From contig CAWCKY010000004.1 in NCBI GenBank assembly GCA_963796275.1, positions 448,001 through 512,000 of the forward strand: 64,000 nt of DNA, read 5' to 3'. Source of the DNA: an uncultured Acidobacteriota bacterium (GTDB lineage Bacteria > Acidobacteriota > Blastocatellia > RBC074). Within the stretch, counting starts at the first letter, position 1. Each line of letters begins with the position of its first letter. The notes beneath the pieces are model-generated. The model saw only the letters and a program-made list of their open reading frames with translations, was not told the origin of the DNA and did no database searches. The position numbers and the translations under genes were made by a program. Of the stretch, positions 1-64,000 are shown one piece after another.

Positions 1-2001
1 TGATCCGAGCTCGCTCAACCGGCCAAGATATTGCCCGAGCGCCGTCAACGGGAACTGATTCCGGTATTGATGATAGTTGATATAGAAATGGCCGGGAAAA
101 CCCGTACCCGTGAATTCAGGCTCCGGCCAACTGCCATCGGCGTTCTGCTTGTCTAGCAGATACACGATCCCGCTTTTGACCGCGGCGGATTGGTAATCGC
201 CTGCCGCCATCAATCCGATCAATGCCCACGCGGTTTGCGATGGAGTGCTCGGCCCTTTCCCCCGAAGCTCCGGATGCTTGTACGATTCGCAGGTTTCTCC
301 CCAGCCGCCGTCTACATTCTGCACGCCGCGCAACCACCCGGCAGCCCGTTTTACCGCATCGCATTCCATCTCGAACCCGGTAAATGGCGATATTGAACGA
401 AGCCCGGCGAGAGCTAAATATGTCCCATAAATGTAATTGACGCCCCAGCGCCCCCACCACGAGCCGTCCGTCTCCTGCAACTGCATCAGGAAATCGATTG
501 CGCGCATGATGTCTTGATCCTCGTAGTGCTTTTCTCCGTACCTGATCCGCCACTGGCCCAGCATCTCGAGCACTCGCCCGGTTATGTCCGCCGTCGGCGG
601 ATCGATCATAGCTTTCAGATCGCCGTAGGGCATCCTGTTCCAGAGGTCTTGCGTGTTGTCGATGTCGAAGGCCGCCCAGCCTCCCCGCCGGCATTGCATC
701 GACATCACCCACTCTGTGGCAGCCCGGCACGCTGCGAGTTTGTATGCGTCACCGTCCAGCTTCATGGCTAGCAACGCCATAATAACCGCCGCCGTATCGT
801 CAACGTCAGGGTAATAATCGTTATAGAACTCGAATGCCCATCCGGCGGGCTTGCCTTTGCGATTGAAAACCGCCCAATCGCCATAGCGGAAGGTTTGTTG
901 AGTCAGCAACCAGTCGCCGCCCGCTTTGACCCTCGGATCATGCTTAGAGGCTCCCGAATCGAGCAATGCGGTCAAGCCTAAAGCTGTGTCCCAGGTCGGC
1001 GAGATGCATGGTTGCAGATGCAGATATTGTGGGAATTCCGAACCGTCAAGGGCGCCCTCTTCGATACAAAACCGATCGAGAGCATCCAATCCGCGTTTGA
1101 CATATGGGTGCAAGGCCGAATAGCCGAGCGTGAGGAACATCAAGATCGAATTGAGCATCGCCGGCACGATGCCCGCCCAATCGCCGGGCCCGTCCTGCCG
1201 CTCGATCACCCATCTTTCAGCGGCTGCTATCCCCCGCCGTCTGAATGGAACGAGGCCGATCCGATCGAAACGCTTGAGCAATCTATCGGTAGCCAGGAAG
1301 AGCGCGCCGATCGCCGTGCCGTCGTTATTTTTCAATTCAAGATCTTGCTGATTGCGGCTGCTAAATAGTTCGTCCGCGTAGATGCCGTGATCGTAGACCG
1401 GTTTCCTGTCGATCACGACTAGCAACGGCACGGTTGAAGAGCGCGCCCAACTTGCCATCGTGTAGATATTGAACGGGAACCATTTCGGCAAAAACATGAA
1501 CCATGGGGGGAGCGTCGGAATGCCTTCCCACGGATAGGCGCCGAAAAGCGCAAGATGAAGTTTGGTGAAGACGCGCGCCCGCCCTAGTCCCCCGCGATCG
1601 AGGATGAATTTGCGGGCTCGCTGCATCGGCGGGTCGTCAACCGAATGGCCGGCGAGTTTAAGAGCGTAGTAAGCCTCGATCGTAGTGCTGATCTCACCTC
1701 CATCGCCAAAAAAAAGCTCCCAGCCGCCGTGCTCGCATTGCCGGCGCAGAATATAACGAGCCATCTGCTGAATCTGCTGCTCGCGGTCCTTCCCGTTATT
1801 GAATCGGTTCCGCGGGTCGAGGTGCATCAGGATGCGCTGCAGCATGACATACTCAGCCGTCAGAGTTACATTGGCTTCAAGCTCAGCCCACCAATAACCT
1901 TCGAGATTCTGCTGGGCGAGCAGATATGTCTGCGCTCTGTTAATCGCATCGGTAAGTCTTATATCGATCTCTTGCTTGGTGACTGGCTGTGCTGTTCTCA
2001 T
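1..2001 (-). CDS. shc: Squalene-hopene cyclase (stop codon lies just outside the window; absent from the ORF track)
   Basis: Manual translation from ATG at 2001: MRTAQPVTKQ...YLLAQQNLEGYWWAELEANVTLTAEY; catalytic DYYPDVDDT (DxDD) near 795-820; C-terminal FTGTGFPGHFYINYHQYRNQFPLTALG; next to hpnCDE. Confidence 0.96.
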   Translation of the reverse strand, partial: MRTAQPVTKQEIDIRLTDAINRAQTYLLAQQNLEGYWWAELEANVTLTAEYVMLQRILMHLDPRNRFNNGKDREQQIQQMARYILRRQCEHGGWELFFGDGGEISTTIEAYYALKLAGHSVDDPPMQRARKFILDRGGLGRARVFTKLHLALFGAYPWEGIPTLPPWFMFLPKWFPFNIYTMASWARSSTVPLLVVIDRKPVYDHGIYADELFSSRNQQDLELKNNDGTAIGALFLATDRLLKRFDRIGLVPFRRRGIAAAERWVIERQDGPGDWAGIVPAMLNSILMFLTLGYSALHPYVKRGLDALDRFCIEEGALDGSEFPQYLHLQPCISPTWDTALGLTALLDSGASKHDPRVKAGGDWLLTQQTFRYGDWAVFNRKGKPAGWAFEFYNDYYPDVDDTAAVIMALLAMKLDGDAYKLAACRAATEWVMSMQCRRGGWAAFDIDNTQDLWNRMPYGDLKAMIDPPTADITGRVLEMLGQWRIRYGEKHYEDQDIMRAIDFLMQLQETDGSWWGRWGVNYIYGTYLALAGLRSISPFTGFEMECDAVKRAAGWLRGVQNVDGGWGETCESYKHPELRGKGPSTPSQTAWALIGLMAAGDYQSAAVKSGIVYLLDKQNADGSWPEPEFTGTGFPGHFYINYHQYRNQFPLTALGQYLGRLSELGS

Positions 2002-2088
2002 TTATGGTGATTCTGGAAACAAAAAGCAACAAAAGTATCAAAACATTCTCCGTTTTTTATCTTGTATCTTTTTATTTCTCATAAATCA

Positions 2089-3195
2089 CTATTCTCTCCT
2101 GAAGTTTTTTAGGTAATAACCGACGATCAGCGGTACATCTTGATCGTAGCTTACGATACCGCCTGCAACACCATTGAATCTTAAATAGGCCTGAACGACC
2201 TTGGCAGACAACACCCTGACATCCGGGTTTCTGCCGTCCTCCCAAAATTGGCGGCTGGCATCCAAATCCGCGGATGGACCCGGTGCGACCAAATCTCTAT
2301 AGCGGCCTGCATCCGCGTTTTCGATCTCCCCGAGAACTCTCACGCCATGCATATATCCCGAATAGCGCACATATGGATCATCGGCATTTATACAAATGAC
2401 AAAGGCAATAAAATTCGCCTCGTCTTCTCGCGCATAACCGCGCTGATGAGCCTTCTGGTTCGCGATGGTGAACGGTAATTCGGCTGGAGGTATCAATTCG
2501 TTGATGGCCGGCTCGGCCGTGAAGGGAAGATAGATACCGCTGAAGCCGAGAATACTCATCAGTCGCGAAAGATAGAATGGTTTGGGTGGACCTAAGCCTC
2601 CCTGGCTGGCCTCCTGAAGCGGATATGTCTTCTGAAATGAATCCTCGATGACCTGATTGAGCCGCTGGCGCGTCAGCGGAAGCGTACTCGCCCGCGACCA
2701 ATCCTGACCTTCGCTCGCCGCCTTGTAGTTTTGATTGATGCCTTCCACTATCCGCGCGCCGATAGCCTGCAATTCACCAGAGTTTGTGGGTCGGACTTCC
2801 AAATCCCAGGTCTCCGCGATCGGCAACCGTTGAAAATTCATGCCCCATAAGAAGAGGAAGACCAGGTAAACGATACCAAACACCCACGTCAGTCGAAGGA
2901 ATAGCAGCTTTATTACGTCGAGGGGGCGGCTATCACCGCGAACTGCGCGCCGAATATTCCAGATCACCCAGCCCAAAAACCATAGGATCAAGGCGATCAG
3001 AAGAACCTCTCCCAGCGTGAAGTTGACAAACCTGTTAAAAAACGAAAGCCCCCTCGCAATGTAATAGTAGATCAATTGGCTGTAGACCACTTCGATGATC
3101 GCCGGCATCAGACCAGCCACTGTCTGTAGGATCAGAGCGATCAAAAGCAGTTGCGCGGCTTTCAATAATAACTTCCCAAACCCGTTTTTTTTCAC
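2089..3195 (-). CDS. DUF3810-family membrane protein (zincin-like, HExxH degenerate); true start may be ATG 3266 across a 1-nt indel
   Basis: N-terminal TM helices; LFLWGMNFQR, GFSGIYLPFTAE and PFTIANQKAHQRGYAREDEANF match the DUF3810 pattern. Confidence 0.8.
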   Translation of the reverse strand: MKKNGFGKLLLKAAQLLLIALILQTVAGLMPAIIEVVYSQLIYYYIARGLSFFNRFVNFTLGEVLLIALILWFLGWVIWNIRRAVRGDSRPLDVIKLLFLRLTWVFGIVYLVFLFLWGMNFQRLPIAETWDLEVRPTNSGELQAIGARIVEGINQNYKAASEGQDWSRASTLPLTRQRLNQVIEDSFQKTYPLQEASQGGLGPPKPFYLSRLMSILGFSGIYLPFTAEPAINELIPPAELPFTIANQKAHQRGYAREDEANFIAFVICINADDPYVRYSGYMHGVRVLGEIENADAGRYRDLVAPGPSADLDASRQFWEDGRNPDVRVLSAKVVQAYLRFNGVAGGIVSYDQDVPLIVGYYLKNFRRE

Positions 3196-3474
3196 CGGCG
3201 CCGCTTTTTCAGCCCCCGCACTAACCTCCGGGGTTGCGGGGGAGGTGATTCTGTTTCTTGGGCCATAACAAAGTAGTGTCTGAGATCAATAAGTTGAAAT
3301 TGAGATCTCAAATCGTTTGTATTTAATTGGTATTGATATGGAGGATTTGCAAATTAAAGACCGAGATAAACGACAGACTCGGAGCAGCGCAGGAGATGCG
3401 CAATATCTATAGTTGTTCTAACACCGCTCCGGTTCAATCGGGAGCGACGGATAATTATAATTTGCACGCTTAAT

Positions 3475-3861
3475 TTATAGCACGATTGCGTCCACCTCGA
3501 TCTCAATGAGCATCCGATCATCGATTAATTTCCGTATCTCAACCATCGTCGTGCAGGGTTTGATCTCCTCGAAGAATTCTCCGTGCGCGCGACCGTACTC
3601 CTGCCAGAGGGAGATATCAGTCACAAACATACGCGTTCGCACGACATCTTTGAGAGAAGCTCCGAGAGCGTGGAGGGCTCTCTCGATATTGCGAATTATT
3701 TGAACAGTTTGCGCATAACCGTCGCCAACTCCGACAATCCCGCCATTCTCATCGGTTGCAGTCGTACCGGTGACAAAGATTTGATGGCCGACTCGAATCG
3801 CCCGCGAATAGCCGACTATCGACTCCCACTTTGTTCCTGACGAATAATATTCTCTTTCCAT
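3475..3861 (-). CDS. RidA/YjgF family protein
   Basis: SSGTKWESIVGYSRAIRVG...DVVRTRMFVTDI...IEIEVDA. Confidence 0.9.
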   Translation of the reverse strand: MEREYYSSGTKWESIVGYSRAIRVGHQIFVTGTTATDENGGIVGVGDGYAQTVQIIRNIERALHALGASLKDVVRTRMFVTDISLWQEYGRAHGEFFEEIKPCTTMVEIRKLIDDRMLIEIEVDAIVL

Positions 3862-4087
3862 TTATTCCTTTTTCGCTCCATTTTAGATATCGATGAGCAT
3901 TGTTCGCAGGAGAAGGACTGGAGTTCCTGCGGACAACAGTTACCAGGGCCAATGACCAGGTTCGACAATAGCCAATTCAAGCATGAGTTTCAATTTAATT
4001 GAATGCTGTGCAAATTCGGTTGGCCCCGGAGAGCCGGATGTTAATAGTATACGATTGAATATTTTGGATATTTGGAACAGGCCTCAT

Positions 4088-5551
4088 TTAATTGCTCATC
4101 AGGATCGCGCGCGCGCACTCCCGCCCGCTCCAGACCGCGCTTTCGATGGTCGCCGGCAATCCGGTATCGGTCCAATCTCCCGCGAGGAAAAGATTGCTGA
4201 AATCTGTGCGTTGTGACGGTCTCAAACGAGCCATTCCGATTGAATGTGAAATGGTCGCATCCTGCTCTCTCACAACGAAAGCGTGCACCGGCCTCTGCCG
4301 CCGTGCGGCGGGGAAAAATCGCGCTATCTCGCCGGAGGCTATTTCGATCAGCTCATCCTTCGGTTTCATGGCCGTCTCGTGCGCGCCGCTGATGACTAGC
4401 GCGAGATGCTGTCGCTTCCCAACGCGCGCACCTGCAATTGCGTTCTTATTGAAGACCCATTCAATCGGTGAATCTAGCAGGCCGGCAAATTCCAGATCGG
4501 TGACGGTTTTTTCGAACCAGAGATTGATCGAAACGATAGGCGCTGTGCTGAACCGATCGAGATGATGAAAACAGTGTTCTCCCGACGCGATTTCTGTTTC
4601 CAGCATCCTCCCGAGAGCAGCAGGCGGCACCGCGCTGACGATCGTTTCAGCCTCGATCCGTTGTCCATTGCGCAGTAGAACGCCTGAGGCCTGCTTCGAT
4701 CCGTTCGCCCCAATTACCCCACTTTCACCGTTTGCCCCGTTTGCCCCGTTTGCCCCGTTTGCCCCGTCGACGCTAAATTCAATCTGTGCGACATCGGCAT
4801 TCAGCATAACTTCTCCGCGGTGCTCCTCGATGAATCTCCTGGCGTCTTCAGTATAGAGGTCGCTCAATCCGACTTTAGAGATGATCAGGGCGGAATCACG
4901 TTTAGCGTGAAGAAAAGCCTGATCCAGGACGCAGGCGAACATATCCGCCGAGGCGACTTCGGGCGACTCATTTAAGGTCGCAAGGGCCACGACGTCCCAG
5001 AATCTGCGCTGAATTCTTTCCGGCTGGCCCAAACGATCGAGCCACTGACGCACGGTGATGTCTGCCAGCCCAGCGCGGTTGCCGTTCAGCCTACGCAATT
5101 CCCGACCCACACGCAGAGCCTTGATCCGATCAAGCCAGCCGATCGTTTTCAGGCTTGCCAATCCACCCAATAGATGCAACGGGGCAGGCAGGGGAGGACA
5201 TTTGAAGATAGCGTGGCGGACGGCTCCATCGCTCGATTCATAAATGAAATCCACTCTCGGATTCGCCTGGGTTTTGAGTTTATCGTGAGCGCCTATTTTT
5301 TTGAGGAAGGCCAGCGTGTTGTGATAGCAGCCCATCATCAAATGCTGGCCGTTATCGATCGTGTCACCGGTGGTTTTATCCTTGAATGAGTACGCGCGGC
5401 CGCCGAGAAACGAACGACGTTCGAGCAGCAGGACTCGCCTCCCGGCCTCGGCCAGATCAACGGCAGCGGCGAGACCCGCAAAGCCACCACCTATGATAAT
5501 AATGGGCAGGGACCGGGCGGCGTGGCGAGCGGCCGCATATTCATTGCTCAT
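4088..5551 (-). CDS. hpnE: Hydroxysqualene dehydroxylase HpnE (FAD-dependent)
   Basis: GGGFAGL Rossmann motif, LGGRAYS, IDNGQHLMMGCY, LAGDWTDTGLPATIESAVWSG; ATG 5551 overlaps the hpnD stop. Confidence 0.92.
   Translation of the reverse strand: MSNEYAAARHAARSLPIIIIGGGFAGLAAAVDLAEAGRRVLLLERRSFLGGRAYSFKDKTTGDTIDNGQHLMMGCYHNTLAFLKKIGAHDKLKTQANPRVDFIYESSDGAVRHAIFKCPPLPAPLHLLGGLASLKTIGWLDRIKALRVGRELRRLNGNRAGLADITVRQWLDRLGQPERIQRRFWDVVALATLNESPEVASADMFACVLDQAFLHAKRDSALIISKVGLSDLYTEDARRFIEEHRGEVMLNADVAQIEFSVDGANGANGANGANGESGVIGANGSKQASGVLLRNGQRIEAETIVSAVPPAALGRMLETEIASGEHCFHHLDRFSTAPIVSINLWFEKTVTDLEFAGLLDSPIEWVFNKNAIAGARVGKRQHLALVISGAHETAMKPKDELIEIASGEIARFFPAARRQRPVHAFVVREQDATISHSIGMARLRPSQRTDFSNLFLAGDWTDTGLPATIESAVWSGRECARAILMSN
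4731..4766. repeat. Perfect 9-bp tandem repeat (TTTGCCCCG)x4 in hpnE, encoding a GAN repeat
   Basis: Read directly from the sequence; in-frame DGANGANGANGANG insert. Confidence 0.95.
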
Positions 5552-6509
5552 CTCTCTCCGTCTCCTCGTATCCTCGCCGATTGATCGTCCCTTCGCCACT
5601 TCGCCCCGTCGCTTTTACCCATTCGCTCAGTGCGATCAAGAACCGCTCGGGGCGGTGTAATCGGATCCGGTGATTGAAGACGTCATAATTGACTTGCTCT
5701 ATCTTCTCGAGCAATCGGTAATAGATCTTCCCCATCGTTATCGCGGCCGTCAGCGTCGGGCGGTCCTCCCGGGGCAGGCATTCGTCAGCTCGCCGGTAGT
5801 AATCGCGCGCCCGCTCGCATTCGAACTTCATCAATTCGATGAAATTGCCATTTACGATCTGCCTCTTCAGGTCGTTCTCACTGTATCCGAACCGGCGCAT
5901 GTCTTCCCGCGGCAGATAGATCCGCCCGCGAGCCGCATCCTCTTTCAGGTCTCGCAATATATTAGTGAGCTGAAGCGCAATACCCAGATTAATCGCGTAG
6001 TCTCTGGTCCTCGGCGACCGGTACGTGAAAATCTCGATGCACATCAGCCCCGCGATCACTGCTACGCGATAACAATACTCATAAAGTTCTTCGAATGTCT
6101 CATAATGATGCCGGTAGAGGTCCATCTCACATCCATTGATCATCTCTTCGAAATACTCTCTCGGCATGGGAAACCGTTCGAGCACGCGCTCGAGCCTGTG
6201 CGCGATAGGAATCGAGGGTCTTCCCTCATAGATGTTGTTGAGTTCCTCGCGCAATTTCTCCAGTTTCGACTGCGCGATCATACTTGCTCGCCCGGTCGCC
6301 GCTTCATCGTCCACATCATCGACGATGTCGTCGACCGAGCGGCAAAACCGGTAGACATCTATAATCGCTTCTCTCTTTCGTTTCGGTAAAAAGATGAATG
6401 AGTAAAAGAAGTTAGACTGAATGGTCTTCTCCAGATCGCGTTTCAAGCCGCGCGTACGATCACGCAGGTGCCAGGGGGTGAAATGAATATTACCTGTTGC
6501 CGCTTTCAT
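5541..6509 (-). CDS. hpnD: Presqualene diphosphate synthase HpnD
   Basis: SNFFYSFIFLP, FCRSVDDIVDD, YCYRVA, LQLTNILRDLKEDAARGRIYLP; between hpnC and hpnE. Confidence 0.92.
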   Translation of the reverse strand: MKAATGNIHFTPWHLRDRTRGLKRDLEKTIQSNFFYSFIFLPKRKREAIIDVYRFCRSVDDIVDDVDDEAATGRASMIAQSKLEKLREELNNIYEGRPSIPIAHRLERVLERFPMPREYFEEMINGCEMDLYRHHYETFEELYEYCYRVAVIAGLMCIEIFTYRSPRTRDYAINLGIALQLTNILRDLKEDAARGRIYLPREDMRRFGYSENDLKRQIVNGNFIELMKFECERARDYYRRADECLPREDRPTLTAAITMGKIYYRLLEKIEQVNYDVFNHRIRLHRPERFLIALSEWVKATGRSGEGTINRRGYEETERDEQ

Positions 6510-7417
6510 AATTTCTTACGGCCAATCAATGATCTCAGGAGCAGAACGATTTTATCCCAACCCGTAATCACCGGGCGCGTCTCCAGCGTATCATAATCTT
6601 GCTCTTCTATGCGCCGCAGGATCCGCATTCCTCCAAGCCACGTCAGTCGCAGTTCAAAAGCAAGCCGGCCATTTACCATTCCGGGCAAACACCTGCCGGC
6701 TTCGAAAAATTGTTTCGTACGCTCGACTTGTAACCTGAACAATGCGGCGCTGCGTTCGCTCGACCTTCCATCGCGCAAATCATCGACGCTCACGCCAAAT
6801 TCGGCCATTTCGTTGAGCGGCAAATAAATTCGATCTTTCCGGATGTCGACTGCGACATCCTGCCAGAAATTGACCAGCTGCAGCCCGGTGCAGATCGAAT
6901 CAGACAATTTATGCAACCGTTCCTCGCGATAACCGAAGAGGAGCAAAATCAACCTCCCGATCGGATTGGCCGAACGCCCGCAATAATCGAGCAACTCATC
7001 GAAATTGGCATATCGCCGCTTGGTAACATCCTGTTTGAAAGCGGAGAGGAGGTCGCGGAAGAGACGGACCGGTAGCTGCAGCTCTTTCGCCGTTTCAGCC
7101 AGCGCAATAAATACCGGATGGCTCGCCTCGCCGCGATACGAGGCCTCGAGCTTTCTCTCCCAATCCTCGAGCGCAGCCAGACGCCCCGCCTCATCCAATC
7201 CATCTTCTTCATATCCTTCGTCGGCGAAATCGTCGGCCGTGCGCGCGAAAGCATATATGCTGTAGACGTACCGGCGCTTGTCTACCGGAATGAGCAGTGA
7301 ACCGACTGGGAAATTTTCATAATGGCTGCGCGCCATCCGCTCGCAATAGGCGAACGCATCGTCAATACTGCGCGGATCGATCGTCTGCAGAGCGGAACCC
7401 CAGGTATTCACTTGCAT
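6506..7417 (-). CDS. hpnC: Squalene synthase HpnC
   Basis: HYENFPVGS, YAFARTADDFADEG, YCGRSANPIGRL, LQLVNFWQDV; ATGA overlap with hpnD. Confidence 0.93.
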   Translation of the reverse strand: MQVNTWGSALQTIDPRSIDDAFAYCERMARSHYENFPVGSLLIPVDKRRYVYSIYAFARTADDFADEGYEEDGLDEAGRLAALEDWERKLEASYRGEASHPVFIALAETAKELQLPVRLFRDLLSAFKQDVTKRRYANFDELLDYCGRSANPIGRLILLLFGYREERLHKLSDSICTGLQLVNFWQDVAVDIRKDRIYLPLNEMAEFGVSVDDLRDGRSSERSAALFRLQVERTKQFFEAGRCLPGMVNGRLAFELRLTWLGGMRILRRIEEQDYDTLETRPVITGWDKIVLLLRSLIGRKKL

Positions 7418-7625
7418 AGTCAAAACTTCTCGATTGAATCTGATCAGAGCTCAGAGAATAACAAGAGAATAATTAAATCTCAAATTCAGTCCGGATTTAC
7501 GGGATACATCGTGAGGTAAGAGATCGATGCATAAACTCGCTGATTTTTGCGTTTTTTATTTTCACCTGATAATCTGGCAATCGAGACTAATAGACAAAAC
7601 CAACACTAACGGAGGGTGGACGAAC

Positions 7626-9077
7626 TTGCTGAAAACACTTCTACTCAATCCCCCATCGTTCGAGAAATTCGATGGCGGCGCAAGTTCACGCTGGCCCGCA
7701 ACGCGTGAGATTGAGAGTTACTGGTATCCGGTATGGCTCGCCTACCCGGCTGCCATGATCCGGGACCGGGGGGGCCTTTCGCGCCTGCTCGATGCGCCGC
7801 CCCATCATATCGGGCCGGAAGAGACGGCGCATATCGCCGGGGATTATGAATTCGTAGTCCTCTTCACATCGCACGTCGGCTTCAATAATGACGTCAAGCT
7901 GGCCGAGCGCATGAAAGAGCTGACCCCGGATCTGAAAATAGCCTTCGTTGGGCCGCCGGTCACGACCCATCCCGAACAGGCGCTGCGCGCAAGCAGCGCT
8001 ATCGATTTTGTCACGCATAAAGAGTTCGATTACACCGTCACACGCTTCGCTGCCGGTGAGCCGCTTGAAAAAATTCCCGGCGTCTATTTTCTGAAGGATG
8101 GCCGGATGGTTTCAACTCCGAGCGAACCGCTGGTGACCGAGCTGGATAAACTTCCGTGGGTGACGCCCATCTACAAACGTGATCTGGATTTCAAGCGATA
8201 CAATGTTCCCTTTCTGCTGAACCCATTTATCGCTTTCTATTCGACGCGCGGATGCCCGGCGCTCTGCACCTTCTGTCTCTGGCCCCAGACTTTCGACGAT
8301 CACCGTTGGCGCCAGCGCTCGGTCGAGGATGTGCGCAATGAAGTAGAATGGGCCCTGAATGCGTTCAAGCCGGAGGGGCTGCAGGAAATATTCTTCGATG
8401 ACGATACCTTCACCTTCAATCCCAACCGGATGATCGAAATGAGCAAAGTCTTCAAACCACTGAAATTTCAATGGTCGAGCACTTCGCGCGCACACCTCGA
8501 TTACGAGACGCTGAAGGTAATGAGGGATGCCGGCTGCCGCCTCTTCATCGTCGGCTTCGAATCAGGTAATGAGGAGATACTTAAGAAAATCAAAAAAGGG
8601 ATCACAGCGCGGCGCGGGCTGCAATTCGTCAAGGATTGCAAACGAGCGGGGATCAAGGTCCACGCCGATTTCATCATCGGCCTGCCCGGCGAGACGCGCG
8701 AGACAATCCGCGAGACGATCGAATACGCCAAGGAGATGGACCCCGAAACCTTGCAGGTATCCGTCGCACACGCTTATCCGGGAACGGAGATGTACGACTG
8801 GTTCAAGTCAAATGGCGTCTTCCTCAACAACACGATGTCCGATGAGCTCGGGCAACAACTGCCGATGGCCAATTTCCCGCACCTGACTGCGGCGGAGATG
8901 CTCGAGTGGGTTCACAGGTTCTACGATGAATATTACTTCCGCCCGAAGGTCGTGGTCCGGATAGTGAAGGACGCGGTCTTCAAGAGCAGCGAAAGAAAGC
9001 GTCTTTATAAGGAAGCTAAAGAATATCTGGCTACCAGAGCGAGAAGACGCGAGCTTGTTCGATCAAGACAGCTATAA
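7626..9077 (+). CDS. hpnJ: Hopanoid-associated radical SAM protein HpnJ
   Basis: LKTLLLNPPSFEKFDGGASSRWPATREIESYWYPVWLAYP N-terminus, CPALCTFC (CX3CX2C); GGAGG RBS before TTG 7626; divergent from hpnC. Confidence 0.9.
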   Translation: MLKTLLLNPPSFEKFDGGASSRWPATREIESYWYPVWLAYPAAMIRDRGGLSRLLDAPPHHIGPEETAHIAGDYEFVVLFTSHVGFNNDVKLAERMKELTPDLKIAFVGPPVTTHPEQALRASSAIDFVTHKEFDYTVTRFAAGEPLEKIPGVYFLKDGRMVSTPSEPLVTELDKLPWVTPIYKRDLDFKRYNVPFLLNPFIAFYSTRGCPALCTFCLWPQTFDDHRWRQRSVEDVRNEVEWALNAFKPEGLQEIFFDDDTFTFNPNRMIEMSKVFKPLKFQWSSTSRAHLDYETLKVMRDAGCRLFIVGFESGNEEILKKIKKGITARRGLQFVKDCKRAGIKVHADFIIGLPGETRETIRETIEYAKEMDPETLQVSVAHAYPGTEMYDWFKSNGVFLNNTMSDELGQQLPMANFPHLTAAEMLEWVHRFYDEYYFRPKVVVRIVKDAVFKSSERKRLYKEAKEYLATRARRRELVRSRQL

Positions 9078-9132
9078 ATGCGATCAAAAAATAAGCTTTG
9101 GCATATTTTTCGCTTTCGCGAACCACGATTGA

Positions 9133-9141
9133 TGATATAAT
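9133..9141 (+). promoter_or_regulatory. Extended -10 promoter (TGaTATAAT) upstream of the structured RNA candidate
   Basis: Consensus TGnTATAAT in intergenic DNA. Confidence 0.55.
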
Positions 9142-9167
9142 CGTAATCGCGTTGAGATGACTCTCAA

Positions 9168-9333
9168 GGGTGTGGGTGTTCGGGTTATGGAGTAACGCAA
9201 TTTAGTTACAATGGAAGTAACAGAGGATCATCGAAGATCATCAAACGCGATCGAAAGATTCGATTAATGACGCGATTGAATGAAATGATCATCTGAGAAA
9301 ACGTTACTAAGACCGCGGACAAGCACCCATCCC
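9168..9333 (+). ncRNA. Candidate structured ncRNA, 6S RNA-like rod with central bubble
   Basis: Nested pairings: 9168-9178/9324-9333, 9179-9186/9311-9319, AGTAACG/CGTTACT (9191-97/9302-08), 9221-31/9285-95, 9238-49/9271-83, apical ATCGAA/TTCGAT. Confidence 0.5.
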
Positions 9334-9626
9334 AGATCTTTTCCCCCAGACCCCCCCCGAGAGTCTCGTTTATTTGCGCTGCCCATTCACATGGTGGAGA
9401 GATAGCTGCCAATCTAAGGACGCTCGATCATTCCATCTCAGTTCGTACAACGTTACGCAATTGGTCAAATTAGTGACTTGACTTGGATGCAGGACGCGAG
9501 AAAGAGCACACAGCGTCTGAATTCCGGTATCTAGTTGTACCCAGCATCGGCATCGGTCTATTTGATTGATGCAAATTCACATGCCCTCAAGTTGTGTGTT
9601 GATTGATAACGAGAAGGGGACCCTTC

Positions 9627-10655
9627 ATGTCATTGTCCATATTATCAAGCCTGCGCAGGATGATTGCCGCGCCGGATTTGGCGATCGATATGGGAACCGC
9701 CAATACCCGGCTCTATGCGCTCGGATGTGGGCTAATAGCTGATGAAGCATCATTGATAAAAATCAGGCCTGAGACTGGCGCCGTCGAAGCAGTGGGGAAT
9801 AAGGCCGCACGCCTGTCATTGAAAGACCCTGCCGCACAATCGATTTCCCCTCTCCACGCGGGCGTCGTAGCCGATGTCGACGCGGCGAGTTCATTGCTCA
9901 AACCACTGGTCAAACGGGCCAAGCGATATGGATTGCTCAAACCACGGGCGCTGGCTTGCGCGCCGACCGATGCCTGCGAAGAAGAAAGGGCGGCTCTGGT
10001 CGAAGCGACAACGCGCGCGGGCGCGTCCTCGGTCATGATCGTCCCGGAACCGCTGGCGGCGGCGATCGGCGCAGGTCTCGATATCACGATGCCATATGCC
10101 CAGATGCTGGTCGATATCGGCGATGGCGTCACGGACATTGCTGTCATACGTTCCAGCACCTTGATTACGACCTGTGCATTGCGGACCGCCTGCAGCGATC
10201 TGCATCATGCGGTCTCGCAGATGATCGCTTTTCGCTACGGCGTACTGCTCTTTCCCAACGAGGCCGAGCGCCTGACACATCGAGTCGGCGCGGTGGAAGA
10301 CTTTGAAGAGGATGAGCTATACGTCACATATGGGACTGACCTGCTCACCGGCGGTCCTGTCAGTCTGTGCGTCAGCAACCTCGACGTGATTGAAGCGATC
10401 GAATCGGTGCTCGAAACTATAATAAAAGCCATCCAGGGCACTGTCCGCGATCTTCCGCCCAAGACATCATGCGAAGTGATCGAGAATGGTATCTGCCTGA
10501 CCGGCGGCGGCGCGCAGCTCCGCGGATTGCCATCGAGGCTCTCTCAGGCCACCTCTCTCGACGTTCACACAGCTCCCGACCCGATGCGCGCGGTGATCAA
10601 CGGCGCGAAACAGATGCTCAGTGTCGGGGCCGCAACGAATCTCTGGCGAGCGTGA
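9627..10655 (+). CDS. mreB: MreB/Mbl-like actin-family ATPase (orphan paralog, no mreCD)
   Basis: DLAIDMGTANT, EPLAAAIGAGL, VDIGDGVTDIAVI, GICLTGGGAQLRG. Confidence 0.85.
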   Translation: MSLSILSSLRRMIAAPDLAIDMGTANTRLYALGCGLIADEASLIKIRPETGAVEAVGNKAARLSLKDPAAQSISPLHAGVVADVDAASSLLKPLVKRAKRYGLLKPRALACAPTDACEEERAALVEATTRAGASSVMIVPEPLAAAIGAGLDITMPYAQMLVDIGDGVTDIAVIRSSTLITTCALRTACSDLHHAVSQMIAFRYGVLLFPNEAERLTHRVGAVEDFEEDELYVTYGTDLLTGGPVSLCVSNLDVIEAIESVLETIIKAIQGTVRDLPPKTSCEVIENGICLTGGGAQLRGLPSRLSQATSLDVHTAPDPMRAVINGAKQMLSVGAATNLWRA

Positions 10656-10680
10656 AGTAGAATCTATCTCAATAATTAAG

Positions 10681-10746
10681 AAAATTACAAAAGACACATA
10701 AGATCTCTTTCTTATGTGTCTTTTGTTTTTTTGTGATTTTTGTGGT
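10681..10746. repeat. Intergenic inverted repeat with degenerate 9-mer units (possible terminator)
   Basis: ACAAAAGACACATAAGA / TCTTATGTGTCTTTTGT palindrome followed by T-rich 9-mers. Confidence 0.7.
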
Positions 10747-10789
10747 GAATCCTTCTTTGTTGGATACCTATGTAATAGAATCCTGAACA

Positions 10790-10999
10790 ATGTCGCTGAA
10801 AACCAGACAAAATCCCGATACGGGCGTTCTCGAGGTCTTCGCCAACGATGAATGGGTCAATTTCGAGGACTTTCGTAAACATCAGATCGATGAAGCGTAT
10901 AAAAATTCGATCAAGTTTTTACGTGACAGGCTTGGTGAAGATGCAGTAAATGAACTAACACAAAAACCTGATGAGGCTAACCATGAATCACAGCGTTAA
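10790..10999 (+). CDS. Small hypothetical protein (69 aa)
   Basis: Protein-like composition, overlaps the start of the next gene. Confidence 0.7.
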   Translation: MSLKTRQNPDTGVLEVFANDEWVNFEDFRKHQIDEAYKNSIKFLRDRLGEDAVNELTQKPDEANHESQR

Positions 11000-13001
11000 A
11001 GCAGTTTTTCACGTAGTTCTACTGCACTTAGCGTTTCTGACATTGGCCGGTTTAGCTATGGCTCAATCCGTTCCGGATGAAGATCGGCGTCTTACCGAAA
11101 TCCGCCATCTCGATCTCACCTATACCTTCCCCGAATATCGATCCAAGGAAGAGTGGCTGGAGCGCGCGGATCATCTGCGCAAACAGATATTATTCAGCGC
11201 CGGGTTATGGCCGTTGCCAGAGAAAACCCCGCTCAAACCGGTCATCTTCGGCAAAGTGGACCGCGGGGATCATACGATCGAGAAGGTCTATTTCGAGAGT
11301 CTCCCTGGGTATTACGTCACAGGGAATCTCTATCGTCCTAAAAATACCGCCGGGAAGTTACCCGGTGTGCTTACGCCGCACGGTCATTGGACCTATGGAA
11401 GGTTTGAGAATAGCGAGTTAAATTCCGGCCCCGGCCGTGCCGCCAATTTCGCGCGTCAGGGTTATGTCGCATTCAATTATGATATGGTGGGCTTCGGCGA
11501 CAATACGGCCATCACTCACCGGTTTGCGGATCACAACGTAACGAAGCCCGAAGCGCTCTGGAACGTCACCATGCTCGGTCTTCAGCTATGGAACAGCATG
11601 CGCTCGGTCGACTTCCTCCTCTCCTTACCCGAAGTCGATCCCGAACGAATAGCCTGCACCGGCGAATCAGGCGGAGGGACGCAGACTTTTCTGCTCATGG
11701 CAACCGATGATCGAATCAAATTGGCTGCACCCGTGAATATGATTTCCTTCCATATGCAGGGTGGAAGCCTGTGCGAGAATGCGCCGAACCTGAGGGTTGA
11801 GACAAATAATGTGGAATTCGGCGCGATGATGGCGCCCCGACCGTTGATGCTCGTTTCGGCTACCGGCGATTGGACTAAGAATATGATGAACTCGGAATAT
11901 CCGGCGATACGCAGCATCTATCGCCTCCTGGGTGCGGAGGATAAGGTCACGGCCGTCCAGGTGGATGCGCCGCACAACTACAACCGGGAGAGTCGCGAGG
12001 CAGTCTACGGGTGGTTCGCACATTGGTTTCTCGGGAGGAAAGAGACCAGTCCGATAAAAGAGCCCAACAGCGATGTCACCCCGCTCTCCAACATAATGGT
12101 TTTTTTCAGCCGCGCTCGACCCGATAATGAACTTAATGAAGAACGTCTTGCAACATACTTGATAGAAACGGCTAAAAAACAATACGATAAATCATATCCT
12201 GACGGCGCGAGCGGCCTGGAAAGATTCCGCGAGAAATTCGGCACCGCGCTCAAGTACTCCTTAATGGCCGAGTATCCCGCTGCGGGCAGCATTATCGCCA
12301 GTAAACCTCAGATAAGCCCGCTTAATGAGCAGGGCAAAGGCGGAACGAAGGAGGAATTTTTCATCGCGCGCGCCGGCCGAGGCGAACGCATCCCGATGCA
12401 GTTATGGAAGCAGGCGGAGGCGCAGACCGTAAATTCAATCGTGCTTCTCTTATCGCCCGCCGACACCACAGCCGAACTGACGGAGCTATTGATGAAGAAC
12501 GGCCACACGGTAGCCACTCTGACCAGCTTTCCCGGCGGCAGGAAAATACCGGAAAATATCAAATATTTTACGACTTATAACAAGACCGACGAAGCTCACC
12601 GCGTGCAGGAGATACTGACATCCATCGCGTATCTCAAGAAGATATACGCCGATGCGCGTTTGAGCATAGTGGCTCAAGGCCAGTCCGGGTTGTGGGCGCT
12701 GCTCGCACGCGGGCTCGCGCCCAAGATAGACAGAATGGCAATCGATGCATCGAAGTTCGATACTTCGAGCGACGAAGAATTTTTGAAATACCTGCCGATT
12801 CCGGGCATCCGGCGGGCGGGCGATTTCAAGACCTCGGTTACCATTTCGCCGCTTACACCATTATTGATTCACAATACCGGGGATAAATTCCGCACCTCAG
12901 CGATAGCTGATGCATACAGCAAGTTTGGGCGTACAGCAGATTTCAAGACGCAACAAACCGGTATATCAAATACGTCATTGATATCCTGGCTTACCAAATA
13001 A
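10983..13001 (+). CDS. Secreted alpha/beta hydrolase (acetylxylan esterase-like) with a degenerate second hydrolase domain
   Basis: Signal peptide, IEKVYFESLPG, PHGHW, nucleophile elbow CTGESGGGTQT, APHNYN. Confidence 0.85.
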   Translation: MNHSVKAVFHVVLLHLAFLTLAGLAMAQSVPDEDRRLTEIRHLDLTYTFPEYRSKEEWLERADHLRKQILFSAGLWPLPEKTPLKPVIFGKVDRGDHTIEKVYFESLPGYYVTGNLYRPKNTAGKLPGVLTPHGHWTYGRFENSELNSGPGRAANFARQGYVAFNYDMVGFGDNTAITHRFADHNVTKPEALWNVTMLGLQLWNSMRSVDFLLSLPEVDPERIACTGESGGGTQTFLLMATDDRIKLAAPVNMISFHMQGGSLCENAPNLRVETNNVEFGAMMAPRPLMLVSATGDWTKNMMNSEYPAIRSIYRLLGAEDKVTAVQVDAPHNYNRESREAVYGWFAHWFLGRKETSPIKEPNSDVTPLSNIMVFFSRARPDNELNEERLATYLIETAKKQYDKSYPDGASGLERFREKFGTALKYSLMAEYPAAGSIIASKPQISPLNEQGKGGTKEEFFIARAGRGERIPMQLWKQAEAQTVNSIVLLLSPADTTAELTELLMKNGHTVATLTSFPGGRKIPENIKYFTTYNKTDEAHRVQEILTSIAYLKKIYADARLSIVAQGQSGLWALLARGLAPKIDRMAIDASKFDTSSDEEFLKYLPIPGIRRAGDFKTSVTISPLTPLLIHNTGDKFRTSAIADAYSKFGRTADFKTQQTGISNTSLISWLTK

Positions 13002-13011
13002 AAGGGGATAA

Positions 13012-13284
13012 ATGGCTGAGAGCCAAAACCAAAACCAAAATCCATATTCGCAGACATTAGTTATCGATGCAGACCAATTCACATTTGATACAGTAGAGGA
13101 GCACAATGGAATCGCGACTGTAGTGCGGTTCAAAGTTGAGAACCCGGAAGTCAAGGCAGGCGATGTGCTACTGATACTCGCCGACGCAGAGATACATTTC
13201 CATGGATTGATCGGAAAGATCGAAGATGGGTGGGCGATTGCTTCGGACCGAAAGGGCTCGATGCTGTCTGTGATGATCCACTGA
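13012..13284 (+). CDS. Hypothetical protein (90 aa, beta-rich)
   Basis: AAGGGG RBS, co-oriented with the esterase. Confidence 0.75.
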   Translation: MAESQNQNQNPYSQTLVIDADQFTFDTVEEHNGIATVVRFKVENPEVKAGDVLLILADAEIHFHGLIGKIEDGWAIASDRKGSMLSVMIH

Positions 13285-13361
13285 GTCTGTTTGAGCAAGG
13301 ATTAACGATTCATTTAACGCTAGCCGGGGATGGAGCGAAGCGTAGCTTCGATCTACAGCCT

Positions 13362-14807
13362 TCACATAATCTGTTCAATTACCATCCCGCCAAAATCCGT
13401 CAACCTTTCGTCGCGGCCATTGTGTAGATATGTCAGTCGCATCTGATCGAGGCCTAGCAAATGAAGGATCGTCGCGTGAATGTCACGAGGGTGATAACGC
13501 TCGCCAACGGTACGGAACCCTAATTCATCAGTCTGCCCGATCACCTGTCCGCCTTTTACGCCGCCGCCGGCCATCCACATCGAAAATGCTGTAGGATTGT
13601 GATCTCGCCCTTTACCGTTCTCCGACACCGGTGTTCGACCGAATTCGGTCCCCCAGATGACAAGCGTCGAATCGAGCAAACCCCGTCCCTTTAAATCTTT
13701 GAGCAAGCCGGCGACCGGCCTGTCGGTCCAGCGGCACATCTGTTCGTGATTCGTTTTGACGTTGTCGTGTGCGTCCCATTGCACTTTCACCGGCCCCCCT
13801 CCGGAAAACAATAATACGAAGCGAACGCCGCGTTCTACGAGTCTGCGGGCGAGCAAACACCTCGTTCCGAACTCGACAGTTTGCGGATCGTCGATCCCGT
13901 AAAGCTTCTTCGTTTCTCTGCTCTCGCTGCTCAGATCGACTGCCTCGGGCGCGTGTTGCTGCATGCGGAATGCAAGCTCATAGGAGGCGATGCGGGCCGC
14001 AAATTCGCTGTCATCCTCGCGCAACCCGATTTCATTCATTCTGCGCATGAACTCGAGCATTTGCTTCTGCTGCCCACTGCTGATCTCTTTCTGCGGAGCT
14101 AAATGGAGGATGGGCGTTGAACCGTTGCGCAATTGAGTGCCCTGATAGAAGGCAGGCAGATAACCGGAATCCCACATCGGGACGCCGCCTTCGGGCAGAC
14201 CTTCGGGTTGAGTCATGACACAGAATGCCGGCAGGTTTTCGCTCAAGCTGCCCAGGCCGTAGGTCACCCAACTTCCCAGCGAGGGATGGGAGGGAACCAC
14301 TCGCCCCGACATCATCTGGTACATAGCAGGCGCATGGACAAAACTTTCCGTGTAACACGAGCGCAGCACCGCGATATCATCAATGCATGTCGCTATATTC
14401 GGCAGCAAGTCGGAGACTTCGATTCCCGATTTCCCGTATTTTTTGAACTTCCACGCGCTGCCCATAAGTGGCGTTCCGGCTTTGACGAATTGACTTTTGA
14501 TCTCACCGAAACTCGGCGGCAACTGCTGGCCGTGAAGCTTATCCAACACCGGTTTCGGATCGAACGTCTCCATCTGACTCGGCCCGCCGACCATGAAGAG
14601 CAGAATCACCGATTTGGCCTTGGGGGCGAAATGTGGTTGTTTGGGCGCTAGCGGGTTCTGCAACTTCGACGACTTGTCCCGCTGGATGGCTTGTGCCTCG
14701 CGTGCGAGCAAATATGAGAGCGCGATAGCACCGAAGCCGTTGCCGGCGTGTGAAAGGAAGTCACGGCGCGTGGTGGATATGGGGAGATGGGAATTATCTT
14801 TTTTCAT
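13362..14807 (-). CDS. DUF1501 family protein with Tat-like signal
   Basis: [57 protein letters not shown]. Confidence 0.93.
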
Positions 14808-15037
14808 AAGCTTCAGTACTCTGGAAACTAAGCTTTTTTCTATTCAGCCTGGTTTACCGGGCTTTCCCGCAGGGCAAATCGTGCTACTGTGTCCAAAATT
14901 CTCGAATTTCCTTGGAAATTCGTATGTGCGATCTGTGTACCCCTTGTTGGATCTGAATATCAGTAAAACTCCTCTCGATTTCCTAAGTAATCGAGAACAT
15001 TTTATGACACAGTAGCAATAGACCAGCCGAATGATGG

Positions 15038-15793
15038 CTACTGCGCCGATGGAATGGTCACCCGCGACAGCGTCGTTGATATGAGGCGGGTTTTATCGAC
15101 CAGCACAATATCGTACGTCTGCCCGGCAACCCCCTTCAGCGAATCCGATACCAGATTGAACTCCCTCTCGCCATTCGTATAGGCTCCGGCGGTGATGTCC
15201 AGCTCGACCTTCTCGCCTCGAAACAGGAGAACACTGTAGTTTCCGCTCCCCTCACGGAAATTGCCGTCGAAAGACAAAAATCCATCGCCGTTGACTCTCC
15301 GCAAACCCCGCAAATTGAAATTGCAATTGTCTACTCGCGACGAGGGCGAATCGAAAATCAGGCAGGTGCGCAAGGTGGCGAGCCGCTGCTTGGTGGATGC
15401 CTGAAAAATACCAACATCGACAGAGTAGAGGCCGGTAGGACTCGCATCGCCGAAATGAAATGATGTATCGAGAACCAGCGATTGATGCTTGCCCATGCTC
15501 TGTAAGACTGGCCCCGGATCCCGTTTGCGAGTGCGCGTCACCTGCTTATGCCCGACCTTTCCATCTTTATCCGTTTCCTCTACCGTTTCTGAATAGGAAT
15601 ACCTCACGACTGTGTAAAAGTGATCAGTGATCGATTCGAGCGCGATTAGCTCAACCTTGATCTGATCGCCCGATTGAAAGACGTTGCCATTGGTCCTGAG
15701 CGCGACATATCCGTTTTGCCACTGGGCTTCCGCAGTGTTCGAGAGCAATATGACTGATAGAAACGTCAGAATAGAAACCAACTTTCGTACCAT
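15038..15793 (-). CDS. Secreted hypothetical protein
   Basis: Sec signal peptide ending AEA-Q; sits within the DUF1553-DUF1501 operon. Confidence 0.8.
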   Translation of the reverse strand: MVRKLVSILTFLSVILLSNTAEAQWQNGYVALRTNGNVFQSGDQIKVELIALESITDHFYTVVRYSYSETVEETDKDGKVGHKQVTRTRKRDPGPVLQSMGKHQSLVLDTSFHFGDASPTGLYSVDVGIFQASTKQRLATLRTCLIFDSPSSRVDNCNFNLRGLRRVNGDGFLSFDGNFREGSGNYSVLLFRGEKVELDITAGAYTNGEREFNLVSDSLKGVAGQTYDIVLVDKTRLISTTLSRVTIPSAQ

Positions 15794-15804
15794 TATTGTC
15801 CCCC

Positions 15805-18120
15805 CTATTTCAGATATACGAATTCATTCAAGTTGAGCGTCGCCAGGCATAAATCAACCCAGGCGGCCGCCCTCGATTTGCTGATAGATATCGGCAAATC
15901 TTTCATCTTCACGATGCTTTCGTCTTTGCGTTGCCGAATCGTTTCGGTTTGATCGCTGAGGAACGACCGGGTGAGGCGTATTTCGGCGAGTTGCGGCTTG
16001 CGACCGAGAACCAACTGATAAAGCCTGCCAATCATCACCCCCTCATCGCCACCCGACTCTTGCAACAGACGATGGGCTAACGAGCGGCTCTGCTGAAACA
16101 TAAAATCACTGTTCATCAACGTAAGCGCTTGCAGCGCATGGATGCTGACGCTGCGCGCGCCGCACGAGCTCATCAGGTCAGGCGAATCGAAGGCGACGAG
16201 CAGCGGCAGCCGCACGTTTCGTTTGCGTATCAGATAGATGGAGCGGCGCGTGTGCTGGCGCGCATCCGGATGCACTGGCCATAGATTGTCCGGTTCGGCC
16301 TCGGTAAAGATAGTGTCATAGACTTCCGGTTCCAGAGGTACCCGGATCGAGGGACCGCCAGTCTGCTCCGTCAGCGTGCCGGCCGCAGCCAGCACCGCAT
16401 CGCGTATCGATTCAGCATCGAGTCTCTGCCTATTCATGCGCCAGAAGAGCCTGTTTTCGGGGTCAATCTTCGCCTTGGTCGAATCAACGGCTGACGACTG
16501 CTGATAAGCATTCGAGAGCACCATCAATTCGTGCATCTGCTTCATGCTCCATGCGCGCGCGACAAACTCTGTCGCCAGCCAATCGAGCAGATCAGGGTGT
16601 GTGGGCTGTTTTCCATTCCGACCAAAATCATTGGGAGTCGCGACGATTCCCCTCCCGAAGTGATAATGCCAGAGCCTGTTCATCATCACCCGCGCGGTCA
16701 GCGGATGTTCCGCACGCGTCAACCAGCGAGCGAAAGCGAGCCGGCGACCCGTGGATTTTACGCCCTCGGGCAACGCCGGTATTTCAACCGGCGGCGCCTC
16801 TTGCGGCAATAAAACGCTTAAAAATCGTGGTGTCACAGCATCGCCGGGCCGGTGCGGATCGCCGCCTTTCAGAATATGCATTGCCGGCACAGGAGCGATC
16901 GCATCGGCGACGCTCAGTGCCTTGGGGAGAGGATCGGGAGCATAAAGTTCGATCGCGTGCATTTGCCGGCGGAGGGCCGCACGTTTTTCACGGTCATCCT
17001 TCGATAGCGCCGGGACCAGCTCGTCCCAGTTGACATCGAGCATTCGCTGCGCATCCTTCGCCAGGCTCTTCTCCTCCTCATTGCGCAGTTTTTCATCCTT
17101 CGCCATTGCACGCGCGTATTGTGGCTCAAGCTTCGCCCGTTTCTCCGCCGTCAAACGATCCTTGTAGGGTTTCTCGATCGCGGCGATCCCATCCTCGATC
17201 GGCTTGAGCTTGGCTTTATGCGTTTTGACCTCGGCGTTGAAGGCTTCCCCCCGCTCTTTTGCCGGCGGTTTGTAATCGTGGTTGTCGGTTGCGGCGAAGA
17301 AGGCCTGGAGGCGATAGAAATCCGCCTGCGGTATCGGATCGAATTTATGATCGTGGCAGCGCGCGCAGCCGACGGTCAACCCCATAATTCCGTTTCCGAC
17401 GCCGAACATCACCTCGGTCAACCATTCCTGGCGATTTATCGCAAGATCCTGATTGCCCGCGACGACGTGTTGCGGCCCGGCGCGTATAAACCCGGTCGCC
17501 ACTCTCAGCTCGAAATCTTCAGGTGCGATCTCGTCGCCGGCGATCTGTTCAAGAATGAAGCGGTCATATGGTTTGTCATGGTTGAACGATTTGACGACGT
17601 AGTCGCGATAACGCCATGCCTGTTCGCGATCGGCGTCGAGCTCGAAGCCATTCGTTTCACCGAAACGCGTGACATCGAGCCAGTGTTGCGCCCAACGTTC
17701 TCCATAACGCGGCGAAGCGAGTAAGCGTTCGACGACCTTGCGATATGCGCCAGGCGATCGGTCGGCGAGGAATGCTCTGATCTCATCGGGCGTTGGCGGC
17801 ATCCCGGTTAAGTCGAATGTCACGCGGCGTAAGAGAGTTTGCTTGTCCGCCCGTGGCGAAGGCGCCAACCCTTCCTTTTCCAGATCGGCAAGGATGAAGG
17901 AATCGATGGGATTGCGAACCCAGGCTTTGAACTTGACTCCAGGTTCGGGCCGGCGGACCGGCGCGCGGAAGGCCCAGTAATTGCGTTGCTCCGCAGTGAG
18001 CGGCTTCGAAGCTGCGCCTGTCTGTACCCTCGTATGTGCCGGTTGGGTGTGGAAAATAAAAATGATCAGCGGAGCGGCGATGAGAGGAATCAGTTTGAAA
18101 CGCTTATGTTTCATATCCAT
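15805..18120 (-). CDS. DUF1549/DUF1553 (PSCyt2/PSD1) domain protein
   Basis: [62 protein letters not shown]. Confidence 0.93.
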
Positions 18121-18257
18121 CAGATGGCAAATGAAAATTGTCAAAACTGCGGTAAGACGAATAATCAGGAGAGATGATAGGCCAGGAGGGGTTCTCTTAT
18201 CAATCGCGGAAGCTTTCGCGGTATTTTTACTTTTGCAGTATTTTTATTCGATATTAC

Positions 18258-18542
18258 TTATTTGAGTACGCTGGATCGCATACATTCGGGGGAGCAGAAG
18301 GTCCGCGCGGATTTCCGTGATGAGACTGAGACAGCATCACGCGACATGACGAAGGCTCCGCACGCGGCGCATTGAACCATCTCCGTATTGGCGACGGCCC
18401 GGCCGCTGACCTCTTCGCGCAGGTTCTGAAAATCCTTGATCGTCCCGCGCAGCCGATGGGAGAGACGCGCTATCGACTTGAAAACGTAGACGATGAAGGC
18501 GAATGCCAGAAGGATCAGAACGCAACGAATGATAAAACTCAA
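18258..18542 (-). CDS. Small membrane protein with C-terminal TRASH-like zinc finger
   Basis: N-terminal TM helix; MVQCAACG...FCSPEC; ATGA/GTGA-type overlap with the upstream gene. Confidence 0.75.
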   Translation of the reverse strand: MSFIIRCVLILLAFAFIVYVFKSIARLSHRLRGTIKDFQNLREEVSGRAVANTEMVQCAACGAFVMSRDAVSVSSRKSARTFCSPECMRSSVLK

Positions 18543-19216
18543 CGATTGCCTCCAGGTGCCTGATCGCGCGGCCCATGATCGAGCGTCGACCTCGAACCCG
18601 GCCCCGATCCCGTATTGGCCCCACCCGAACGCGCGGCGTCCAGATTTCTACGCAATTCGGCCAGCCTCTGCGGTTCCATCCCGCTCGATTCCAGTTCTCG
18701 CAGCAACGTTTCAGCCTCAGGTAGATTCTTCCGCGCTTCCAGATAAAATGAAAGGAGCAGCATTGCGACTGTTGTATTCTTCGGCTCCATTTCACGAGCC
18801 TGCTTGGCCAACCTGATGGCATCATCGACCTTGCCCATATACATATTTACCACTCCGAGCCCCAACAGAGGGCGAGGATCATTTGGTTTGATTTTTCTGG
18901 CCTGCTCCAGGAACGTGGTCGCCTCCTGGAATTGACTTATCTGAATGTATTGGAAGGCGGCATCGAGCTGCGCGTCAACGTCCTCAGGGTTGGCCTTTGC
19001 CTTATCGATGGCTGCACGTACTTGGTTTTGGACTTCCTCCGGCGACATGCGCGGGCCCGTCGAGAATTTATCGGCGGCTTCGACGACGGCGTTATTCTTG
19101 ATCAATCCCTGTTCATGGCGGAACTGAAGATTCGCGATCTTGAAACCGATCGCCAACCCCAGAATCAAGCCGATTATACACAAGGCTACTTTCGTTCTCA
19201 GGAAATCGAAATTCAT
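18539..19216 (-). CDS. Membrane-anchored tetratricopeptide repeat protein
   Basis: N-terminal TM helix; TPR-like helices (KANPEDVDAQL, ARKIKPNDPRPLLGLG). Confidence 0.8.
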   Translation of the reverse strand: MNFDFLRTKVALCIIGLILGLAIGFKIANLQFRHEQGLIKNNAVVEAADKFSTGPRMSPEEVQNQVRAAIDKAKANPEDVDAQLDAAFQYIQISQFQEATTFLEQARKIKPNDPRPLLGLGVVNMYMGKVDDAIRLAKQAREMEPKNTTVAMLLLSFYLEARKNLPEAETLLRELESSGMEPQRLAELRRNLDAARSGGANTGSGPGSRSTLDHGPRDQAPGGNR

Positions 19217-19268
19217 TGTTTAGAGTCTCACAGTTCCCCAATTTGATTTAAAGATGCCGGAGAGTTGC

Positions 19269-19710
<442 letters not shown>

Positions 19711-19727
19711 TGCAACTTCCAGCAAAT

Positions 19728-19736
19728 ATTATAGCA
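19728..19736 (-). promoter_or_regulatory. Extended -10 promoter of rnpB (TGCTATAAT)
   Basis: Consensus match just upstream of the rnpB 5' end. Confidence 0.7.
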
Positions 19737-19823
19737 TGCAGATGGGGAAGCAGCGGCTGGGGAGATACCGGAGTCTGATCATAAAATGAGTTGAATTTTT
19801 TGAAATGCGGTCTGTCAGCAACG

Positions 19824-21761
19824 TCAATTTTTCCCCTGCTTCTGTTTTTTCATTTGCCGTTCGCTGACAATCAACCAGCCGCGCGCATTACGACGCAGAG
19901 TGATCACCCCCCGGGCTTTGCCTTCGACCGGTTTGCGCCCCTTCAGTCGCAACACCCATTCACGATCGAATGTGACGTCGGCTTCCTGCGCTCCGCCCGA
20001 ATTCTTTAGCTGTATCTGCGGTGAATCGGAGAACCGCAGCGTAGAGGAATCGAAACTTTTGAATATTCCCCTTTTTCGCTCTTCCACCTTCGCGCGCTGA
20101 AGCGAGCCGTAGCTGAAGTAATTGATCCGGTCGGCGTAATAGCTCATATGTTTATGCCAATCGCCCCGTGCGGCGGTAGTGGCCCATTCCGTATATACGG
20201 ACCGCACTTCACGTTGTGTACGTTCATCGAGGGTTGACGCCGATCCATCATTTTTCTCCGGGATGGCCGATGAGGCGTTGGCGATGGGTGATGGATTCCC
20301 TTCCCCGGCGGAATGGCCGGACGCCGGCGATGTTCCTGCCACCGAACCGAGACCTTGTCCCGGTTCGCCGCCTCTCCCTGACTGTTTGTCACTCTTTTTA
20401 ACCAGGGCGCTCTGGGCTGCCTCCTCCGATGGGGCGAATGCTTCCGATTGCGTTATCCACTCCTGTCTCAGGTAATATGCGAGCGAGCCGATCATCGCCA
20501 GGGCGATAACTATAAGAGCTAAATAGAATTTCGTCCGCGGCCCCTGCTCGATCAATAGTGACGGTGGCGAAATTTCCCCATCTTCATTCGACGACAGGTT
20601 CAGCAATTGCGCCGGTTTCAATTGCGACAGACTGGGGATCGTTGTGATTGCGGTGAAATCAGGTTCAGAGGCATAACTCTGCTGCGCCATCGCAAATGGC
20701 ATAGTAGGCAATGGGGACAAGTCAGGCAAGGAGGACAGCGAGGTAGCCGGAGGCAGCGAAGGCAGCTGTAATGATTCGCGAACGAGCGTCTGATCCGATT
20801 CGTCAGCTGAATCGTGAAACGCTTTAACCGTACCAACCAGGTGTTCGGAGAGTTGTGCGGCCGATTGAAATCGCTGGTTGGGATTCTTTGCGAGCGCGCG
20901 CAACACCACATTTTCCAATTCCCTGCTCAATCCGGAGCGGAACCTGCTGGGCGGAGCGGGCGGTTCCTGTAAATGTCGCAACAAAACGGTGGAAGTATGC
21001 TGGTCAGCGAATGGCGCGCGCCCGGTCAGCATCTCATACAGGATCACCCCGAGCGAATAAACATCGGAACGCGCATCGACGGCTTGTCCCGTACATTGTT
21101 CGGGGGAGATATAATTCGGAGTTCCGATGATGGTTTGCTCGTCGGTGATCCCCTGTAATGTATGCTCCCGGTCCTTTAATTTGGCGATGCCGAAATCGAG
21201 GACGAGAACACGCTCTACCCCGTCATCGGATGTCTCGATCATGACATTATCGGGCTTGAGATCGCGATGGATGATTCCCAGCCGATGCGCCGCTTCGATG
21301 CCCGCGCAAACCTGAGAAAGAATCATTGCTGCTCGTTCGGGCCTCATCTGACCGTTCCGCGCTGCGTGAGTCTTCATCTCTTCCCGCAGACTGCGACCCT
21401 CGATCAGCTCCATCACCAGGTATGCCCCGCCTTTGGACAGCATCCCGAAGTCGTATACCGCGACGATGTTGGGATGCTTGAGACGAGCAACCGCCCTGGC
21501 CTCGCGGTTAAACCGTTCACGGATTGTAGGGTCGGTGAGAAATTCGGCGCGCAGTATTTTAATGGCTACTGCTCTATCTAATTGAAGATGTGTGGCGCGG
21601 AAGACTGATCCCATTCCACCATGAGCGATCAGCTGCTCCAGCCGATATTTTCCATCTATGACTATCGGGAGAGAGTCATTAGCGCGCGTCGGCGTGTGAT
21701 CGAAAAGACAGAACTCGACGCCATCGCCAAAACAACGATGGCAGGACTGACAGTATCGCAT
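19824..21761 (-). CDS. Hanks-type Ser/Thr protein kinase with N-terminal Cys motif, TM helix and extracytoplasmic C-terminal domain
   Basis: GGMGSVF, VAIKIL, IHRDLKPDN, VLDFGIAK, GTPNYISPEQ, DVYSLG; TM FYLALIVIALAMIGSLAYYL. Confidence 0.95.
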   Translation of the reverse strand: MRYCQSCHRCFGDGVEFCLFDHTPTRANDSLPIVIDGKYRLEQLIAHGGMGSVFRATHLQLDRAVAIKILRAEFLTDPTIRERFNREARAVARLKHPNIVAVYDFGMLSKGGAYLVMELIEGRSLREEMKTHAARNGQMRPERAAMILSQVCAGIEAAHRLGIIHRDLKPDNVMIETSDDGVERVLVLDFGIAKLKDREHTLQGITDEQTIIGTPNYISPEQCTGQAVDARSDVYSLGVILYEMLTGRAPFADQHTSTVLLRHLQEPPAPPSRFRSGLSRELENVVLRALAKNPNQRFQSAAQLSEHLVGTVKAFHDSADESDQTLVRESLQLPSLPPATSLSSLPDLSPLPTMPFAMAQQSYASEPDFTAITTIPSLSQLKPAQLLNLSSNEDGEISPPSLLIEQGPRTKFYLALIVIALAMIGSLAYYLRQEWITQSEAFAPSEEAAQSALVKKSDKQSGRGGEPGQGLGSVAGTSPASGHSAGEGNPSPIANASSAIPEKNDGSASTLDERTQREVRSVYTEWATTAARGDWHKHMSYYADRINYFSYGSLQRAKVEERKRGIFKSFDSSTLRFSDSPQIQLKNSGGAQEADVTFDREWVLRLKGRKPVEGKARGVITLRRNARGWLIVSERQMKKQKQGKN

Positions 21762-22465
21762 CGCCCTTCTCCATTAATGAAGGCCGAAGTGCTTGCTCCG
21801 GTCTCTATGAGTTCAAGTAAATTAAAGGGGGTTAAACATTCCTATCTCGCGTGCGCCAAGTGACACGCTCATTCGAAGAATACTAAACGTGGGGGTGTAT
21901 GACAAGTATTTAAGACAGGAGAAAAGGAGGGGTGGAAAGGGTCCGATTTCGTATCTTCGAGAGACGGATTGCCATCCCGTCCCCGCGACGTGACATGCGC
22001 GAAAAGAATATGACAAAAAAAACCGCTATTGTTTTCATTTTTCTTTCACATTCAACAAATCAGTGTAAGAATACAACAGCTGCTTAAGAGATTCTTACGT
22101 ACGTTTTGAAGTTAAAGCTATGTCAATCCCCCAACAATCACAGCGATCGCTGTTGGTTAACGTATATCTCGCCCTGGGCGGCCGCTCACCACAATGGCCG
22201 CGAATGACGCGCATTCCTGATAGATCGAACACAGTATTGCGCGCGAGCTGTGCTTCTAGGAAACCGAAATCCATCCAGACATCAGATCCCTGAGCAGCGA
22301 AAACTCTGCGGGAAAATGCGCTCGCAGGCTGACAAGCATAGCGGGCCGGAAGATGTCTTCCGATCTCGCTGGAAACCCAACAAATATAAGCCAACTGTCG
22401 CCCTGGCCGTATCCAGCGCCTGCACGCTGATCGGTTATCGACATTGGCTTAGTCTGGAGACAAGA

Positions 22466-23119
22466 ATGAGCAATCCCCCAGTATTGCAAGAACCAGTACC
22501 CAAGCCTCGATCAGGGCGTCCTGAGCGCAAAACGAGGTGGGTGTTGACGAAAGATTCTATCGATAAACTCCTGGCGCACCTGGGCGAAGATCCTGAAACT
22601 GCGGGACGAGCCTATCAGGAGTTACGCGCTAAGCTGATCGTCTTCTTTGAATGTAACAGGTGCACTGAAGCTGAGGAGCTCGCCGATATTGCTCTCAATC
22701 GGGTTGCACGCAAACTCTGTGATGGCGAAAACATACACAAACCGATGTTGTACGCCCTCAGTGTCGCGCGCTTCGTTTTGAGCGAATATTGGCGGAGACC
22801 CGAGAAATCGGATGTCTCTCTCGATGAAACCATTTTGGAATTCGAGAATAACTACTCAGCTCATGTTGAGAATACTCGCGCCCAGCATGAGGCTGAAATG
22901 CGACGCGAAGAATTCATGCGACGCTGTTTCATGCAGTTGTCTGCCCCGCAACGAGATCTCCTGATCGATTATTATAGGTGCGAAGAAGGCTCGCTGGTCG
23001 ATCACCGGAGAGAGATGGCTGAAAGACTCCGCATTTCCCCCAATGCGCTGTCAATACAGGTTCATCGATTGCGCGGAAAACTCGTCAATTCTTTGGAAGA
23101 GTCTCTGAAGAGAGACTAA
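22466..23119 (+). CDS. ECF-type RNA polymerase sigma factor
   Basis: Region 2 (YQELRAKLIVFF...AEELADIALNRVARKL) and region 4 (LSAPQRDLLIDYY...MAERLRISPNALSIQVHRLRGKL). Confidence 0.85.
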   Translation: MSNPPVLQEPVPKPRSGRPERKTRWVLTKDSIDKLLAHLGEDPETAGRAYQELRAKLIVFFECNRCTEAEELADIALNRVARKLCDGENIHKPMLYALSVARFVLSEYWRRPEKSDVSLDETILEFENNYSAHVENTRAQHEAEMRREEFMRRCFMQLSAPQRDLLIDYYRCEEGSLVDHRREMAERLRISPNALSIQVHRLRGKLVNSLEESLKRD

Positions 23120-23147
23120 TTCGCCTATATAACAAATCACTTCGATT

Positions 23148-23184
23148 GGTAGGACAGGCCCGAAACCTGTCCTACCTTATTTTC
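23148..23184 (+). terminator. Hairpin GGTAGGACAGG/CCTGTCCTACC plus T-rich tail (intrinsic terminator or REP-like)
   Basis: Perfect 11-bp stem after the sigma stop codon. Confidence 0.65.
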
Positions 23185-23275
23185 GCACCGTTACATTCCA
23201 TATAGGAAATTTTTCTTATGGAAGAAATGAGGTGTGCGCATCGGGATAATACAGACTTTTATATTTAATTGTTTT

Positions 23276-23301
23276 TGAAAGAATCATACTCTATCAGTCA
23301 C
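23276..23301 (+). promoter_or_regulatory. Putative ECF promoter TGAAAGAATC-N12-TCAC (copy 1)
   Basis: Same bipartite motif and spacing at 23802-23827; ends 17 nt before ATG 23319. Confidence 0.55.
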
Positions 23302-23318
23302 ATATAGTTAGACAAGAA

Positions 23319-23789
23319 ATGAGTGAAAAATCTCCGAGTTCACCGGATCAACAATGGGAATTGACACCGCAGCCGACTGAGCTGCTTGGAATGGATGAAC
23401 AGATGATAAACGAATATCTCCTGGGAGAATTGCCCACACTCCAGCGGGAAGCGTTTGAAAACGCGCTCTTCAGCGATCCCAATCTTTATCATAAGTTGAT
23501 GATCGCCGAAGACAGACTGATAGACGACTACCTATGTTGTCAGCTATCTCACGCACAGCAATTACGATTTGAGCGATATTTCCTTATCTCAGAGAGGCGG
23601 CGGGCAAAACTCGCACTCGGGCAGACCTTCCATACGACCCTTTCAGAATTCGACGATGCTTCGTTGACTTATAACTGGAAATCTTTCTGGCGAATGCCGC
23701 GTACGCTTCGTGGCATTCTTATGGTGGCCTTGCTTATCTTTTCCTTCTTATTCATCGCCGCATATTTTATGTTGTGGCGAGCTCAGTAA
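23319..23789 (+). CDS. Putative anti-sigma factor (cytoplasmic domain plus C-terminal TM helix)
   Basis: INEYLLGEL...QREAFE...AEDRLIDDYL; TM at the C-terminus; follows the ECF sigma. Confidence 0.7.
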   Translation: MSEKSPSSPDQQWELTPQPTELLGMDEQMINEYLLGELPTLQREAFENALFSDPNLYHKLMIAEDRLIDDYLCCQLSHAQQLRFERYFLISERRRAKLALGQTFHTTLSEFDDASLTYNWKSFWRMPRTLRGILMVALLIFSFLFIAAYFMLWRAQ

Positions 23790-23801
23790 TAAAAATATTT
23801 C

Positions 23802-23827
23802 TGAAAGAATCGCCGGATTTAGATCAC
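23802..23827 (+). promoter_or_regulatory. Putative ECF promoter TGAAAGAATC-N12-TCAC (copy 2)
   Basis: Repeat of the motif at 23276-23301. Confidence 0.5.
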
Positions 23828-24129
23828 TAAAAGGTGAACCAAAGTTTTTGACTCAGTTTTTTTGAGTCGAAAATGATGTCACTGGGATAGTGGAGAATTA
23901 GGAGAAAGGATCAGGTAAGGGGTAAGGATGGGAATTTTCCTTATACTTCTCCACTTTCCCGGTGGCTTGGCTTCTAAACCAGCAATTTGTATGACTCTTT
24001 GAAAATATCCCCATAACTCATTAGTCCTTGATTCATCAATGCAATCGTAAGCTTTAGAGTACCATTTGTCCTCATGCCAAATGCTTGTCTGCTTTTCCCG
24101 TGTGCTATCAGACGCATAATCCCTAGCCA

Positions 24130-24185
24130 TTACACCGCCGCCTCATAAGCTGCTAAAAACAGTTACGGCAGGGGCGGCGGTGTAA
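24130..24185. repeat. Inverted repeat with perfect 13-bp arms (TTACACCGCCGCC/GGCGGCGGTGTAA)
   Basis: Read directly from the sequence. Confidence 0.8.
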
Positions 24186-24191
24186 CATTCA

Positions 24192-24221
24192 TTGACAGCC
24201 TCGCAAACTTTTACTTATATT
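24192..24221 (+). promoter_or_regulatory. Sigma-70 promoter TTGACA-N18-TATATT
   Basis: Perfect -35 and near-consensus -10, 14 nt before ATG 24236. Confidence 0.55.
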
Positions 24222-24235
24222 GATTTTCTGAAGAT

Positions 24236-24487
24236 ATGGAAGATTTCCACACCGAGCAGAGTGCTGCCAGAGATTCAAAGCGGACCCCATCTTCAACGCC
24301 GCCCTGCTGCGGCTCAGGTTGCGCTGTCTGCGTGCTGGATTACTGGGTCGATGACGAACACGAAGTGACACAGGAAGAGACCACAAGAGACTCAGTCGGA
24401 TCTGAACTGTTGGTTCTGCTGGAAGCCTTTGAGGATGCCGAGCGGCAGGCGAAGCAGATGAACGCTCAAATTGACGAGAGCGAATAA
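24236..24487 (+). CDS. Oxidoreductase-like N-terminal domain protein (Cys-rich)
   Basis: PPCCGSGCAVCVLDYW motif. Confidence 0.8.
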   Translation: MEDFHTEQSAARDSKRTPSSTPPCCGSGCAVCVLDYWVDDEHEVTQEETTRDSVGSELLVLLEAFEDAERQAKQMNAQIDESE

Positions 24488-24583
24488 AATCTATCCAACC
24501 CTTGCAGCGTGCCCTTCGTGCAATACCAAGATATCTCCATTAGAAAATAGGTCAGCTTAACCTCAATCATTGGGAGGAGTGGC

Positions 24584-26581
24584 ATGAGAGAAGAAGAAGC
24601 GGTTGAGAAAAAGTTTAAACCGTTCGTTCCAAGTGAACAGATAATTCCGGAATTTTCAGTTAAAGCCATAATTCTGGGCGCGATTTTCGGCCTGATCTTC
24701 GGCGCATCCACTGTTTATCTGGCGCTCAGGGCCGGCTTGACGGTCTCCGCCTCGATTCCCATTGCAGTGCTCGCCATCGCAGTTTTCAAGCGCCTCGGCA
24801 AATCGACCATACTCGAAAACAACATCGTCCAGACGATCGGCTCGGCTGGCGAGTCGGTTGCCGCCGGAGTGGCCTTCACTATCCCCGCGCTCATTTTTCT
24901 GACATCGGGAGAACAGTTCTTTACCTATTTCAACATATTCACCCTGGCGCTCGTCGGCGGAATATTGGGCGTCCTTTTCATGGTTCCGCTGCGCCGTTCG
25001 TTGATTGTGAAGGAGCACGACACACTACCTTATCCGGAAGGAACAGCATGCGCCGAGGTACTTGTCGCCGGTGAAAGAGGCGGCTCGATGGCGGGCAAAG
25101 TATTCGCCGGACTTGGCATTGCTTTCGCTTACAAGTCGCTCATGAGTATTCTCGGCCTGTGGAAAGAGCGACCGACGATGGAGCTAGGGCGCAATACCAG
25201 CTTTCCTAATGCCAGCGTGAGCGCCGAGATCACCCCGGAATACCTCGGGGTCGGTTACATCATCGGCCCTCGCATTGCCGGCGTATTGGTCGCAGGTGGG
25301 GTGCTCGCTTATCTCGTATTGATTCCGCTCATCACTTTCATAGGTGACGGCCTGCCGGCCGTTCTCAGGCCTGGTGATGGACTGATTCGCGATATGTCGC
25401 CATCGGCCATTCGTTTGGGCTATGTTCGCTATATAGGCGCAGGCGCCGTTGCGGCCGCCGGGTTGATCACGTTGATTCGAACTCTGCCCACGATCATCTC
25501 CGCGTTCAGAGAGAGCTTTAAGAGCCTGCGTGATACCAGAGCCGGGGTGGCTCAGTCACGGACCGAGCGCGATCTTCCGATCACGTACGTTATCGTCGGC
25601 TCGCTGGTGCTGGTATTTATCGTTGCGATGTTACCCCAGCTGCCGGGCGAGACGATTACCGGCAGATTATTGATGGGCCTGATGGTAGTGGTTTTCGGCT
25701 TCTTTTTCGTGACGGTCAGTTCGCGCATCGTCGGTCTCATCGGCTCATCATCAAATCCGATCTCCGGCATGACGATCGCCACGCTCATGGCGACCTGCCT
25801 GATATTCGTAGGTCTCGGCTGGACGGGCGAGGGCTATCAGGCGCTGGCGCTGGCTGTCGGCGGGATAGTATGCATCGCCGCGGCGAACGCCGGGGCGACC
25901 AGCCAGGATTTGAAGACCGGTTACATCGTCGGCGCGACGCCTCTCTACCAGCAAATCGGTCTGATCATCGGCGTCGTCGTATCGACCATAGTCATCGGTC
26001 TGACATTGCAGGCGCTGGATGCTTCCATGAGATTTCAGGGTATCGAGCATGCCATCGGCTCAGAAAGAATGCCGGCGCCGCAGGGGACCCTCATGGCCAC
26101 TATCATTCGCGGATTGTTGGCGCAAGACTTGCCTTGGGGCCTGGTCTTTGTCGGGATGTTCATTTCGGTGGTAGTCGAATTGTGCGGCGTCCGCTCGCTT
26201 TCATTCGCCGTCGGCGCATATCTCCCGCTCTCGACGACGGCGCCGATCTTCGTCGGCGGTCTGATAAAAGCCTGGGCCGATAAAATGTCCGGCGCCAGTG
26301 CCGGCGGTCACGGTGAATCCGAAGTCAGCTCCGGGATGCTCTATAGCACGGGATTGGTCGCCGGCGGATCTCTGACGGGCGTCGCCATCGCATTACTTAG
26401 TGGTATCTCCACCACCGGACCGGATGGCAGCGAGATTTCAATCTTGCGCTGGGTACTCGATAAAGTCGGCATCAACGGCTGGGAGCATCTGGGCGGCCTC
26501 GCCGATCTCATCGGCATCGCCTTCTTCGCCGGACTTTGCTTGCTACTGTTGAGAGCGGCAAGGCAGAAAATCGATACGTGA
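24584..26581 (+). CDS. OPT family oligopeptide transporter
   Basis: YLALRAGLTVSASIP, ENNIVQTIGSAGE, LPYPEGTACAEVL, SQDLKTG, APQGTLMA; multiple TM helices. Confidence 0.95.
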   Translation: MREEEAVEKKFKPFVPSEQIIPEFSVKAIILGAIFGLIFGASTVYLALRAGLTVSASIPIAVLAIAVFKRLGKSTILENNIVQTIGSAGESVAAGVAFTIPALIFLTSGEQFFTYFNIFTLALVGGILGVLFMVPLRRSLIVKEHDTLPYPEGTACAEVLVAGERGGSMAGKVFAGLGIAFAYKSLMSILGLWKERPTMELGRNTSFPNASVSAEITPEYLGVGYIIGPRIAGVLVAGGVLAYLVLIPLITFIGDGLPAVLRPGDGLIRDMSPSAIRLGYVRYIGAGAVAAAGLITLIRTLPTIISAFRESFKSLRDTRAGVAQSRTERDLPITYVIVGSLVLVFIVAMLPQLPGETITGRLLMGLMVVVFGFFFVTVSSRIVGLIGSSSNPISGMTIATLMATCLIFVGLGWTGEGYQALALAVGGIVCIAAANAGATSQDLKTGYIVGATPLYQQIGLIIGVVVSTIVIGLTLQALDASMRFQGIEHAIGSERMPAPQGTLMATIIRGLLAQDLPWGLVFVGMFISVVVELCGVRSLSFAVGAYLPLSTTAPIFVGGLIKAWADKMSGASAGGHGESEVSSGMLYSTGLVAGGSLTGVAIALLSGISTTGPDGSEISILRWVLDKVGINGWEHLGGLADLIGIAFFAGLCLLLLRAARQKIDT

Positions 26582-26593
26582 GACTCCCATTCA

Positions 26594-27778
26594 ATGACTC
26601 TACCACTTAAAGGAATCAGAGTTCTCGACTTCGGCCGCTACATCGCCGGACCGTACTGCGCAATGATGCTCGCCGATTTCGGAGCGGAGGTAATACGCAT
26701 CGAGCGGCGCGCAGGGGGTGAGGATCGTTACATTGCGCCGATCACGGAGCAGGGCGATGGGCCGATGTACATCGGGTTCAATCGCAACAAAAAAGGGATA
26801 ACGCTCGATCTTTCGCGACCGCAATCCCGGGAAATCAAGGTGAGATTGATTTCCAGCGCCGATGTCGTAATCGCCAATCTCCCCCTCGATGTCCTGCGTA
26901 AACTCGAGCTCGATTATCCGTCCCTCACCGCAATCAAACCCGACATTATCCTCACCCATATATCGGCCTTCGGATCGGATGGACCTTATGCCGATCGTGT
27001 CGGCTTCGACTCTGTCGTACAGGCGATGTCGGGGGCGATGAGCCTGACGGGGTTTCCCGGCCCTCCCATCCGCAGCGCCGTCAGTTTTGAAGACCTGGGC
27101 ACGGCTCTGCACGCGGCATTCGGCACGATGGTCGCGCTGTTTGAAAGAGCGAAATCGGGGCGCGGCCAGATCGTCGAAGCTTCGCTGCTCGCAACCGGCG
27201 TGACATTCATGCAGGTGCTCCTGGCCGAACGCTACGTCCGCGACGTCGTTCGCAAGCAACAAGGCAACGCCGGCTTTCACGTTGCTCCGAACGACGTCTA
27301 CCGAACGAAAGACGGTTGGATAATGGTGCAAGCGATGGGTCAGCCGATGTTCACGCGCTGGGCCCGATTGGTTGGGAGAGAGGACCTGCTCGCTGATCCG
27401 CGTTGTGCCGATGATATCACCCGGGCCGACCATCATGAGCTCATCACCGAAGCGATGAATAACTGGTTATCCCGCCTCACCACCGGCGAGGCGATCGAAA
27501 AGCTCGAAGAGGCGCGCGTTCCCTGCGGCAAGGTATACCAACTCGATGAAGTCTTCGATGATCCACAGGTGAAGAAGCGCGAGTTGTTGAAGTTTATCGA
27601 GTATCCGGGAAGCGCGCGGCCCGTTCCCGTGCCTGACACGCCGGTTCGCCTGTCAGAAACCGCGGGCGAGGTGAGACATCGCGCTCCGATGCTGGGCGAA
27701 CACACTAATGACATATTGCGCGAACTCGGATTCAGCGCAGACGAGATCGCCGAGTTTCATAGAGCCGGTGTGGTCTAA
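26594..27778 (+). CDS. CaiB/BaiF family III CoA-transferase
   Basis: [52 protein letters not shown]. Confidence 0.93.
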
Positions 27779-27891
27779 TTATCAGCCAGAGAGAAGCTGA
27801 GGTAGACGGCAGACAAGGAGAAAGAGATAAAATTTACATTTCGAGAGGATCTATTCGTCTCCCTAACTTTGTCTCCTTACATTCGCCCCGT

Positions 27892-28521
27892 TTACGTTTC
27901 ACTCATATCGACCCACTTGACGATACTCTCCAACGGGCGATGGTTGAAGAATTGCGCAATCAAATCTTCAATATCATGCGATTCGACGATCAGTCGTCGA
28001 TAGCGCGGTAAAACAAACCCCTCTTCGATCGCGCGATCGATCATCGACAATAAGGGATCGAAATATCCTTCGACGTTGAGTACGCCGATCGGCTTCTGAT
28101 GGATGCCGAGCTGAGCCCAGGTCAAGGCTTCGAACAATTCGTCGAAAGTCCCCAATCCTCCGGGCAAAGCGATAAAGGCGTCGGCCAATTCGGTCATCAT
28201 TGCCTTGCGCTCATGCATCGTTCCCACAATTCGCATCTCGACCCGAGTCCCGTTGGTGACGCTCAACGCAAGTTCCTTGGTCGCCAGCGCGTAGGGGATG
28301 ACGCCGACCACTTCTCCTTTCGCTTCAATCACCGCCTGCGCAACCGTCCCCATAAGGCCGATTCCCCCGCCACCATAAACCAGGCCGATCCCACGCGCTG
28401 CCATTGTCCGGCCCAATGTCTGCGCCGTTTCGACATACATTTCGCGCGTCCCCGAGCTCGAACCGCAGAAGACGCAGATACGTTCGATCTTCTTTCCATT
28501 CATATCATTCATTTCATTCAT
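27892..28521 (-). CDS. LOG family (TIGR00730) nucleotide phosphoribohydrolase
   Basis: ICVFCGSS, LVYGGGGIGLMG, MHERK, PGGLGTFDE; GAGG RBS before ATG 28521. Confidence 0.93.
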   Translation of the reverse strand: MNEMNDMNGKKIERICVFCGSSSGTREMYVETAQTLGRTMAARGIGLVYGGGGIGLMGTVAQAVIEAKGEVVGVIPYALATKELALSVTNGTRVEMRIVGTMHERKAMMTELADAFIALPGGLGTFDELFEALTWAQLGIHQKPIGVLNVEGYFDPLLSMIDRAIEEGFVLPRYRRLIVESHDIEDLIAQFFNHRPLESIVKWVDMSET

Positions 28522-28736
28522 CAATAAAACCTCATTCGATTTCATATTAAATCGGGAGATAAACATTTGTGAAGCCACCATTATTTATATGGTTCTTTTA
28601 TAAGATTATTTCAGTCGAGAAATCGCCATCTGCGCGCTTTGCGGTTATACTTATTGGGAATGATTTCGATCTGTATCTAATCTATCGTGCGAGCTCCCTT
28701 TCCGGAAAGATCAGATTTTATGTTGGAGAAGTAGAC

Positions 28737-30086
28737 ATGGCGTCGAAAACCAATGGAGATAGCCATCTGCCCGAACAGGCTAACCAGGAGGAAGTGTATC
28801 AAGCTCTGGAACGGGTATTAAGCAGCAAGTATTTCGCCCACGCTCCGATGAAACAGAAATTCCTGCGACTGATATGTGAATATCACCTGAAGGGACGCGG
28901 GAGCGAACTAAACGAATTTTTGATTGGCCAGGAAGTCTTCGGTCGCGACAGCAATTACAACCCCTCGACAGATCCGATCGTCCGCGTCGGCGCCCACGGC
29001 GTCCGCGAAAAACTCGAACTCTATTATCAGAAAGAAGGATTGGATGACGAGATCCGCATGGAAATGCCTGTCGGCAGCTACAATCTCTGCTTCGTCAGGA
29101 ACCAGCGACGGAGACACGAGGAAGAACAAATAAGCCTTCCTGCTGTCCTTATCCCGGAGCTTCCAGTCAAGAACCGCTGGCATCTATTGATCTATCCGAT
29201 CCTCGCTTCCCTACTACTCGCTATTGGTGTACTTATCTTCTCCAACGGGCGGTTGAGGGAACAGGTGCAAACCCTGACGTCACGGAAAGATCTGGAATCA
29301 TATAAACTCGTGTGGGAGCCTTTCATCAAGAACGGTTCGCCGACCTTGATGGTCTTGAGCAATCCATCTGTCTTCCGCTTTATTAATCCCGCCGATCCGG
29401 ATCCGATCATCACGAAGTCAATTCCCCTCACGACAGAAGAGACATCCGCATCTTTCGAAGCTCTCCCGAATAAGTCGATGATCAAGATCATCCCGGTTCC
29501 CCGATTAACTCTCACGTCAGACACCTACACCGGAATCGGGGAAGCGATCGGCGTTCACCGCGTCACCAATGTTTTTCGCAGCTTCGAAAAACACATAACG
29601 CTCAGACAGAGCCGTACCGTGAGCGTAGAGGACCTGAAGAATCAGAATGTCATCGTGCTGGGCAGCGTCTGGGTGAATAACTGGTCGGGGAAATTGCCGG
29701 CCAGGGAAGAATTCATTTACAGCAATGATGTGACCGTCAAAAATCTCAATCCGAAACCGGGCGAGCAGCCGGAATACCGGGCTGTCTTTGATAAATTGAG
29801 CGGCAAACTGATCGAGGATTACGCCATCATCACGGTGGGGCCCAATATTTCGGAGAAGGATATCGTGATGAATCTCGCGGGTCTGCATAGCGAAGGGACC
29901 GCAGCCGCAGCCGAGTTTGTCACCACCAAACATTACCTGACCGAGTTCAATCAGAAATTACAGACGCTGGGCTGGAATTCCGGATCGCACAAATACTATC
30001 AGGCACTGCTCAAGGCGGGCGTGGATAACGGAATCCCGACAACTATCACACTGGTCTCTCTTCGCGAATTACGCAACTCGATGTAG
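28737..30086 (+). CDS. Membrane-spanning putative regulator (acidobacterial N-terminal HTH-like domain, TM helix, periplasmic domain)
   Basis: LERVLSSKYF...KFLRLICE...IGQEVFGR...DPIVRVGAHGVREKLELYY; TM LLIYPILASLLLAIGVLIF. Confidence 0.75.
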   Translation: MASKTNGDSHLPEQANQEEVYQALERVLSSKYFAHAPMKQKFLRLICEYHLKGRGSELNEFLIGQEVFGRDSNYNPSTDPIVRVGAHGVREKLELYYQKEGLDDEIRMEMPVGSYNLCFVRNQRRRHEEEQISLPAVLIPELPVKNRWHLLIYPILASLLLAIGVLIFSNGRLREQVQTLTSRKDLESYKLVWEPFIKNGSPTLMVLSNPSVFRFINPADPDPIITKSIPLTTEETSASFEALPNKSMIKIIPVPRLTLTSDTYTGIGEAIGVHRVTNVFRSFEKHITLRQSRTVSVEDLKNQNVIVLGSVWVNNWSGKLPAREEFIYSNDVTVKNLNPKPGEQPEYRAVFDKLSGKLIEDYAIITVGPNISEKDIVMNLAGLHSEGTAAAAEFVTTKHYLTEFNQKLQTLGWNSGSHKYYQALLKAGVDNGIPTTITLVSLRELRNSM

Positions 30087-30092
30087 CAATCC

Positions 30093-31295
30093 TCACTCAT
30101 ATTTCTTCAATTCGAGTTTTGCAATGGCTTCACGGTGAACCTCGTCCGGGCCGTCGGCCAGGCGTAATGTCCGGCTGTGCGCCCAGGCACTCGCTAAATT
30201 GAAATCCTGGGATACACCGGCCCCGCCGTGCGCCTGCAACGCGCGATCGATGACGCGCAGAGCCATGTTGGGCGCGACGACCTTGATCATCGCGATCTCC
30301 GCCCGGGCCGCTTTGTTGCCCGCCGCATCCATCATCGACGCGGCTTTGAGCGTCAGCAGACGGGCCTGTTCGATCTCCATCCGCGATTCGGCGATATCAG
30401 CGCGGATCGTGCCCATCTCGGCCAGGGTCCTGCCGAAAGCCACGCGCTGCTTGACGCGGCGGCACATCGCCCCGAGCGCACGTTCTGCCAGACCGATGAG
30501 GCGCATGCAGTGATGGATCCGCCCCGGTCCGAGGCGCCCCTGCGCTATCTCGAAACCGCGCCCCTCACCCAGCAGCACGTTATCAACAGGCACTCGCACA
30601 TTTTCATAAATCACCTCGGCATGACCGTGAGGCGCGTCGTCATAACCGAAAACCGTCAACATCCGTTTTATTGAAAGGCCATCCGAGTCCATCGGCACGA
30701 GGACCATCGATTGCTGCTTGTGCGTCGCAGCTTTCGGATCGGTCTTGCCCATGAAGATCGAAATCTTGCAGCGCGGATCGCCGGCGCCCGAAGTCCACCA
30801 CTTTCGCCCGTTGATCAGATAATCATCGCCGGCGCGCTCGATGGAAGAGCTGATGTTTGTGGCATCCGATGAGGCGACATCCGGTTCGGTCATCGCGAAG
30901 CACGAGCGCATCTCGCCCTCCAGCAGCGGCCTGAGCCATTGCCGTTTTTGCTCATCGGTCCCATAACGGACGAGAACTTCCATATTGCCAGTGTCCGGCG
31001 CCGAACAATTGAAAACTTCAGGGGACCACGGCACCCGGCCCATAATCTCGCATAGCGGAGCATATTCCAGATTGGTCAAACTCGCGCCATACTCGCTCTC
31101 CGGCAAAAAAAGATTCCACAGAGCTTCGCCCCTTGCCTTCTTCTTCAATTCTTCGAGCAATGGCAAAACCTTCCATCGATCGCCCGAATTGACCTGCTCG
31201 TAATAGGTCTTTTCGTTCGGATAGATATGCTCTTCCATGAAACCCGAAAGTTTTTTCTGCAAGTATTTAGTTTTTTCTGAATATTCGAAGTCCAT
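30093..31295 (-). CDS. Acyl-CoA dehydrogenase
   Basis: [55 protein letters not shown]. Confidence 0.95.
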
Positions 31296-31432
31296 AAGAA
31301 TAATTCCAACTAATCTGTCTACTTATGAGCCCATTTTAAATTTCTATAACTGTTTGGACACATTTTCGTTTACAATAGCGATTCCCGCCGCCTCGTTCCC
31401 GATTTTATTCCTCTAACTTATCAGGAGGCGTT

Positions 31433-31660
31433 ATGAGGTCTTTCAGCATCGCCCCCAGACGCAAGAGATCTAAGTCGGGATTGTCTGGACGCGACACGCG
31501 GCCCCTGCGTGCGCCAGCATTTTTCAAAGATGTCAATCTTCCGATAGTCGGTGAAGTCGAAATAACTATCATCGAGCACCGAGGAATCTCTTCACATTCG
31601 GCCTACGCCCTATTTCTCTGCGAGGAGTCGTCGAATCTCCTCCAACGGGTCACACCATAA
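31433..31660 (+). CDS. Possible small basic protein (75 aa)
   Basis: AGGAGG RBS just before ATG; no recognisable domain. Confidence 0.35.
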   Translation: MRSFSIAPRRKRSKSGLSGRDTRPLRAPAFFKDVNLPIVGEVEITIIEHRGISSHSAYALFLCEESSNLLQRVTP

Positions 31661-31727
31661 AACAATTAATCGTAAGACCGTAAATTAATCTGCGCTTTTT
31701 ACGATCACATTAATTCTTTCTACGCTT

Positions 31728-32264
31728 ATGAATTCTCATCTAAACGGGGCAAACGGAACAAACGGAACAAGCGGGGCAAATGGGACAAACGGGACAAACG
31801 GGACAAACGTGGTAACCGAAAAAAAAACCCACAAAAGTCCGCAGTACGAGAACTATTTTCGCGATAAAAAACCGCGTCAGTATGAATTTGTACCAGGTCC
31901 ACAGCTTGTGCTCTCAAAGCTTTCGGATGAAGACCTGATGGTGCTCGTCGTCGACGGTTGCCACCACGCATTTAACGAGATATACCGACGCTATAACCGA
32001 ATGGTCTTGTATATCGCCAGCCGCAGTCTAGATTACACTGAGGCAGAAGATATAGTACAAGAAATATTCTTCCATTCGATCCTCGAGAGCGGTTGGCGCT
32101 TCGATCCGGGGAAATCGAAATTCAAATCCTGGCTCTGGACATGCACCTTGCATCGAGTCTGGAGGCGCTTGTCTTACTTCGAGGTTCGCCGCCGCCATCA
32201 TGAAGCTGCCATCAATCTCTATCGCGAGAGGGGCGGTCTTTTCGATGATTTTGATGATATTTAA
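31728..32264 (+). CDS. Sigma-70/ECF region-2-only protein with N-terminal NG[AT] repeat
   Basis: LSDEDLM...AFNEIYRRY...EAEDIVQEIF...FDPGKSKFKSWL; stops before any region 4. Confidence 0.7.
   Translation: MNSHLNGANGTNGTSGANGTNGTNGTNVVTEKKTHKSPQYENYFRDKKPRQYEFVPGPQLVLSKLSDEDLMVLVVDGCHHAFNEIYRRYNRMVLYIASRSLDYTEAEDIVQEIFFHSILESGWRFDPGKSKFKSWLWTCTLHRVWRRLSYFEVRRRHHEAAINLYRERGGLFDDFDDI
31743..31805 (+). repeat. Seven degenerate 9-bp units (AACGG[GA][GA]CA) encoding NGANGTNGTSGANGTNGTNGT
   Basis: Read directly from the sequence. Confidence 0.9.
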
Positions 32265-32319
32265 GTTCCATCGTTAAAAAGTCATCGTAAAAACATCGTG
32301 AAGAAGGAAGCCGCCCGGG

Positions 32320-34794
32320 TCAATCGTGTCTCAGCGTCTTCAGAGGATTAAGTTTTGTCGCGCGCCTCGCCGGGATATAACAAGCCAGCAGCGCCACTGC
32401 TGACAGCAACAGTGAGACCGCGATGAAGGTTACCGGATCGGTCGGCTGCACTTTATAGAGCAATCCGGAAAGCGTCCGCGTCAACGCATAAGCTGCAACC
32501 AGCCCGACGCTGATGCCGATGAGGATCAGCGTCATTCCATGCTTGAGTATGATCTTTAGTACGTCGGGCGCCTGCGCCCCAAGCGCGATGCGGATACCGA
32601 TCTCCTGCGTACGCTGCGTAACGGCGTAGGAGATCACGCCGTAAATCCCCATGACGGCCAGCGCAAGCGCGACGGCGGCCAGCGCGGTGAGCAGCAACAT
32701 ATTGAAGCGCGGGCGAGCAATGGAGCGCCAGAGCACCCGTTCCATCGGCCTGACATCGGCTATCGCCAGCATCGGATCCAATTCGTGAATCTCACGCCTG
32801 ACAGAGGCGCTCAAACTCGCCGGGTCGACAGTCGTGCGCACCAGGACAGTCCCAAAAGCAAAAGACCAACTTTTATGCGGCCAGTAGACAGTCGGCCTGC
32901 TCTCGGATTCGAAGTCGGTGATTTTAACATCTCCCACAACGCCGATAATTTCATCCAGCGGTTCGGTCGGACGGTTTAGTCGTACCCGGCGGCCCAGCGG
33001 GTTCTCGTTGGGCCAGAATTGTCGCGCCATCGTTTCATTGATGATGATCACTCGGTCATCCGCTTCGCTAATTTCACGTTGCGTGAAATCCCGCCCTAAT
33101 CTAACCGGAATGCCCATAGTTCTAAAGTAGTTACTATTCAACAGGCGGACATCGGCTACCGGTTTGTTCGGCTGGTCCAGCGCGTGGACGCCCTCGACCA
33201 TAAAGGGCATAGCGAAGCCGTTCAGACCCAGCCCGGAGCTTAATGGCAGGTGACTTACGACGCTGGCGGATTCTACCCCGGGAAGCGCATCAAGCCGTTG
33301 GATTATCTGCTCAAAAAATGCCGTACGTTTGGGACCGTCGATGTATGCGGGTGGAGGCAGCAGCAATTTCATCGTTAGCAGGTTCCGCGGATTGAAGCCC
33401 GGGTCGGTCACTTGCAGGAGTAGAAAACTCCGGATCATCAAACCACATCCTATCAGAAGTACGAGAGCGAGCGCGATTTCCGACACTATGAACAGGCTGC
33501 GCAGCCTGGCGCTCCTCATGCCCGACATCACGCTTCTTCCGCTTTCCTTCAACATTCGGTTGAGATCGAGAGTTGCGGCATGAAACGAGGGCGCGAGGCC
33601 GGAGATGATCCCCGCAAGCAAGGAAACACCTGCTGTAAAACCGAGCACAACGCCATCCAATGGTAAGGCGTCTAGCTCCGACAAGCGCGGGATGTTGGCG
33701 GGATCGAGCGCGACCAGCAATTCGACAAGTGATAACGCAAGCAACAGACCGAGGGCGCCGCCCAGTGCGGCCAGGATGAGATTTTCGGTCAGCAAAAGGC
33801 GAATGAGCCGCCGGCGACCCGCGCCCAGCGAAGCGCGAATGGCCATTTCCCTCTCTCTGGCGGCCGCCTGAGCCAGACGAAGATTGGCGACGTTGGCGCA
33901 TGCTATCAGGAGAACGAAACCGACCGCTCCGAGCAGGGTGAAGAGCGTCTGGTGGATGTTTCCAATCACACGCAGGTCGACCGGCTCGACGCTCACATTG
34001 ACGCCGGCATTTAGGACCGGATCCTTCTGTTGCAACTGGCCGGCTATAACATTCATCTCCGCTTGCGCCTGCTCAACCGTCACAAACGGCTTGAGTCGCG
34101 CCAGCACACCTAAGAAACGTCCGAAGCCGGCAGCGGAATAACCTTTCGCAGGGTCCAAACCCAGGGGTGTCCACACATCCGCCTCTTGTTCATTAAATTT
34201 GAACCCGGGCGGCATGACCCCGATCACCGAATGGCCCACGCCGTCGATACTGATCGTGGTCCCGGGAACACTCTGATCTCCGCCGAAACGTCGCTGCCAG
34301 AGACCGTGGCTCAAAATTGCGACTCGATCGCCATGCGGCGTTTCTTCTTTCCTCACGGTGTGCGGCATGTCCTCTTGCTGCGAGAAGACACGGCCCAGCG
34401 CAGCCTGGACGCCCAGCATTGGAAAGAAATTGGCCGAGACTTGATGGAGTCGGACCGGCTCCGGCTCACCCGAACCGGTGAGGGTCTGCTGATCGAGAGC
34501 TAGCATTGCGGCGAGCTCTTCTAATACGCGGTTGTTCTTCTGCCAATCGTGGAAATTGTCGGGCGCCACTCTCCCCCAAATGATCGCGCTCCTGGAACGA
34601 TATTCCGAGAGCATCACCAGCCTCTCGGGCTCGCGATAGGGGAGCGGACGCAGCATAACTGCATTAACGACGCTGAAGATAGCGCTATTCGCGCCGATTC
34701 CTAAAGCCAGGCTGAGCACGATGATGGCTGTGAAGATCGGCCTATTGCGCAGCATCCTCAGGCTGTACCGAATATCTTTCCAGAGAGTATCCAT
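32320..34794 (-). CDS. ADOP-type duplicated MacB/FtsX ABC permease
   Basis: [81 protein letters not shown]. Confidence 0.95.
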
Positions 34795-35148
34795 AGGTTA
34801 ATCTCCTGGGGCAAACTCCTGGTGAAAGAGCGAACGCGAAACACGCGAAGCAGACGAAGAAAATCTCATCGTGGGTTTATCCGCGTGTATAGCCTAATTC
34901 ACATGTTTCGCGTTCTCGAGGGCATGAATAGAAATCGCTATCGATGCGAAGTATATAGAGGACTGCGACAACCTCAAACTCAATTTTGCAACGCATACGG
35001 CGATAGAACGCCTATGCCGGCAAACGCAATTGTCATCTTCCTCTACCGGCCACCTGACGCTTCACACACAGGCGACTTTGAGTTGGGCTTATCCCTATTT
35101 TGTTGCTCATTCATTTGATTATTGAATTGGGCGCTGACGCCCAACTTA

Positions 35149-35925
35149 TTACTTGGATTCCTCAGGTGACACTATCATCCACTCCCATATCGTCTCGCCT
35201 AAACGATATATGGGGCAGACACTTGTCCCAAGCGCAGGCACTGGCAGCCCAAACTTTTCCCCGGAGGCGAAGTACCACATTTGCTCGGGTTGGGAGCGCA
35301 CGATGTTGTAGAAATATTTGAAATGATCGCCTGTGATAGCTTCAGCCAGGTTGCCTATTTCGACTTCGTAGCGGCTTCCACTTTGAAAGACGAAATCTTC
35401 GGTTCCGTTGAAGAAATGTAACACAGCGTAGCCGCCCTCCGGAATCTCAACTTCAAGACCAGCGCTGGTCGCCATCTCTGTTGGCCCATGCGCGCATAAT
35501 TTGCCCGTGCCTAGATCGGCAAAGCGAACATTGGTATATGGATTGGTAGAGTAAATACTTCCATTCCTGAAGTAGAGCCGCGCTCGACATAGCTTCGGAT
35601 CGACCTGTAACTTTTCATTCGGGTGCAGATCATTCTCGATATCCACCAGCATATCGAATGAACGATGCGGATCGTCAGGCGACTGGGGAATATAACGGCC
35701 GAGCGGCTTGCCTTCGGGAAATACTTCAAGGCAGATGTCACCGTTGATTTCGGTAAAGGTGTGATATTCACGCTCAACCACCCCATCCCGTTTGATGATG
35801 ATGTGAGGTTCGTGGATATGTTCAGGCGCCTCTCCCTCGGTTGAGATCAGGCCGACCATCAGGCGTTCCGGGTATCTGCTGAAAAATGCACAAAGGTCTT
35901 CAAAACTGAATCTAATCGTGTTCAT
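35149..35925 (-). CDS. Hypothetical protein (258 aa, beta-rich), divergent from the CHAT gene
   Basis: AAGGAG RBS, long open frame, no recognised domain. Confidence 0.8.
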   Translation of the reverse strand: MNTIRFSFEDLCAFFSRYPERLMVGLISTEGEAPEHIHEPHIIIKRDGVVEREYHTFTEINGDICLEVFPEGKPLGRYIPQSPDDPHRSFDMLVDIENDLHPNEKLQVDPKLCRARLYFRNGSIYSTNPYTNVRFADLGTGKLCAHGPTEMATSAGLEVEIPEGGYAVLHFFNGTEDFVFQSGSRYEVEIGNLAEAITGDHFKYFYNIVRSQPEQMWYFASGEKFGLPVPALGTSVCPIYRLGETIWEWMIVSPEESK

Positions 35926-36663
35926 GGTTTCTCCTTTTTATGGGCCAGTTTTATTGAGCCAGTTAAATCAATGAGCTTCTTGAGTTGGTAATCAACGCGG
36001 AGGAAAGCGCGAGGAAATCAGGGATATGCTCTTCCCTGTTCTCCATGCTATTCCCCAAAATTTACTTGTTTTCTCCGCGTTATCTGCAACCAAAGGCTTG
36101 TGTTAAGCGGTTCAACCAGTCGTAGCGCCTGATCGAATCTGGTACTACGACCAGAATTATTCGAGCAACTACATAATGCTCTAATAAACTTTCTGACAGC
36201 TAATACTATTTCTGAGGATAAGACGGATACCGTTCTTTTTTTATTTCAGCGTCAATTCTATCTGCGCGTTTAGTTGGAGGAATCTATCTGTGGGTGTATT
36301 TGGGAGATTCGATTTGAAATTTACACATTTAAGCCATTAAACAGTTACAAAATATTGACCTGTGGTCTCTTTACGTTGAGAATGTGGTTGTACGTCGTGA
36401 CTCAGGCTGAAAATTTATTGTCTGCTTCCCTAATAACCTGGTAATTTTCTTCATTGGGAAGATTCTCACAAAGATGCAGTCGATTTATCCGGCTCCCCAC
36501 TCAACACTTTGAGTGACTTTTACAAAAATAATAATTGCGAAATAGGCAAATTTTTCTCTGTATTGCGTCCTTCTAACAATAGAAGGCTTTTTGGAATCAG
36601 CTCAATTCAAATCTGGAAAATTAAGAGTCTTCGAAGTCCCCCAATTAACGTTAAGAGAATACG

Positions 36664-39600
36664 ATGATAGAAGAAAGCAAAGGAAAGTACGGGCAGATAA
36701 AACATCCAGACAGAAACTTGATGGTAGGTTATGTGACTGGATACTGTTCCGCAGATGCAAGAGAGATCATTGAGGAGCATTGCATAGATTGTCACGAATG
36801 TCGAACTCAACTATCTTTTCTGCTTCACCTGACCATTTCTCATCCGGACGAAAATGAGAGGCGAGAGACCAGTACACTGCAGCCGTATGGAGAAGCAGCG
36901 GCTGCTCGAGCTCGATCAATCGTGATGGGGCAGCAGAAACAGCACCGCAGTCAGCCGGGCAGTTCTTCAGCGACAGGGTGGGGAAAAAGGTTTTGGGTTC
37001 ATAGACCTGTACTCGTACCAGCACTGATGATCATCGTACTGATTGCCGGCAGTCTTTTTGGATACGTCATCACGTATCGTCAGTCTTCCGAAGAAATTAT
37101 GCTCGCACGCGTGCGTGATGTTTACCAGAACACTCGTTTGCTTCAGGCGCGTGTGACGGGCGGCTTTACACACCAGGAATATGTGGAGATACGCAACCCG
37201 GGCGATCCTATCGGAGTAGATGAGAGCCGGCGCATTGCTTTATTGTCGGAGTTAGACCACGAAGTATACACACATCAAAAAGCTGCCACCCGCCACAACC
37301 TGGGCAAACTTTTCATGTTGCATGGCGATCTGGGTCCCGCTGAGCAGCAGTTTTTACTCGCGTTGAAGGATCGTCCGCGGGATGCCAGTCTTCTGGCCGA
37401 TCTCGGCGCGCTTTACTTCGAGCGCAGCCGGAAAAAGATTAAGGAAAGTTACGAGCCATTGCACAAAGCTGTCGAGCATCTCTCGAACGCCATTGAGACC
37501 GATCCCACGCTTCCCGAGGCTTGGTTCAACCGTGCGCTCTGTTATGAAAGGATGAACCTCTTCCTGCAAGCGGAAAACGACTGGAAACAATATCTCACAC
37601 TAGACAGCGAGTCGGCCTGGGCGGAGGAGGCGCGCGAGCATCTCAATGAATTGCGCGACCGCGCGACGAGGCTGGAGAAGCTGGAACAGAACGTGCAGGC
37701 TGAGTTCCAAGCAGCCGAGGCTGCGGGCGACGAGGTCAAGATGCGCGATTTGGTGGCCGGGCATTTCGTCCCGGTGCGAAATCTCGCGATGGATCAACTT
37801 TTCGATCAGTATTTGAACGCAGCCATAGTCGGAGAGAACCAAAGAGCCGATCAATTCTTGCGGAGTCTCAAAAATATTGGGCGGCTGATAAGCGAGATCA
37901 AGGGAGATCGCTTCATCGCTGATGTAGTTGATTTTGTGGCACGCGGCTCCCTAGCGGTTAAAAGGGAGGTACAGGCCATCTGTCAGACATTACAGCAAGC
38001 TAGACAGGAAGATTTACGTGGCAATACCGGCGCCGCCTCTGCCCTATACGAGAAGGCTCGTAACGCTGCTGATCGCATCGCGGATTATTGTCATGCTGAA
38101 ATGGCCTCTCTTGGCCTTGCCCGCTACTATCAGCACAGAGACGAATCTCAGAAACTCCTAGGACTCAGAAACCGCTTAATCATTGACACTAAAAGACATA
38201 GCCATCGACAATTGTACGCACAGGCTCTACTCGCTCTGGCCAATTCCGAAATTGCGGCACAGCATTTATCGCTTTGCCTGCAACACAGTAAGGAGGCTGC
38301 TGAAGTCGCCAAGAGTTTAGGTGACACACAAACAGCAGTTAACAGTTTGAGATTTGTCGGTTTCGCTTTTACCCGCCTGGGCGAGTACGATCCGGCATTA
38401 AAGGAGTTCAACGAAGCTATTTCGTTATTGCGCGATTCACCGATAACGCCGCTCATGGCTGCTGGTGCTAACGATGTATTGGGCGATACTCTATTTCGGA
38501 TGGGCAGGTATCTTACCGCTCTACCTTATCAGCACGAAGCGATACGAATGTGTGAGCGATCCGGCAACACCACAGTCCTGGCAATCATGATACAGAATCT
38601 CGGAATGACCTACGGTATGCTGGGGCATTATGAGAAGGCTATGCATTATCTCAATGATGCAGTCGCACGCGCGGAGACAATATCAGATCAGGTAGCACGC
38701 TTCCGGTTACAAATAGATATCTATACCAGGTTTGGGGATTTCTACCTGCAACAAAATAAAATCAGCGAAGCAATTGCCACTTACCGACGAGCCATTGAGA
38801 ACATCGGCCAGGGACCTAGTCGATTCCACCTGTCGTCCATCCACAATGGATTGGCGACAGCGTATCTAGCTCAGGGCAAAGACTCCGAGGCCGAGGCGGA
38901 GCTTGAGAAGAGTATTAGACTCACGGAAGAGGCACGCAAAGGAATCGATGATTTACATCGCCGAGGCACCTTCCTCGCCAGCCAACAGAATGTTTACCGC
39001 ACAATGATCGACTTTCAGTTCCTCAACAAAAAAGATTCCGTGCGGGCTTTCAATTACGCCGAGATCGCCAAGGGTCGTGAGCTGCTCGACGCGTTAAGCG
39101 GCTCAGGGCGACCGACTGAGAGCGACGGCCAGGTCAAGTTGGCTCTCTCTCGCAGCGCAGACCCGCTCACACTGGAACAGGTGCAGAAAGCGCTGCCCGC
39201 CGGCGTCCAGCTCGTGCAATATGTCGTCGACAAGAATCGCTTGATGATTTGGTTCGTCACGCGTGATTGTTTTGCCACCACTAAACTCGATATCGGCGCG
39301 GACGATTTGCGCGGCAAGGTCACAAGTTACCTCGATACGCTGCGCGCGCGGGGCAACCTGGAGAACCTGAACCGCCAGGCGTCTGATTTGTATCAATTAC
39401 TGATCGCGCCGATCGGCGGACACCTCAATCGGAATCACACCCTCTGCATCGTGCCGGATGGCGTATTGCGAGATTTGCCCTTCGCTTCGCTGGTATCCCC
39501 GGAATTGAAACGTTACCTGATCGAGGATTTCGCGCTAATCATCAACCCGAGCGCGAGCGTCTTCGCGCGTACACTAGATCTATCTCGTAGCAAACAGAGG

Positions 39601-40272
39601 AGCGAATCGGAGCCGTTTCTCGGTCTCGGCAATCCCAGTTTCAATCAACAGGCCTTCCCCAAACTTTTTCCCCTTCACAAGTCGGAGCAGGAGCTCGATC
39701 GCATCCGTTCCTTCTACCCGCAGCGCCTGGTCCTGAACCGCCGGCAAGCTACTGAAAGCGCGCTCGCCCAACAAATAGGCAACTATGAGATCGTCCATCT
39801 GGCCACGCACGCGTTGAGCAATCAAAAGTCTACTATGCTCTCTACCGTCTTCCTGGCTGGCGAGAGCGATTCTGCGACAGAGGGACAGAATCCCGATCGA
39901 GTCGCCTATGACGGCGCTCTTCGTGCTCACGAGATCTACCGTTTGAAGCCGGAGAGAACGCGCCTGGTCGTTCTTTCGAGCTGTCGCTCCGGACTGGGCG
40001 ATCAGTCACGCAATGAAACGATGGGCGGCCTGGCGCAGGCTTTCCTGGTCGCCGGCGTCCCGACTGTGGTCGCAAGCCTGTGGGATGTCGATGATGATAG
40101 CACTGCCCGGCTGATGGAGAAGTTCCACGCCGCACATCGCGAAAAGAGACTGGCCTTCGGCGAGGCTTTACGGCAGACTCAGATTTCGTTCTTGCAAACC
40201 GCGCCGCTGCGTCTTCGGCATCCGTACTTCTGGGCGACTTTCATAGTCACGGGCGACGGATTGGCCGGCTAA
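36664..40272 (+). CDS. zf-HC2 / TM / TPR / CHAT (caspase-like) protein
   Basis: EEHCIDCHEC zinc finger, TM segment, TPRs, CHAT catalytic motifs IVHLATHA and VVLSSCRSG, VVASLWDVDD, HPYFWATF. Confidence 0.93.
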   Translation: MIEESKGKYGQIKHPDRNLMVGYVTGYCSADAREIIEEHCIDCHECRTQLSFLLHLTISHPDENERRETSTLQPYGEAAAARARSIVMGQQKQHRSQPGSSSATGWGKRFWVHRPVLVPALMIIVLIAGSLFGYVITYRQSSEEIMLARVRDVYQNTRLLQARVTGGFTHQEYVEIRNPGDPIGVDESRRIALLSELDHEVYTHQKAATRHNLGKLFMLHGDLGPAEQQFLLALKDRPRDASLLADLGALYFERSRKKIKESYEPLHKAVEHLSNAIETDPTLPEAWFNRALCYERMNLFLQAENDWKQYLTLDSESAWAEEAREHLNELRDRATRLEKLEQNVQAEFQAAEAAGDEVKMRDLVAGHFVPVRNLAMDQLFDQYLNAAIVGENQRADQFLRSLKNIGRLISEIKGDRFIADVVDFVARGSLAVKREVQAICQTLQQARQEDLRGNTGAASALYEKARNAADRIADYCHAEMASLGLARYYQHRDESQKLLGLRNRLIIDTKRHSHRQLYAQALLALANSEIAAQHLSLCLQHSKEAAEVAKSLGDTQTAVNSLRFVGFAFTRLGEYDPALKEFNEAISLLRDSPITPLMAAGANDVLGDTLFRMGRYLTALPYQHEAIRMCERSGNTTVLAIMIQNLGMTYGMLGHYEKAMHYLNDAVARAETISDQVARFRLQIDIYTRFGDFYLQQNKISEAIATYRRAIENIGQGPSRFHLSSIHNGLATAYLAQGKDSEAEAELEKSIRLTEEARKGIDDLHRRGTFLASQQNVYRTMIDFQFLNKKDSVRAFNYAEIAKGRELLDALSGSGRPTESDGQVKLALSRSADPLTLEQVQKALPAGVQLVQYVVDKNRLMIWFVTRDCFATTKLDIGADDLRGKVTSYLDTLRARGNLENLNRQASDLYQLLIAPIGGHLNRNHTLCIVPDGVLRDLPFASLVSPELKRYLIEDFALIINPSASVFARTLDLSRSKQRSESEPFLGLGNPSFNQQAFPKLFPLHKSEQELDRIRSFYPQRLVLNRRQATESALAQQIGNYEIVHLATHALSNQKSTMLSTVFLAGESDSATEGQNPDRVAYDGALRAHEIYRLKPERTRLVVLSSCRSGLGDQSRNETMGGLAQAFLVAGVPTVVASLWDVDDDSTARLMEKFHAAHREKRLAFGEALRQTQISFLQTAPLRLRHPYFWATFIVTGDGLAG

Positions 40273-40289
40273 TTCCGGCTGAATTTGGA

Positions 40290-41828
40290 TCACAGCACCG
40301 CATCGATCAATCGCGGCCCTTCTTCCGACAGGGCTCGCTCCAGCGCATTCGTCAATTCTTCCGCAGTCTCAACCCTCGATGCAGGTACACCCATTCCCTG
40401 CGCCAATTGCGCCCAATCGAGCGCGGGATCGGTGAGGTTCATCAGGCTCTGCGCCTGTTTACCGAACTCCTTCACTCCGGCGCGCATGAGTTCGAGTCCG
40501 AGGATGCGATAGCCGCGGTTGTTGCAGATGATCGTTTTGACGTTGAGCTGTTCGCGCGCCTGCGTCCAGAGCGATTGCAGCGTATACATCGCGCTGCCAT
40601 CGGCCTGCAATGTGATAACGGGCCGATCGGGACATGCGACGGCGGCTCCGGTCGCGCAGGGCAATCCCAAACCGATCGCGCCGCCCGGTTGTGTCAGATA
40701 CGAATGCCTAGGCGCGCTCTGAGACGTTACGCAGAACGGCCCGGTGCTGGTGTTGCCCTCCTCCATCACTATGGCATTCTCCGGCAACAACGAAGCAACA
40801 ACAGCGGATAGAATGCCAGGATCGATTTTGCCCCCCTGAGGCGGCGGGACTGTTCGAACGAGGTTGACTTCCATCTCGCCGGGGGCGCCAAGAGCATCGG
40901 CCAACGCCTCGAGCGCCGCAGCGACATCATCCTCCGGGGTCGCGAGCGTTATCGTCTTCTGTTCCGGTGAAATCAGCAAACTCGGCAATCCGGGATAGCC
41001 GAAGAATGCCACCGGCGATCGAGCGCCGGCCAGAATCACCGATTTGTAAGGCGAGATGGCTGCCATAGCGGGTTCAGGGAAATAGGGTAACCGCTCGATA
41101 AGCGGAGTACCCGTCCCCCGCTCCCAACGGGCCGGAAAAGTCTCGCACATCAGCTTGCAGTTGCTCGCTGCGGCGACGCGGGCCGCGGCTTTCAAGCCGC
41201 GCTCCCGTAAGGCATACCCGCCGAGAAATAGGACCGCTTCATTTCGTATGGCCCGCGCTGCCTGGTCGACCGCCTCGCTGCTAACCAGCGGAGGCGACGG
41301 AACCGGTAACGATGGAGCATATCCATTGACAGACTCGAGCTGATAATCGTGCGGCACGATCAAAGTCGCAATGTTTCCCGGCGTTCTCGAAGCTGCGGCT
41401 ACAGCGTCTGCCGCATCACCGGCCAGCCTCACGGCGGATGTGCTTCGGCGCACCCAGGCTGAAACCGGCCGCGCCAGCGATTCGATATCCGAATTCAAGG
41501 GGGGATCGGCTGCCAGGTGCCAGGTCGCGTGATCGCCGATCAGATTGACCACGGGCGACCCGGCTCGCCTTGCATCGTGCAGATATGCAATGCCATTAGC
41601 GAATCCCGGACCCAGATGCAGCAGCGTCAAACCCGGTTTGCCGGACATCCGCGCATAGCCATCAGCCGCGCCGGTGCACACCCCTTCAAACAGACACAGT
41701 ACTGTCCGCATCCCGCCGACATCATCCAATGCCCTCACCATAGGCATCTCGGTCGTGCCGGGATTGGCAAAACAGACATTAATTCCGGCGCCCGTCAATG
41801 TGCGGATTAAGCTCTCTGCTCCGTTCAT
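40290..41828 (-). CDS. Acetolactate synthase large-subunit-like ThDP enzyme
   Basis: [38 protein letters not shown]...NNRGY. Confidence 0.9.
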
Positions 41829-41832
41829 AGTT

Positions 41833-42318
41833 CTATTTTATCGGTGAGTAATCAGTGGCCATCAGGATCACGGAATCGACTTTTTCTGTAAGCCTGCCAT
41901 TCTTCTCGCTCGCAGTCCTGGCCGCCTGCCATTCGGGATCAGCCACGAACTCCTTCCATGACTTTTCGCGCGCCTCGCGGCTCGGAAACGCCATAACATA
42001 GACAAGTTTGTTTTCCGAGCCCTTCTCTTTATCCGCCGGTCCCCAGAATCCAACCACCTCCATTCCGTGCTTCTTGAATATCTTCATCGTGTGATTGCGG
42101 AATCTCGCGTGCAACTCTTCCAGCTTTCCCGGCGCTGCCGTGTATGTGCGGATCTCATAACAGCGCGAATTTTTCGAAAGCGATGGACTGGGAGCGAATG
42201 TCAACGGAGCCGGCGCCGGAGTACTCGCTTGAGCCGGCTGGGCTGTTTGCGCCGATACATTAATTGAAATGACGTAGACAAATGTTGCGATGAGGAAAAA
42301 TCTGATGAGATTGTGCAT
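41833..42318 (-). CDS. Secreted NIPSNAP family protein
   Basis: Signal peptide; [20 protein letters not shown]...FVADPEW; GGAG RBS before ATG 42318. Confidence 0.88.
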
Positions 42319-42353
42319 GCGTTTTAGCTCCATTGGAAATATTGGATAAATGA

Positions 42354-42428
42354 ATAGTTGATAGTCGAGTAGTTCGTAGATACTGTGGCAACAATTTATA
42401 CAAACTATCAACTATCAATTATCAATTA
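42354..42428. repeat. Inverted heptamer arrays (TAGTTGA-like / TCAACTA-like)
   Basis: Degenerate tandem heptamers on both arms. Confidence 0.65.
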
Positions 42429-42431
42429 GTA

Positions 42432-43199
42432 TCATTTCGGTGGCATACGCAAAGCGCCGTCGAGACGGATCACCTCGCCGTTGAGCATTTCGTTTTCGAT
42501 AATATGCCTGGCCAGCGCGGCATACTCTGATGGGTTCCCCAGGCGCGCCGGAAATGGAACCTGCGTGCCGAGCGCCTGCCTCATCTTCTCAGGCAAGCCG
42601 GCCAGCAGAGGCGTATCGAAAAGGCCCGGCGCGATGGTCACCACACGTATGCCGTAGCGCGCCAGGTCGCGCGCGATGGGCAACGTCATTCCAACGATCC
42701 CGCCTTTTGATGCCGAGTAGGCTGCCTGACCTATCTGGCCGTCGAAAGCCGCGACTGAAGCGGTGTTAACGATCACTCCGCGCTCGCCGCTCGGAGCAGG
42801 ATCCTGTTCCGCCATCTGGACTGCCGCAAGGCGAATCACATTGAATGTTCCGATCAGATTCACTTCGATCACGCGTTTGAACGAGGCGAACGAGTGCGGG
42901 CCTTCTTTTCCGATCGTCTTTTCGGCGACGCCTATTCCCGCGCAATTTATCGCGCCGTGCAATGCGCCGAAATTCGATATGGCCGCGCTAACCGCGTGCT
43001 TGACGCTCTCTTCAACCGTCACATCTGTTTTGATGAAACGCGCTTGCGGTCCTATCTCTCCCGCCAATGCCTCGCCTTTTTCGCTGTTGATGTCGGCTAT
43101 GACCACCTTCGCGCCGTTCGAGGCCAGCAATACGGCAGTAGCCGCGCCGAGCCCCGATCCGCCGCCGGAAACCAGGAATGTTCTGTCTTGAATGTCCAC
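42432..43199 (-). CDS. 3-hydroxyacyl-CoA dehydrogenase (SDR, HSD17B10 type)
   Basis: [49 protein letters not shown]. Confidence 0.93.
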
Positions 43200-43215
43200 A
43201 GTGCCTCCTCGGAGA

Positions 43216-43299
43216 TAGTTTTCAGTTTTTAGTTTTTAGTGTTCAGTTGCCTATTGGTATCACGCACCTGAAAACTGAAAACTAAAAACTGAAAACTGA
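43216..43299. repeat. Inverted heptamer arrays (TTTTCAG)n / (CTGAAAA)n
   Basis: About 4 units per arm forming a long hairpin between the thiolase and the SDR. Confidence 0.85.
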
Positions 43300-43305
43300 T
43301 CTTCA

Positions 43306-44466
43306 TCATTTAAGTCGCTCGACGATGGTCGCCGTGGCCATCCCGTGTCCGGCGCACATCACCTGCAACCCGAACTGTCCATCGACCGCATCGAGCCCGG
43401 CCAACAGCTTCGCCATCAGTATCGAGCCGGTAGCCCCGATCGGGTGGCCGTGGGCGATTGCGCCGCCCCACGGATTGACTTTCGACATATCGGGGTTCAA
43501 TTCCCGAGCCCACGAGATCACGACTGTAGCAAAAGCTTCGTTTATCTCGATCCGGTCAAGGTCCTTCATCGCCAGGCCGGCCTTATCGAGCGCAAGCCTG
43601 GTCGCCGGTATCACGCCGTCGAGTTGCATCGTCGGATCACTGCCCACCGCGATGCGCGCGCGGAACCTGGCACGAGGTTTGAACCCATCGGCTTGGGCGA
43701 CCTCGCGGTTTGCTACCAAGACCACTCCTGAACCATCGGATATCTGCGATGAATTCGCCGCAGTGACGACGCCGTTGCCGTTCGGGCGAAAGACCGCCGG
43801 CAGCGCCGCCATCTTCTCCATATTGATTACGTCGCGAATGCCTTCGTCGCGCGCGAGCGCAAAATTCCGAGCTTCCGCGTCAAGTCCGGGCGTCGGCGTT
43901 ATTTCAGTGTGCAATCCAGCGTTCGCCGCGGCGCCGGCTCGGCGATGGCTTTCGGCGGCGAATTCGTCGACCTCTCTGCGGGAGATATTCCATCTATCGG
44001 CAAGGCGCTCGGCGCTCTCTCCCTGATGAATCAGATCGTAATGTTCGCGCATCGCCAGGTAGATTTTCTTCCAGACCTCGCCGCCGTCGCTGCCCATCGG
44101 GACGCGCGTCATGCTCTCTACGCCCGATGCCAGAACGTAATCCATGTCTCCCGCCGCGATGGCTTGCGCAGCGAAATGGATCGCCTGCTGCCCTGAACTG
44201 CAAAAACGGTTGAGCGTTACGCCCGGGACGGTGATCGGCAGCCCCGCCAGCAAGGCCGTGCGGCGCGCGATGTTCATCCCCTGCTCGTTGAGCTGAGATA
44301 CGCAGCCGACGATCAGGTCTCCGATCCTATTCGGATCAACTCCGGTCTTTCTGACCAACGACTGCAAGGCATGCGCGAGCAATTGATCGGGCCGCGTCTC
44401 GCGATAGGCGCCATTAAACTTTCCGATGGGAGTGCGAAGCGCATCGATGATTACCGGTTCCGGCAT
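43306..44466 (-). CDS. Acetyl-CoA acyltransferase (thiolase)
   Basis: [40 protein letters not shown]. Confidence 0.95.
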
Positions 44467-44724
44467 GACGTCCTCCTTTTTAATATTACGCTAGAATGGG
44501 CAATGGCTTTATACTCTGAACCGCCCGATGCGGCAAGACTAACTGTGCCCTGAACATTTCCTCACGCAAAACCATAAATACGAGAGAGGAGAAGATAATA
44601 AGATGCTTAGAAGTTCTGCTTTTCCTCTATTCCCTACTCCTCTTTGAGTCTTCGCGTCTTTGCGTGAGAATTCCCGGCACGAATGCTTCGATCTTTGATT
44701 TCCGAAAAGTTGAGGATAACCGAT

Positions 44725-46152
44725 ATGACAAACTCCACAATATCACGACGTCGCTTGATGAAGCTGGGTTTCGGCGCTGCTACAGCGGCCGGCCTCATAT
44801 CTGCGCCTGGAACTGGCGCTGAGATGGCGGAATCCGATTCATCGCCTTTCGCCAGAAATGGTAGCGACGGCGAGCATTTCACCGCTGCATCCCAACGCGC
44901 CTATTCGTTTCTGGGGGCGATGATGGATGCCTATGCGCAAGGATCGACCTTGCGCCTCGTACAGAGCTACACAGACCAGCAGGGATTATCAAGCACTGCT
45001 TTCACATACGACAATGCACAGGTCATCAATGCGTATCTTATGCGCAGACGCTGGGATGATATAGCCAGGGCGCGGGTGATCGGCGACGCCCTGTTGTACG
45101 CTCAGCGAAATGACCCTGACTTCAATGACGGGCGGCTGCGCCAGGCATATTTCGTAGACCAGCCTGACGCGAATGGCGTCTTCCTCAGGCTGGCCCTTGC
45201 GCCATTTTTCTTCGTCGGGAGCGCAGTCGGCGACATGTCCTGGGCCGGGATGGCACTGGCGCAGCTCTCTGCCCGGACTGGAGACCGCAAATATCTCGAT
45301 GGAGCGGTCAGCCTCGGCAACTGGATATTCAACGTAACATTTGACCAACGCGGCCCGGGCGGCTACAACTTCGGCGTGGACGGTGGGAATAATCTGTTGC
45401 TATTCAAGTCAACCGAACACAACATCGATGTCTACGCTCTTTTCGGTATGCTCGCTCGACTGACCGGCGACGACCTCTGGTCAGAACGGGCAGAACATGC
45501 CCGTAATTTCCTCAATTCAATGTGGAATGCTGAGGCGAGGTTTTTCTGGACCGGAACTGGAGCGGATGGCGCAACCATCAATCGGGATAACATCCCCGCG
45601 GACACTCAGACATGGTCATATATGGCGTTACTGGATGACCAATTCGCAGATTCGATCGATTGGGCAAAGACGAACCTGGCCACCACCGATACGCCGCAGA
45701 CGATCAACAGCCGACTGACGGGAAACATTCGCATTCAGGGCTCAAGTTATGCCAGCTTAAGTATGCGAGCGCTCGCGCCGTCTTCGGAATTCGATGAGCC
45801 GCCTGACCCGAACGCTGTTTGGCTCGAAGGAAGCGCTCACCTGGCCGCTTCGTTGTCAGCTCGCCGACAATCTTCCAGGCACGACATCGACGGGTTCGAC
45901 GGAGACCGGGAGACAGCGCGATTTCTGCTCGATAACATCGCTCTGGCACAGGAGAAATTGGGACAAGGCCAGACGGTCGGCGGGAGAGCGCTGCCGGACG
46001 CACAAGGCGTAGTTGCATCCACCAGCGTCGTCAATACAGGATTCGGCTTCTCCTTTTACCCGAATCGACATGTGGGAGCTACTTCCTGGTACCTGATCGC
46101 CGATCAATCAGGCAATCCATTCCAACTCGGTTTTCGTAAAAACCGAGATTAG
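44725..46152 (+). CDS. Tat-exported protein, probably (alpha/alpha)6 glycosidase-like
   Basis: SRRRLMK twin-arginine signal; AFTYDNA, KSTEHNIDVY, VWLEGSAH motifs; GAGG RBS. Confidence 0.7.
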   Translation: MTNSTISRRRLMKLGFGAATAAGLISAPGTGAEMAESDSSPFARNGSDGEHFTAASQRAYSFLGAMMDAYAQGSTLRLVQSYTDQQGLSSTAFTYDNAQVINAYLMRRRWDDIARARVIGDALLYAQRNDPDFNDGRLRQAYFVDQPDANGVFLRLALAPFFFVGSAVGDMSWAGMALAQLSARTGDRKYLDGAVSLGNWIFNVTFDQRGPGGYNFGVDGGNNLLLFKSTEHNIDVYALFGMLARLTGDDLWSERAEHARNFLNSMWNAEARFFWTGTGADGATINRDNIPADTQTWSYMALLDDQFADSIDWAKTNLATTDTPQTINSRLTGNIRIQGSSYASLSMRALAPSSEFDEPPDPNAVWLEGSAHLAASLSARRQSSRHDIDGFDGDRETARFLLDNIALAQEKLGQGQTVGGRALPDAQGVVASTSVVNTGFGFSFYPNRHVGATSWYLIADQSGNPFQLGFRKNRD

Positions 46153-46333
46153 CAGCGGGATGGAGTGCTAAAATCTCCGAGGTCTGATGGCCTTTGAATA
46201 ATAATGCGACCGCGCGGGGCAGACCTGTGTGTTATTTGTGTGTCTGCCCCATATGCGGTACCGCATTGATGCATTTATTTTTTTCAAAAACCAGCAGACC
46301 TACAAACCCTAGTTTTCAGTTGGGTTTTCTGCA

Positions 46334-49300
46334 ATGCCTAAACATAATCTCCCAATCATTACCCTCATCCAATCGTTTGAGAACGAGACCTATCTAGCCG
46401 AAGCCCTCTTCTTCCCGGAAGCGCTCCGTTTTCACGATCAAGTCGCCAAGGCGAAGGAAAGCCTGCTCGCAAATTTGCGTCAGCTGGTCGAAGAGATGGC
46501 GCATTCGTCCATTTACCAGCGCCACTACTCCGGCGAGCCCGAGGCCGGCGTAGTCGAAATAACCATCGATCCGCCGCAAAAATCTCTCGCCTGGCGCAAG
46601 CCGATTACTCTCAGGATTCCGATCGTGCGGTGGAGTCACGGCGATGTCGCGCAGATAGCATATGTCCCTACGCTCGGCATCGAAGTCGTGGCGACAAGCC
46701 CGCCTTCCAGGGCGGCGCTCAATAAACTCGTCACACAGCATATCCGCCTGGCGCTGGGAAGAACTGATCGGCTTAATTCGCTCGGTAAACTCATCAGGTT
46801 GGAACGCCCGTGCGAATTGCGGATCGAGCATCTCTCGATCGAGGTTCCGCTGCAAACTCCCAAACGGATAGCAGCGCGCGATCAGGAGAGAGACGAGACC
46901 AGGCAATCGGTGCTCGCTGAAGCGGCGACTGATCTGACCAAAGAAAATCTTGCGCCGGCTTACGAAGTGGGCGAAGCAGTCACGCAACTAGCCGAAAGTT
47001 TGACCGGCCGCTTCCCGCGCAGCGTTCTGCTCGTCGGCCGTTCGGGCGCAGGCAAGACCGCCATCGTTTATGAGCTCGTGAGGCGTCGCTCCGACTTGCA
47101 GCTCGGCCAGACGCCGTTCTGGACGACGAACGGATCGCGGCTGGTCGCCGGGATGTCGGGCTTCGGCCAGTGGCAGGAGCGATGCCAGAAGATCTGGCGC
47201 GAGGCCGCGCAGACGCACGCCGTCATATATCTCGGCAACCTGATAGAGTTGATGGAAGTCGGCAAGAGCATCGGTAACAGCCAGGGGATTGCCAGTTTTT
47301 TACGCCCGTATATCGAGCGCGGCGATGTATTGTCGATAGCCGAATGCACGCCTGAGCAGCTGACGCTCATCGAGCGCACTGAACCCCGTTTGCTCGAAGC
47401 CTTCCACCAGTTCAGGATTGAAGAGCCTTCCGCGGAACGCAGTAGAAATATCCTGCTCAACGTCGCTCTCGCGCAGTGCAGCGAGGCGGGAGCCGAAGCC
47501 GGCATCGAGCTCGAAGGCATCGAACGCATTGATCAACTGCACAGACGATATGCCACTTATTCCGCCTATCCCGGGAGACCGCTTCGTTTTCTCAAGAATC
47601 TGCTGCAGGATCATCTGAAAACCAACAGAAACCCGATGACTGCCGAAGATGTGACCGCGGCCTTCTCGCGCGAAACGGGGCTGCCGCGCGTGCTGCTGGA
47701 CGAGACGGAGAAGCTCGATCTCGAAGAGACGCGCGCCTGGTTCACCTCGCACGTAATCGGACAGCCCGATGCGGTCGATCTGATCGTCGACCTGCTTGCG
47801 ATGGTCAAGGCGGGGCTCACGCGCCCGCGCAAACCCATCGCGTCGCTCCTCTTCATCGGGCCGACCGGTGTGGGTAAAACCGAAATGGCCAAATCGCTCG
47901 CCGAGTTTCTTTTTCAGGACCGGCAACGGCTTGTGCGTTTCGATATGAGCGAATATGCGGATCCGATCGCCGTCAACCGGCTTATCGGGGGCACGTTCGG
48001 CTCCGAAGGGCTATTGACGGCCAGGGTGCGCGAACAACCATTCGCCGTCGTCCTCCTCGACGAATTCGAGAAGGCGCATCCGCTCTTCTTCGATCTTCTG
48101 CTGCAGGTGTTGGGCGAGGGCCGGCTGACCGATGCGATCGGGCGCGTCGCCGATTTTTCGAATGCCGTCGTGATCATGACATCGAACTTGGGTTCGGAAG
48201 CATTCCAGCGCGGTTTGATCGGCTTTGGCGATGCAGCAGCAATGCGGCGCGCTGCGAACAACCATTTCATCAACGCCGTGCGGCAGGCTTTGCGCCCGGA
48301 GATGTTCAATCGCATCGACCGTATAGTTCCCTTCGCCCCGCTCGAGGAAGAAACGGTCTTTCGCATCGCGGAGCGCGAGATCGAACGCATCGGGAAACGC
48401 GACGGGATATATTACCGCGGCGCCACCCTTAATTTACGGGCGGGCGTGATTGAGCATCTGGCGCGCCGCGGATACGATGCGCGTTATGGAGCCCGGCCGT
48501 TGAAGCGCGCGATCGAACGTGAGCTCCTCGTACCGCTCTCCGAAGAGTTGAACAACCAGCAGCAGGATGGCGCATTGATCCTCGATATATCGATCGAAAA
48601 AGATAGTCTGAAAATCAATATCCTGCCGGCGCTTGAAAACATCGGTAAACATCCATCCGCGAACACGGCGGGAGGCTCGCTGGCGGCGCTGGCGAGCCAG
48701 TACGGTGAGACGCGGCGAGAGGTGCAGAGACTGGAATCCAGCCCGTCTGCGCTCAACCTGCGTAACGAGATATTCACGCTAGAGCGATTGGTGAAGCGAT
48801 TGGAAAGGGCAAAATGGAAAAGCCCGGCGGACCTGGCGCGCATCGTCGAGCTGCCCCGGCTCAATAGTGCCCTGAAGGCAATCAATGAATTCGCCAGGCG
48901 GATGACAGCGCTCGAACATCAAGCCTTACTCGCAGTCTACGGGAAGGTCGATGCGAATGCGGAACTCCTCAAAGCGCGACTCGATGCGGCGGACGGCGAG
49001 TGGATCGAACTGCTCATCTCGACCTACTCACTCAGGTTTAAAGATCCGGATAGGATAACGCTCGCCGTTTACAGTGAAGATGTTTCCGCATTGTTCATGC
49101 TGGCAGGAGGATATTATCAATTGGCGAGGAAATACGGCGCTGAAATCGCGGCATATCAGTTCTGCGCGAAGCGGGACGAGCGGCCGAAATCCCGGGCGGC
49201 CGGGGTTTCTCAAATCGATGGCAGGAAGATCGAAAATTTCGAGCTTTTCCTCTCCACGCCTCGCGATGTTGTAATCGGCATCGCGCTGGGCCTCGAATTT

Positions 49301-49612
49301 CCGCTGGCCTATCCCAGCCTCGAAGCCGAACGTGGGCTTCACCAATTCATGCGTGCGAAAAAGGCGACCAAGTGCCTGGTGGAGGTCGGTGAAAAAGAGG
49401 TCTCTGCTTACCAGCCGCCCGCTGGCATTGAACGCCATGGCGCGATCGGACATCAGGAAAAGCGCCGCAGTTATAACATCGATCAATCGTTCATCGAAGA
49501 CGCCTTCTTGCGGCGGAAAACCCCGTGGCCGGGCCGCGCTCTCGATGATGCCATGGGCGAGTTGATAGAAGAATGTCTCCTGATGAAGGCGAGAATGTTG
49601 ATTGACGAGTAG
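46334..49612 (+). CDS. Divergent ClpA/B-type double AAA+ ATPase #1 with HicB-like N-terminus and release-factor-like C-terminus
   Basis: GRSGAGKT, GPTGVGKT, RFDMSEY, LLDEFEK, IMTSNLG, RPEMFNRID, YGARPLKRAI. Confidence 0.9.
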   Translation: MPKHNLPIITLIQSFENETYLAEALFFPEALRFHDQVAKAKESLLANLRQLVEEMAHSSIYQRHYSGEPEAGVVEITIDPPQKSLAWRKPITLRIPIVRWSHGDVAQIAYVPTLGIEVVATSPPSRAALNKLVTQHIRLALGRTDRLNSLGKLIRLERPCELRIEHLSIEVPLQTPKRIAARDQERDETRQSVLAEAATDLTKENLAPAYEVGEAVTQLAESLTGRFPRSVLLVGRSGAGKTAIVYELVRRRSDLQLGQTPFWTTNGSRLVAGMSGFGQWQERCQKIWREAAQTHAVIYLGNLIELMEVGKSIGNSQGIASFLRPYIERGDVLSIAECTPEQLTLIERTEPRLLEAFHQFRIEEPSAERSRNILLNVALAQCSEAGAEAGIELEGIERIDQLHRRYATYSAYPGRPLRFLKNLLQDHLKTNRNPMTAEDVTAAFSRETGLPRVLLDETEKLDLEETRAWFTSHVIGQPDAVDLIVDLLAMVKAGLTRPRKPIASLLFIGPTGVGKTEMAKSLAEFLFQDRQRLVRFDMSEYADPIAVNRLIGGTFGSEGLLTARVREQPFAVVLLDEFEKAHPLFFDLLLQVLGEGRLTDAIGRVADFSNAVVIMTSNLGSEAFQRGLIGFGDAAAMRRAANNHFINAVRQALRPEMFNRIDRIVPFAPLEEETVFRIAEREIERIGKRDGIYYRGATLNLRAGVIEHLARRGYDARYGARPLKRAIERELLVPLSEELNNQQQDGALILDISIEKDSLKINILPALENIGKHPSANTAGGSLAALASQYGETRREVQRLESSPSALNLRNEIFTLERLVKRLERAKWKSPADLARIVELPRLNSALKAINEFARRMTALEHQALLAVYGKVDANAELLKARLDAADGEWIELLISTYSLRFKDPDRITLAVYSEDVSALFMLAGGYYQLARKYGAEIAAYQFCAKRDERPKSRAAGVSQIDGRKIENFELFLSTPRDVVIGIALGLEFPLAYPSLEAERGLHQFMRAKKATKCLVEVGEKEVSAYQPPAGIERHGAIGHQEKRRSYNIDQSFIEDAFLRRKTPWPGRALDDAMGELIEECLLMKARMLIDE

Positions 49613-49680
49613 TATTGGAACAGGAAATACTGCTCGGGCATTCCGGCCGCGCATTTTTATGCTAGTGACGTACTAAAGAT

Positions 49681-52600
49681 ATGAACCTCACCATTCCAAT
49701 CTACATCGAGCAATTGCCGCAAGAGGGGCAGTCGACGCCGGTCTATGCCGTGCGCCCGCTCTTCTTTCCCGATCCGATCGGCCTCGATGTTGAGCTGCAG
49801 CGAGCGCTGGCGAAGTTTGCCAAGGCGATGAGGCGTGATCTCGATAGCAGAGGGCGTGCGATGCGCCACGATTCTCTCGCAGAATACTGCTTCGCGCCTG
49901 AAGTCGATGAGGAATTGATCACACTCGCGCTAGATCCTGAAAACGCGCACGGCTCGCTGTTCGTTCCTCTTCGTCACGATCAACGGCTTCGATCGCCGCA
50001 TTGCATTCACCCCGAACCTGCCTCATCTCTGGTTCGAACTCGAGCGGGGTGAAGACCTGCATATGCGGGCAACGGAAGTTCTGACCAGCTACTTCCGCGG
50101 GAAAGAGAAAAGCGGCGGCGCAACGCTAGCGAAACCCGAGGAAATCTCGGTTCAGCACAAGGCGTGGGCGAGCACCATCGAGATCGAAATTCACCCGCCG
50201 CCGCTCGCCAAAACACCTCGCGAAAATTTCCGCGCGATGCTGAGCGGCGGTGAGCTGATGGATGGCGAGTGGGAATTGCAGCAGATCGGCCGCTGCCTTG
50301 ACTGGCTCTATCCCAATGAACTCAAGCGCGTCGTCGCGCGCGATAAAGAAGTCGAAGAACTGACGAATCTGCTGAAATCCACCGATCGTCGCCCCGTCAT
50401 CTTACTCGGCGCTCGGATGGTCGGAAAGACAGCAGTAATCGAGGAGTGCGTTTATCGAAAAGTCGAAAGACAAAAATCGAAATTCCGATCTCGCAACAAC
50501 GTCTGGCTGATCGCGCCGCAGCGGCTGATCTCGGGTATGTCCTACGTCGGACAATGGGAGAACCGCTTGCTCGCGATCATCGATGAAGCTAAAAAGCGGA
50601 ACCACATCCTCTACTTCGACGACCTGCTCGGTTTATTCAAAGCCGGCATCAGCCGCGATGCCAACCTTAACGCCGCCCAGGTGTTGAAACCATATCTGGA
50701 GCGCCGCGAAGTGCGCGTCGTGGCCGAGATCACGCCCGAGGCATGGCGGGTGCTGCGCGAACAGGATCGCGGATTCGCCGATCTTTTTCATATTTTTCCC
50801 GTCAATGAGCCTGATGAAAATGCCGCGCTCGAAATGCTGCTTGGCCTGATGCGCCAATTGGAGCATCAGCATCATTGCCGGTTCAATCTCGACAGCTTGC
50901 CGGCGGCGCTCGATCTGCAGCGGCGATATGTGCGCGATGCGGCCTTCCCCGGCAAAGCCGCCGTGTTCCTCCGGCAGCTTGCAGTCAAGTATCGCGGAGA
51001 GATGATTGGCCGCGAATCGGTGCTGGCGGAGTTCAGGGCGAAGAGCGGATTGGCGCCCTGGTTCATCGGCGACCACGCCTTTAGCCGCTCCACCGTAATC
51101 GAATTTCTGGGAAGAGAGGTCATCGGACAAACGGCCGCTCTCGCAGCGGTAACCGATGCCGTTTGTGTGGCGAAAGCCCGTCTTAACGATCCCGATCGCC
51201 CGCTCGCTTCTTTCCTATTCCTCGGTCCGACCGGTGTAGGTAAAACGCAATGCGCCAAATCGCTCGCGCGCTTCCTTTTCGGTGATGCGGAAAGACTGAT
51301 CCGCTTCGATATGAACGAATTCATCTCTCCCGGTTCGGTGGCACGTCTGGCCGGCACTTTCGATCAGCCCGAAGGTCTTTTGACGAATGCCGTGCGCAGA
51401 CAACCGTTCTCTGTCGTGTTGCTCGATGAGATTGAAAAAGCGCATCGCGATGTATTCAACCTGCTGCTTCAGGTCATGGGTGATGGGAGATTGACCGACG
51501 CGCTGGGACGGACGGCGGACTTCACGAATGTCATTTTGATCATGACCTCGAACCTAGGCGTCAAGGAAGCGGGAAGCGAACTGGGCTTCTGGTCACAGCA
51601 AACGAATGAAGGAAGCATATACAGGCAGGCCGCCGAGCGTTTTTTCAGCCCGGAGTTCTTCAACCGCGTTGACCGCATCGTGCCGTTCCAACGGTTGGAC
51701 CGCGAAGCCGTCCAGCAGATCGCGGGTCAGCTGATCTCACAACTCTTCCAGCGCGAGGGCCTGGCGCGGCGCAGATGCGTGTTGAACGCCGATGAACGCG
51801 CGCTCGCGCAGATCATCGATAAAGGCTTCCACCCCCAGCTGGGCGCGCGCGCCTTGAAACGGGCGATCGAGAGTGAACTGGCGCAGCCGGTTGCGAAATA
51901 TCTCGCGTCTTCTCAACAGCCCTCTCCCACAGTCATCAATGTCCTGCCGTCGCCGGGCGCGCTGCGGGTCGAGATTCAGGAATTGGTGGAGGCAACATCT
52001 CCGGAGAACTCGGTCGCGCAGCTCCTGCAGGATCCGCGAGCGGCGTTGGCGCGCATCGAGGATTTCATCGATCGGACCGAGGCCGAGATAGCTCGCCTGC
52101 AGCCTGAAGGGGCGATTTCGATCGATGCCGTGCAACCGCAGCATCGCCGATATTTCGCGATGCGCGAGCAGATCGGCAATTTGAGGCGCTACTGCGACCG
52201 GATGCGCGGCCGGATCGAAGCATCATCTAGAGCTCGATTGCGATTGACCAGAAATTACGTACGCGCTTCCCGCCGCCCGCAGGTTTTCGGGCATCTCGAA
52301 AATCACGTTCGGCAGGTATGGAAATCATTGTTCGCCGCTGAAGACATGTACGCTTATCTGACCGACCTTGCAGCAATAAGCGGGGGGGCCGGGGGCGGCG
52401 ATGATGCGATCGAAAATCAACTGGCGGATATCATTTGCGAAGCGGCGCTTTTATCGATGCTCGCCGGCGGTGACGATGAGAGAGGCAATTGCCACGCGCT
52501 GGTGATGATCCGTTTCCTGGAAAGAAGTCTATTGAGTAGATGGACGCAATTGAGTTCGACATATTTCGAACTTTTCAGCAATCAGTTCGGAATGGATGTT

Positions 52601-53005
52601 AAATACCTGGAGCACGACAAATTTCATCCGGATGTATGGTTGCTGGTGCAGGGTTGGCAGGCCGTGAGGCTGGCCGAGATCGAGGCAGGGACACAACTCT
52701 TCATCCTGACAGAGGAGGTGATTGAGCCCATGCAAATCAAAGTCTTGCCGCTCGAACCTGATGCCGATCCTCGCTCGCAGATTGCCGATTACCGCAGGCG
52801 CCACGGTCTGCAACTGCCGTCGGATGCAGCGGGGGAGAACGGGTTCTTGCAATTCGATCCGGTGATCCGGATACATCACAGTCAGAGCTCAGGCGCGATC
52901 GTCGATCTTCGTTCGGGATTGACTACAACGAATATTCTCTCGCCGGAGAACCTGCGCAAACTGTTGTTGTCAGCGCTGCCGTTGCCGCCCGAGTTGAGTG
53001 AATAA
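49681..53005 (+). CDS. Divergent ClpA/B-type double AAA+ ATPase #2, split by a 1-nt insertion near 49936 (ORFs 49681-50052 and 50063-53005)
   Basis: Removing one C from GATCCTG gives one ~1107-aa frame (...ALDLKTRTARCSFLFV...); GARMVGKT, GPTGVGKT, LLDEIEK, PEFFNRVD, LGARALKRAI. Confidence 0.85.
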
Positions 53006-53131
53006 ACAAGCGATCAGGGGAAACAAAAAAGTAAAACCGATAAAAATGACCAAAACATATTTTGCCTATTTTGCCTTTCGTCTCTTTTTGATTCCCGTTA
53101 AACTCGACATTTCTTTATCAGCAAAAAACAC

Positions 53132-55423
53132 ATGCCGACATATCGTTATCCGGTACTGATCTGGGAAGATTTCATCGGGCACTTCACCGCCAGACTCGTC
53201 GAGGACCTGGAAGCGCCCGCCGGTTTCGGCGCTACCAAATCTGACGTGCTCTTCCAATTGAAAGATTATCTCAATTGGACGCTTCTCAACCGTCCATGGC
53301 AGGCGGAGCCCGACTTCAATAATGCCGCGCTGGTCAATCTTCGCGTCGAAGTCCGCCCAGAGTATCAAGTCCAGGACCGCGTCTATCCTTGCGATGAATC
53401 TATCATTCTCCGCGTACCTTGCGTGCAGGGAAGCAATTCGAGCGGATTGATGATCTGCTCATTGCCGATGATGGGCGTGAAATTCTTCTATCACGAATTG
53501 AGCAGGTTGAAACACCTGGTAAATCATTACTCGCAGGAGCGATTGAGAGGGCAACCTCCGCACGCGATCTCGCGCTTCCTCCAACCCAGATCGGTGGTGC
53601 TCGACGAAATCGTAATCCACTCCAACCGCTCTCATCCAGGAAATCGATATACCCCCGAATTGGGGACTCTCAGTTCCGTCGCGGAACCGCTGGGCGATAA
53701 GAAACTCCGGCGCTCGTTTTCGCGCGCCTGGGAGCGCGATCAGGAGGTGGCAGACCTCGCCCAACGGATTGGGCGGGAAAAGGCGAATGTCATAATTTCA
53801 GGCGAGGGTGGCGCGGGCAAAACCTCGGTGCTTATAGAAGCTGTGCGATTGGTCGAGGGACAGGTCGAGCAAGAGCCGCATAAAACGGACAATGCCCGTA
53901 ACAAATTCTGGATGACCTCAGGCGCGCGATTAATAGCCGGAATGCAATACCTCGGCGAATGGCAAGACCGATGCGAACGCGTCATAGAGGAATTATCCGA
54001 TATCGATGGCGTGTTGTGCGTGGACAATCTGCTCGAACTCATTCGCGCCGGCACGGGCAGCGTATCCGAGAGCATCGCGATGTTCTTCATCCCGTATTTG
54101 CAGCGCAGCGAACTGAGGATGGTGGCCGAGGCCACGCCGGCGGAACTCGACGCCTGCAGGCGGTTGTTGCCTGGTCTGGCCGACTTATTTCAAATCCTCC
54201 CGCTTCAACCTTTCAGCCGTGAACAGGCGGTCAGGGTGCTAAACCGTGTAACTACAACGCACGCGCGCAATCGTAAGATCGAGATCGGCACCGATCTGGC
54301 CGGGATGACTCATCGGTTGTTCCGCCGGTTTCAGCCATACCGGGCATTCCCGGGCAAGTCGGTCGCTTTCATCAATGAGCTTTTCGAAAGGGTGACGCGG
54401 AATAAACTGAGTGGAATCGCGAACAACGATGTGATCGCCCATTATGTGGAGCAGACAGGATTGCCCGAGATATTCCTCCGCGATGAGATTCCACTGGCGC
54501 ACACGGAGGTGCGGGAGGCCTTCCGCAGTCAGGTTATCGGCCAGGAAGAAGCATGCGAAGCGGCCGCGCGCCTGGTCACAACATTCAAAGCCGGAATGAA
54601 CGATCCGGCCAGGCCGCTCGGCGTGCTGCTATTTTGCGGCCCAACCGGTGTCGGCAAGACCGAGCTGGCTCGCGCAATCGCGCGCTATTTTTTCGGCGCA
54701 GGTAAGCGACCGGATGAGTCGCGACTAGTGCGGCTGGATATGAGCGAATATTCGGGTTGGAATGGAGCGCAACGTTTGCTCGCCGGATCCGATGGTGAAC
54801 CGAGCGACCTGATCAAACGGATGCGTCAACAGCCGTTCTGCGTTGTGTTGTTGGATGAAATAGAGAAGGCCGATGCCGATGTATTCGATGTGCTGCTCAG
54901 CGTTTTCGATGAGGGCCGATTGACCGACCGTTATGGCCGCGTCACTACATTCCGCAGCTCGGTGATTATTATGACCTCCAATCTGGGAACGGATAAGCTG
55001 GGAGCGACGGGGTTTGAGACGCGCGCGGCGCCGTCGTATACGCGCGAAGCGATGGGATTCTTTCGCCCCGAATTCTTCAACCGGATCGATGCCGTCGTAC
55101 AATTCCATCCGCTCTCGCGCGAGATGATGCTCCGTATCACGGCGAAGGAGTTGCGTGAGATTTCCGGGCGTGAAGGTTTCCTGAGAAACGATTTGCGGCT
55201 CGAGTGGGACGATGAGGTGATCGAATACCTCGTTAAAGCCGGCTTCGATCAGCGTTACGGCGCGCGCCCGTTGCAGCGCACGGTCGAGAAGCTCGTCGTC
55301 GCGCCGCTCGCGCGTTACCTGCTCGCGCATCCCGAGCTGAAAGGCGCCAGTCTTCTTCTTTCGCTGGATAGAGAGAATAAGACGCTTACCTGCAATCAGT
55401 CTTCGGTCAGCTTGCGCAAATGA
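53132..55423 (+). CDS. Divergent ClpA/B-type double AAA+ ATPase #3 with HicB-like N-terminus, no C-terminal extension
   Basis: GEGGAGKT, GPTGVGKT, RLDMSEY, LLDEIEK, RPEFFNRID, YGARPLQR. Confidence 0.9.
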   Translation: MPTYRYPVLIWEDFIGHFTARLVEDLEAPAGFGATKSDVLFQLKDYLNWTLLNRPWQAEPDFNNAALVNLRVEVRPEYQVQDRVYPCDESIILRVPCVQGSNSSGLMICSLPMMGVKFFYHELSRLKHLVNHYSQERLRGQPPHAISRFLQPRSVVLDEIVIHSNRSHPGNRYTPELGTLSSVAEPLGDKKLRRSFSRAWERDQEVADLAQRIGREKANVIISGEGGAGKTSVLIEAVRLVEGQVEQEPHKTDNARNKFWMTSGARLIAGMQYLGEWQDRCERVIEELSDIDGVLCVDNLLELIRAGTGSVSESIAMFFIPYLQRSELRMVAEATPAELDACRRLLPGLADLFQILPLQPFSREQAVRVLNRVTTTHARNRKIEIGTDLAGMTHRLFRRFQPYRAFPGKSVAFINELFERVTRNKLSGIANNDVIAHYVEQTGLPEIFLRDEIPLAHTEVREAFRSQVIGQEEACEAAARLVTTFKAGMNDPARPLGVLLFCGPTGVGKTELARAIARYFFGAGKRPDESRLVRLDMSEYSGWNGAQRLLAGSDGEPSDLIKRMRQQPFCVVLLDEIEKADADVFDVLLSVFDEGRLTDRYGRVTTFRSSVIIMTSNLGTDKLGATGFETRAAPSYTREAMGFFRPEFFNRIDAVVQFHPLSREMMLRITAKELREISGREGFLRNDLRLEWDDEVIEYLVKAGFDQRYGARPLQRTVEKLVVAPLARYLLAHPELKGASLLLSLDRENKTLTCNQSSVSLRK

Positions 55424-55458
55424 CGGCCCACCGCGGCTTGGGTCTACTCCCCTCACTG

Positions 55459-55884
55459 TCAATTAGCTTGCGGGACTTTGGCAGTTGGCAAAGCAAGGAC
55501 GGTATCAATCGCGTGGATGACGCCGTTGTCGCATGCGATATTAACCATTATTACTCTCGCGTTATTCACCTTGATCCCCTTGTTAGAGGTAATAGTCACA
55601 TTCTGCCCATGCACGGTCTTCGCTGAAGAGAGCTTCATCACATCTGCGCCCAGCGCCTTGCCCGCCACCACGTGATAAGCCAGCAGTCTCCTCAGCTTAG
55701 GAATGTCATTGAGCAATCCCTCGACCACGCCCTTGGGCAGTTTGGCAAAGGCCTCGTCGTTCGGCGCAAAGACCGTGAATGGCCCTGGCCCCGAAAGTCT
55801 TTCCGACAAGCCCGCCGCTTTAATCACTGTAATAAAGGTTTTGAATGAACCGTTAGCGATTGCTGTTTCTATAATCTTTTTCAT
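55459..55884 (-). CDS. Fasciclin (FAS1) domain protein, no signal peptide
   Basis: GPFTVFAPNDEAFAKLP, LAYHVV, NGVIHAIDTVL. Confidence 0.93.
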   Translation of the reverse strand: MKKIIETAIANGSFKTFITVIKAAGLSERLSGPGPFTVFAPNDEAFAKLPKGVVEGLLNDIPKLRRLLAYHVVAGKALGADVMKLSSAKTVHGQNVTITSNKGIKVNNARVIMVNIACDNGVIHAIDTVLALPTAKVPQAN

Positions 55885-56113
55885 TTGAAACTCCTTTTCT
55901 TGACTCTCTGGTTGATTCGCGATTGGGGATACGTCTCTCCTGCCCCCGTGCGTTAACCGGCGACTGTGGGGGCCGATGCCTTACATCGACTCCTGGTTAC
56001 GTTTGCAAGGATAGACTGATTGGGAATGGGTTTCTGTACAATATGGGACGATTTTTGTGAACAATTATGGCGAGGCTCGCAGACCATAATAATTCGACAC
56101 CGCGGGCAGTCTT

Positions 56114-56124
56114 TGTGATACACT
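56114..56124 (+). promoter_or_regulatory. Extended -10 promoter (TGTGaTACACT) about 290 nt upstream of the RRM gene
   Basis: Near-consensus TGTGnTANNNT. Confidence 0.4.
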
Positions 56125-56413
56125 AGTTCTCGTTGAATATAGCCTCTTTGGTTTATTGAATTAGTTACAATGCCTTCTTTTCAGACCGCAACGAGCTTTT
56201 CCATCAATCTCAAAGTTTGGTGCCCTTCAACTGGAGCTTTCTCTCCTGGCGTCAACGGTGATGCGTTGTCAATCGTGGCTTGCGCATTCGGGCTTAGAGA
56301 GCAGGCTAATAGAAACATTACGAAGCCACTCATTGATTTGAGTGTCGATTGTGTCAGATGGGAGCCGTTCTCTATATCCATTCGCTTGCTTCAATCACAT
56401 TAAGAGGAAATAA

Positions 56414-56737
56414 ATGTCCGTTAAATTATATGTCGGAAACCTGACCTTCAACACGACGGAGCAGGATCTACATGAACAATTCAGCCGGTTTGGTCAGGTC
56501 AGCTCTACGAGCATCATCACTGACCGAGATACGGGCCGCTCGCGCGGATTCGCATTTGTCGAGTTGGATTCCAAGGAATCGGCTCAGGCTGCAATTGAGG
56601 CCCTGAATGGGAAAGAGATGGATGGCCGCACACTCACCGTCAATGAAGCCAAGCCCAGGGGAGACAATAGCAACCGCGGCGGTTTTGGAGGAGGACGCAA
56701 TAGTAATGGCGGTGACAGTAGCCGCCACCGCTACTAA
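56414..56737 (+). CDS. RRM RNA-binding protein with Gly-rich tail
   Basis: RNP2 LYVGNL, RNP1 RGFAFVEL, TVNEAKPR. Confidence 0.95.
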   Translation: MSVKLYVGNLTFNTTEQDLHEQFSRFGQVSSTSIITDRDTGRSRGFAFVELDSKESAQAAIEALNGKEMDGRTLTVNEAKPRGDNSNRGGFGGGRNSNGGDSSRHRY

Positions 56738-56871
56738 GGCTAACCCTCTGTAATCGCTACACTGCGGAGGCCGGAAGAGCAGATCGTTTCAACGAAGAAC
56801 CAGGTTCATCCCGGGGGAAACTCTTTCGGCTTGCGCTGTTCTAGCGATCTACTTTTCAAGAGAGAGGAGAC

Positions 56872-57453
56872 ATGGCTTATCGTCTATTTGTCGGGAATCT
56901 TCCATATAATGTCACGGAAGCGGAGTTGAGAGAGTACTTCTCCACCGTTGGGCCACTTTCTTATATCTCTATTCCGACTGACCGAGAGACGGGTAGGCCA
57001 CGCGGCTTCGCCTTTCTTGAATTCAAGGAACGCGCTCAGGCCGATGAAGCCATACGCTGTTTCAATAACCACTCCTTTAAAGGCAGAAATCTCGCGGTCA
57101 ATGAGGCCCGCGCCAGAGATGATCGTCCGCAGGCTAGCGCAACACCTCGACGCTCATTATCCCCGCCCAACCTGGCAGCAGCGGCTGGTACCGCCAATCA
57201 GCCCGATAGTGAGACGAACCGCAATTTCGGCCCTGACGCCTCACCGTATCGCAGCCGCAGCAAACCGAAGGGCGGACTCAAGTCAGAACGTGTTTCGAAG
57301 GGACCGATGCGTGAGGTGGTTAGAGGGCAGGTCTTTTTCGATGATGACGAAGATGATTATGAGGATGATTATGAGGATGATTATGACGATGCCGAAACAA
57401 GCGAAGAGAGCTCTGCCGGTCACGAGAGGGACGCGAATGATGATAATACTTAG
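56872..57453 (+). CDS. RRM RNA-binding protein with disordered acidic C-terminus
   Basis: LFVGNL, RGFAFLEF; tail DDDEDDYEDDYEDDYDD from 12-bp repeats at 57340-57390. Confidence 0.92.
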   Translation: MAYRLFVGNLPYNVTEAELREYFSTVGPLSYISIPTDRETGRPRGFAFLEFKERAQADEAIRCFNNHSFKGRNLAVNEARARDDRPQASATPRRSLSPPNLAAAAGTANQPDSETNRNFGPDASPYRSRSKPKGGLKSERVSKGPMREVVRGQVFFDDDEDDYEDDYEDDYDDAETSEESSAGHERDANDDNT

Positions 57454-57555
57454 AATCAGTTTTTTCTGGTCTTGGTTTCATATGAATTCAACCAGAATCC
57501 CTAGCCCCCAACTACAATTAGAAACTAGAAGCAAGGACTAAGGAGCAAGGAATAG

Positions 57556-57792
57556 ATGGCGAGAAAATCCAGGCAGACATTTCAGAAACGGGAAAAAGAA
57601 AAAGCGCGTGTGATGAAGCAAAAGGATAAGGAGACACGACGACTCGAATCAAAAGTGCGTAAGGCGAGTATATCGACTGAAATCGGAGATGAGGATCCTG
57701 ACATCGCCGGCATTCGTCCCGGCCCACAGCCCCTACCTGAGCAGTGGGATCATCATAGCAACAGAAGTTTAGATTCTAATGAGGAAAAATAG
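57556..57792 (+). CDS. Small basic hypothetical protein
   Basis: QTFQKREKEKARVMKQKDK...EDPDIAGIRPGPQP; AAGGA RBS. Confidence 0.8.
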   Translation: MARKSRQTFQKREKEKARVMKQKDKETRRLESKVRKASISTEIGDEDPDIAGIRPGPQPLPEQWDHHSNRSLDSNEEK

Positions 57793-57927
57793 ATATCACG
57801 CCGCCGTTGGCAACCAGCATTACCGAACGGTCAGGCATTCCACTTGCCCTAATCCCCCAAGACGCGAAAGCATGCCGCCACACCGCAATTAGGCGAGTGC
57901 CTCAAGTGAATGTTGAGCAAAGGTAGT

Positions 57928-58326
57928 CTAGCCCGACCCTGCTTCCGACCCCTGTCTTAGAGAGTGCTCACGAGCTTTCGCAACAATCTGCCAGACGGTC
58001 ATCATATCAGCTGTTTCAACATCCACCATACGCTCGTTGGGATTGTTTATTTCGATACGTTTTTTCAGTTCGCACTTTGCCTCTCCGGGACCCATTATCA
58101 AAATAGCTCCCGAATTCCAAAGAGACGAAATCACCTCGTCGTAGTAACGGTCAAGGCATTCCGTCAACTCTCTCTGTTGTAATTCGTCTGCCGGAAATGA
58201 TACGCCGAATTGTCTGTGTTGTTTTTCAATATTCGAATTGATCAACTTTATTTCTTCATCTCTGCCCGTCACAAAAACGATTACAGCCTTCGTATGATCT
58301 ATCCACAAACCCACTGTCGTCTTCAT
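57928..58326 (-). CDS. Stand-alone eRF1/aRF1-like (baeRF-type) domain protein
   Basis: VGLWIDHTKAVIV...YYDEVI...ILIMGPGEAKCEL...VETADMMT; GGAGA RBS before ATG 58326. Confidence 0.7.
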   Translation of the reverse strand: MKTTVGLWIDHTKAVIVFVTGRDEEIKLINSNIEKQHRQFGVSFPADELQQRELTECLDRYYDEVISSLWNSGAILIMGPGEAKCELKKRIEINNPNERMVDVETADMMTVWQIVAKAREHSLRQGSEAGSG

Positions 58327-58534
58327 AAAATTCTCTCCGATAAAACGGGTCCCCTCTGCGATTGAAATTGAACTTGCGAAGTCGGGGATGCTGATTTTTT
58401 GATATCCTTGTGAGACTTGAAACAAGACGATTTGCAATGCGTCTTCACACATCAGCCCTTATTTCATCTTCGCTAATTGCATTCAGGTCGGCTCACAGTG
58501 ATTGTTTTAGCGTTCGTCTCCGTCCTTTTCAGCA

Positions 58535-58804
58535 TTACTTTGGGGGCTGATAAAGAGACCTTTCGCCTGCATCGGACTTGCGTCTAAACATCAGGAAGCC
58601 GACGCCGATACAGATTGAGATCAGCAGGAGGATAGCCAGGAAGGGCCACGCTATGCTGGCCTGCCCTAGAATATTCGGGTTGTATCCGCCAATCACAAGC
58701 AACACGAGGGGCCCGACCACTACCAGGATGAACATAATGAAAAAGCGGGGAAATGAGCCAATAGAAGTTACCCTAAGTCTTCGGATGCTTTTTTGAATAG
58801 ACAT
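58535..58804 (-). CDS. Small two-TM membrane protein
   Basis: Two hydrophobic segments; AAGGAGG RBS. Confidence 0.7.
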   Translation of the reverse strand: MSIQKSIRRLRVTSIGSFPRFFIMFILVVVGPLVLLVIGGYNPNILGQASIAWPFLAILLLISICIGVGFLMFRRKSDAGERSLYQPPK

Positions 58805-58822
58805 TGATTCCTCCTTAATTCA

Positions 58823-59221
58823 CTAGTCTCCCAAAAGAAACAGACTTTTTTGAATATGCCGTGAGTGCGCGGAAATTCTAACGTAAGGCAGTCCCAGGAA
58901 TCGTCTCGCGGTCACCTCCGTAATTTCCAGGCAATTAAAATTCTTCGCCTTCAGTTTTGCGATCGCCTGCTTGATTGCTCTGCGTGTGGTCTTTTTTGCG
59001 TTAGAGCCGAAGGCGTTCGTTTCGATAGCCCCGGCAATATAAAAAAAGTTCCAGCCAGCCTGGCCGATTATTTGATGGAATCCATTACTATCGAGTTCTT
59101 TTACCAAATTCCATCCATGAGCATAAGGCTCGCTTTCGAATAACCTTTCGAATAACAAGGACTCCGGTAAAATGGCGCCCTCTGCGATCAGAATTGTCCC
59201 CGTTTTGATTGTGTCTGTCAT
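58823..59221 (-). CDS. Conserved hypothetical protein
   Basis: GWNFFYIAGAI...FNCLEITEV...FLGLPYVRISAHSRHIQ; AAGGA RBS. Confidence 0.75.
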   Translation of the reverse strand: MTDTIKTGTILIAEGAILPESLLFERLFESEPYAHGWNLVKELDSNGFHQIIGQAGWNFFYIAGAIETNAFGSNAKKTTRRAIKQAIAKLKAKNFNCLEITEVTARRFLGLPYVRISAHSRHIQKSLFLLGD

Positions 59222-59623
59222 CGGTCTTTCCTTCTTAAGAGCAGCCCGCGAATTCTTTTCCGGCGTCCGGCAAATTCTCAAGCCCTCCCAATAATGATCA
59301 GCCAGCATGGAATAAATTGCTGTCCAATATTGGACGATCTAAAAGAAAGTCGGTACACCGATCCGGTTATTCGTGGGTTTGCAGGTCTTTATGAACGACA
59401 GAGGCCAAGGCTCGTGTTGTGTGACAGACGCAGCGGGGCGTATTGTTTATAGCTTCGATTGGAAATGTCATGAGCTCCGTTAGGAGCGATATAGTGATGC
59501 GTCGGATGTTGTCTCGCTGAGGCTGGAAAATGAGTGGGAAGGTCCATAGAACATCCGGCTCCGGAGCCAGATTCGGAACTCTCTGAATTGCACACAGTTT
59601 CACTTACTTACGATTCCATGAAA

Positions 59624-61099
59624 TCAATCTTCTGTCAGCTTGCGAAAGTGATAGCCAACGGCGGCCAGCCTGACCACCTCTGAGAACTCCTCGCGATGGC
59701 GGGTAAGTGCGCGGCGTAGGTAGCGCCAGAATTCGCCGCGCGCCGAATCGCGCACCCCGAGCGCCAGCGTGATGCGAGAGAGAGTTACGATGTCTCTGGC
59801 AATTCCATTGCGACGAGGCACAGGGTTACTCGCCCCGACCCGTTCCAGGCAATTGAGCGCGCGCCGATAATATTCGCCCGGGCTATAGATAGTGCGCATA
59901 ATCGATTTATAGCCTTCGATGAGACGCTCGGCATCCATCCTGGGGATGAAGTTCAGTGTACCATCAGTATTGTTCCCAGTGCTCTCGACCAGCAGTCGAC
60001 CTTCGCGCTCGAGCCGTCGCCAGAGTTGCGTGTCAGGCAGCGCAGTCAACAACCCTACCATCGCCAGCGGAATGGCGCTCTCACGAATAAAATCGATCTG
60101 TCGCTCGAAGATGTCCTCAGGATCGTTGTCGAACCCGACGATGAAGCCGGCCATCACTTCCATACCGTAGCTTTGAATCCTTCTGACCGAATCGAGAAGG
60201 TCGCGGCGCATGTTCTGTCCTTTTTGAGCTTCCTTGAGACTTGCCTCAACTGGGGTCTCAATCCCGAGAAAGACGCGACGGAAGCGAGCGCGCCGCATTC
60301 CCTCAAGCAATTCATCGTCCTCAGCGAGGTTCACGCTGGCTTCTGTGAGAAAGGAGAATGGGTGTCCGTGGCGTTCGGACCAATCAGCCAGAACAGGAAG
60401 CAATCGCTTGACGTTGCGTTTGTTGCCGATAAAGTTATCGTCCACGATGAAGACCATTCCGCGCCAACCGATCCGCCAGAGCACATCCAACTCAGCCAGC
60501 AGCTGTTCATTACTCTTCGTGCGGGGGACGCGGCCATAGATCTCGATGATGTCGCAGAACTCGCACTGGAATGGACATCCACGCGAATACTGGACCGACA
60601 TCGCGCTATAGTGTTTGAGGTCGGCGAGCTGGAAGTCGGGGACGGGCGTCATCGAGAGCGCCGGCCGCTCAGCAGCCTGGTAGATGCGTCTGGGCTCGCC
60701 GCGCTCGAGGTCGCGCACGAACTCCGGCAAGGTCGTTTCGGCCTCGCCGAGGAAGATATGGTCGGCCTCGGGTAAGGATTCCGAGCTGGTCGATATATAC
60801 GGCCCTCCGATAACCACCCGCTTCCCGTGCGCTTTGCATAACTCGACGACTCGCCGCAGCGAATCTTTCTGCACGAGCATGGCGCTGGCAAAGATCATAT
60901 CCGCCCATTCGACGTCGGCCGGCTTGAGTGGTTGGACGTTCAAATCTACCAGTCGCCGCTCCCATGTGGCGGGGAGCATGGCGGAGATCGTCAAGAGCCC
61001 GAGCGGCGGGAAAGCCGAGCGTTTACCCTCGAAGGAGAGCGCATGGCGAAAGCTCCAGTAAGTCTCAGGAAACTCCGGATATACGAGCAGCGTCTTCAT
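59624..61099 (-). CDS. B12-binding radical SAM protein (DUF4070 type)
   Basis: [39 protein letters not shown]. Confidence 0.92.
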
Positions 61100-61122
61100 A
61101 AAAGATATACTTGTTCATCAAC

Positions 61123-61653
61123 TCAAACGACGGTGTGCGACTCATGGGGTCTGCTGTCGCCCTCGGTTTTTCGCGCTTTTAGAGCCTGGTCCATCTGTTG
61201 CTCCGCCGCGCTCACCGTCTCTCCCATCACTTCAGATATCTCGCAAACCAGGAGCTTTCTCGCTCTTTCCAGAGACCAGTTCTCACGAATCGATAGCTCC
61301 TTCGTCTCTCTCAGCTCGGTTAATGACCCAACAATCTCAGCTAAGTCAAATGCCGATCCGGAGGTGAACAGTTTTGAGTTGTCGTCGGCGCGTTGCTTCC
61401 AGCCCTTCACTATTTTGGATGTCTTCGCCAGCTGATCCAGCAGCTTTGGAATATCGGACCTTACCAGCAGCGGCCGGATACCGACGGCCTGAGCTTTTTC
61501 TACCGGGATGAACAACTCGCCTCCGCCCTCAGTCAAGATAACCAAATGGTAAAAACTTTTTGGTTTGCCATCGACGACTCTCACGAAAACCTCGTCAATA
61601 ATACAGGGGCCCTGACATGGATAAACAACTTTATTCCCAACGCTAAATATCAC
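61123..61653 (-). CDS. CarD family transcriptional regulator
   Basis: FSVGNKVVYPCQGPCII...IPVEKAQAVGIRPL...WKQR...ARKLLVCEIS. Confidence 0.9.
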   Translation of the reverse strand: MIFSVGNKVVYPCQGPCIIDEVFVRVVDGKPKSFYHLVILTEGGGELFIPVEKAQAVGIRPLLVRSDIPKLLDQLAKTSKIVKGWKQRADDNSKLFTSGSAFDLAEIVGSLTELRETKELSIRENWSLERARKLLVCEISEVMGETVSAAEQQMDQALKARKTEGDSRPHESHTVV

Positions 61654-61704
61654 TCGAATCTCCTCTCCTACAGCCTTTCGCGGCTACGCTGCATTGGACT
61701 GCGC

Positions 61705-63522
61705 CTAAGCATCAAGCGGCAAGCCGGCCACGACGCGACCGATCTGGATTGCGTTGAGGGACTCTCGCTCAAGCAACGCTTGAGCGAGGCGCTCTACTGC
61801 CTCGTATTCTTCGGTAATGATACGGTGTGCCCGCCCGTACTGCTCCATTATGATATGGCGGACCTCCTGGTCGATCATGATCGCGGTGTCCTTGCTATAC
61901 CCTCTGTGCTGCGCGAACCTGCGGCCCAGGAAGATCATCTCGTCTTTCTTGCCAAAAGCGAGTGGCCCCAGGCTTGACATACCGAACTCGCAGACCATCT
62001 TCTGCGCCAATTCCGTCGCGCGCTCGACGTCACCCGCAGCGCCAGTCGATATCCGGCCAAGGAAGACATCCTCGGCGATTCGGCCGCCCATGAGAATCGC
62101 AATAGAACCCTGGATATATGCAAGCGATTGCGTGTAGCGATCACCTTCAGGCAATTGCTGAGTAACCCCAAGTGCCGCTCCGCGTGGAATGATAGTCACC
62201 TTATGAATTGGATCGGCGTCTGGGATTTTGAGGCCGACGATTGTGTGCCCCGATTCGTGGTAGGCCGTTGCCCTCTTCTCTTCTTCGGAGATCACTGCTG
62301 ATCGGCGCTCCGGGCCCATCAGCACTTTGTCCCTGGCCCACTCTAAATCGGCCATGGTGACCGTCTGCTGATCGCAACGCGCAGCATTGAGCGCCGCCTC
62401 GTTGACCAGGTTGGCGAGGTCTGCGCCGGTGAGGCCAGAAGTGCCGCGGGCGATTAACGAGACATCGACGTCTTCGCCCAAAGGAATCTTACGCAGGCAG
62501 ACGCCAAGAATGCTTTCACGCCCCTTTACGTCGGGGCGCTGAACAATGATCTGTCGGTCGAAGCGTCCCGGACGCAGTAAGGCCGGATCGAGGACGTCCG
62601 GACGGTTGGTCGAAGCTATGAGGATTACCTCGTCGTTCGACGCAAAACCATCCATCTCGACCAGCAGCTGGTTTAAGGTCTGCTCACGCTCATCATTGCC
62701 ACCGCCGATCCCCGCGCCCCGATGACGCCCAACGGCATCGATCTCATCAATAAAGATAATGCAGGGAGCGTGCCTCTTGCCCTGTTCAAAAAGATCGCGT
62801 ACGCGTGAGGCTCCGATACCGACGAACATCTCGACAAAGTCTGAACCCGAAATCGAGAAGAAGGGCACATTGGCTTCCCCTGCGATGGCGCGTGCCAGCA
62901 GCGTCTTGCCGCTACCCGGTGGACCCACTATCAGCACTCCTTTCGGGATGTGCCCGCCGAGCCCCTGGAACTTCTGCGGCTCATTCAGGAACTCAATAAT
63001 CTCCCGCAGATCCGCCTTTGCCTCATCAATACCTGCGACATCCTTAAAGGTGACGGACTTCTGTCGATTCAAGTACCTCTTGGCGCGGTTCTTACCGAAG
63101 GAGAGCACCTTGCTCCCCCCCGACTGCATCCTGCGAAGCATGAAAATACAGAAACCAATGATTAAGAGAAATGGCGCGAAGGCTATGAGCATTCTTACCC
63201 AAGTACTTCCGGCGGAAGTTGAATTCATGGAGACCTTGACGCCCTGCTCGTTCATCCGGTCGGCGAGATCACGAGCCATCAACCCGCCATAGAATTTGCT
63301 GCTGTATCGGGTTTTGTCGGTTAACTCGCCCGAGACATTCTCCGCCTCGACGACCGCGGTCGCTACTTCTTTGTTGTTTACTCGGTTCACGAGATCAGAG
63401 TAAGACAACTCCGTAACCTTCTCGCTTCTCATGCTATGGAAGATCGAGTAAAGCAGTAAGAAACCCACAACAATCAATAGTCCAATAATAATAACTCGCC
63501 GGTTTTTTGAATTCGGGATCAC
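61705..63522 (-). CDS. ftsH: ATP-dependent zinc metalloprotease FtsH
   Basis: Two TM helices, [36 protein letters not shown]. Confidence 0.96.
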
Positions 63523-63558
63523 TTAACCCCCATCGAATACTCGATACTGGTGCGCGCG

Positions 63559-63819
63559 CTATTTTCCATCATTCCTTCGTATCGCCCCCTTCACCTTAAG
63601 GGCTTTCCCATTCAACTCGTGCCCGTTGAATTTTTCTTTGACCTCGTATGCGGCCTCGAGCGAATTCATCTCAACAAGTGCGAAACCCTTTGTGAGACCC
63701 GTCTCTCGATCATCGACCAACTGACACGACTCCACTTGACCTACATTGCTGAAAAGCTCGCGGATTTCCTCACTGGTTGTCTCGGGCGAGAGATTGCCAA
63801 CCCACAACTTGGCTAACAT
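63559..63819 (-). CDS. RRM RNA-binding protein
   Basis: LWVGNL, DRETGLTKGFALVEM, LNGKALKV. Confidence 0.9.
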   Translation of the reverse strand: MLAKLWVGNLSPETTSEEIRELFSNVGQVESCQLVDDRETGLTKGFALVEMNSLEAAYEVKEKFNGHELNGKALKVKGAIRRNDGK

Positions 63820-64000
63820 AACAATTACCCTTTCTGGAATAAATGGAAACATACCGACAGGCTCGCAAGAATAATCTACGAGCCGAGAAAGTCGGCGCAT
63901 ACCTTGGGTTGTGAGCTGTATGTTTCAGATGATCTGGTTGATTCCAGAGGAGCTGATGAAGAGAGTGAGCTACGCTCACTTCTTATCCATCTTGTCGCAA

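Follow-up and report, generated by a model that had tools for sequence, protein, structure and literature searches.

The last ~300 amino acids of a large ClpA/B-type ATPase from a soil acidobacterium, ATPase #1 (ATP1), are derived from a bacterial class-1 release factor (RF), with RF2 as the closest relative. Of the RF anatomy, this module retains domain 1, the beta-sheet superdomain formed by domains 2 and 4, and a switch-loop-like segment. It has lost the peptidyl-tRNA-hydrolase domain 3 (GGQ) in its entirety, together with the tripeptide anticodon loop. This architecture suggests, and does not prove, that ATP1 is a motor protein aimed at the ribosome. No description of a Clp-type ATPase combined with a GGQ-less RF module was found in the literature.

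ATP1 is encoded in the window, the stretch of 64,000 nucleotides that was analysed, and comprises, from N- to C-terminus, an N-domain, a D1 AAA+ module, a D2 AAA+ module (AAA_2), a ClpB_D2-small domain and the RF2-like module. Its features and those of two paralogues are given below, with the basis of each assignment in parentheses.

46334..49612, + strand: ATP1, 1092 aa, translation 46334-49609 (ORF)
46334..46903, + strand: N-terminal domain of ATP1, ~190 aa (no Pfam or PDB sequence match)
47027..47269, + strand: D1 motifs of ATP1 (MAFFT alignment with the Clp ATPases of the same genome)
47831..48562, + strand: D2 AAA+ module of ATP1 and small domain (Pfam, PDB sequence match, MAFFT)
48701..49030, + strand: RF domain-1-like helical bundle, ATP1 residues ~790-899 (profile, hhalign, AF2 helices)
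49040..49609, + strand: RF domain-2/4-like superdomain, ATP1 residues 903-1092 (hhalign, Foldseek)
49328..49390, + strand: E-R-G-L-H motif (999-1003) and truncated recognition hairpin (conserved columns, model strands)
49391..49459, + strand: ordered segment of 23 residues (1020-1042) at the position of RF domain 3, EKEVSAYQPPAGIERHGAIGHQE (AF2, conservation, hhalign)
49463..49606, + strand: RF domain-4-like strands with RRSYNIDQSFIED and C-terminal helix (conservation, profile, hhalign, AF2)
49681..53005, + strand: ATPase #2 (ATP2) (next gene; tblastn with orthologue P0171)
about 52292-53002, + strand: C-terminal module of ATP2, also RF2-like and GGQ-less, but more divergent than that of ATP1 (hhalign, PDB profile search)
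53132..55423, + strand: ATPase #3 (ATP3), 763 aa, paralogue without C-terminal module (ORF, Pfam, MAFFT)

Ancestry and anatomy of the release factor-like module

When a profile of 68 family sequences was searched against PDB sequences with hmmsearch, ranks 1-7 were occupied by RF2 chains (E 1.1e-7 to 3.3e-5). Local hhalign comparison of the module with 17 RF2 sequences gave a probability of 95.6% (E 1.3e-8, score 65.1), against 77.5% (E 1.9e-5, score 44.0) with 30 RF1 sequences; as controls, 40 column-shuffled RF2 profiles scored 14.5 +/- 3.1 (maximum 24.6) and reversed profiles 19.4 and 23.3. The AF2 model of the module (P0004; pLDDT 95.0, pTM 0.89) yielded 47 Foldseek matches in the PDB at E <= 1e-3, and RF1, RF2, mtRF1 or mtRF1a accounted for 44 of the 44 matches listed above rank 50 (best E 7.9e-9). 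The best TM-scores were reached by crystal or pre-accommodated forms of RF2 (2ihr, TMq 0.54; 5mdy, 0.53). A sequence-only reading of this DNA had recognized an RF-like order of motifs in the C-terminus of ATP1, which the profile search, hhalign and Foldseek bear out, and its expectation of structural similarity to RF1/RF2 holds as well, with RF chains only among the matches listed. The peptides quoted in that reading all occur in the translated ORF (46334-49609). Homology to class-1 RFs likewise stands, with RF2 replacing the RF1 of that reading as the closest relative. The similarity to Pfam PCRF (PF03462) that it anticipated was not found: Pfam and NCBIfam searches of ATP1 and P0004 returned no PCRF or RF-1 match at E <= 1, PCRF was recovered in 0 of the 68 family members scanned singly at E <= 0.1, and a genome-wide PCRF scan detected prfA and prfB only, not ATP1.

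A resemblance that reflects chance or composition (coiled-coil bias) with no true homology is extremely improbable. The module goes without a match in Pfam, in NCBIfam and in PDB searches with a single sequence, and the coiled-coil proteins PspA, GCN4 and keratin sit low in the profile match lists; however, the real profile scores 3-4 times as high as shuffled or reversed profiles, the alignments are collinear across domains 1, 2 and 4, the high-confidence model retrieves RFs only (among the Foldseek matches listed), and a paralogous family, P0184, clears the Pfam PCRF cut-off. The profile, hhalign, Foldseek, shuffling and reversal results rule this explanation out.

In RFs, domain 1 is a helical bundle at the factor-binding side of the ribosome. 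For the ATP1 module, positions 74-231 of the family profile align with residues 2-162 of Thermus thermophilus RF2, hhalign pairs P0004 21-205 with RF2 21-180, and the AF2 model places domain-1-like helices at 2-23, 29-35, 38-66 and 74-97 (P0004 numbering). This region had been described as a coiled coil; its helices are confirmed, but profile and hhalign identify it as RF domain 1 rather than a mere coiled coil. The RF-like part therefore begins near 48700, ~340 nt upstream of the start proposed earlier (49040, where codon 903 encodes the first residue of KDPDR); the proposed end, that of the ORF (49612), is retained. Further downstream, hhalign pairs P0004 79-279 with RF1 79-342, leaving RF1 ~210-289 without counterpart. 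The E, G and H of the ERGLH motif are near-invariant in the 68 sequences and aligned to the RF motif 'ESGVHRVQR...'. In the recognition hairpin, LHQFMRA-KK-ATKCLVEVG, two strands (199-205 and 208-217; DSSP, model) are joined by a turn of 2 residues, in agreement with the earlier view that the PxT/SPF codon-reading loop is shortened. No PxT or SPF tripeptide anticodon loop is present in this hairpin; at the corresponding position, the RF1 of the same genome has 'HRVQRVPQTEASGRIHTS' and its RF2 'SPF'. This loop is a main decoding-centre contact of RFs.

The replacement of the GGQ domain by a short linker, also proposed from the sequence, is corroborated by the unmatched RF1 segment and by the spacing between ExGxH and RRxY, which amounts to 40 aa in ATP1 vs 123 aa in both RF1 and RF2 of the genome and to 29-50 aa in 115 of the 119 homologues with both motifs (163 examined). 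P0004 contains no GGQ, and the Pfam RF-1 domain (PF00472) is restricted in this genome to prfA, prfB and one frame of 119 aa. The segment at the position of domain 3 (1020-1042) is modelled with a pLDDT of 95-98 and no regular secondary structure; its second half aligns with the RF segment directly preceding IRTY, where 'ERHGAIGHQ---EKRRSYN' is matched to 'RRSQVGSGDRSEKIRTYN' by hhalign. All 15 full-length ATP1 orthologues share Y1026 and P1029, P1028 is invariant too in orthologue subsets of 12 and 6 sequences, and P1029 (P227) is near-invariant in the 68 sequences. Within RRSYNIDQSFIED, R1044, R1045 and D1056 are conserved; the conserved residues of the module combine the RF-shared ExGxH, RxY and D with a family-specific Y-x-P-P. 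In summary of this comparison, the module matches RF2 and RF1 in ancestry, in the fold of domain 1, domain 2/4 and the segment before IR(T/S)Y, and in the three common motifs. It differs in the missing domain 3, GGQ and SPF/PxT loop, in ~30 extra residues in domain 2 (P0004 ~144-172; lower pLDDT of 73-80), in its fusion behind a double AAA+ ATPase of 790 aa and in scoring under the Pfam PCRF threshold.

The ATPase core, its paralogues and their distribution

Pfam assigns AAA_2 to residues 500-663 of ATP1 (E 5.9e-41) and ClpB_D2-small to residues 670-743 (E 9.9e-15). The N-domain remained without match in Pfam and PDB sequence searches and shows weak similarity to the corresponding positions of the ATP3 N-domain (E 0.002). 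Walker A is present in both AAA+ modules (LLVGRSGAGKT in D1), and Walker A and B of D2 are canonical. In the MAFFT alignment, the pore-loop equivalent of D1 is AGMSGFGQWQERC and its Walker B is degenerate (VIYLGNLI), lacking the acidic pair, with G301 and N302 invariant in 15 orthologues. The same motif reads ILYFDDLL in ATP2 and VLCVDNLL in ATP3, vs ILFIDELH in the ClpB- and ClpA-like proteins of the genome; a test for hhhhDE shows that the D1 Walker B glutamate is absent from all three ATPases. In D2, the ATP1 pore loop GGTFG..SEG replaces the GAPPGYVGYEEGG of the genome's own ClpB and ClpA and is shorter by 5 aa; pairwise alignment with ClpB sets 'gtfgse' opposite 'GYVGYE'. The equivalent loops are GTFDQ..PEG in ATP2 and AGSDG..EPS, with zero aromatic residues, in ATP3, and GYVG is lost in all three. 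As both the GYVG loop and the D1 Walker B glutamate are missing throughout, classic processive threading by these ATPases is doubtful, and the label 'unfoldase' given to ATP1 earlier is uncertain because it lacks the canonical D2 pore loop and the D1 acidic pair.

The tripeptide [LIV]-G-[FL] after sensor-1 of D2 serves for ClpP docking in ClpA, ClpC and ClpE. In ATP1, 'IGF' sits 8 residues past the sensor-1 NLG of D2; together with LGF of ATP2 and TGF of ATP3, it aligns with the VGF of the genome's ClpA-like ORF of 769 aa, and the ClpB-like ORF has no such tripeptide. The ATP1 loop bearing IGF is only 5 residues longer than that of E. coli ClpB. One clear ClpP gene (E 1.6e-80) and a second, weak CLP_protease match are both located off the contig of the three ATPases.

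The closest PDB sequence to D2 of ATP1 is E. coli ClpB (E 1.4e-35), and ATP1 scores far under every NCBIfam equivalog cut-off. An assignment to ClpB was rejected, as TIGR03346 reaches 324.6 bits vs a cut-off of 1232 and is split into two stretches; unlike it, the NCBIfam ClpA model, which lacks the coiled-coil M-domain that ClpB has inserted in D1, is collinear with ATP1 180-739, with a score far under its cut-off. Relatives of ATP1 carry the source annotations ClpA or ClpC. With ClpA, ClpB and ClpC, ATP1 shares the two AAA+ modules, the AAA_2-type D2 and ClpB_D2-small; it differs from these Hsp100/Clp proteins in an N-domain without Pfam or PDB sequence match, in the dead Walker B of D1, in the short D2 pore loop without GYVG, in its RF-like end and in being one of three co-inherited paralogues.

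ATP2 is split in the assembly by one extra base at 49936, as located by tblastn with P0171. Its orthologues are single ORFs of 1088-1115 aa, and both contigs that span this site in other runs lack the extra base. The profile of its C-terminal module (CTD2) matches RF2 in hhalign with 70.1% (E 4e-5, score 43.7; shuffles at most 21.7), and RF2 occupies ranks 1-7 of its PDB search (E 6.6e-4 to 1.3e-3). In this module, ExGxQ and IRIH are separated by 55 aa, and GGQ is absent. Between the modules of ATP1 (CTD1) and ATP2, BLASTP finds nothing and hhalign gives 33%. In P0184, a separate AAA+ family, PCRF scores 30.0 bits vs the Pfam cut-off of 24, and no RF-1 domain is found. Loss of the GGQ domain and fusion of an RF2 scaffold to an ATP motor have occurred at least three times (ATP1, ATP2, P0184).

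The family of the ATP1 module comprises at least 392 clusters at 50% identity (E <= 1e-3), whose annotations go no further than 'ClpA/ClpC' or 'AAA family ATPase', and among the matches listed, the module is C-terminal in every protein of ~1040-1160 aa. The CTD1 profile, CTD2 and the ATP3 N-domain each match exactly the same 6 of 301 Acidobacteriota genomes, from 6 genera, a sparse distribution that points to an accessory function. The three genes are adjacent in 3 of these 6 genomes; in 2 others they are scattered along a single contig. Beside the cluster, no conserved ribosome-, tmRNA- or protease-related gene and no conserved non-ATPase neighbour was found. PADLOC reports generic AAA_2 similarity only (DolB, PDC-M37B), and the family has no plasmid, phage or viral-contig matches.

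Candidate function and relation to known factors

With a probability of roughly 55%, the RF-like modules would dock a Clp-type ring of ATP1, ATP2 and ATP3 at the A site or factor site of ribosomes whose A site is free, and ATP hydrolysis in D2 would remodel or clear them; ribosome docking is inferred from homology. In such a mechanism, the modules of ATP1 and ATP2 would be codon-blind, catalytically dead docking devices for the A site or decoding centre. They would set the ring, probably a hetero-hexamer of the three ATPases, on stalled, vacant or hibernating ribosomes. Hydrolysis in D2 may then remodel or remove something bound at the ribosome, or split or clear the ribosome itself, which would make the machine a bacterial-RF counterpart of Pelota with ABCE1 or Vms1 with Cdc48. 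Observations in favour of docking are the RF homology and anatomy set out above, the selection on the module (at least 392 clusters, RF-shared motifs kept, an ordered segment with pLDDT 95-98), the co-inheritance of the trio and the presence of PCRF without RF-1 in P0184. By Hsp100 architecture, the C-terminus of Clp rings lies at the D2 (exit) face. Observations against docking are the position of the module at this end and away from the face where substrates enter, D2 pore loops without GYVG and D1 without Walker B glutamate in all three ATPases, the lost codon-reading loop, the lack of a conserved translation or protease gene beside the cluster, the location of ClpP on another contig, the absence of a PCRF match at E <= 0.1 from all 68 members scanned singly, the restriction to 6 of 301 genomes and the frameshift of ATP2 in the assembly, although both contigs from other runs lack the extra base. 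Only tentatively can a more specific role be envisaged, namely a new surveillance machine in which the two different GGQ-less, codon-blind RF2 modules dock a hetero-oligomer of the three ATPases in the A site of ribosomes that are stalled, vacant or in hibernation, and ATP is used to extract or degrade a bound protein (a trapped factor, hibernation factor, toxin or nascent chain) or to split the ribosome, as an independent counterpart of Pelota-ABCE1 and Vms1-Cdc48.

Alternatively, the RF2-derived module might have been exapted and act off the ribosome. Within what would otherwise be a normal Clp-type chaperone or protease partner, it would bind substrates or adaptors, have a regulatory role or mediate oligomerisation. 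The loss of both the mRNA-reading loop and the domain reaching the peptidyl-transferase centre would suit such a role, as would the location at the D2 end, the lack of conserved translation-related neighbours and the divergence of CTD1 and CTD2 to near non-recognition. Yet domain 1, domain 2/4 and the switch-loop-like segment, the three non-catalytic ribosome-binding parts of RFs, are all kept, and the RF-shared motifs are near-invariant over 68-163 homologues. In addition, two independent GGQ-less RF2 modules in a co-inherited trio and a third AAA+ family with such a module point to a shared target, and we regard exaptation away from the ribosome as unlikely. The module could also mimic RF2 in order to bind its partners (RF3, an ArfA/BrfA-like rescue adaptor, or an RF-aimed toxin or phage factor) and pass them to the ATPase. 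RF3 and ArfA/BrfA use the surfaces of RF domain 1 and of the domain-2 sheet; these parts are kept, RF2 is the closest relative, and a sporadic accessory distribution suits a conflict or stress system. However, the genes beside the cluster include no conserved candidate for a partner, the generic PADLOC similarity and the missing plasmid, phage and viral-contig matches speak against it, and PrmC-type partners cannot be targets, since the GGQ domain is absent; such a decoy or adaptor is less probable still.

To our knowledge, the described ribosome-engaging RF relatives of bacteria that lack catalysis belong to the aeRF1 superfamily (Pelota, Balon, baeRF1). In the present case, it is the bacterial RF2 scaffold that has lost its catalytic domain and codon reader and become joined to an ATP-driven motor. 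Provided that A-site binding persists in the module, the ATPase would represent the first Clp/Hsp100-type machine physically aimed at the ribosomal decoding and factor-binding site, and if true, it would offer a testable route to ATP-dependent ribosome clearing, rescue or recycling in soil bacteria. Should the module have a target other than the ribosome, the family still illustrates how much reduction the RF fold tolerates while selection maintains it. As far as analogy extends, the closest functional parallel for ATP1 is provided by aeRF1-type non-catalytic A-site factors. Balon is an aeRF1 homologue without NIKS and GGQ whose binding in the A site does not depend on mRNA (PMC10901736), and Dom34/Pelota and Vms1-Cdc48 are described (PMC6514570). 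Pelota/Dom34-ABCE1, Balon, most baeRF1 families and Vms1-Cdc48 are RF relatives that engage ribosomes after loss of catalysis and/or codon reading, with an ATPase partner in two cases, Pelota-ABCE1 and Vms1-Cdc48 (PMC10901736, PMC6514570). The aeRF1/RNase H-like fold of these factors is unrelated to the bacterial RF fold of ATP1; they are separate proteins that keep the middle domain, whereas ATP1 is a fusion with the whole domain deleted, and their ribosome binding has been shown, whereas that of ATP1 is predicted.

PrfH, ArfB/ICT1, mtRF2b and the tick ICT1-like protein are also derived bacterial-type RFs outside normal termination, none of them fused to an ATPase. PrfH and ArfB keep the GGQ domain and have lost other parts, the opposite of ATP1. 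The GGQ motif has been lost in mtRF2b and the tick ICT1-like protein (PMC3472500). Published losses of this motif are point losses in a retained domain. PrfH is described as keeping the GGQ domain, lacking domain 1 and being linked to RtcB (PMC6514570). The ATP1 module was rejected as a PrfH, given the absent GGQ, the presence of domain 1 and the lack of a conserved non-ATPase neighbour; PrfH is also a weak Foldseek match of the model (9mor_A, E 5e-3).

The release-factor-like module of ATP1

ATP1, the first of three paralogous Clp-type ATPases encoded side by side, fuses a Clp-type motor to an RF2-derived module that has neither a GGQ domain nor a codon-reading loop, and represents a large conserved family that is co-inherited with two paralogues, ATP2 and ATP3. 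Its frame is laid out as follows:

46334-49612, plus strand: ATP1, 1092 codons, with the release-factor-like stretch in the final sixth
ATP1 residues 500-663: AAA_2 (Pfam E 5.9e-41)
ATP1 residues 670-743: ClpB_D2-small (Pfam)

Residues 180-739 are collinear with the NCBIfam ClpA model but score far under any equivalog cut-off, and ATP1 is a homologue, albeit a non-canonical one, of the Hsp100/Clp ATPases. All peptides quoted in the sequence-only reading are present in the ATP1 translation. That reading let the module begin at 49040, where codon 903 encodes the K of KDPDR; this site does belong to the module, but the true start lies about 340 nt earlier (residue ~790, ~48700), with domain 1 of the release factor (RF).

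The last 290 aa of ATP1 (P0004), which carry the module termed CTD1, are blank in Pfam, where a PCRF search had been proposed, and also in NCBIfam, and single-sequence phmmer against PDB sequences gave 0 matches. Searching 1.84 billion cluster representatives by HMMER, with P0004 as the query, retrieved 392 proteins at E <= 1e-3 (236 at <= 1e-10); among the matches listed, those of ~1040-1160 aa have the similarity at the C-terminal end in every case, and the shorter ones are fragments. P0004 and 67 short matches from this search were aligned (A3), and the resulting profile, compared with all PDB sequences, placed RF2 chains in the top seven positions (E 1.1e-7 to 3.3e-5). Here, profile positions 74-231 correspond to residues 2-162 of Thermus thermophilus RF2, and sub-threshold pieces of the match fall on 'GENAYGLLSPEAGVHRL' and 'IRSYVLDKNYVKDHR'. 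In local hhalign comparisons, A3 matched 17 Acidobacteriota RF2 sequences (Prob 95.6%, E 1.3e-8) and 30 RF1 sequences (Prob 77.5%, E 1.9e-5); the latter alignment spans RF1 79-342 and leaves the GGQ domain, RF1 ~210-289, without a partner. Class-1 RF homology and a missing GGQ domain had been read by eye in an RF1-like motif order, of which the homology stands and the RF1 affinity does not: RF2 scores above RF1 (65.1 vs 44.0). As controls, 40 column-shuffled RF2 profiles scored 14.5 +/- 3.1 (maximum 24.6) and reversed profiles 19.4 and 23.3. A3 against a single RF1 or RF2 sequence gave weak, correctly placed matches (P 0.0014 / 0.0018).

An AlphaFold2 model of CTD1, built with A3, reached a mean pLDDT of 95.0 and a pTM of 0.89. 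The Foldseek search suggested for such a model returned 47 PDB matches at E <= 1e-3, and the 44 rows listed above rank 50 are exclusively RF1, RF2, mtRF1 or mtRF1a chains. The best match is the RF2 of 7oj0 (7.9e-9), 2ihr gives a TMq of 0.54, and rank 50 is PrfH (5e-3). The TM-scores are moderate (0.36-0.54), as expected because a whole domain is missing and domain orientations differ. With similarity to RF1/RF2 present in the profile, hhalign and Foldseek comparisons, a chance resemblance without real homology is refuted and keeps only a negligible probability. Profiles and predicted structure alike identify CTD1 as a release-factor relative of RF2 descent. It is nevertheless a homologue and not a functional member of the class-1 RFs, since it has no GGQ domain and no tripeptide loop and falls below the Pfam thresholds.

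Anatomy of CTD1

Parts of CTD1 in P0004 numbering, with the source of each assignment
RF domain 1: helices 2-23, 29-35, 38-66 and 74-97 (model and alignments)
Domain 2, first part: to ~143; 'FKDPDRITLAVYSEDVSALFMLAGGYYQLARKYGAEIAAY' on RF 'KDPND..ILEVRAGTGGEEA.LFA..L.RMY.RYAE..GW' (hhalign)
Insert: ~144-172; ~30 extra residues, less confident, pLDDT 73-80 (model)
ExGLH motif: E197, G199 and H201, near-invariant, corresponding to RF 'ESGVH' (A3)
Recognition hairpin: strands 199-205 and 208-217 with two lysines as joint (model)
Segment replacing domain 3: 218-240; 23 residues, no regular secondary structure, pLDDT 95-98 (model)
Domain 4: from 242; 'RRSYNIDQSFIED', strands and C-terminal helix (alignments and model)

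The stretch first described as a coiled coil is helical in the model, but it belongs to the module itself as RF domain 1. The shortening of the codon-reading loop was confirmed, the hairpin strands being joined by two lysines at the position occupied by 'RVPQTEASGRIHTS' in the RF1 of the source genome and by SPF in its RF2. Likewise, domain 3 with its GGQ motif is indeed missing: ExGxH and RRxY are spaced 40 aa apart, compared with 123 aa in both RFs of the genome, and a linker of ~23 residues remains. Among 163 homologues, this spacing is 29-50 aa in 115 of the 119 that retain both motifs (mode 40, 57 sequences), the other 44 lacking one motif and being mostly fragments or diverged. The replacing segment contains a conserved Y-x-P-P, with Y224 and P227 unchanged across the 15 full-length orthologues and P226 likewise in smaller subsets; the second half of the segment pairs with the RF stretch directly before IRTY, the switch loop. 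With the GGQ domain and the loop lost, the RF2-like CTD1 is predicted from sequence and model to be unable to hydrolyse peptidyl-tRNA or to recognise stop codons by the known mechanism.

Three of the 163 homologues (P0076, P0081, P0153) present 'GGQ' within the replacing segment where ATP1 has 'GHQ' (P0004 237-239), which is probably a coincidence because the segment is far too short for the peptidyl-transferase centre; a fourth has GGQ at another place. In the source genome (G000), the Pfam RF-1 (GGQ) domain is found in prfA, prfB and one further frame only:

G000:C3:1427421-1427711, minus strand, outside the window: 119-aa frame with RF-1 (GGQ) domain, 80.3 bits

This frame is probably an ArfB-type rescue factor, so that the genome has, in addition to prfA and prfB, a minimum of one free-standing GGQ protein.

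Motor, paralogues and a further fusion

49681-53005, plus strand: ATP2, split by a frameshift in the assembly
53132-55423, plus strand: ATP3, 763 aa, without C-terminal extension

Motor motifs, read from an alignment of ATP1, ATP2 and ATP3 with the source genome's own Clp ATPases
Walker A, D1 and D2: present in all
D2 Walker B: canonical in all
D1 Walker B: own ClpB/ClpA-like ILFIDELH; ATP1 VIYLGNLI; ATP2 ILYFDDLL; ATP3 VLCVDNLL
D2 pore loop: own ClpB/ClpA-like GAPPGYVGYEEGG; ATP1 GGTFG..SEG; ATP2 GTFDQ..PEG; ATP3 AGSDG..EPS
Tripeptide after sensor-1: ClpA-like ORF VGF, ClpB-like ORF none; ATP1 IGF; ATP2 LGF; ATP3 TGF

All three ATPases have lost the D1 Walker B glutamate (47027-47269 in ATP1), and their D2 pore loops (47960-48030 in ATP1) are 5 residues shorter than those of the genome's own ClpB/ClpA-like proteins and lack GYVG, that of ATP3 being without any aromatic residue. 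An [ILT]-G-F tripeptide is located 6-8 residues past the sensor-1 NLG, as 'GLIGFG' in ATP1 (~48200-48215), 'ELGFW' in ATP2 and 'ATGFE' in ATP3, at the same offset as the VGF of the ClpA-like ORF. In ClpP-docking Clp ATPases the docking element is a tripeptide after sensor-1 of D2, and [ILT]-G-F may serve this role in the trio; however, the loop exceeds that of E. coli ClpB by just 5 residues. The ClpP gene of the source genome is on a different contig. The N-domains of ATP1 (46334-46903) and ATP3 (53132-53731) are without a match in Pfam or among PDB sequences, and a short core at matching positions, residues 91-119, is conserved between them (BLASTP E 0.002); W87, W100, P112 and L114 are conserved in 69 ATP1-family sequences.

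An extra base at 49936 splits ATP2 into 49681-50052 and 50063-53005. The frameshift probably reflects faulty assembly or a private mutation, because the orthologues are single ORFs (1088-1115 aa) and the base is missing in both metagenome contigs over the site (~99% alike at depth 2; ~91% at depth 12). The C-terminal module of ATP2, CTD2, also resembles RF2: its profile (13 rows) gave 70.1% with hhalign (E 4e-5, score 43.7; shuffles <= 21.7), and a 6-sequence CTD2-only profile placed RF2 chains in the top seven positions in PDB (E 6.6e-4 to 1.3e-3), followed by keratin at 0.076. CTD2 orthologues carry E-x-G-[TA]-H, replaced by EAGTQ in the source genome, and 'PVIRxY..DLRSG'. The motif spacing of CTD2 is 55 aa, and it has no GGQ. 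BLASTP of CTD1 with CTD2 gave no match, and in hhalign the two hardly recognise each other. An additional fusion is present in another genome, G022:

L039 (G022:C8) 9894-13136, minus strand: P0184, 1081-codon frame of a separate AAA+ family, AAA+ part ~31% identical

Pfam accepts PCRF at the C-terminus of P0184 (30.0 bits vs a cut-off of 24), without an RF-1 domain or GGQ and with ~60 residues at the place of domain 3, so that, by sequence, AAA+::RF-like fusions are placed in at least three lineages. In hhalign, A3 and P0184 aligned solely through the ClpB_D2-small overhang that some rows carry, an uninformative result.

Proposed role, known systems and distribution

The RF parts retained in CTD1 would be those by which release factors, independently of catalysis, occupy the ribosomal A site and factor-binding side, and for this reason CTD1 is most simply read as a device that would dock a hetero-oligomeric ATPase on ribosomes, those engaged being ribosomes with a free A site; we give this reading a probability of about 0.55. 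The position of the module at the C-terminus, the degenerate pore loops and the absence of translation-related neighbours count against docking. RF-ribosome contacts are made mainly with RNA. An exapted fold with a non-ribosomal partner is a possible, if rather unlikely, explanation, and a decoy or adaptor for RF2-binding factors is more doubtful still.

In function, CTD1 would be most analogous to Pelota/Dom34, Balon, the inactive baeRF1 families and Vms1 with Cdc48, which come from the aeRF1 superfamily and are unrelated to it (PMC10901736, PMC6514570). In the bacterial-type family, the published GGQ losses are losses of the motif in a retained domain, as in mtRF2b and a tick ICT1-like protein (PMC3472500). 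Full-text searches of the literature turned up no account of a bacterial RF module joined to a Clp/AAA+ ATPase; in PMC6514570, 'Clp' occurs 0 times and 'AAA+' 3 times, about CDC48 in the passages listed, and the supplementary architecture lists of that paper might hold such a fusion. The trio has no conserved non-ATPase neighbour among five loci, and its neighbours in the window are a thiolase, a fasciclin protein, an RRM protein, a radical-SAM enzyme and CarD. Separately, one paper reportedly describes a new Clp class, ClpI (PMC10149685).

Across 301 sampled Acidobacteriota genomes (E <= 1e-5), the CTD1 profile, CTD2 and the ATP3 N-domain each match the same six genomes (the source genome and five others, six genera) and none of the other 295, a co-occurrence given as a pattern without a statistic because kin are not independent. 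G000, G050 and G022 have the three genes next to one another; in G101 and G089 they are spread along one contig, and in G251 they are divided between two contigs. Scans for CTD1 in plasmids and phages (tblastn) and in viral contigs gave no match, Rfam gave 0 families for 45900-55900, predicted promoter and terminator sites were fewer than in shuffles, and PADLOC reported generic AAA_2 similarity only. The 174-aa ORF at 57928-58452 (minus strand), considered as a host-attachment or baeRF1-type protein, is blank in Pfam at E <= 1e-3, leaving that assignment unsupported.

Sequencing runs contain related sequences only as small-share soil or plant metagenome contigs, and no RNA data were found among these runs. 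Cluster look-ups of the family returned one Blastocatellia MAG name and otherwise generic ClpA/ClpC labels. Genome contigs searched with the single protein yielded no relative, and a back-translated motif pattern found three loci, two of which are real ATP1 orthologues and one of which (L044) is a chance match. Those relatives that carry a name are MAGs of Acidobacteriota (Blastocatellia, 'Acidobacteria bacterium') and one labelled Heliobacteriaceae:

L045 ~1283-4543, minus strand: full-length ATP1 orthologue, 53.6% identical over 1100 aa

In this 10.4-Mb MAG, whose label looks odd for such a genome, a fragment of CTD2 is also present at the edge of a contig.
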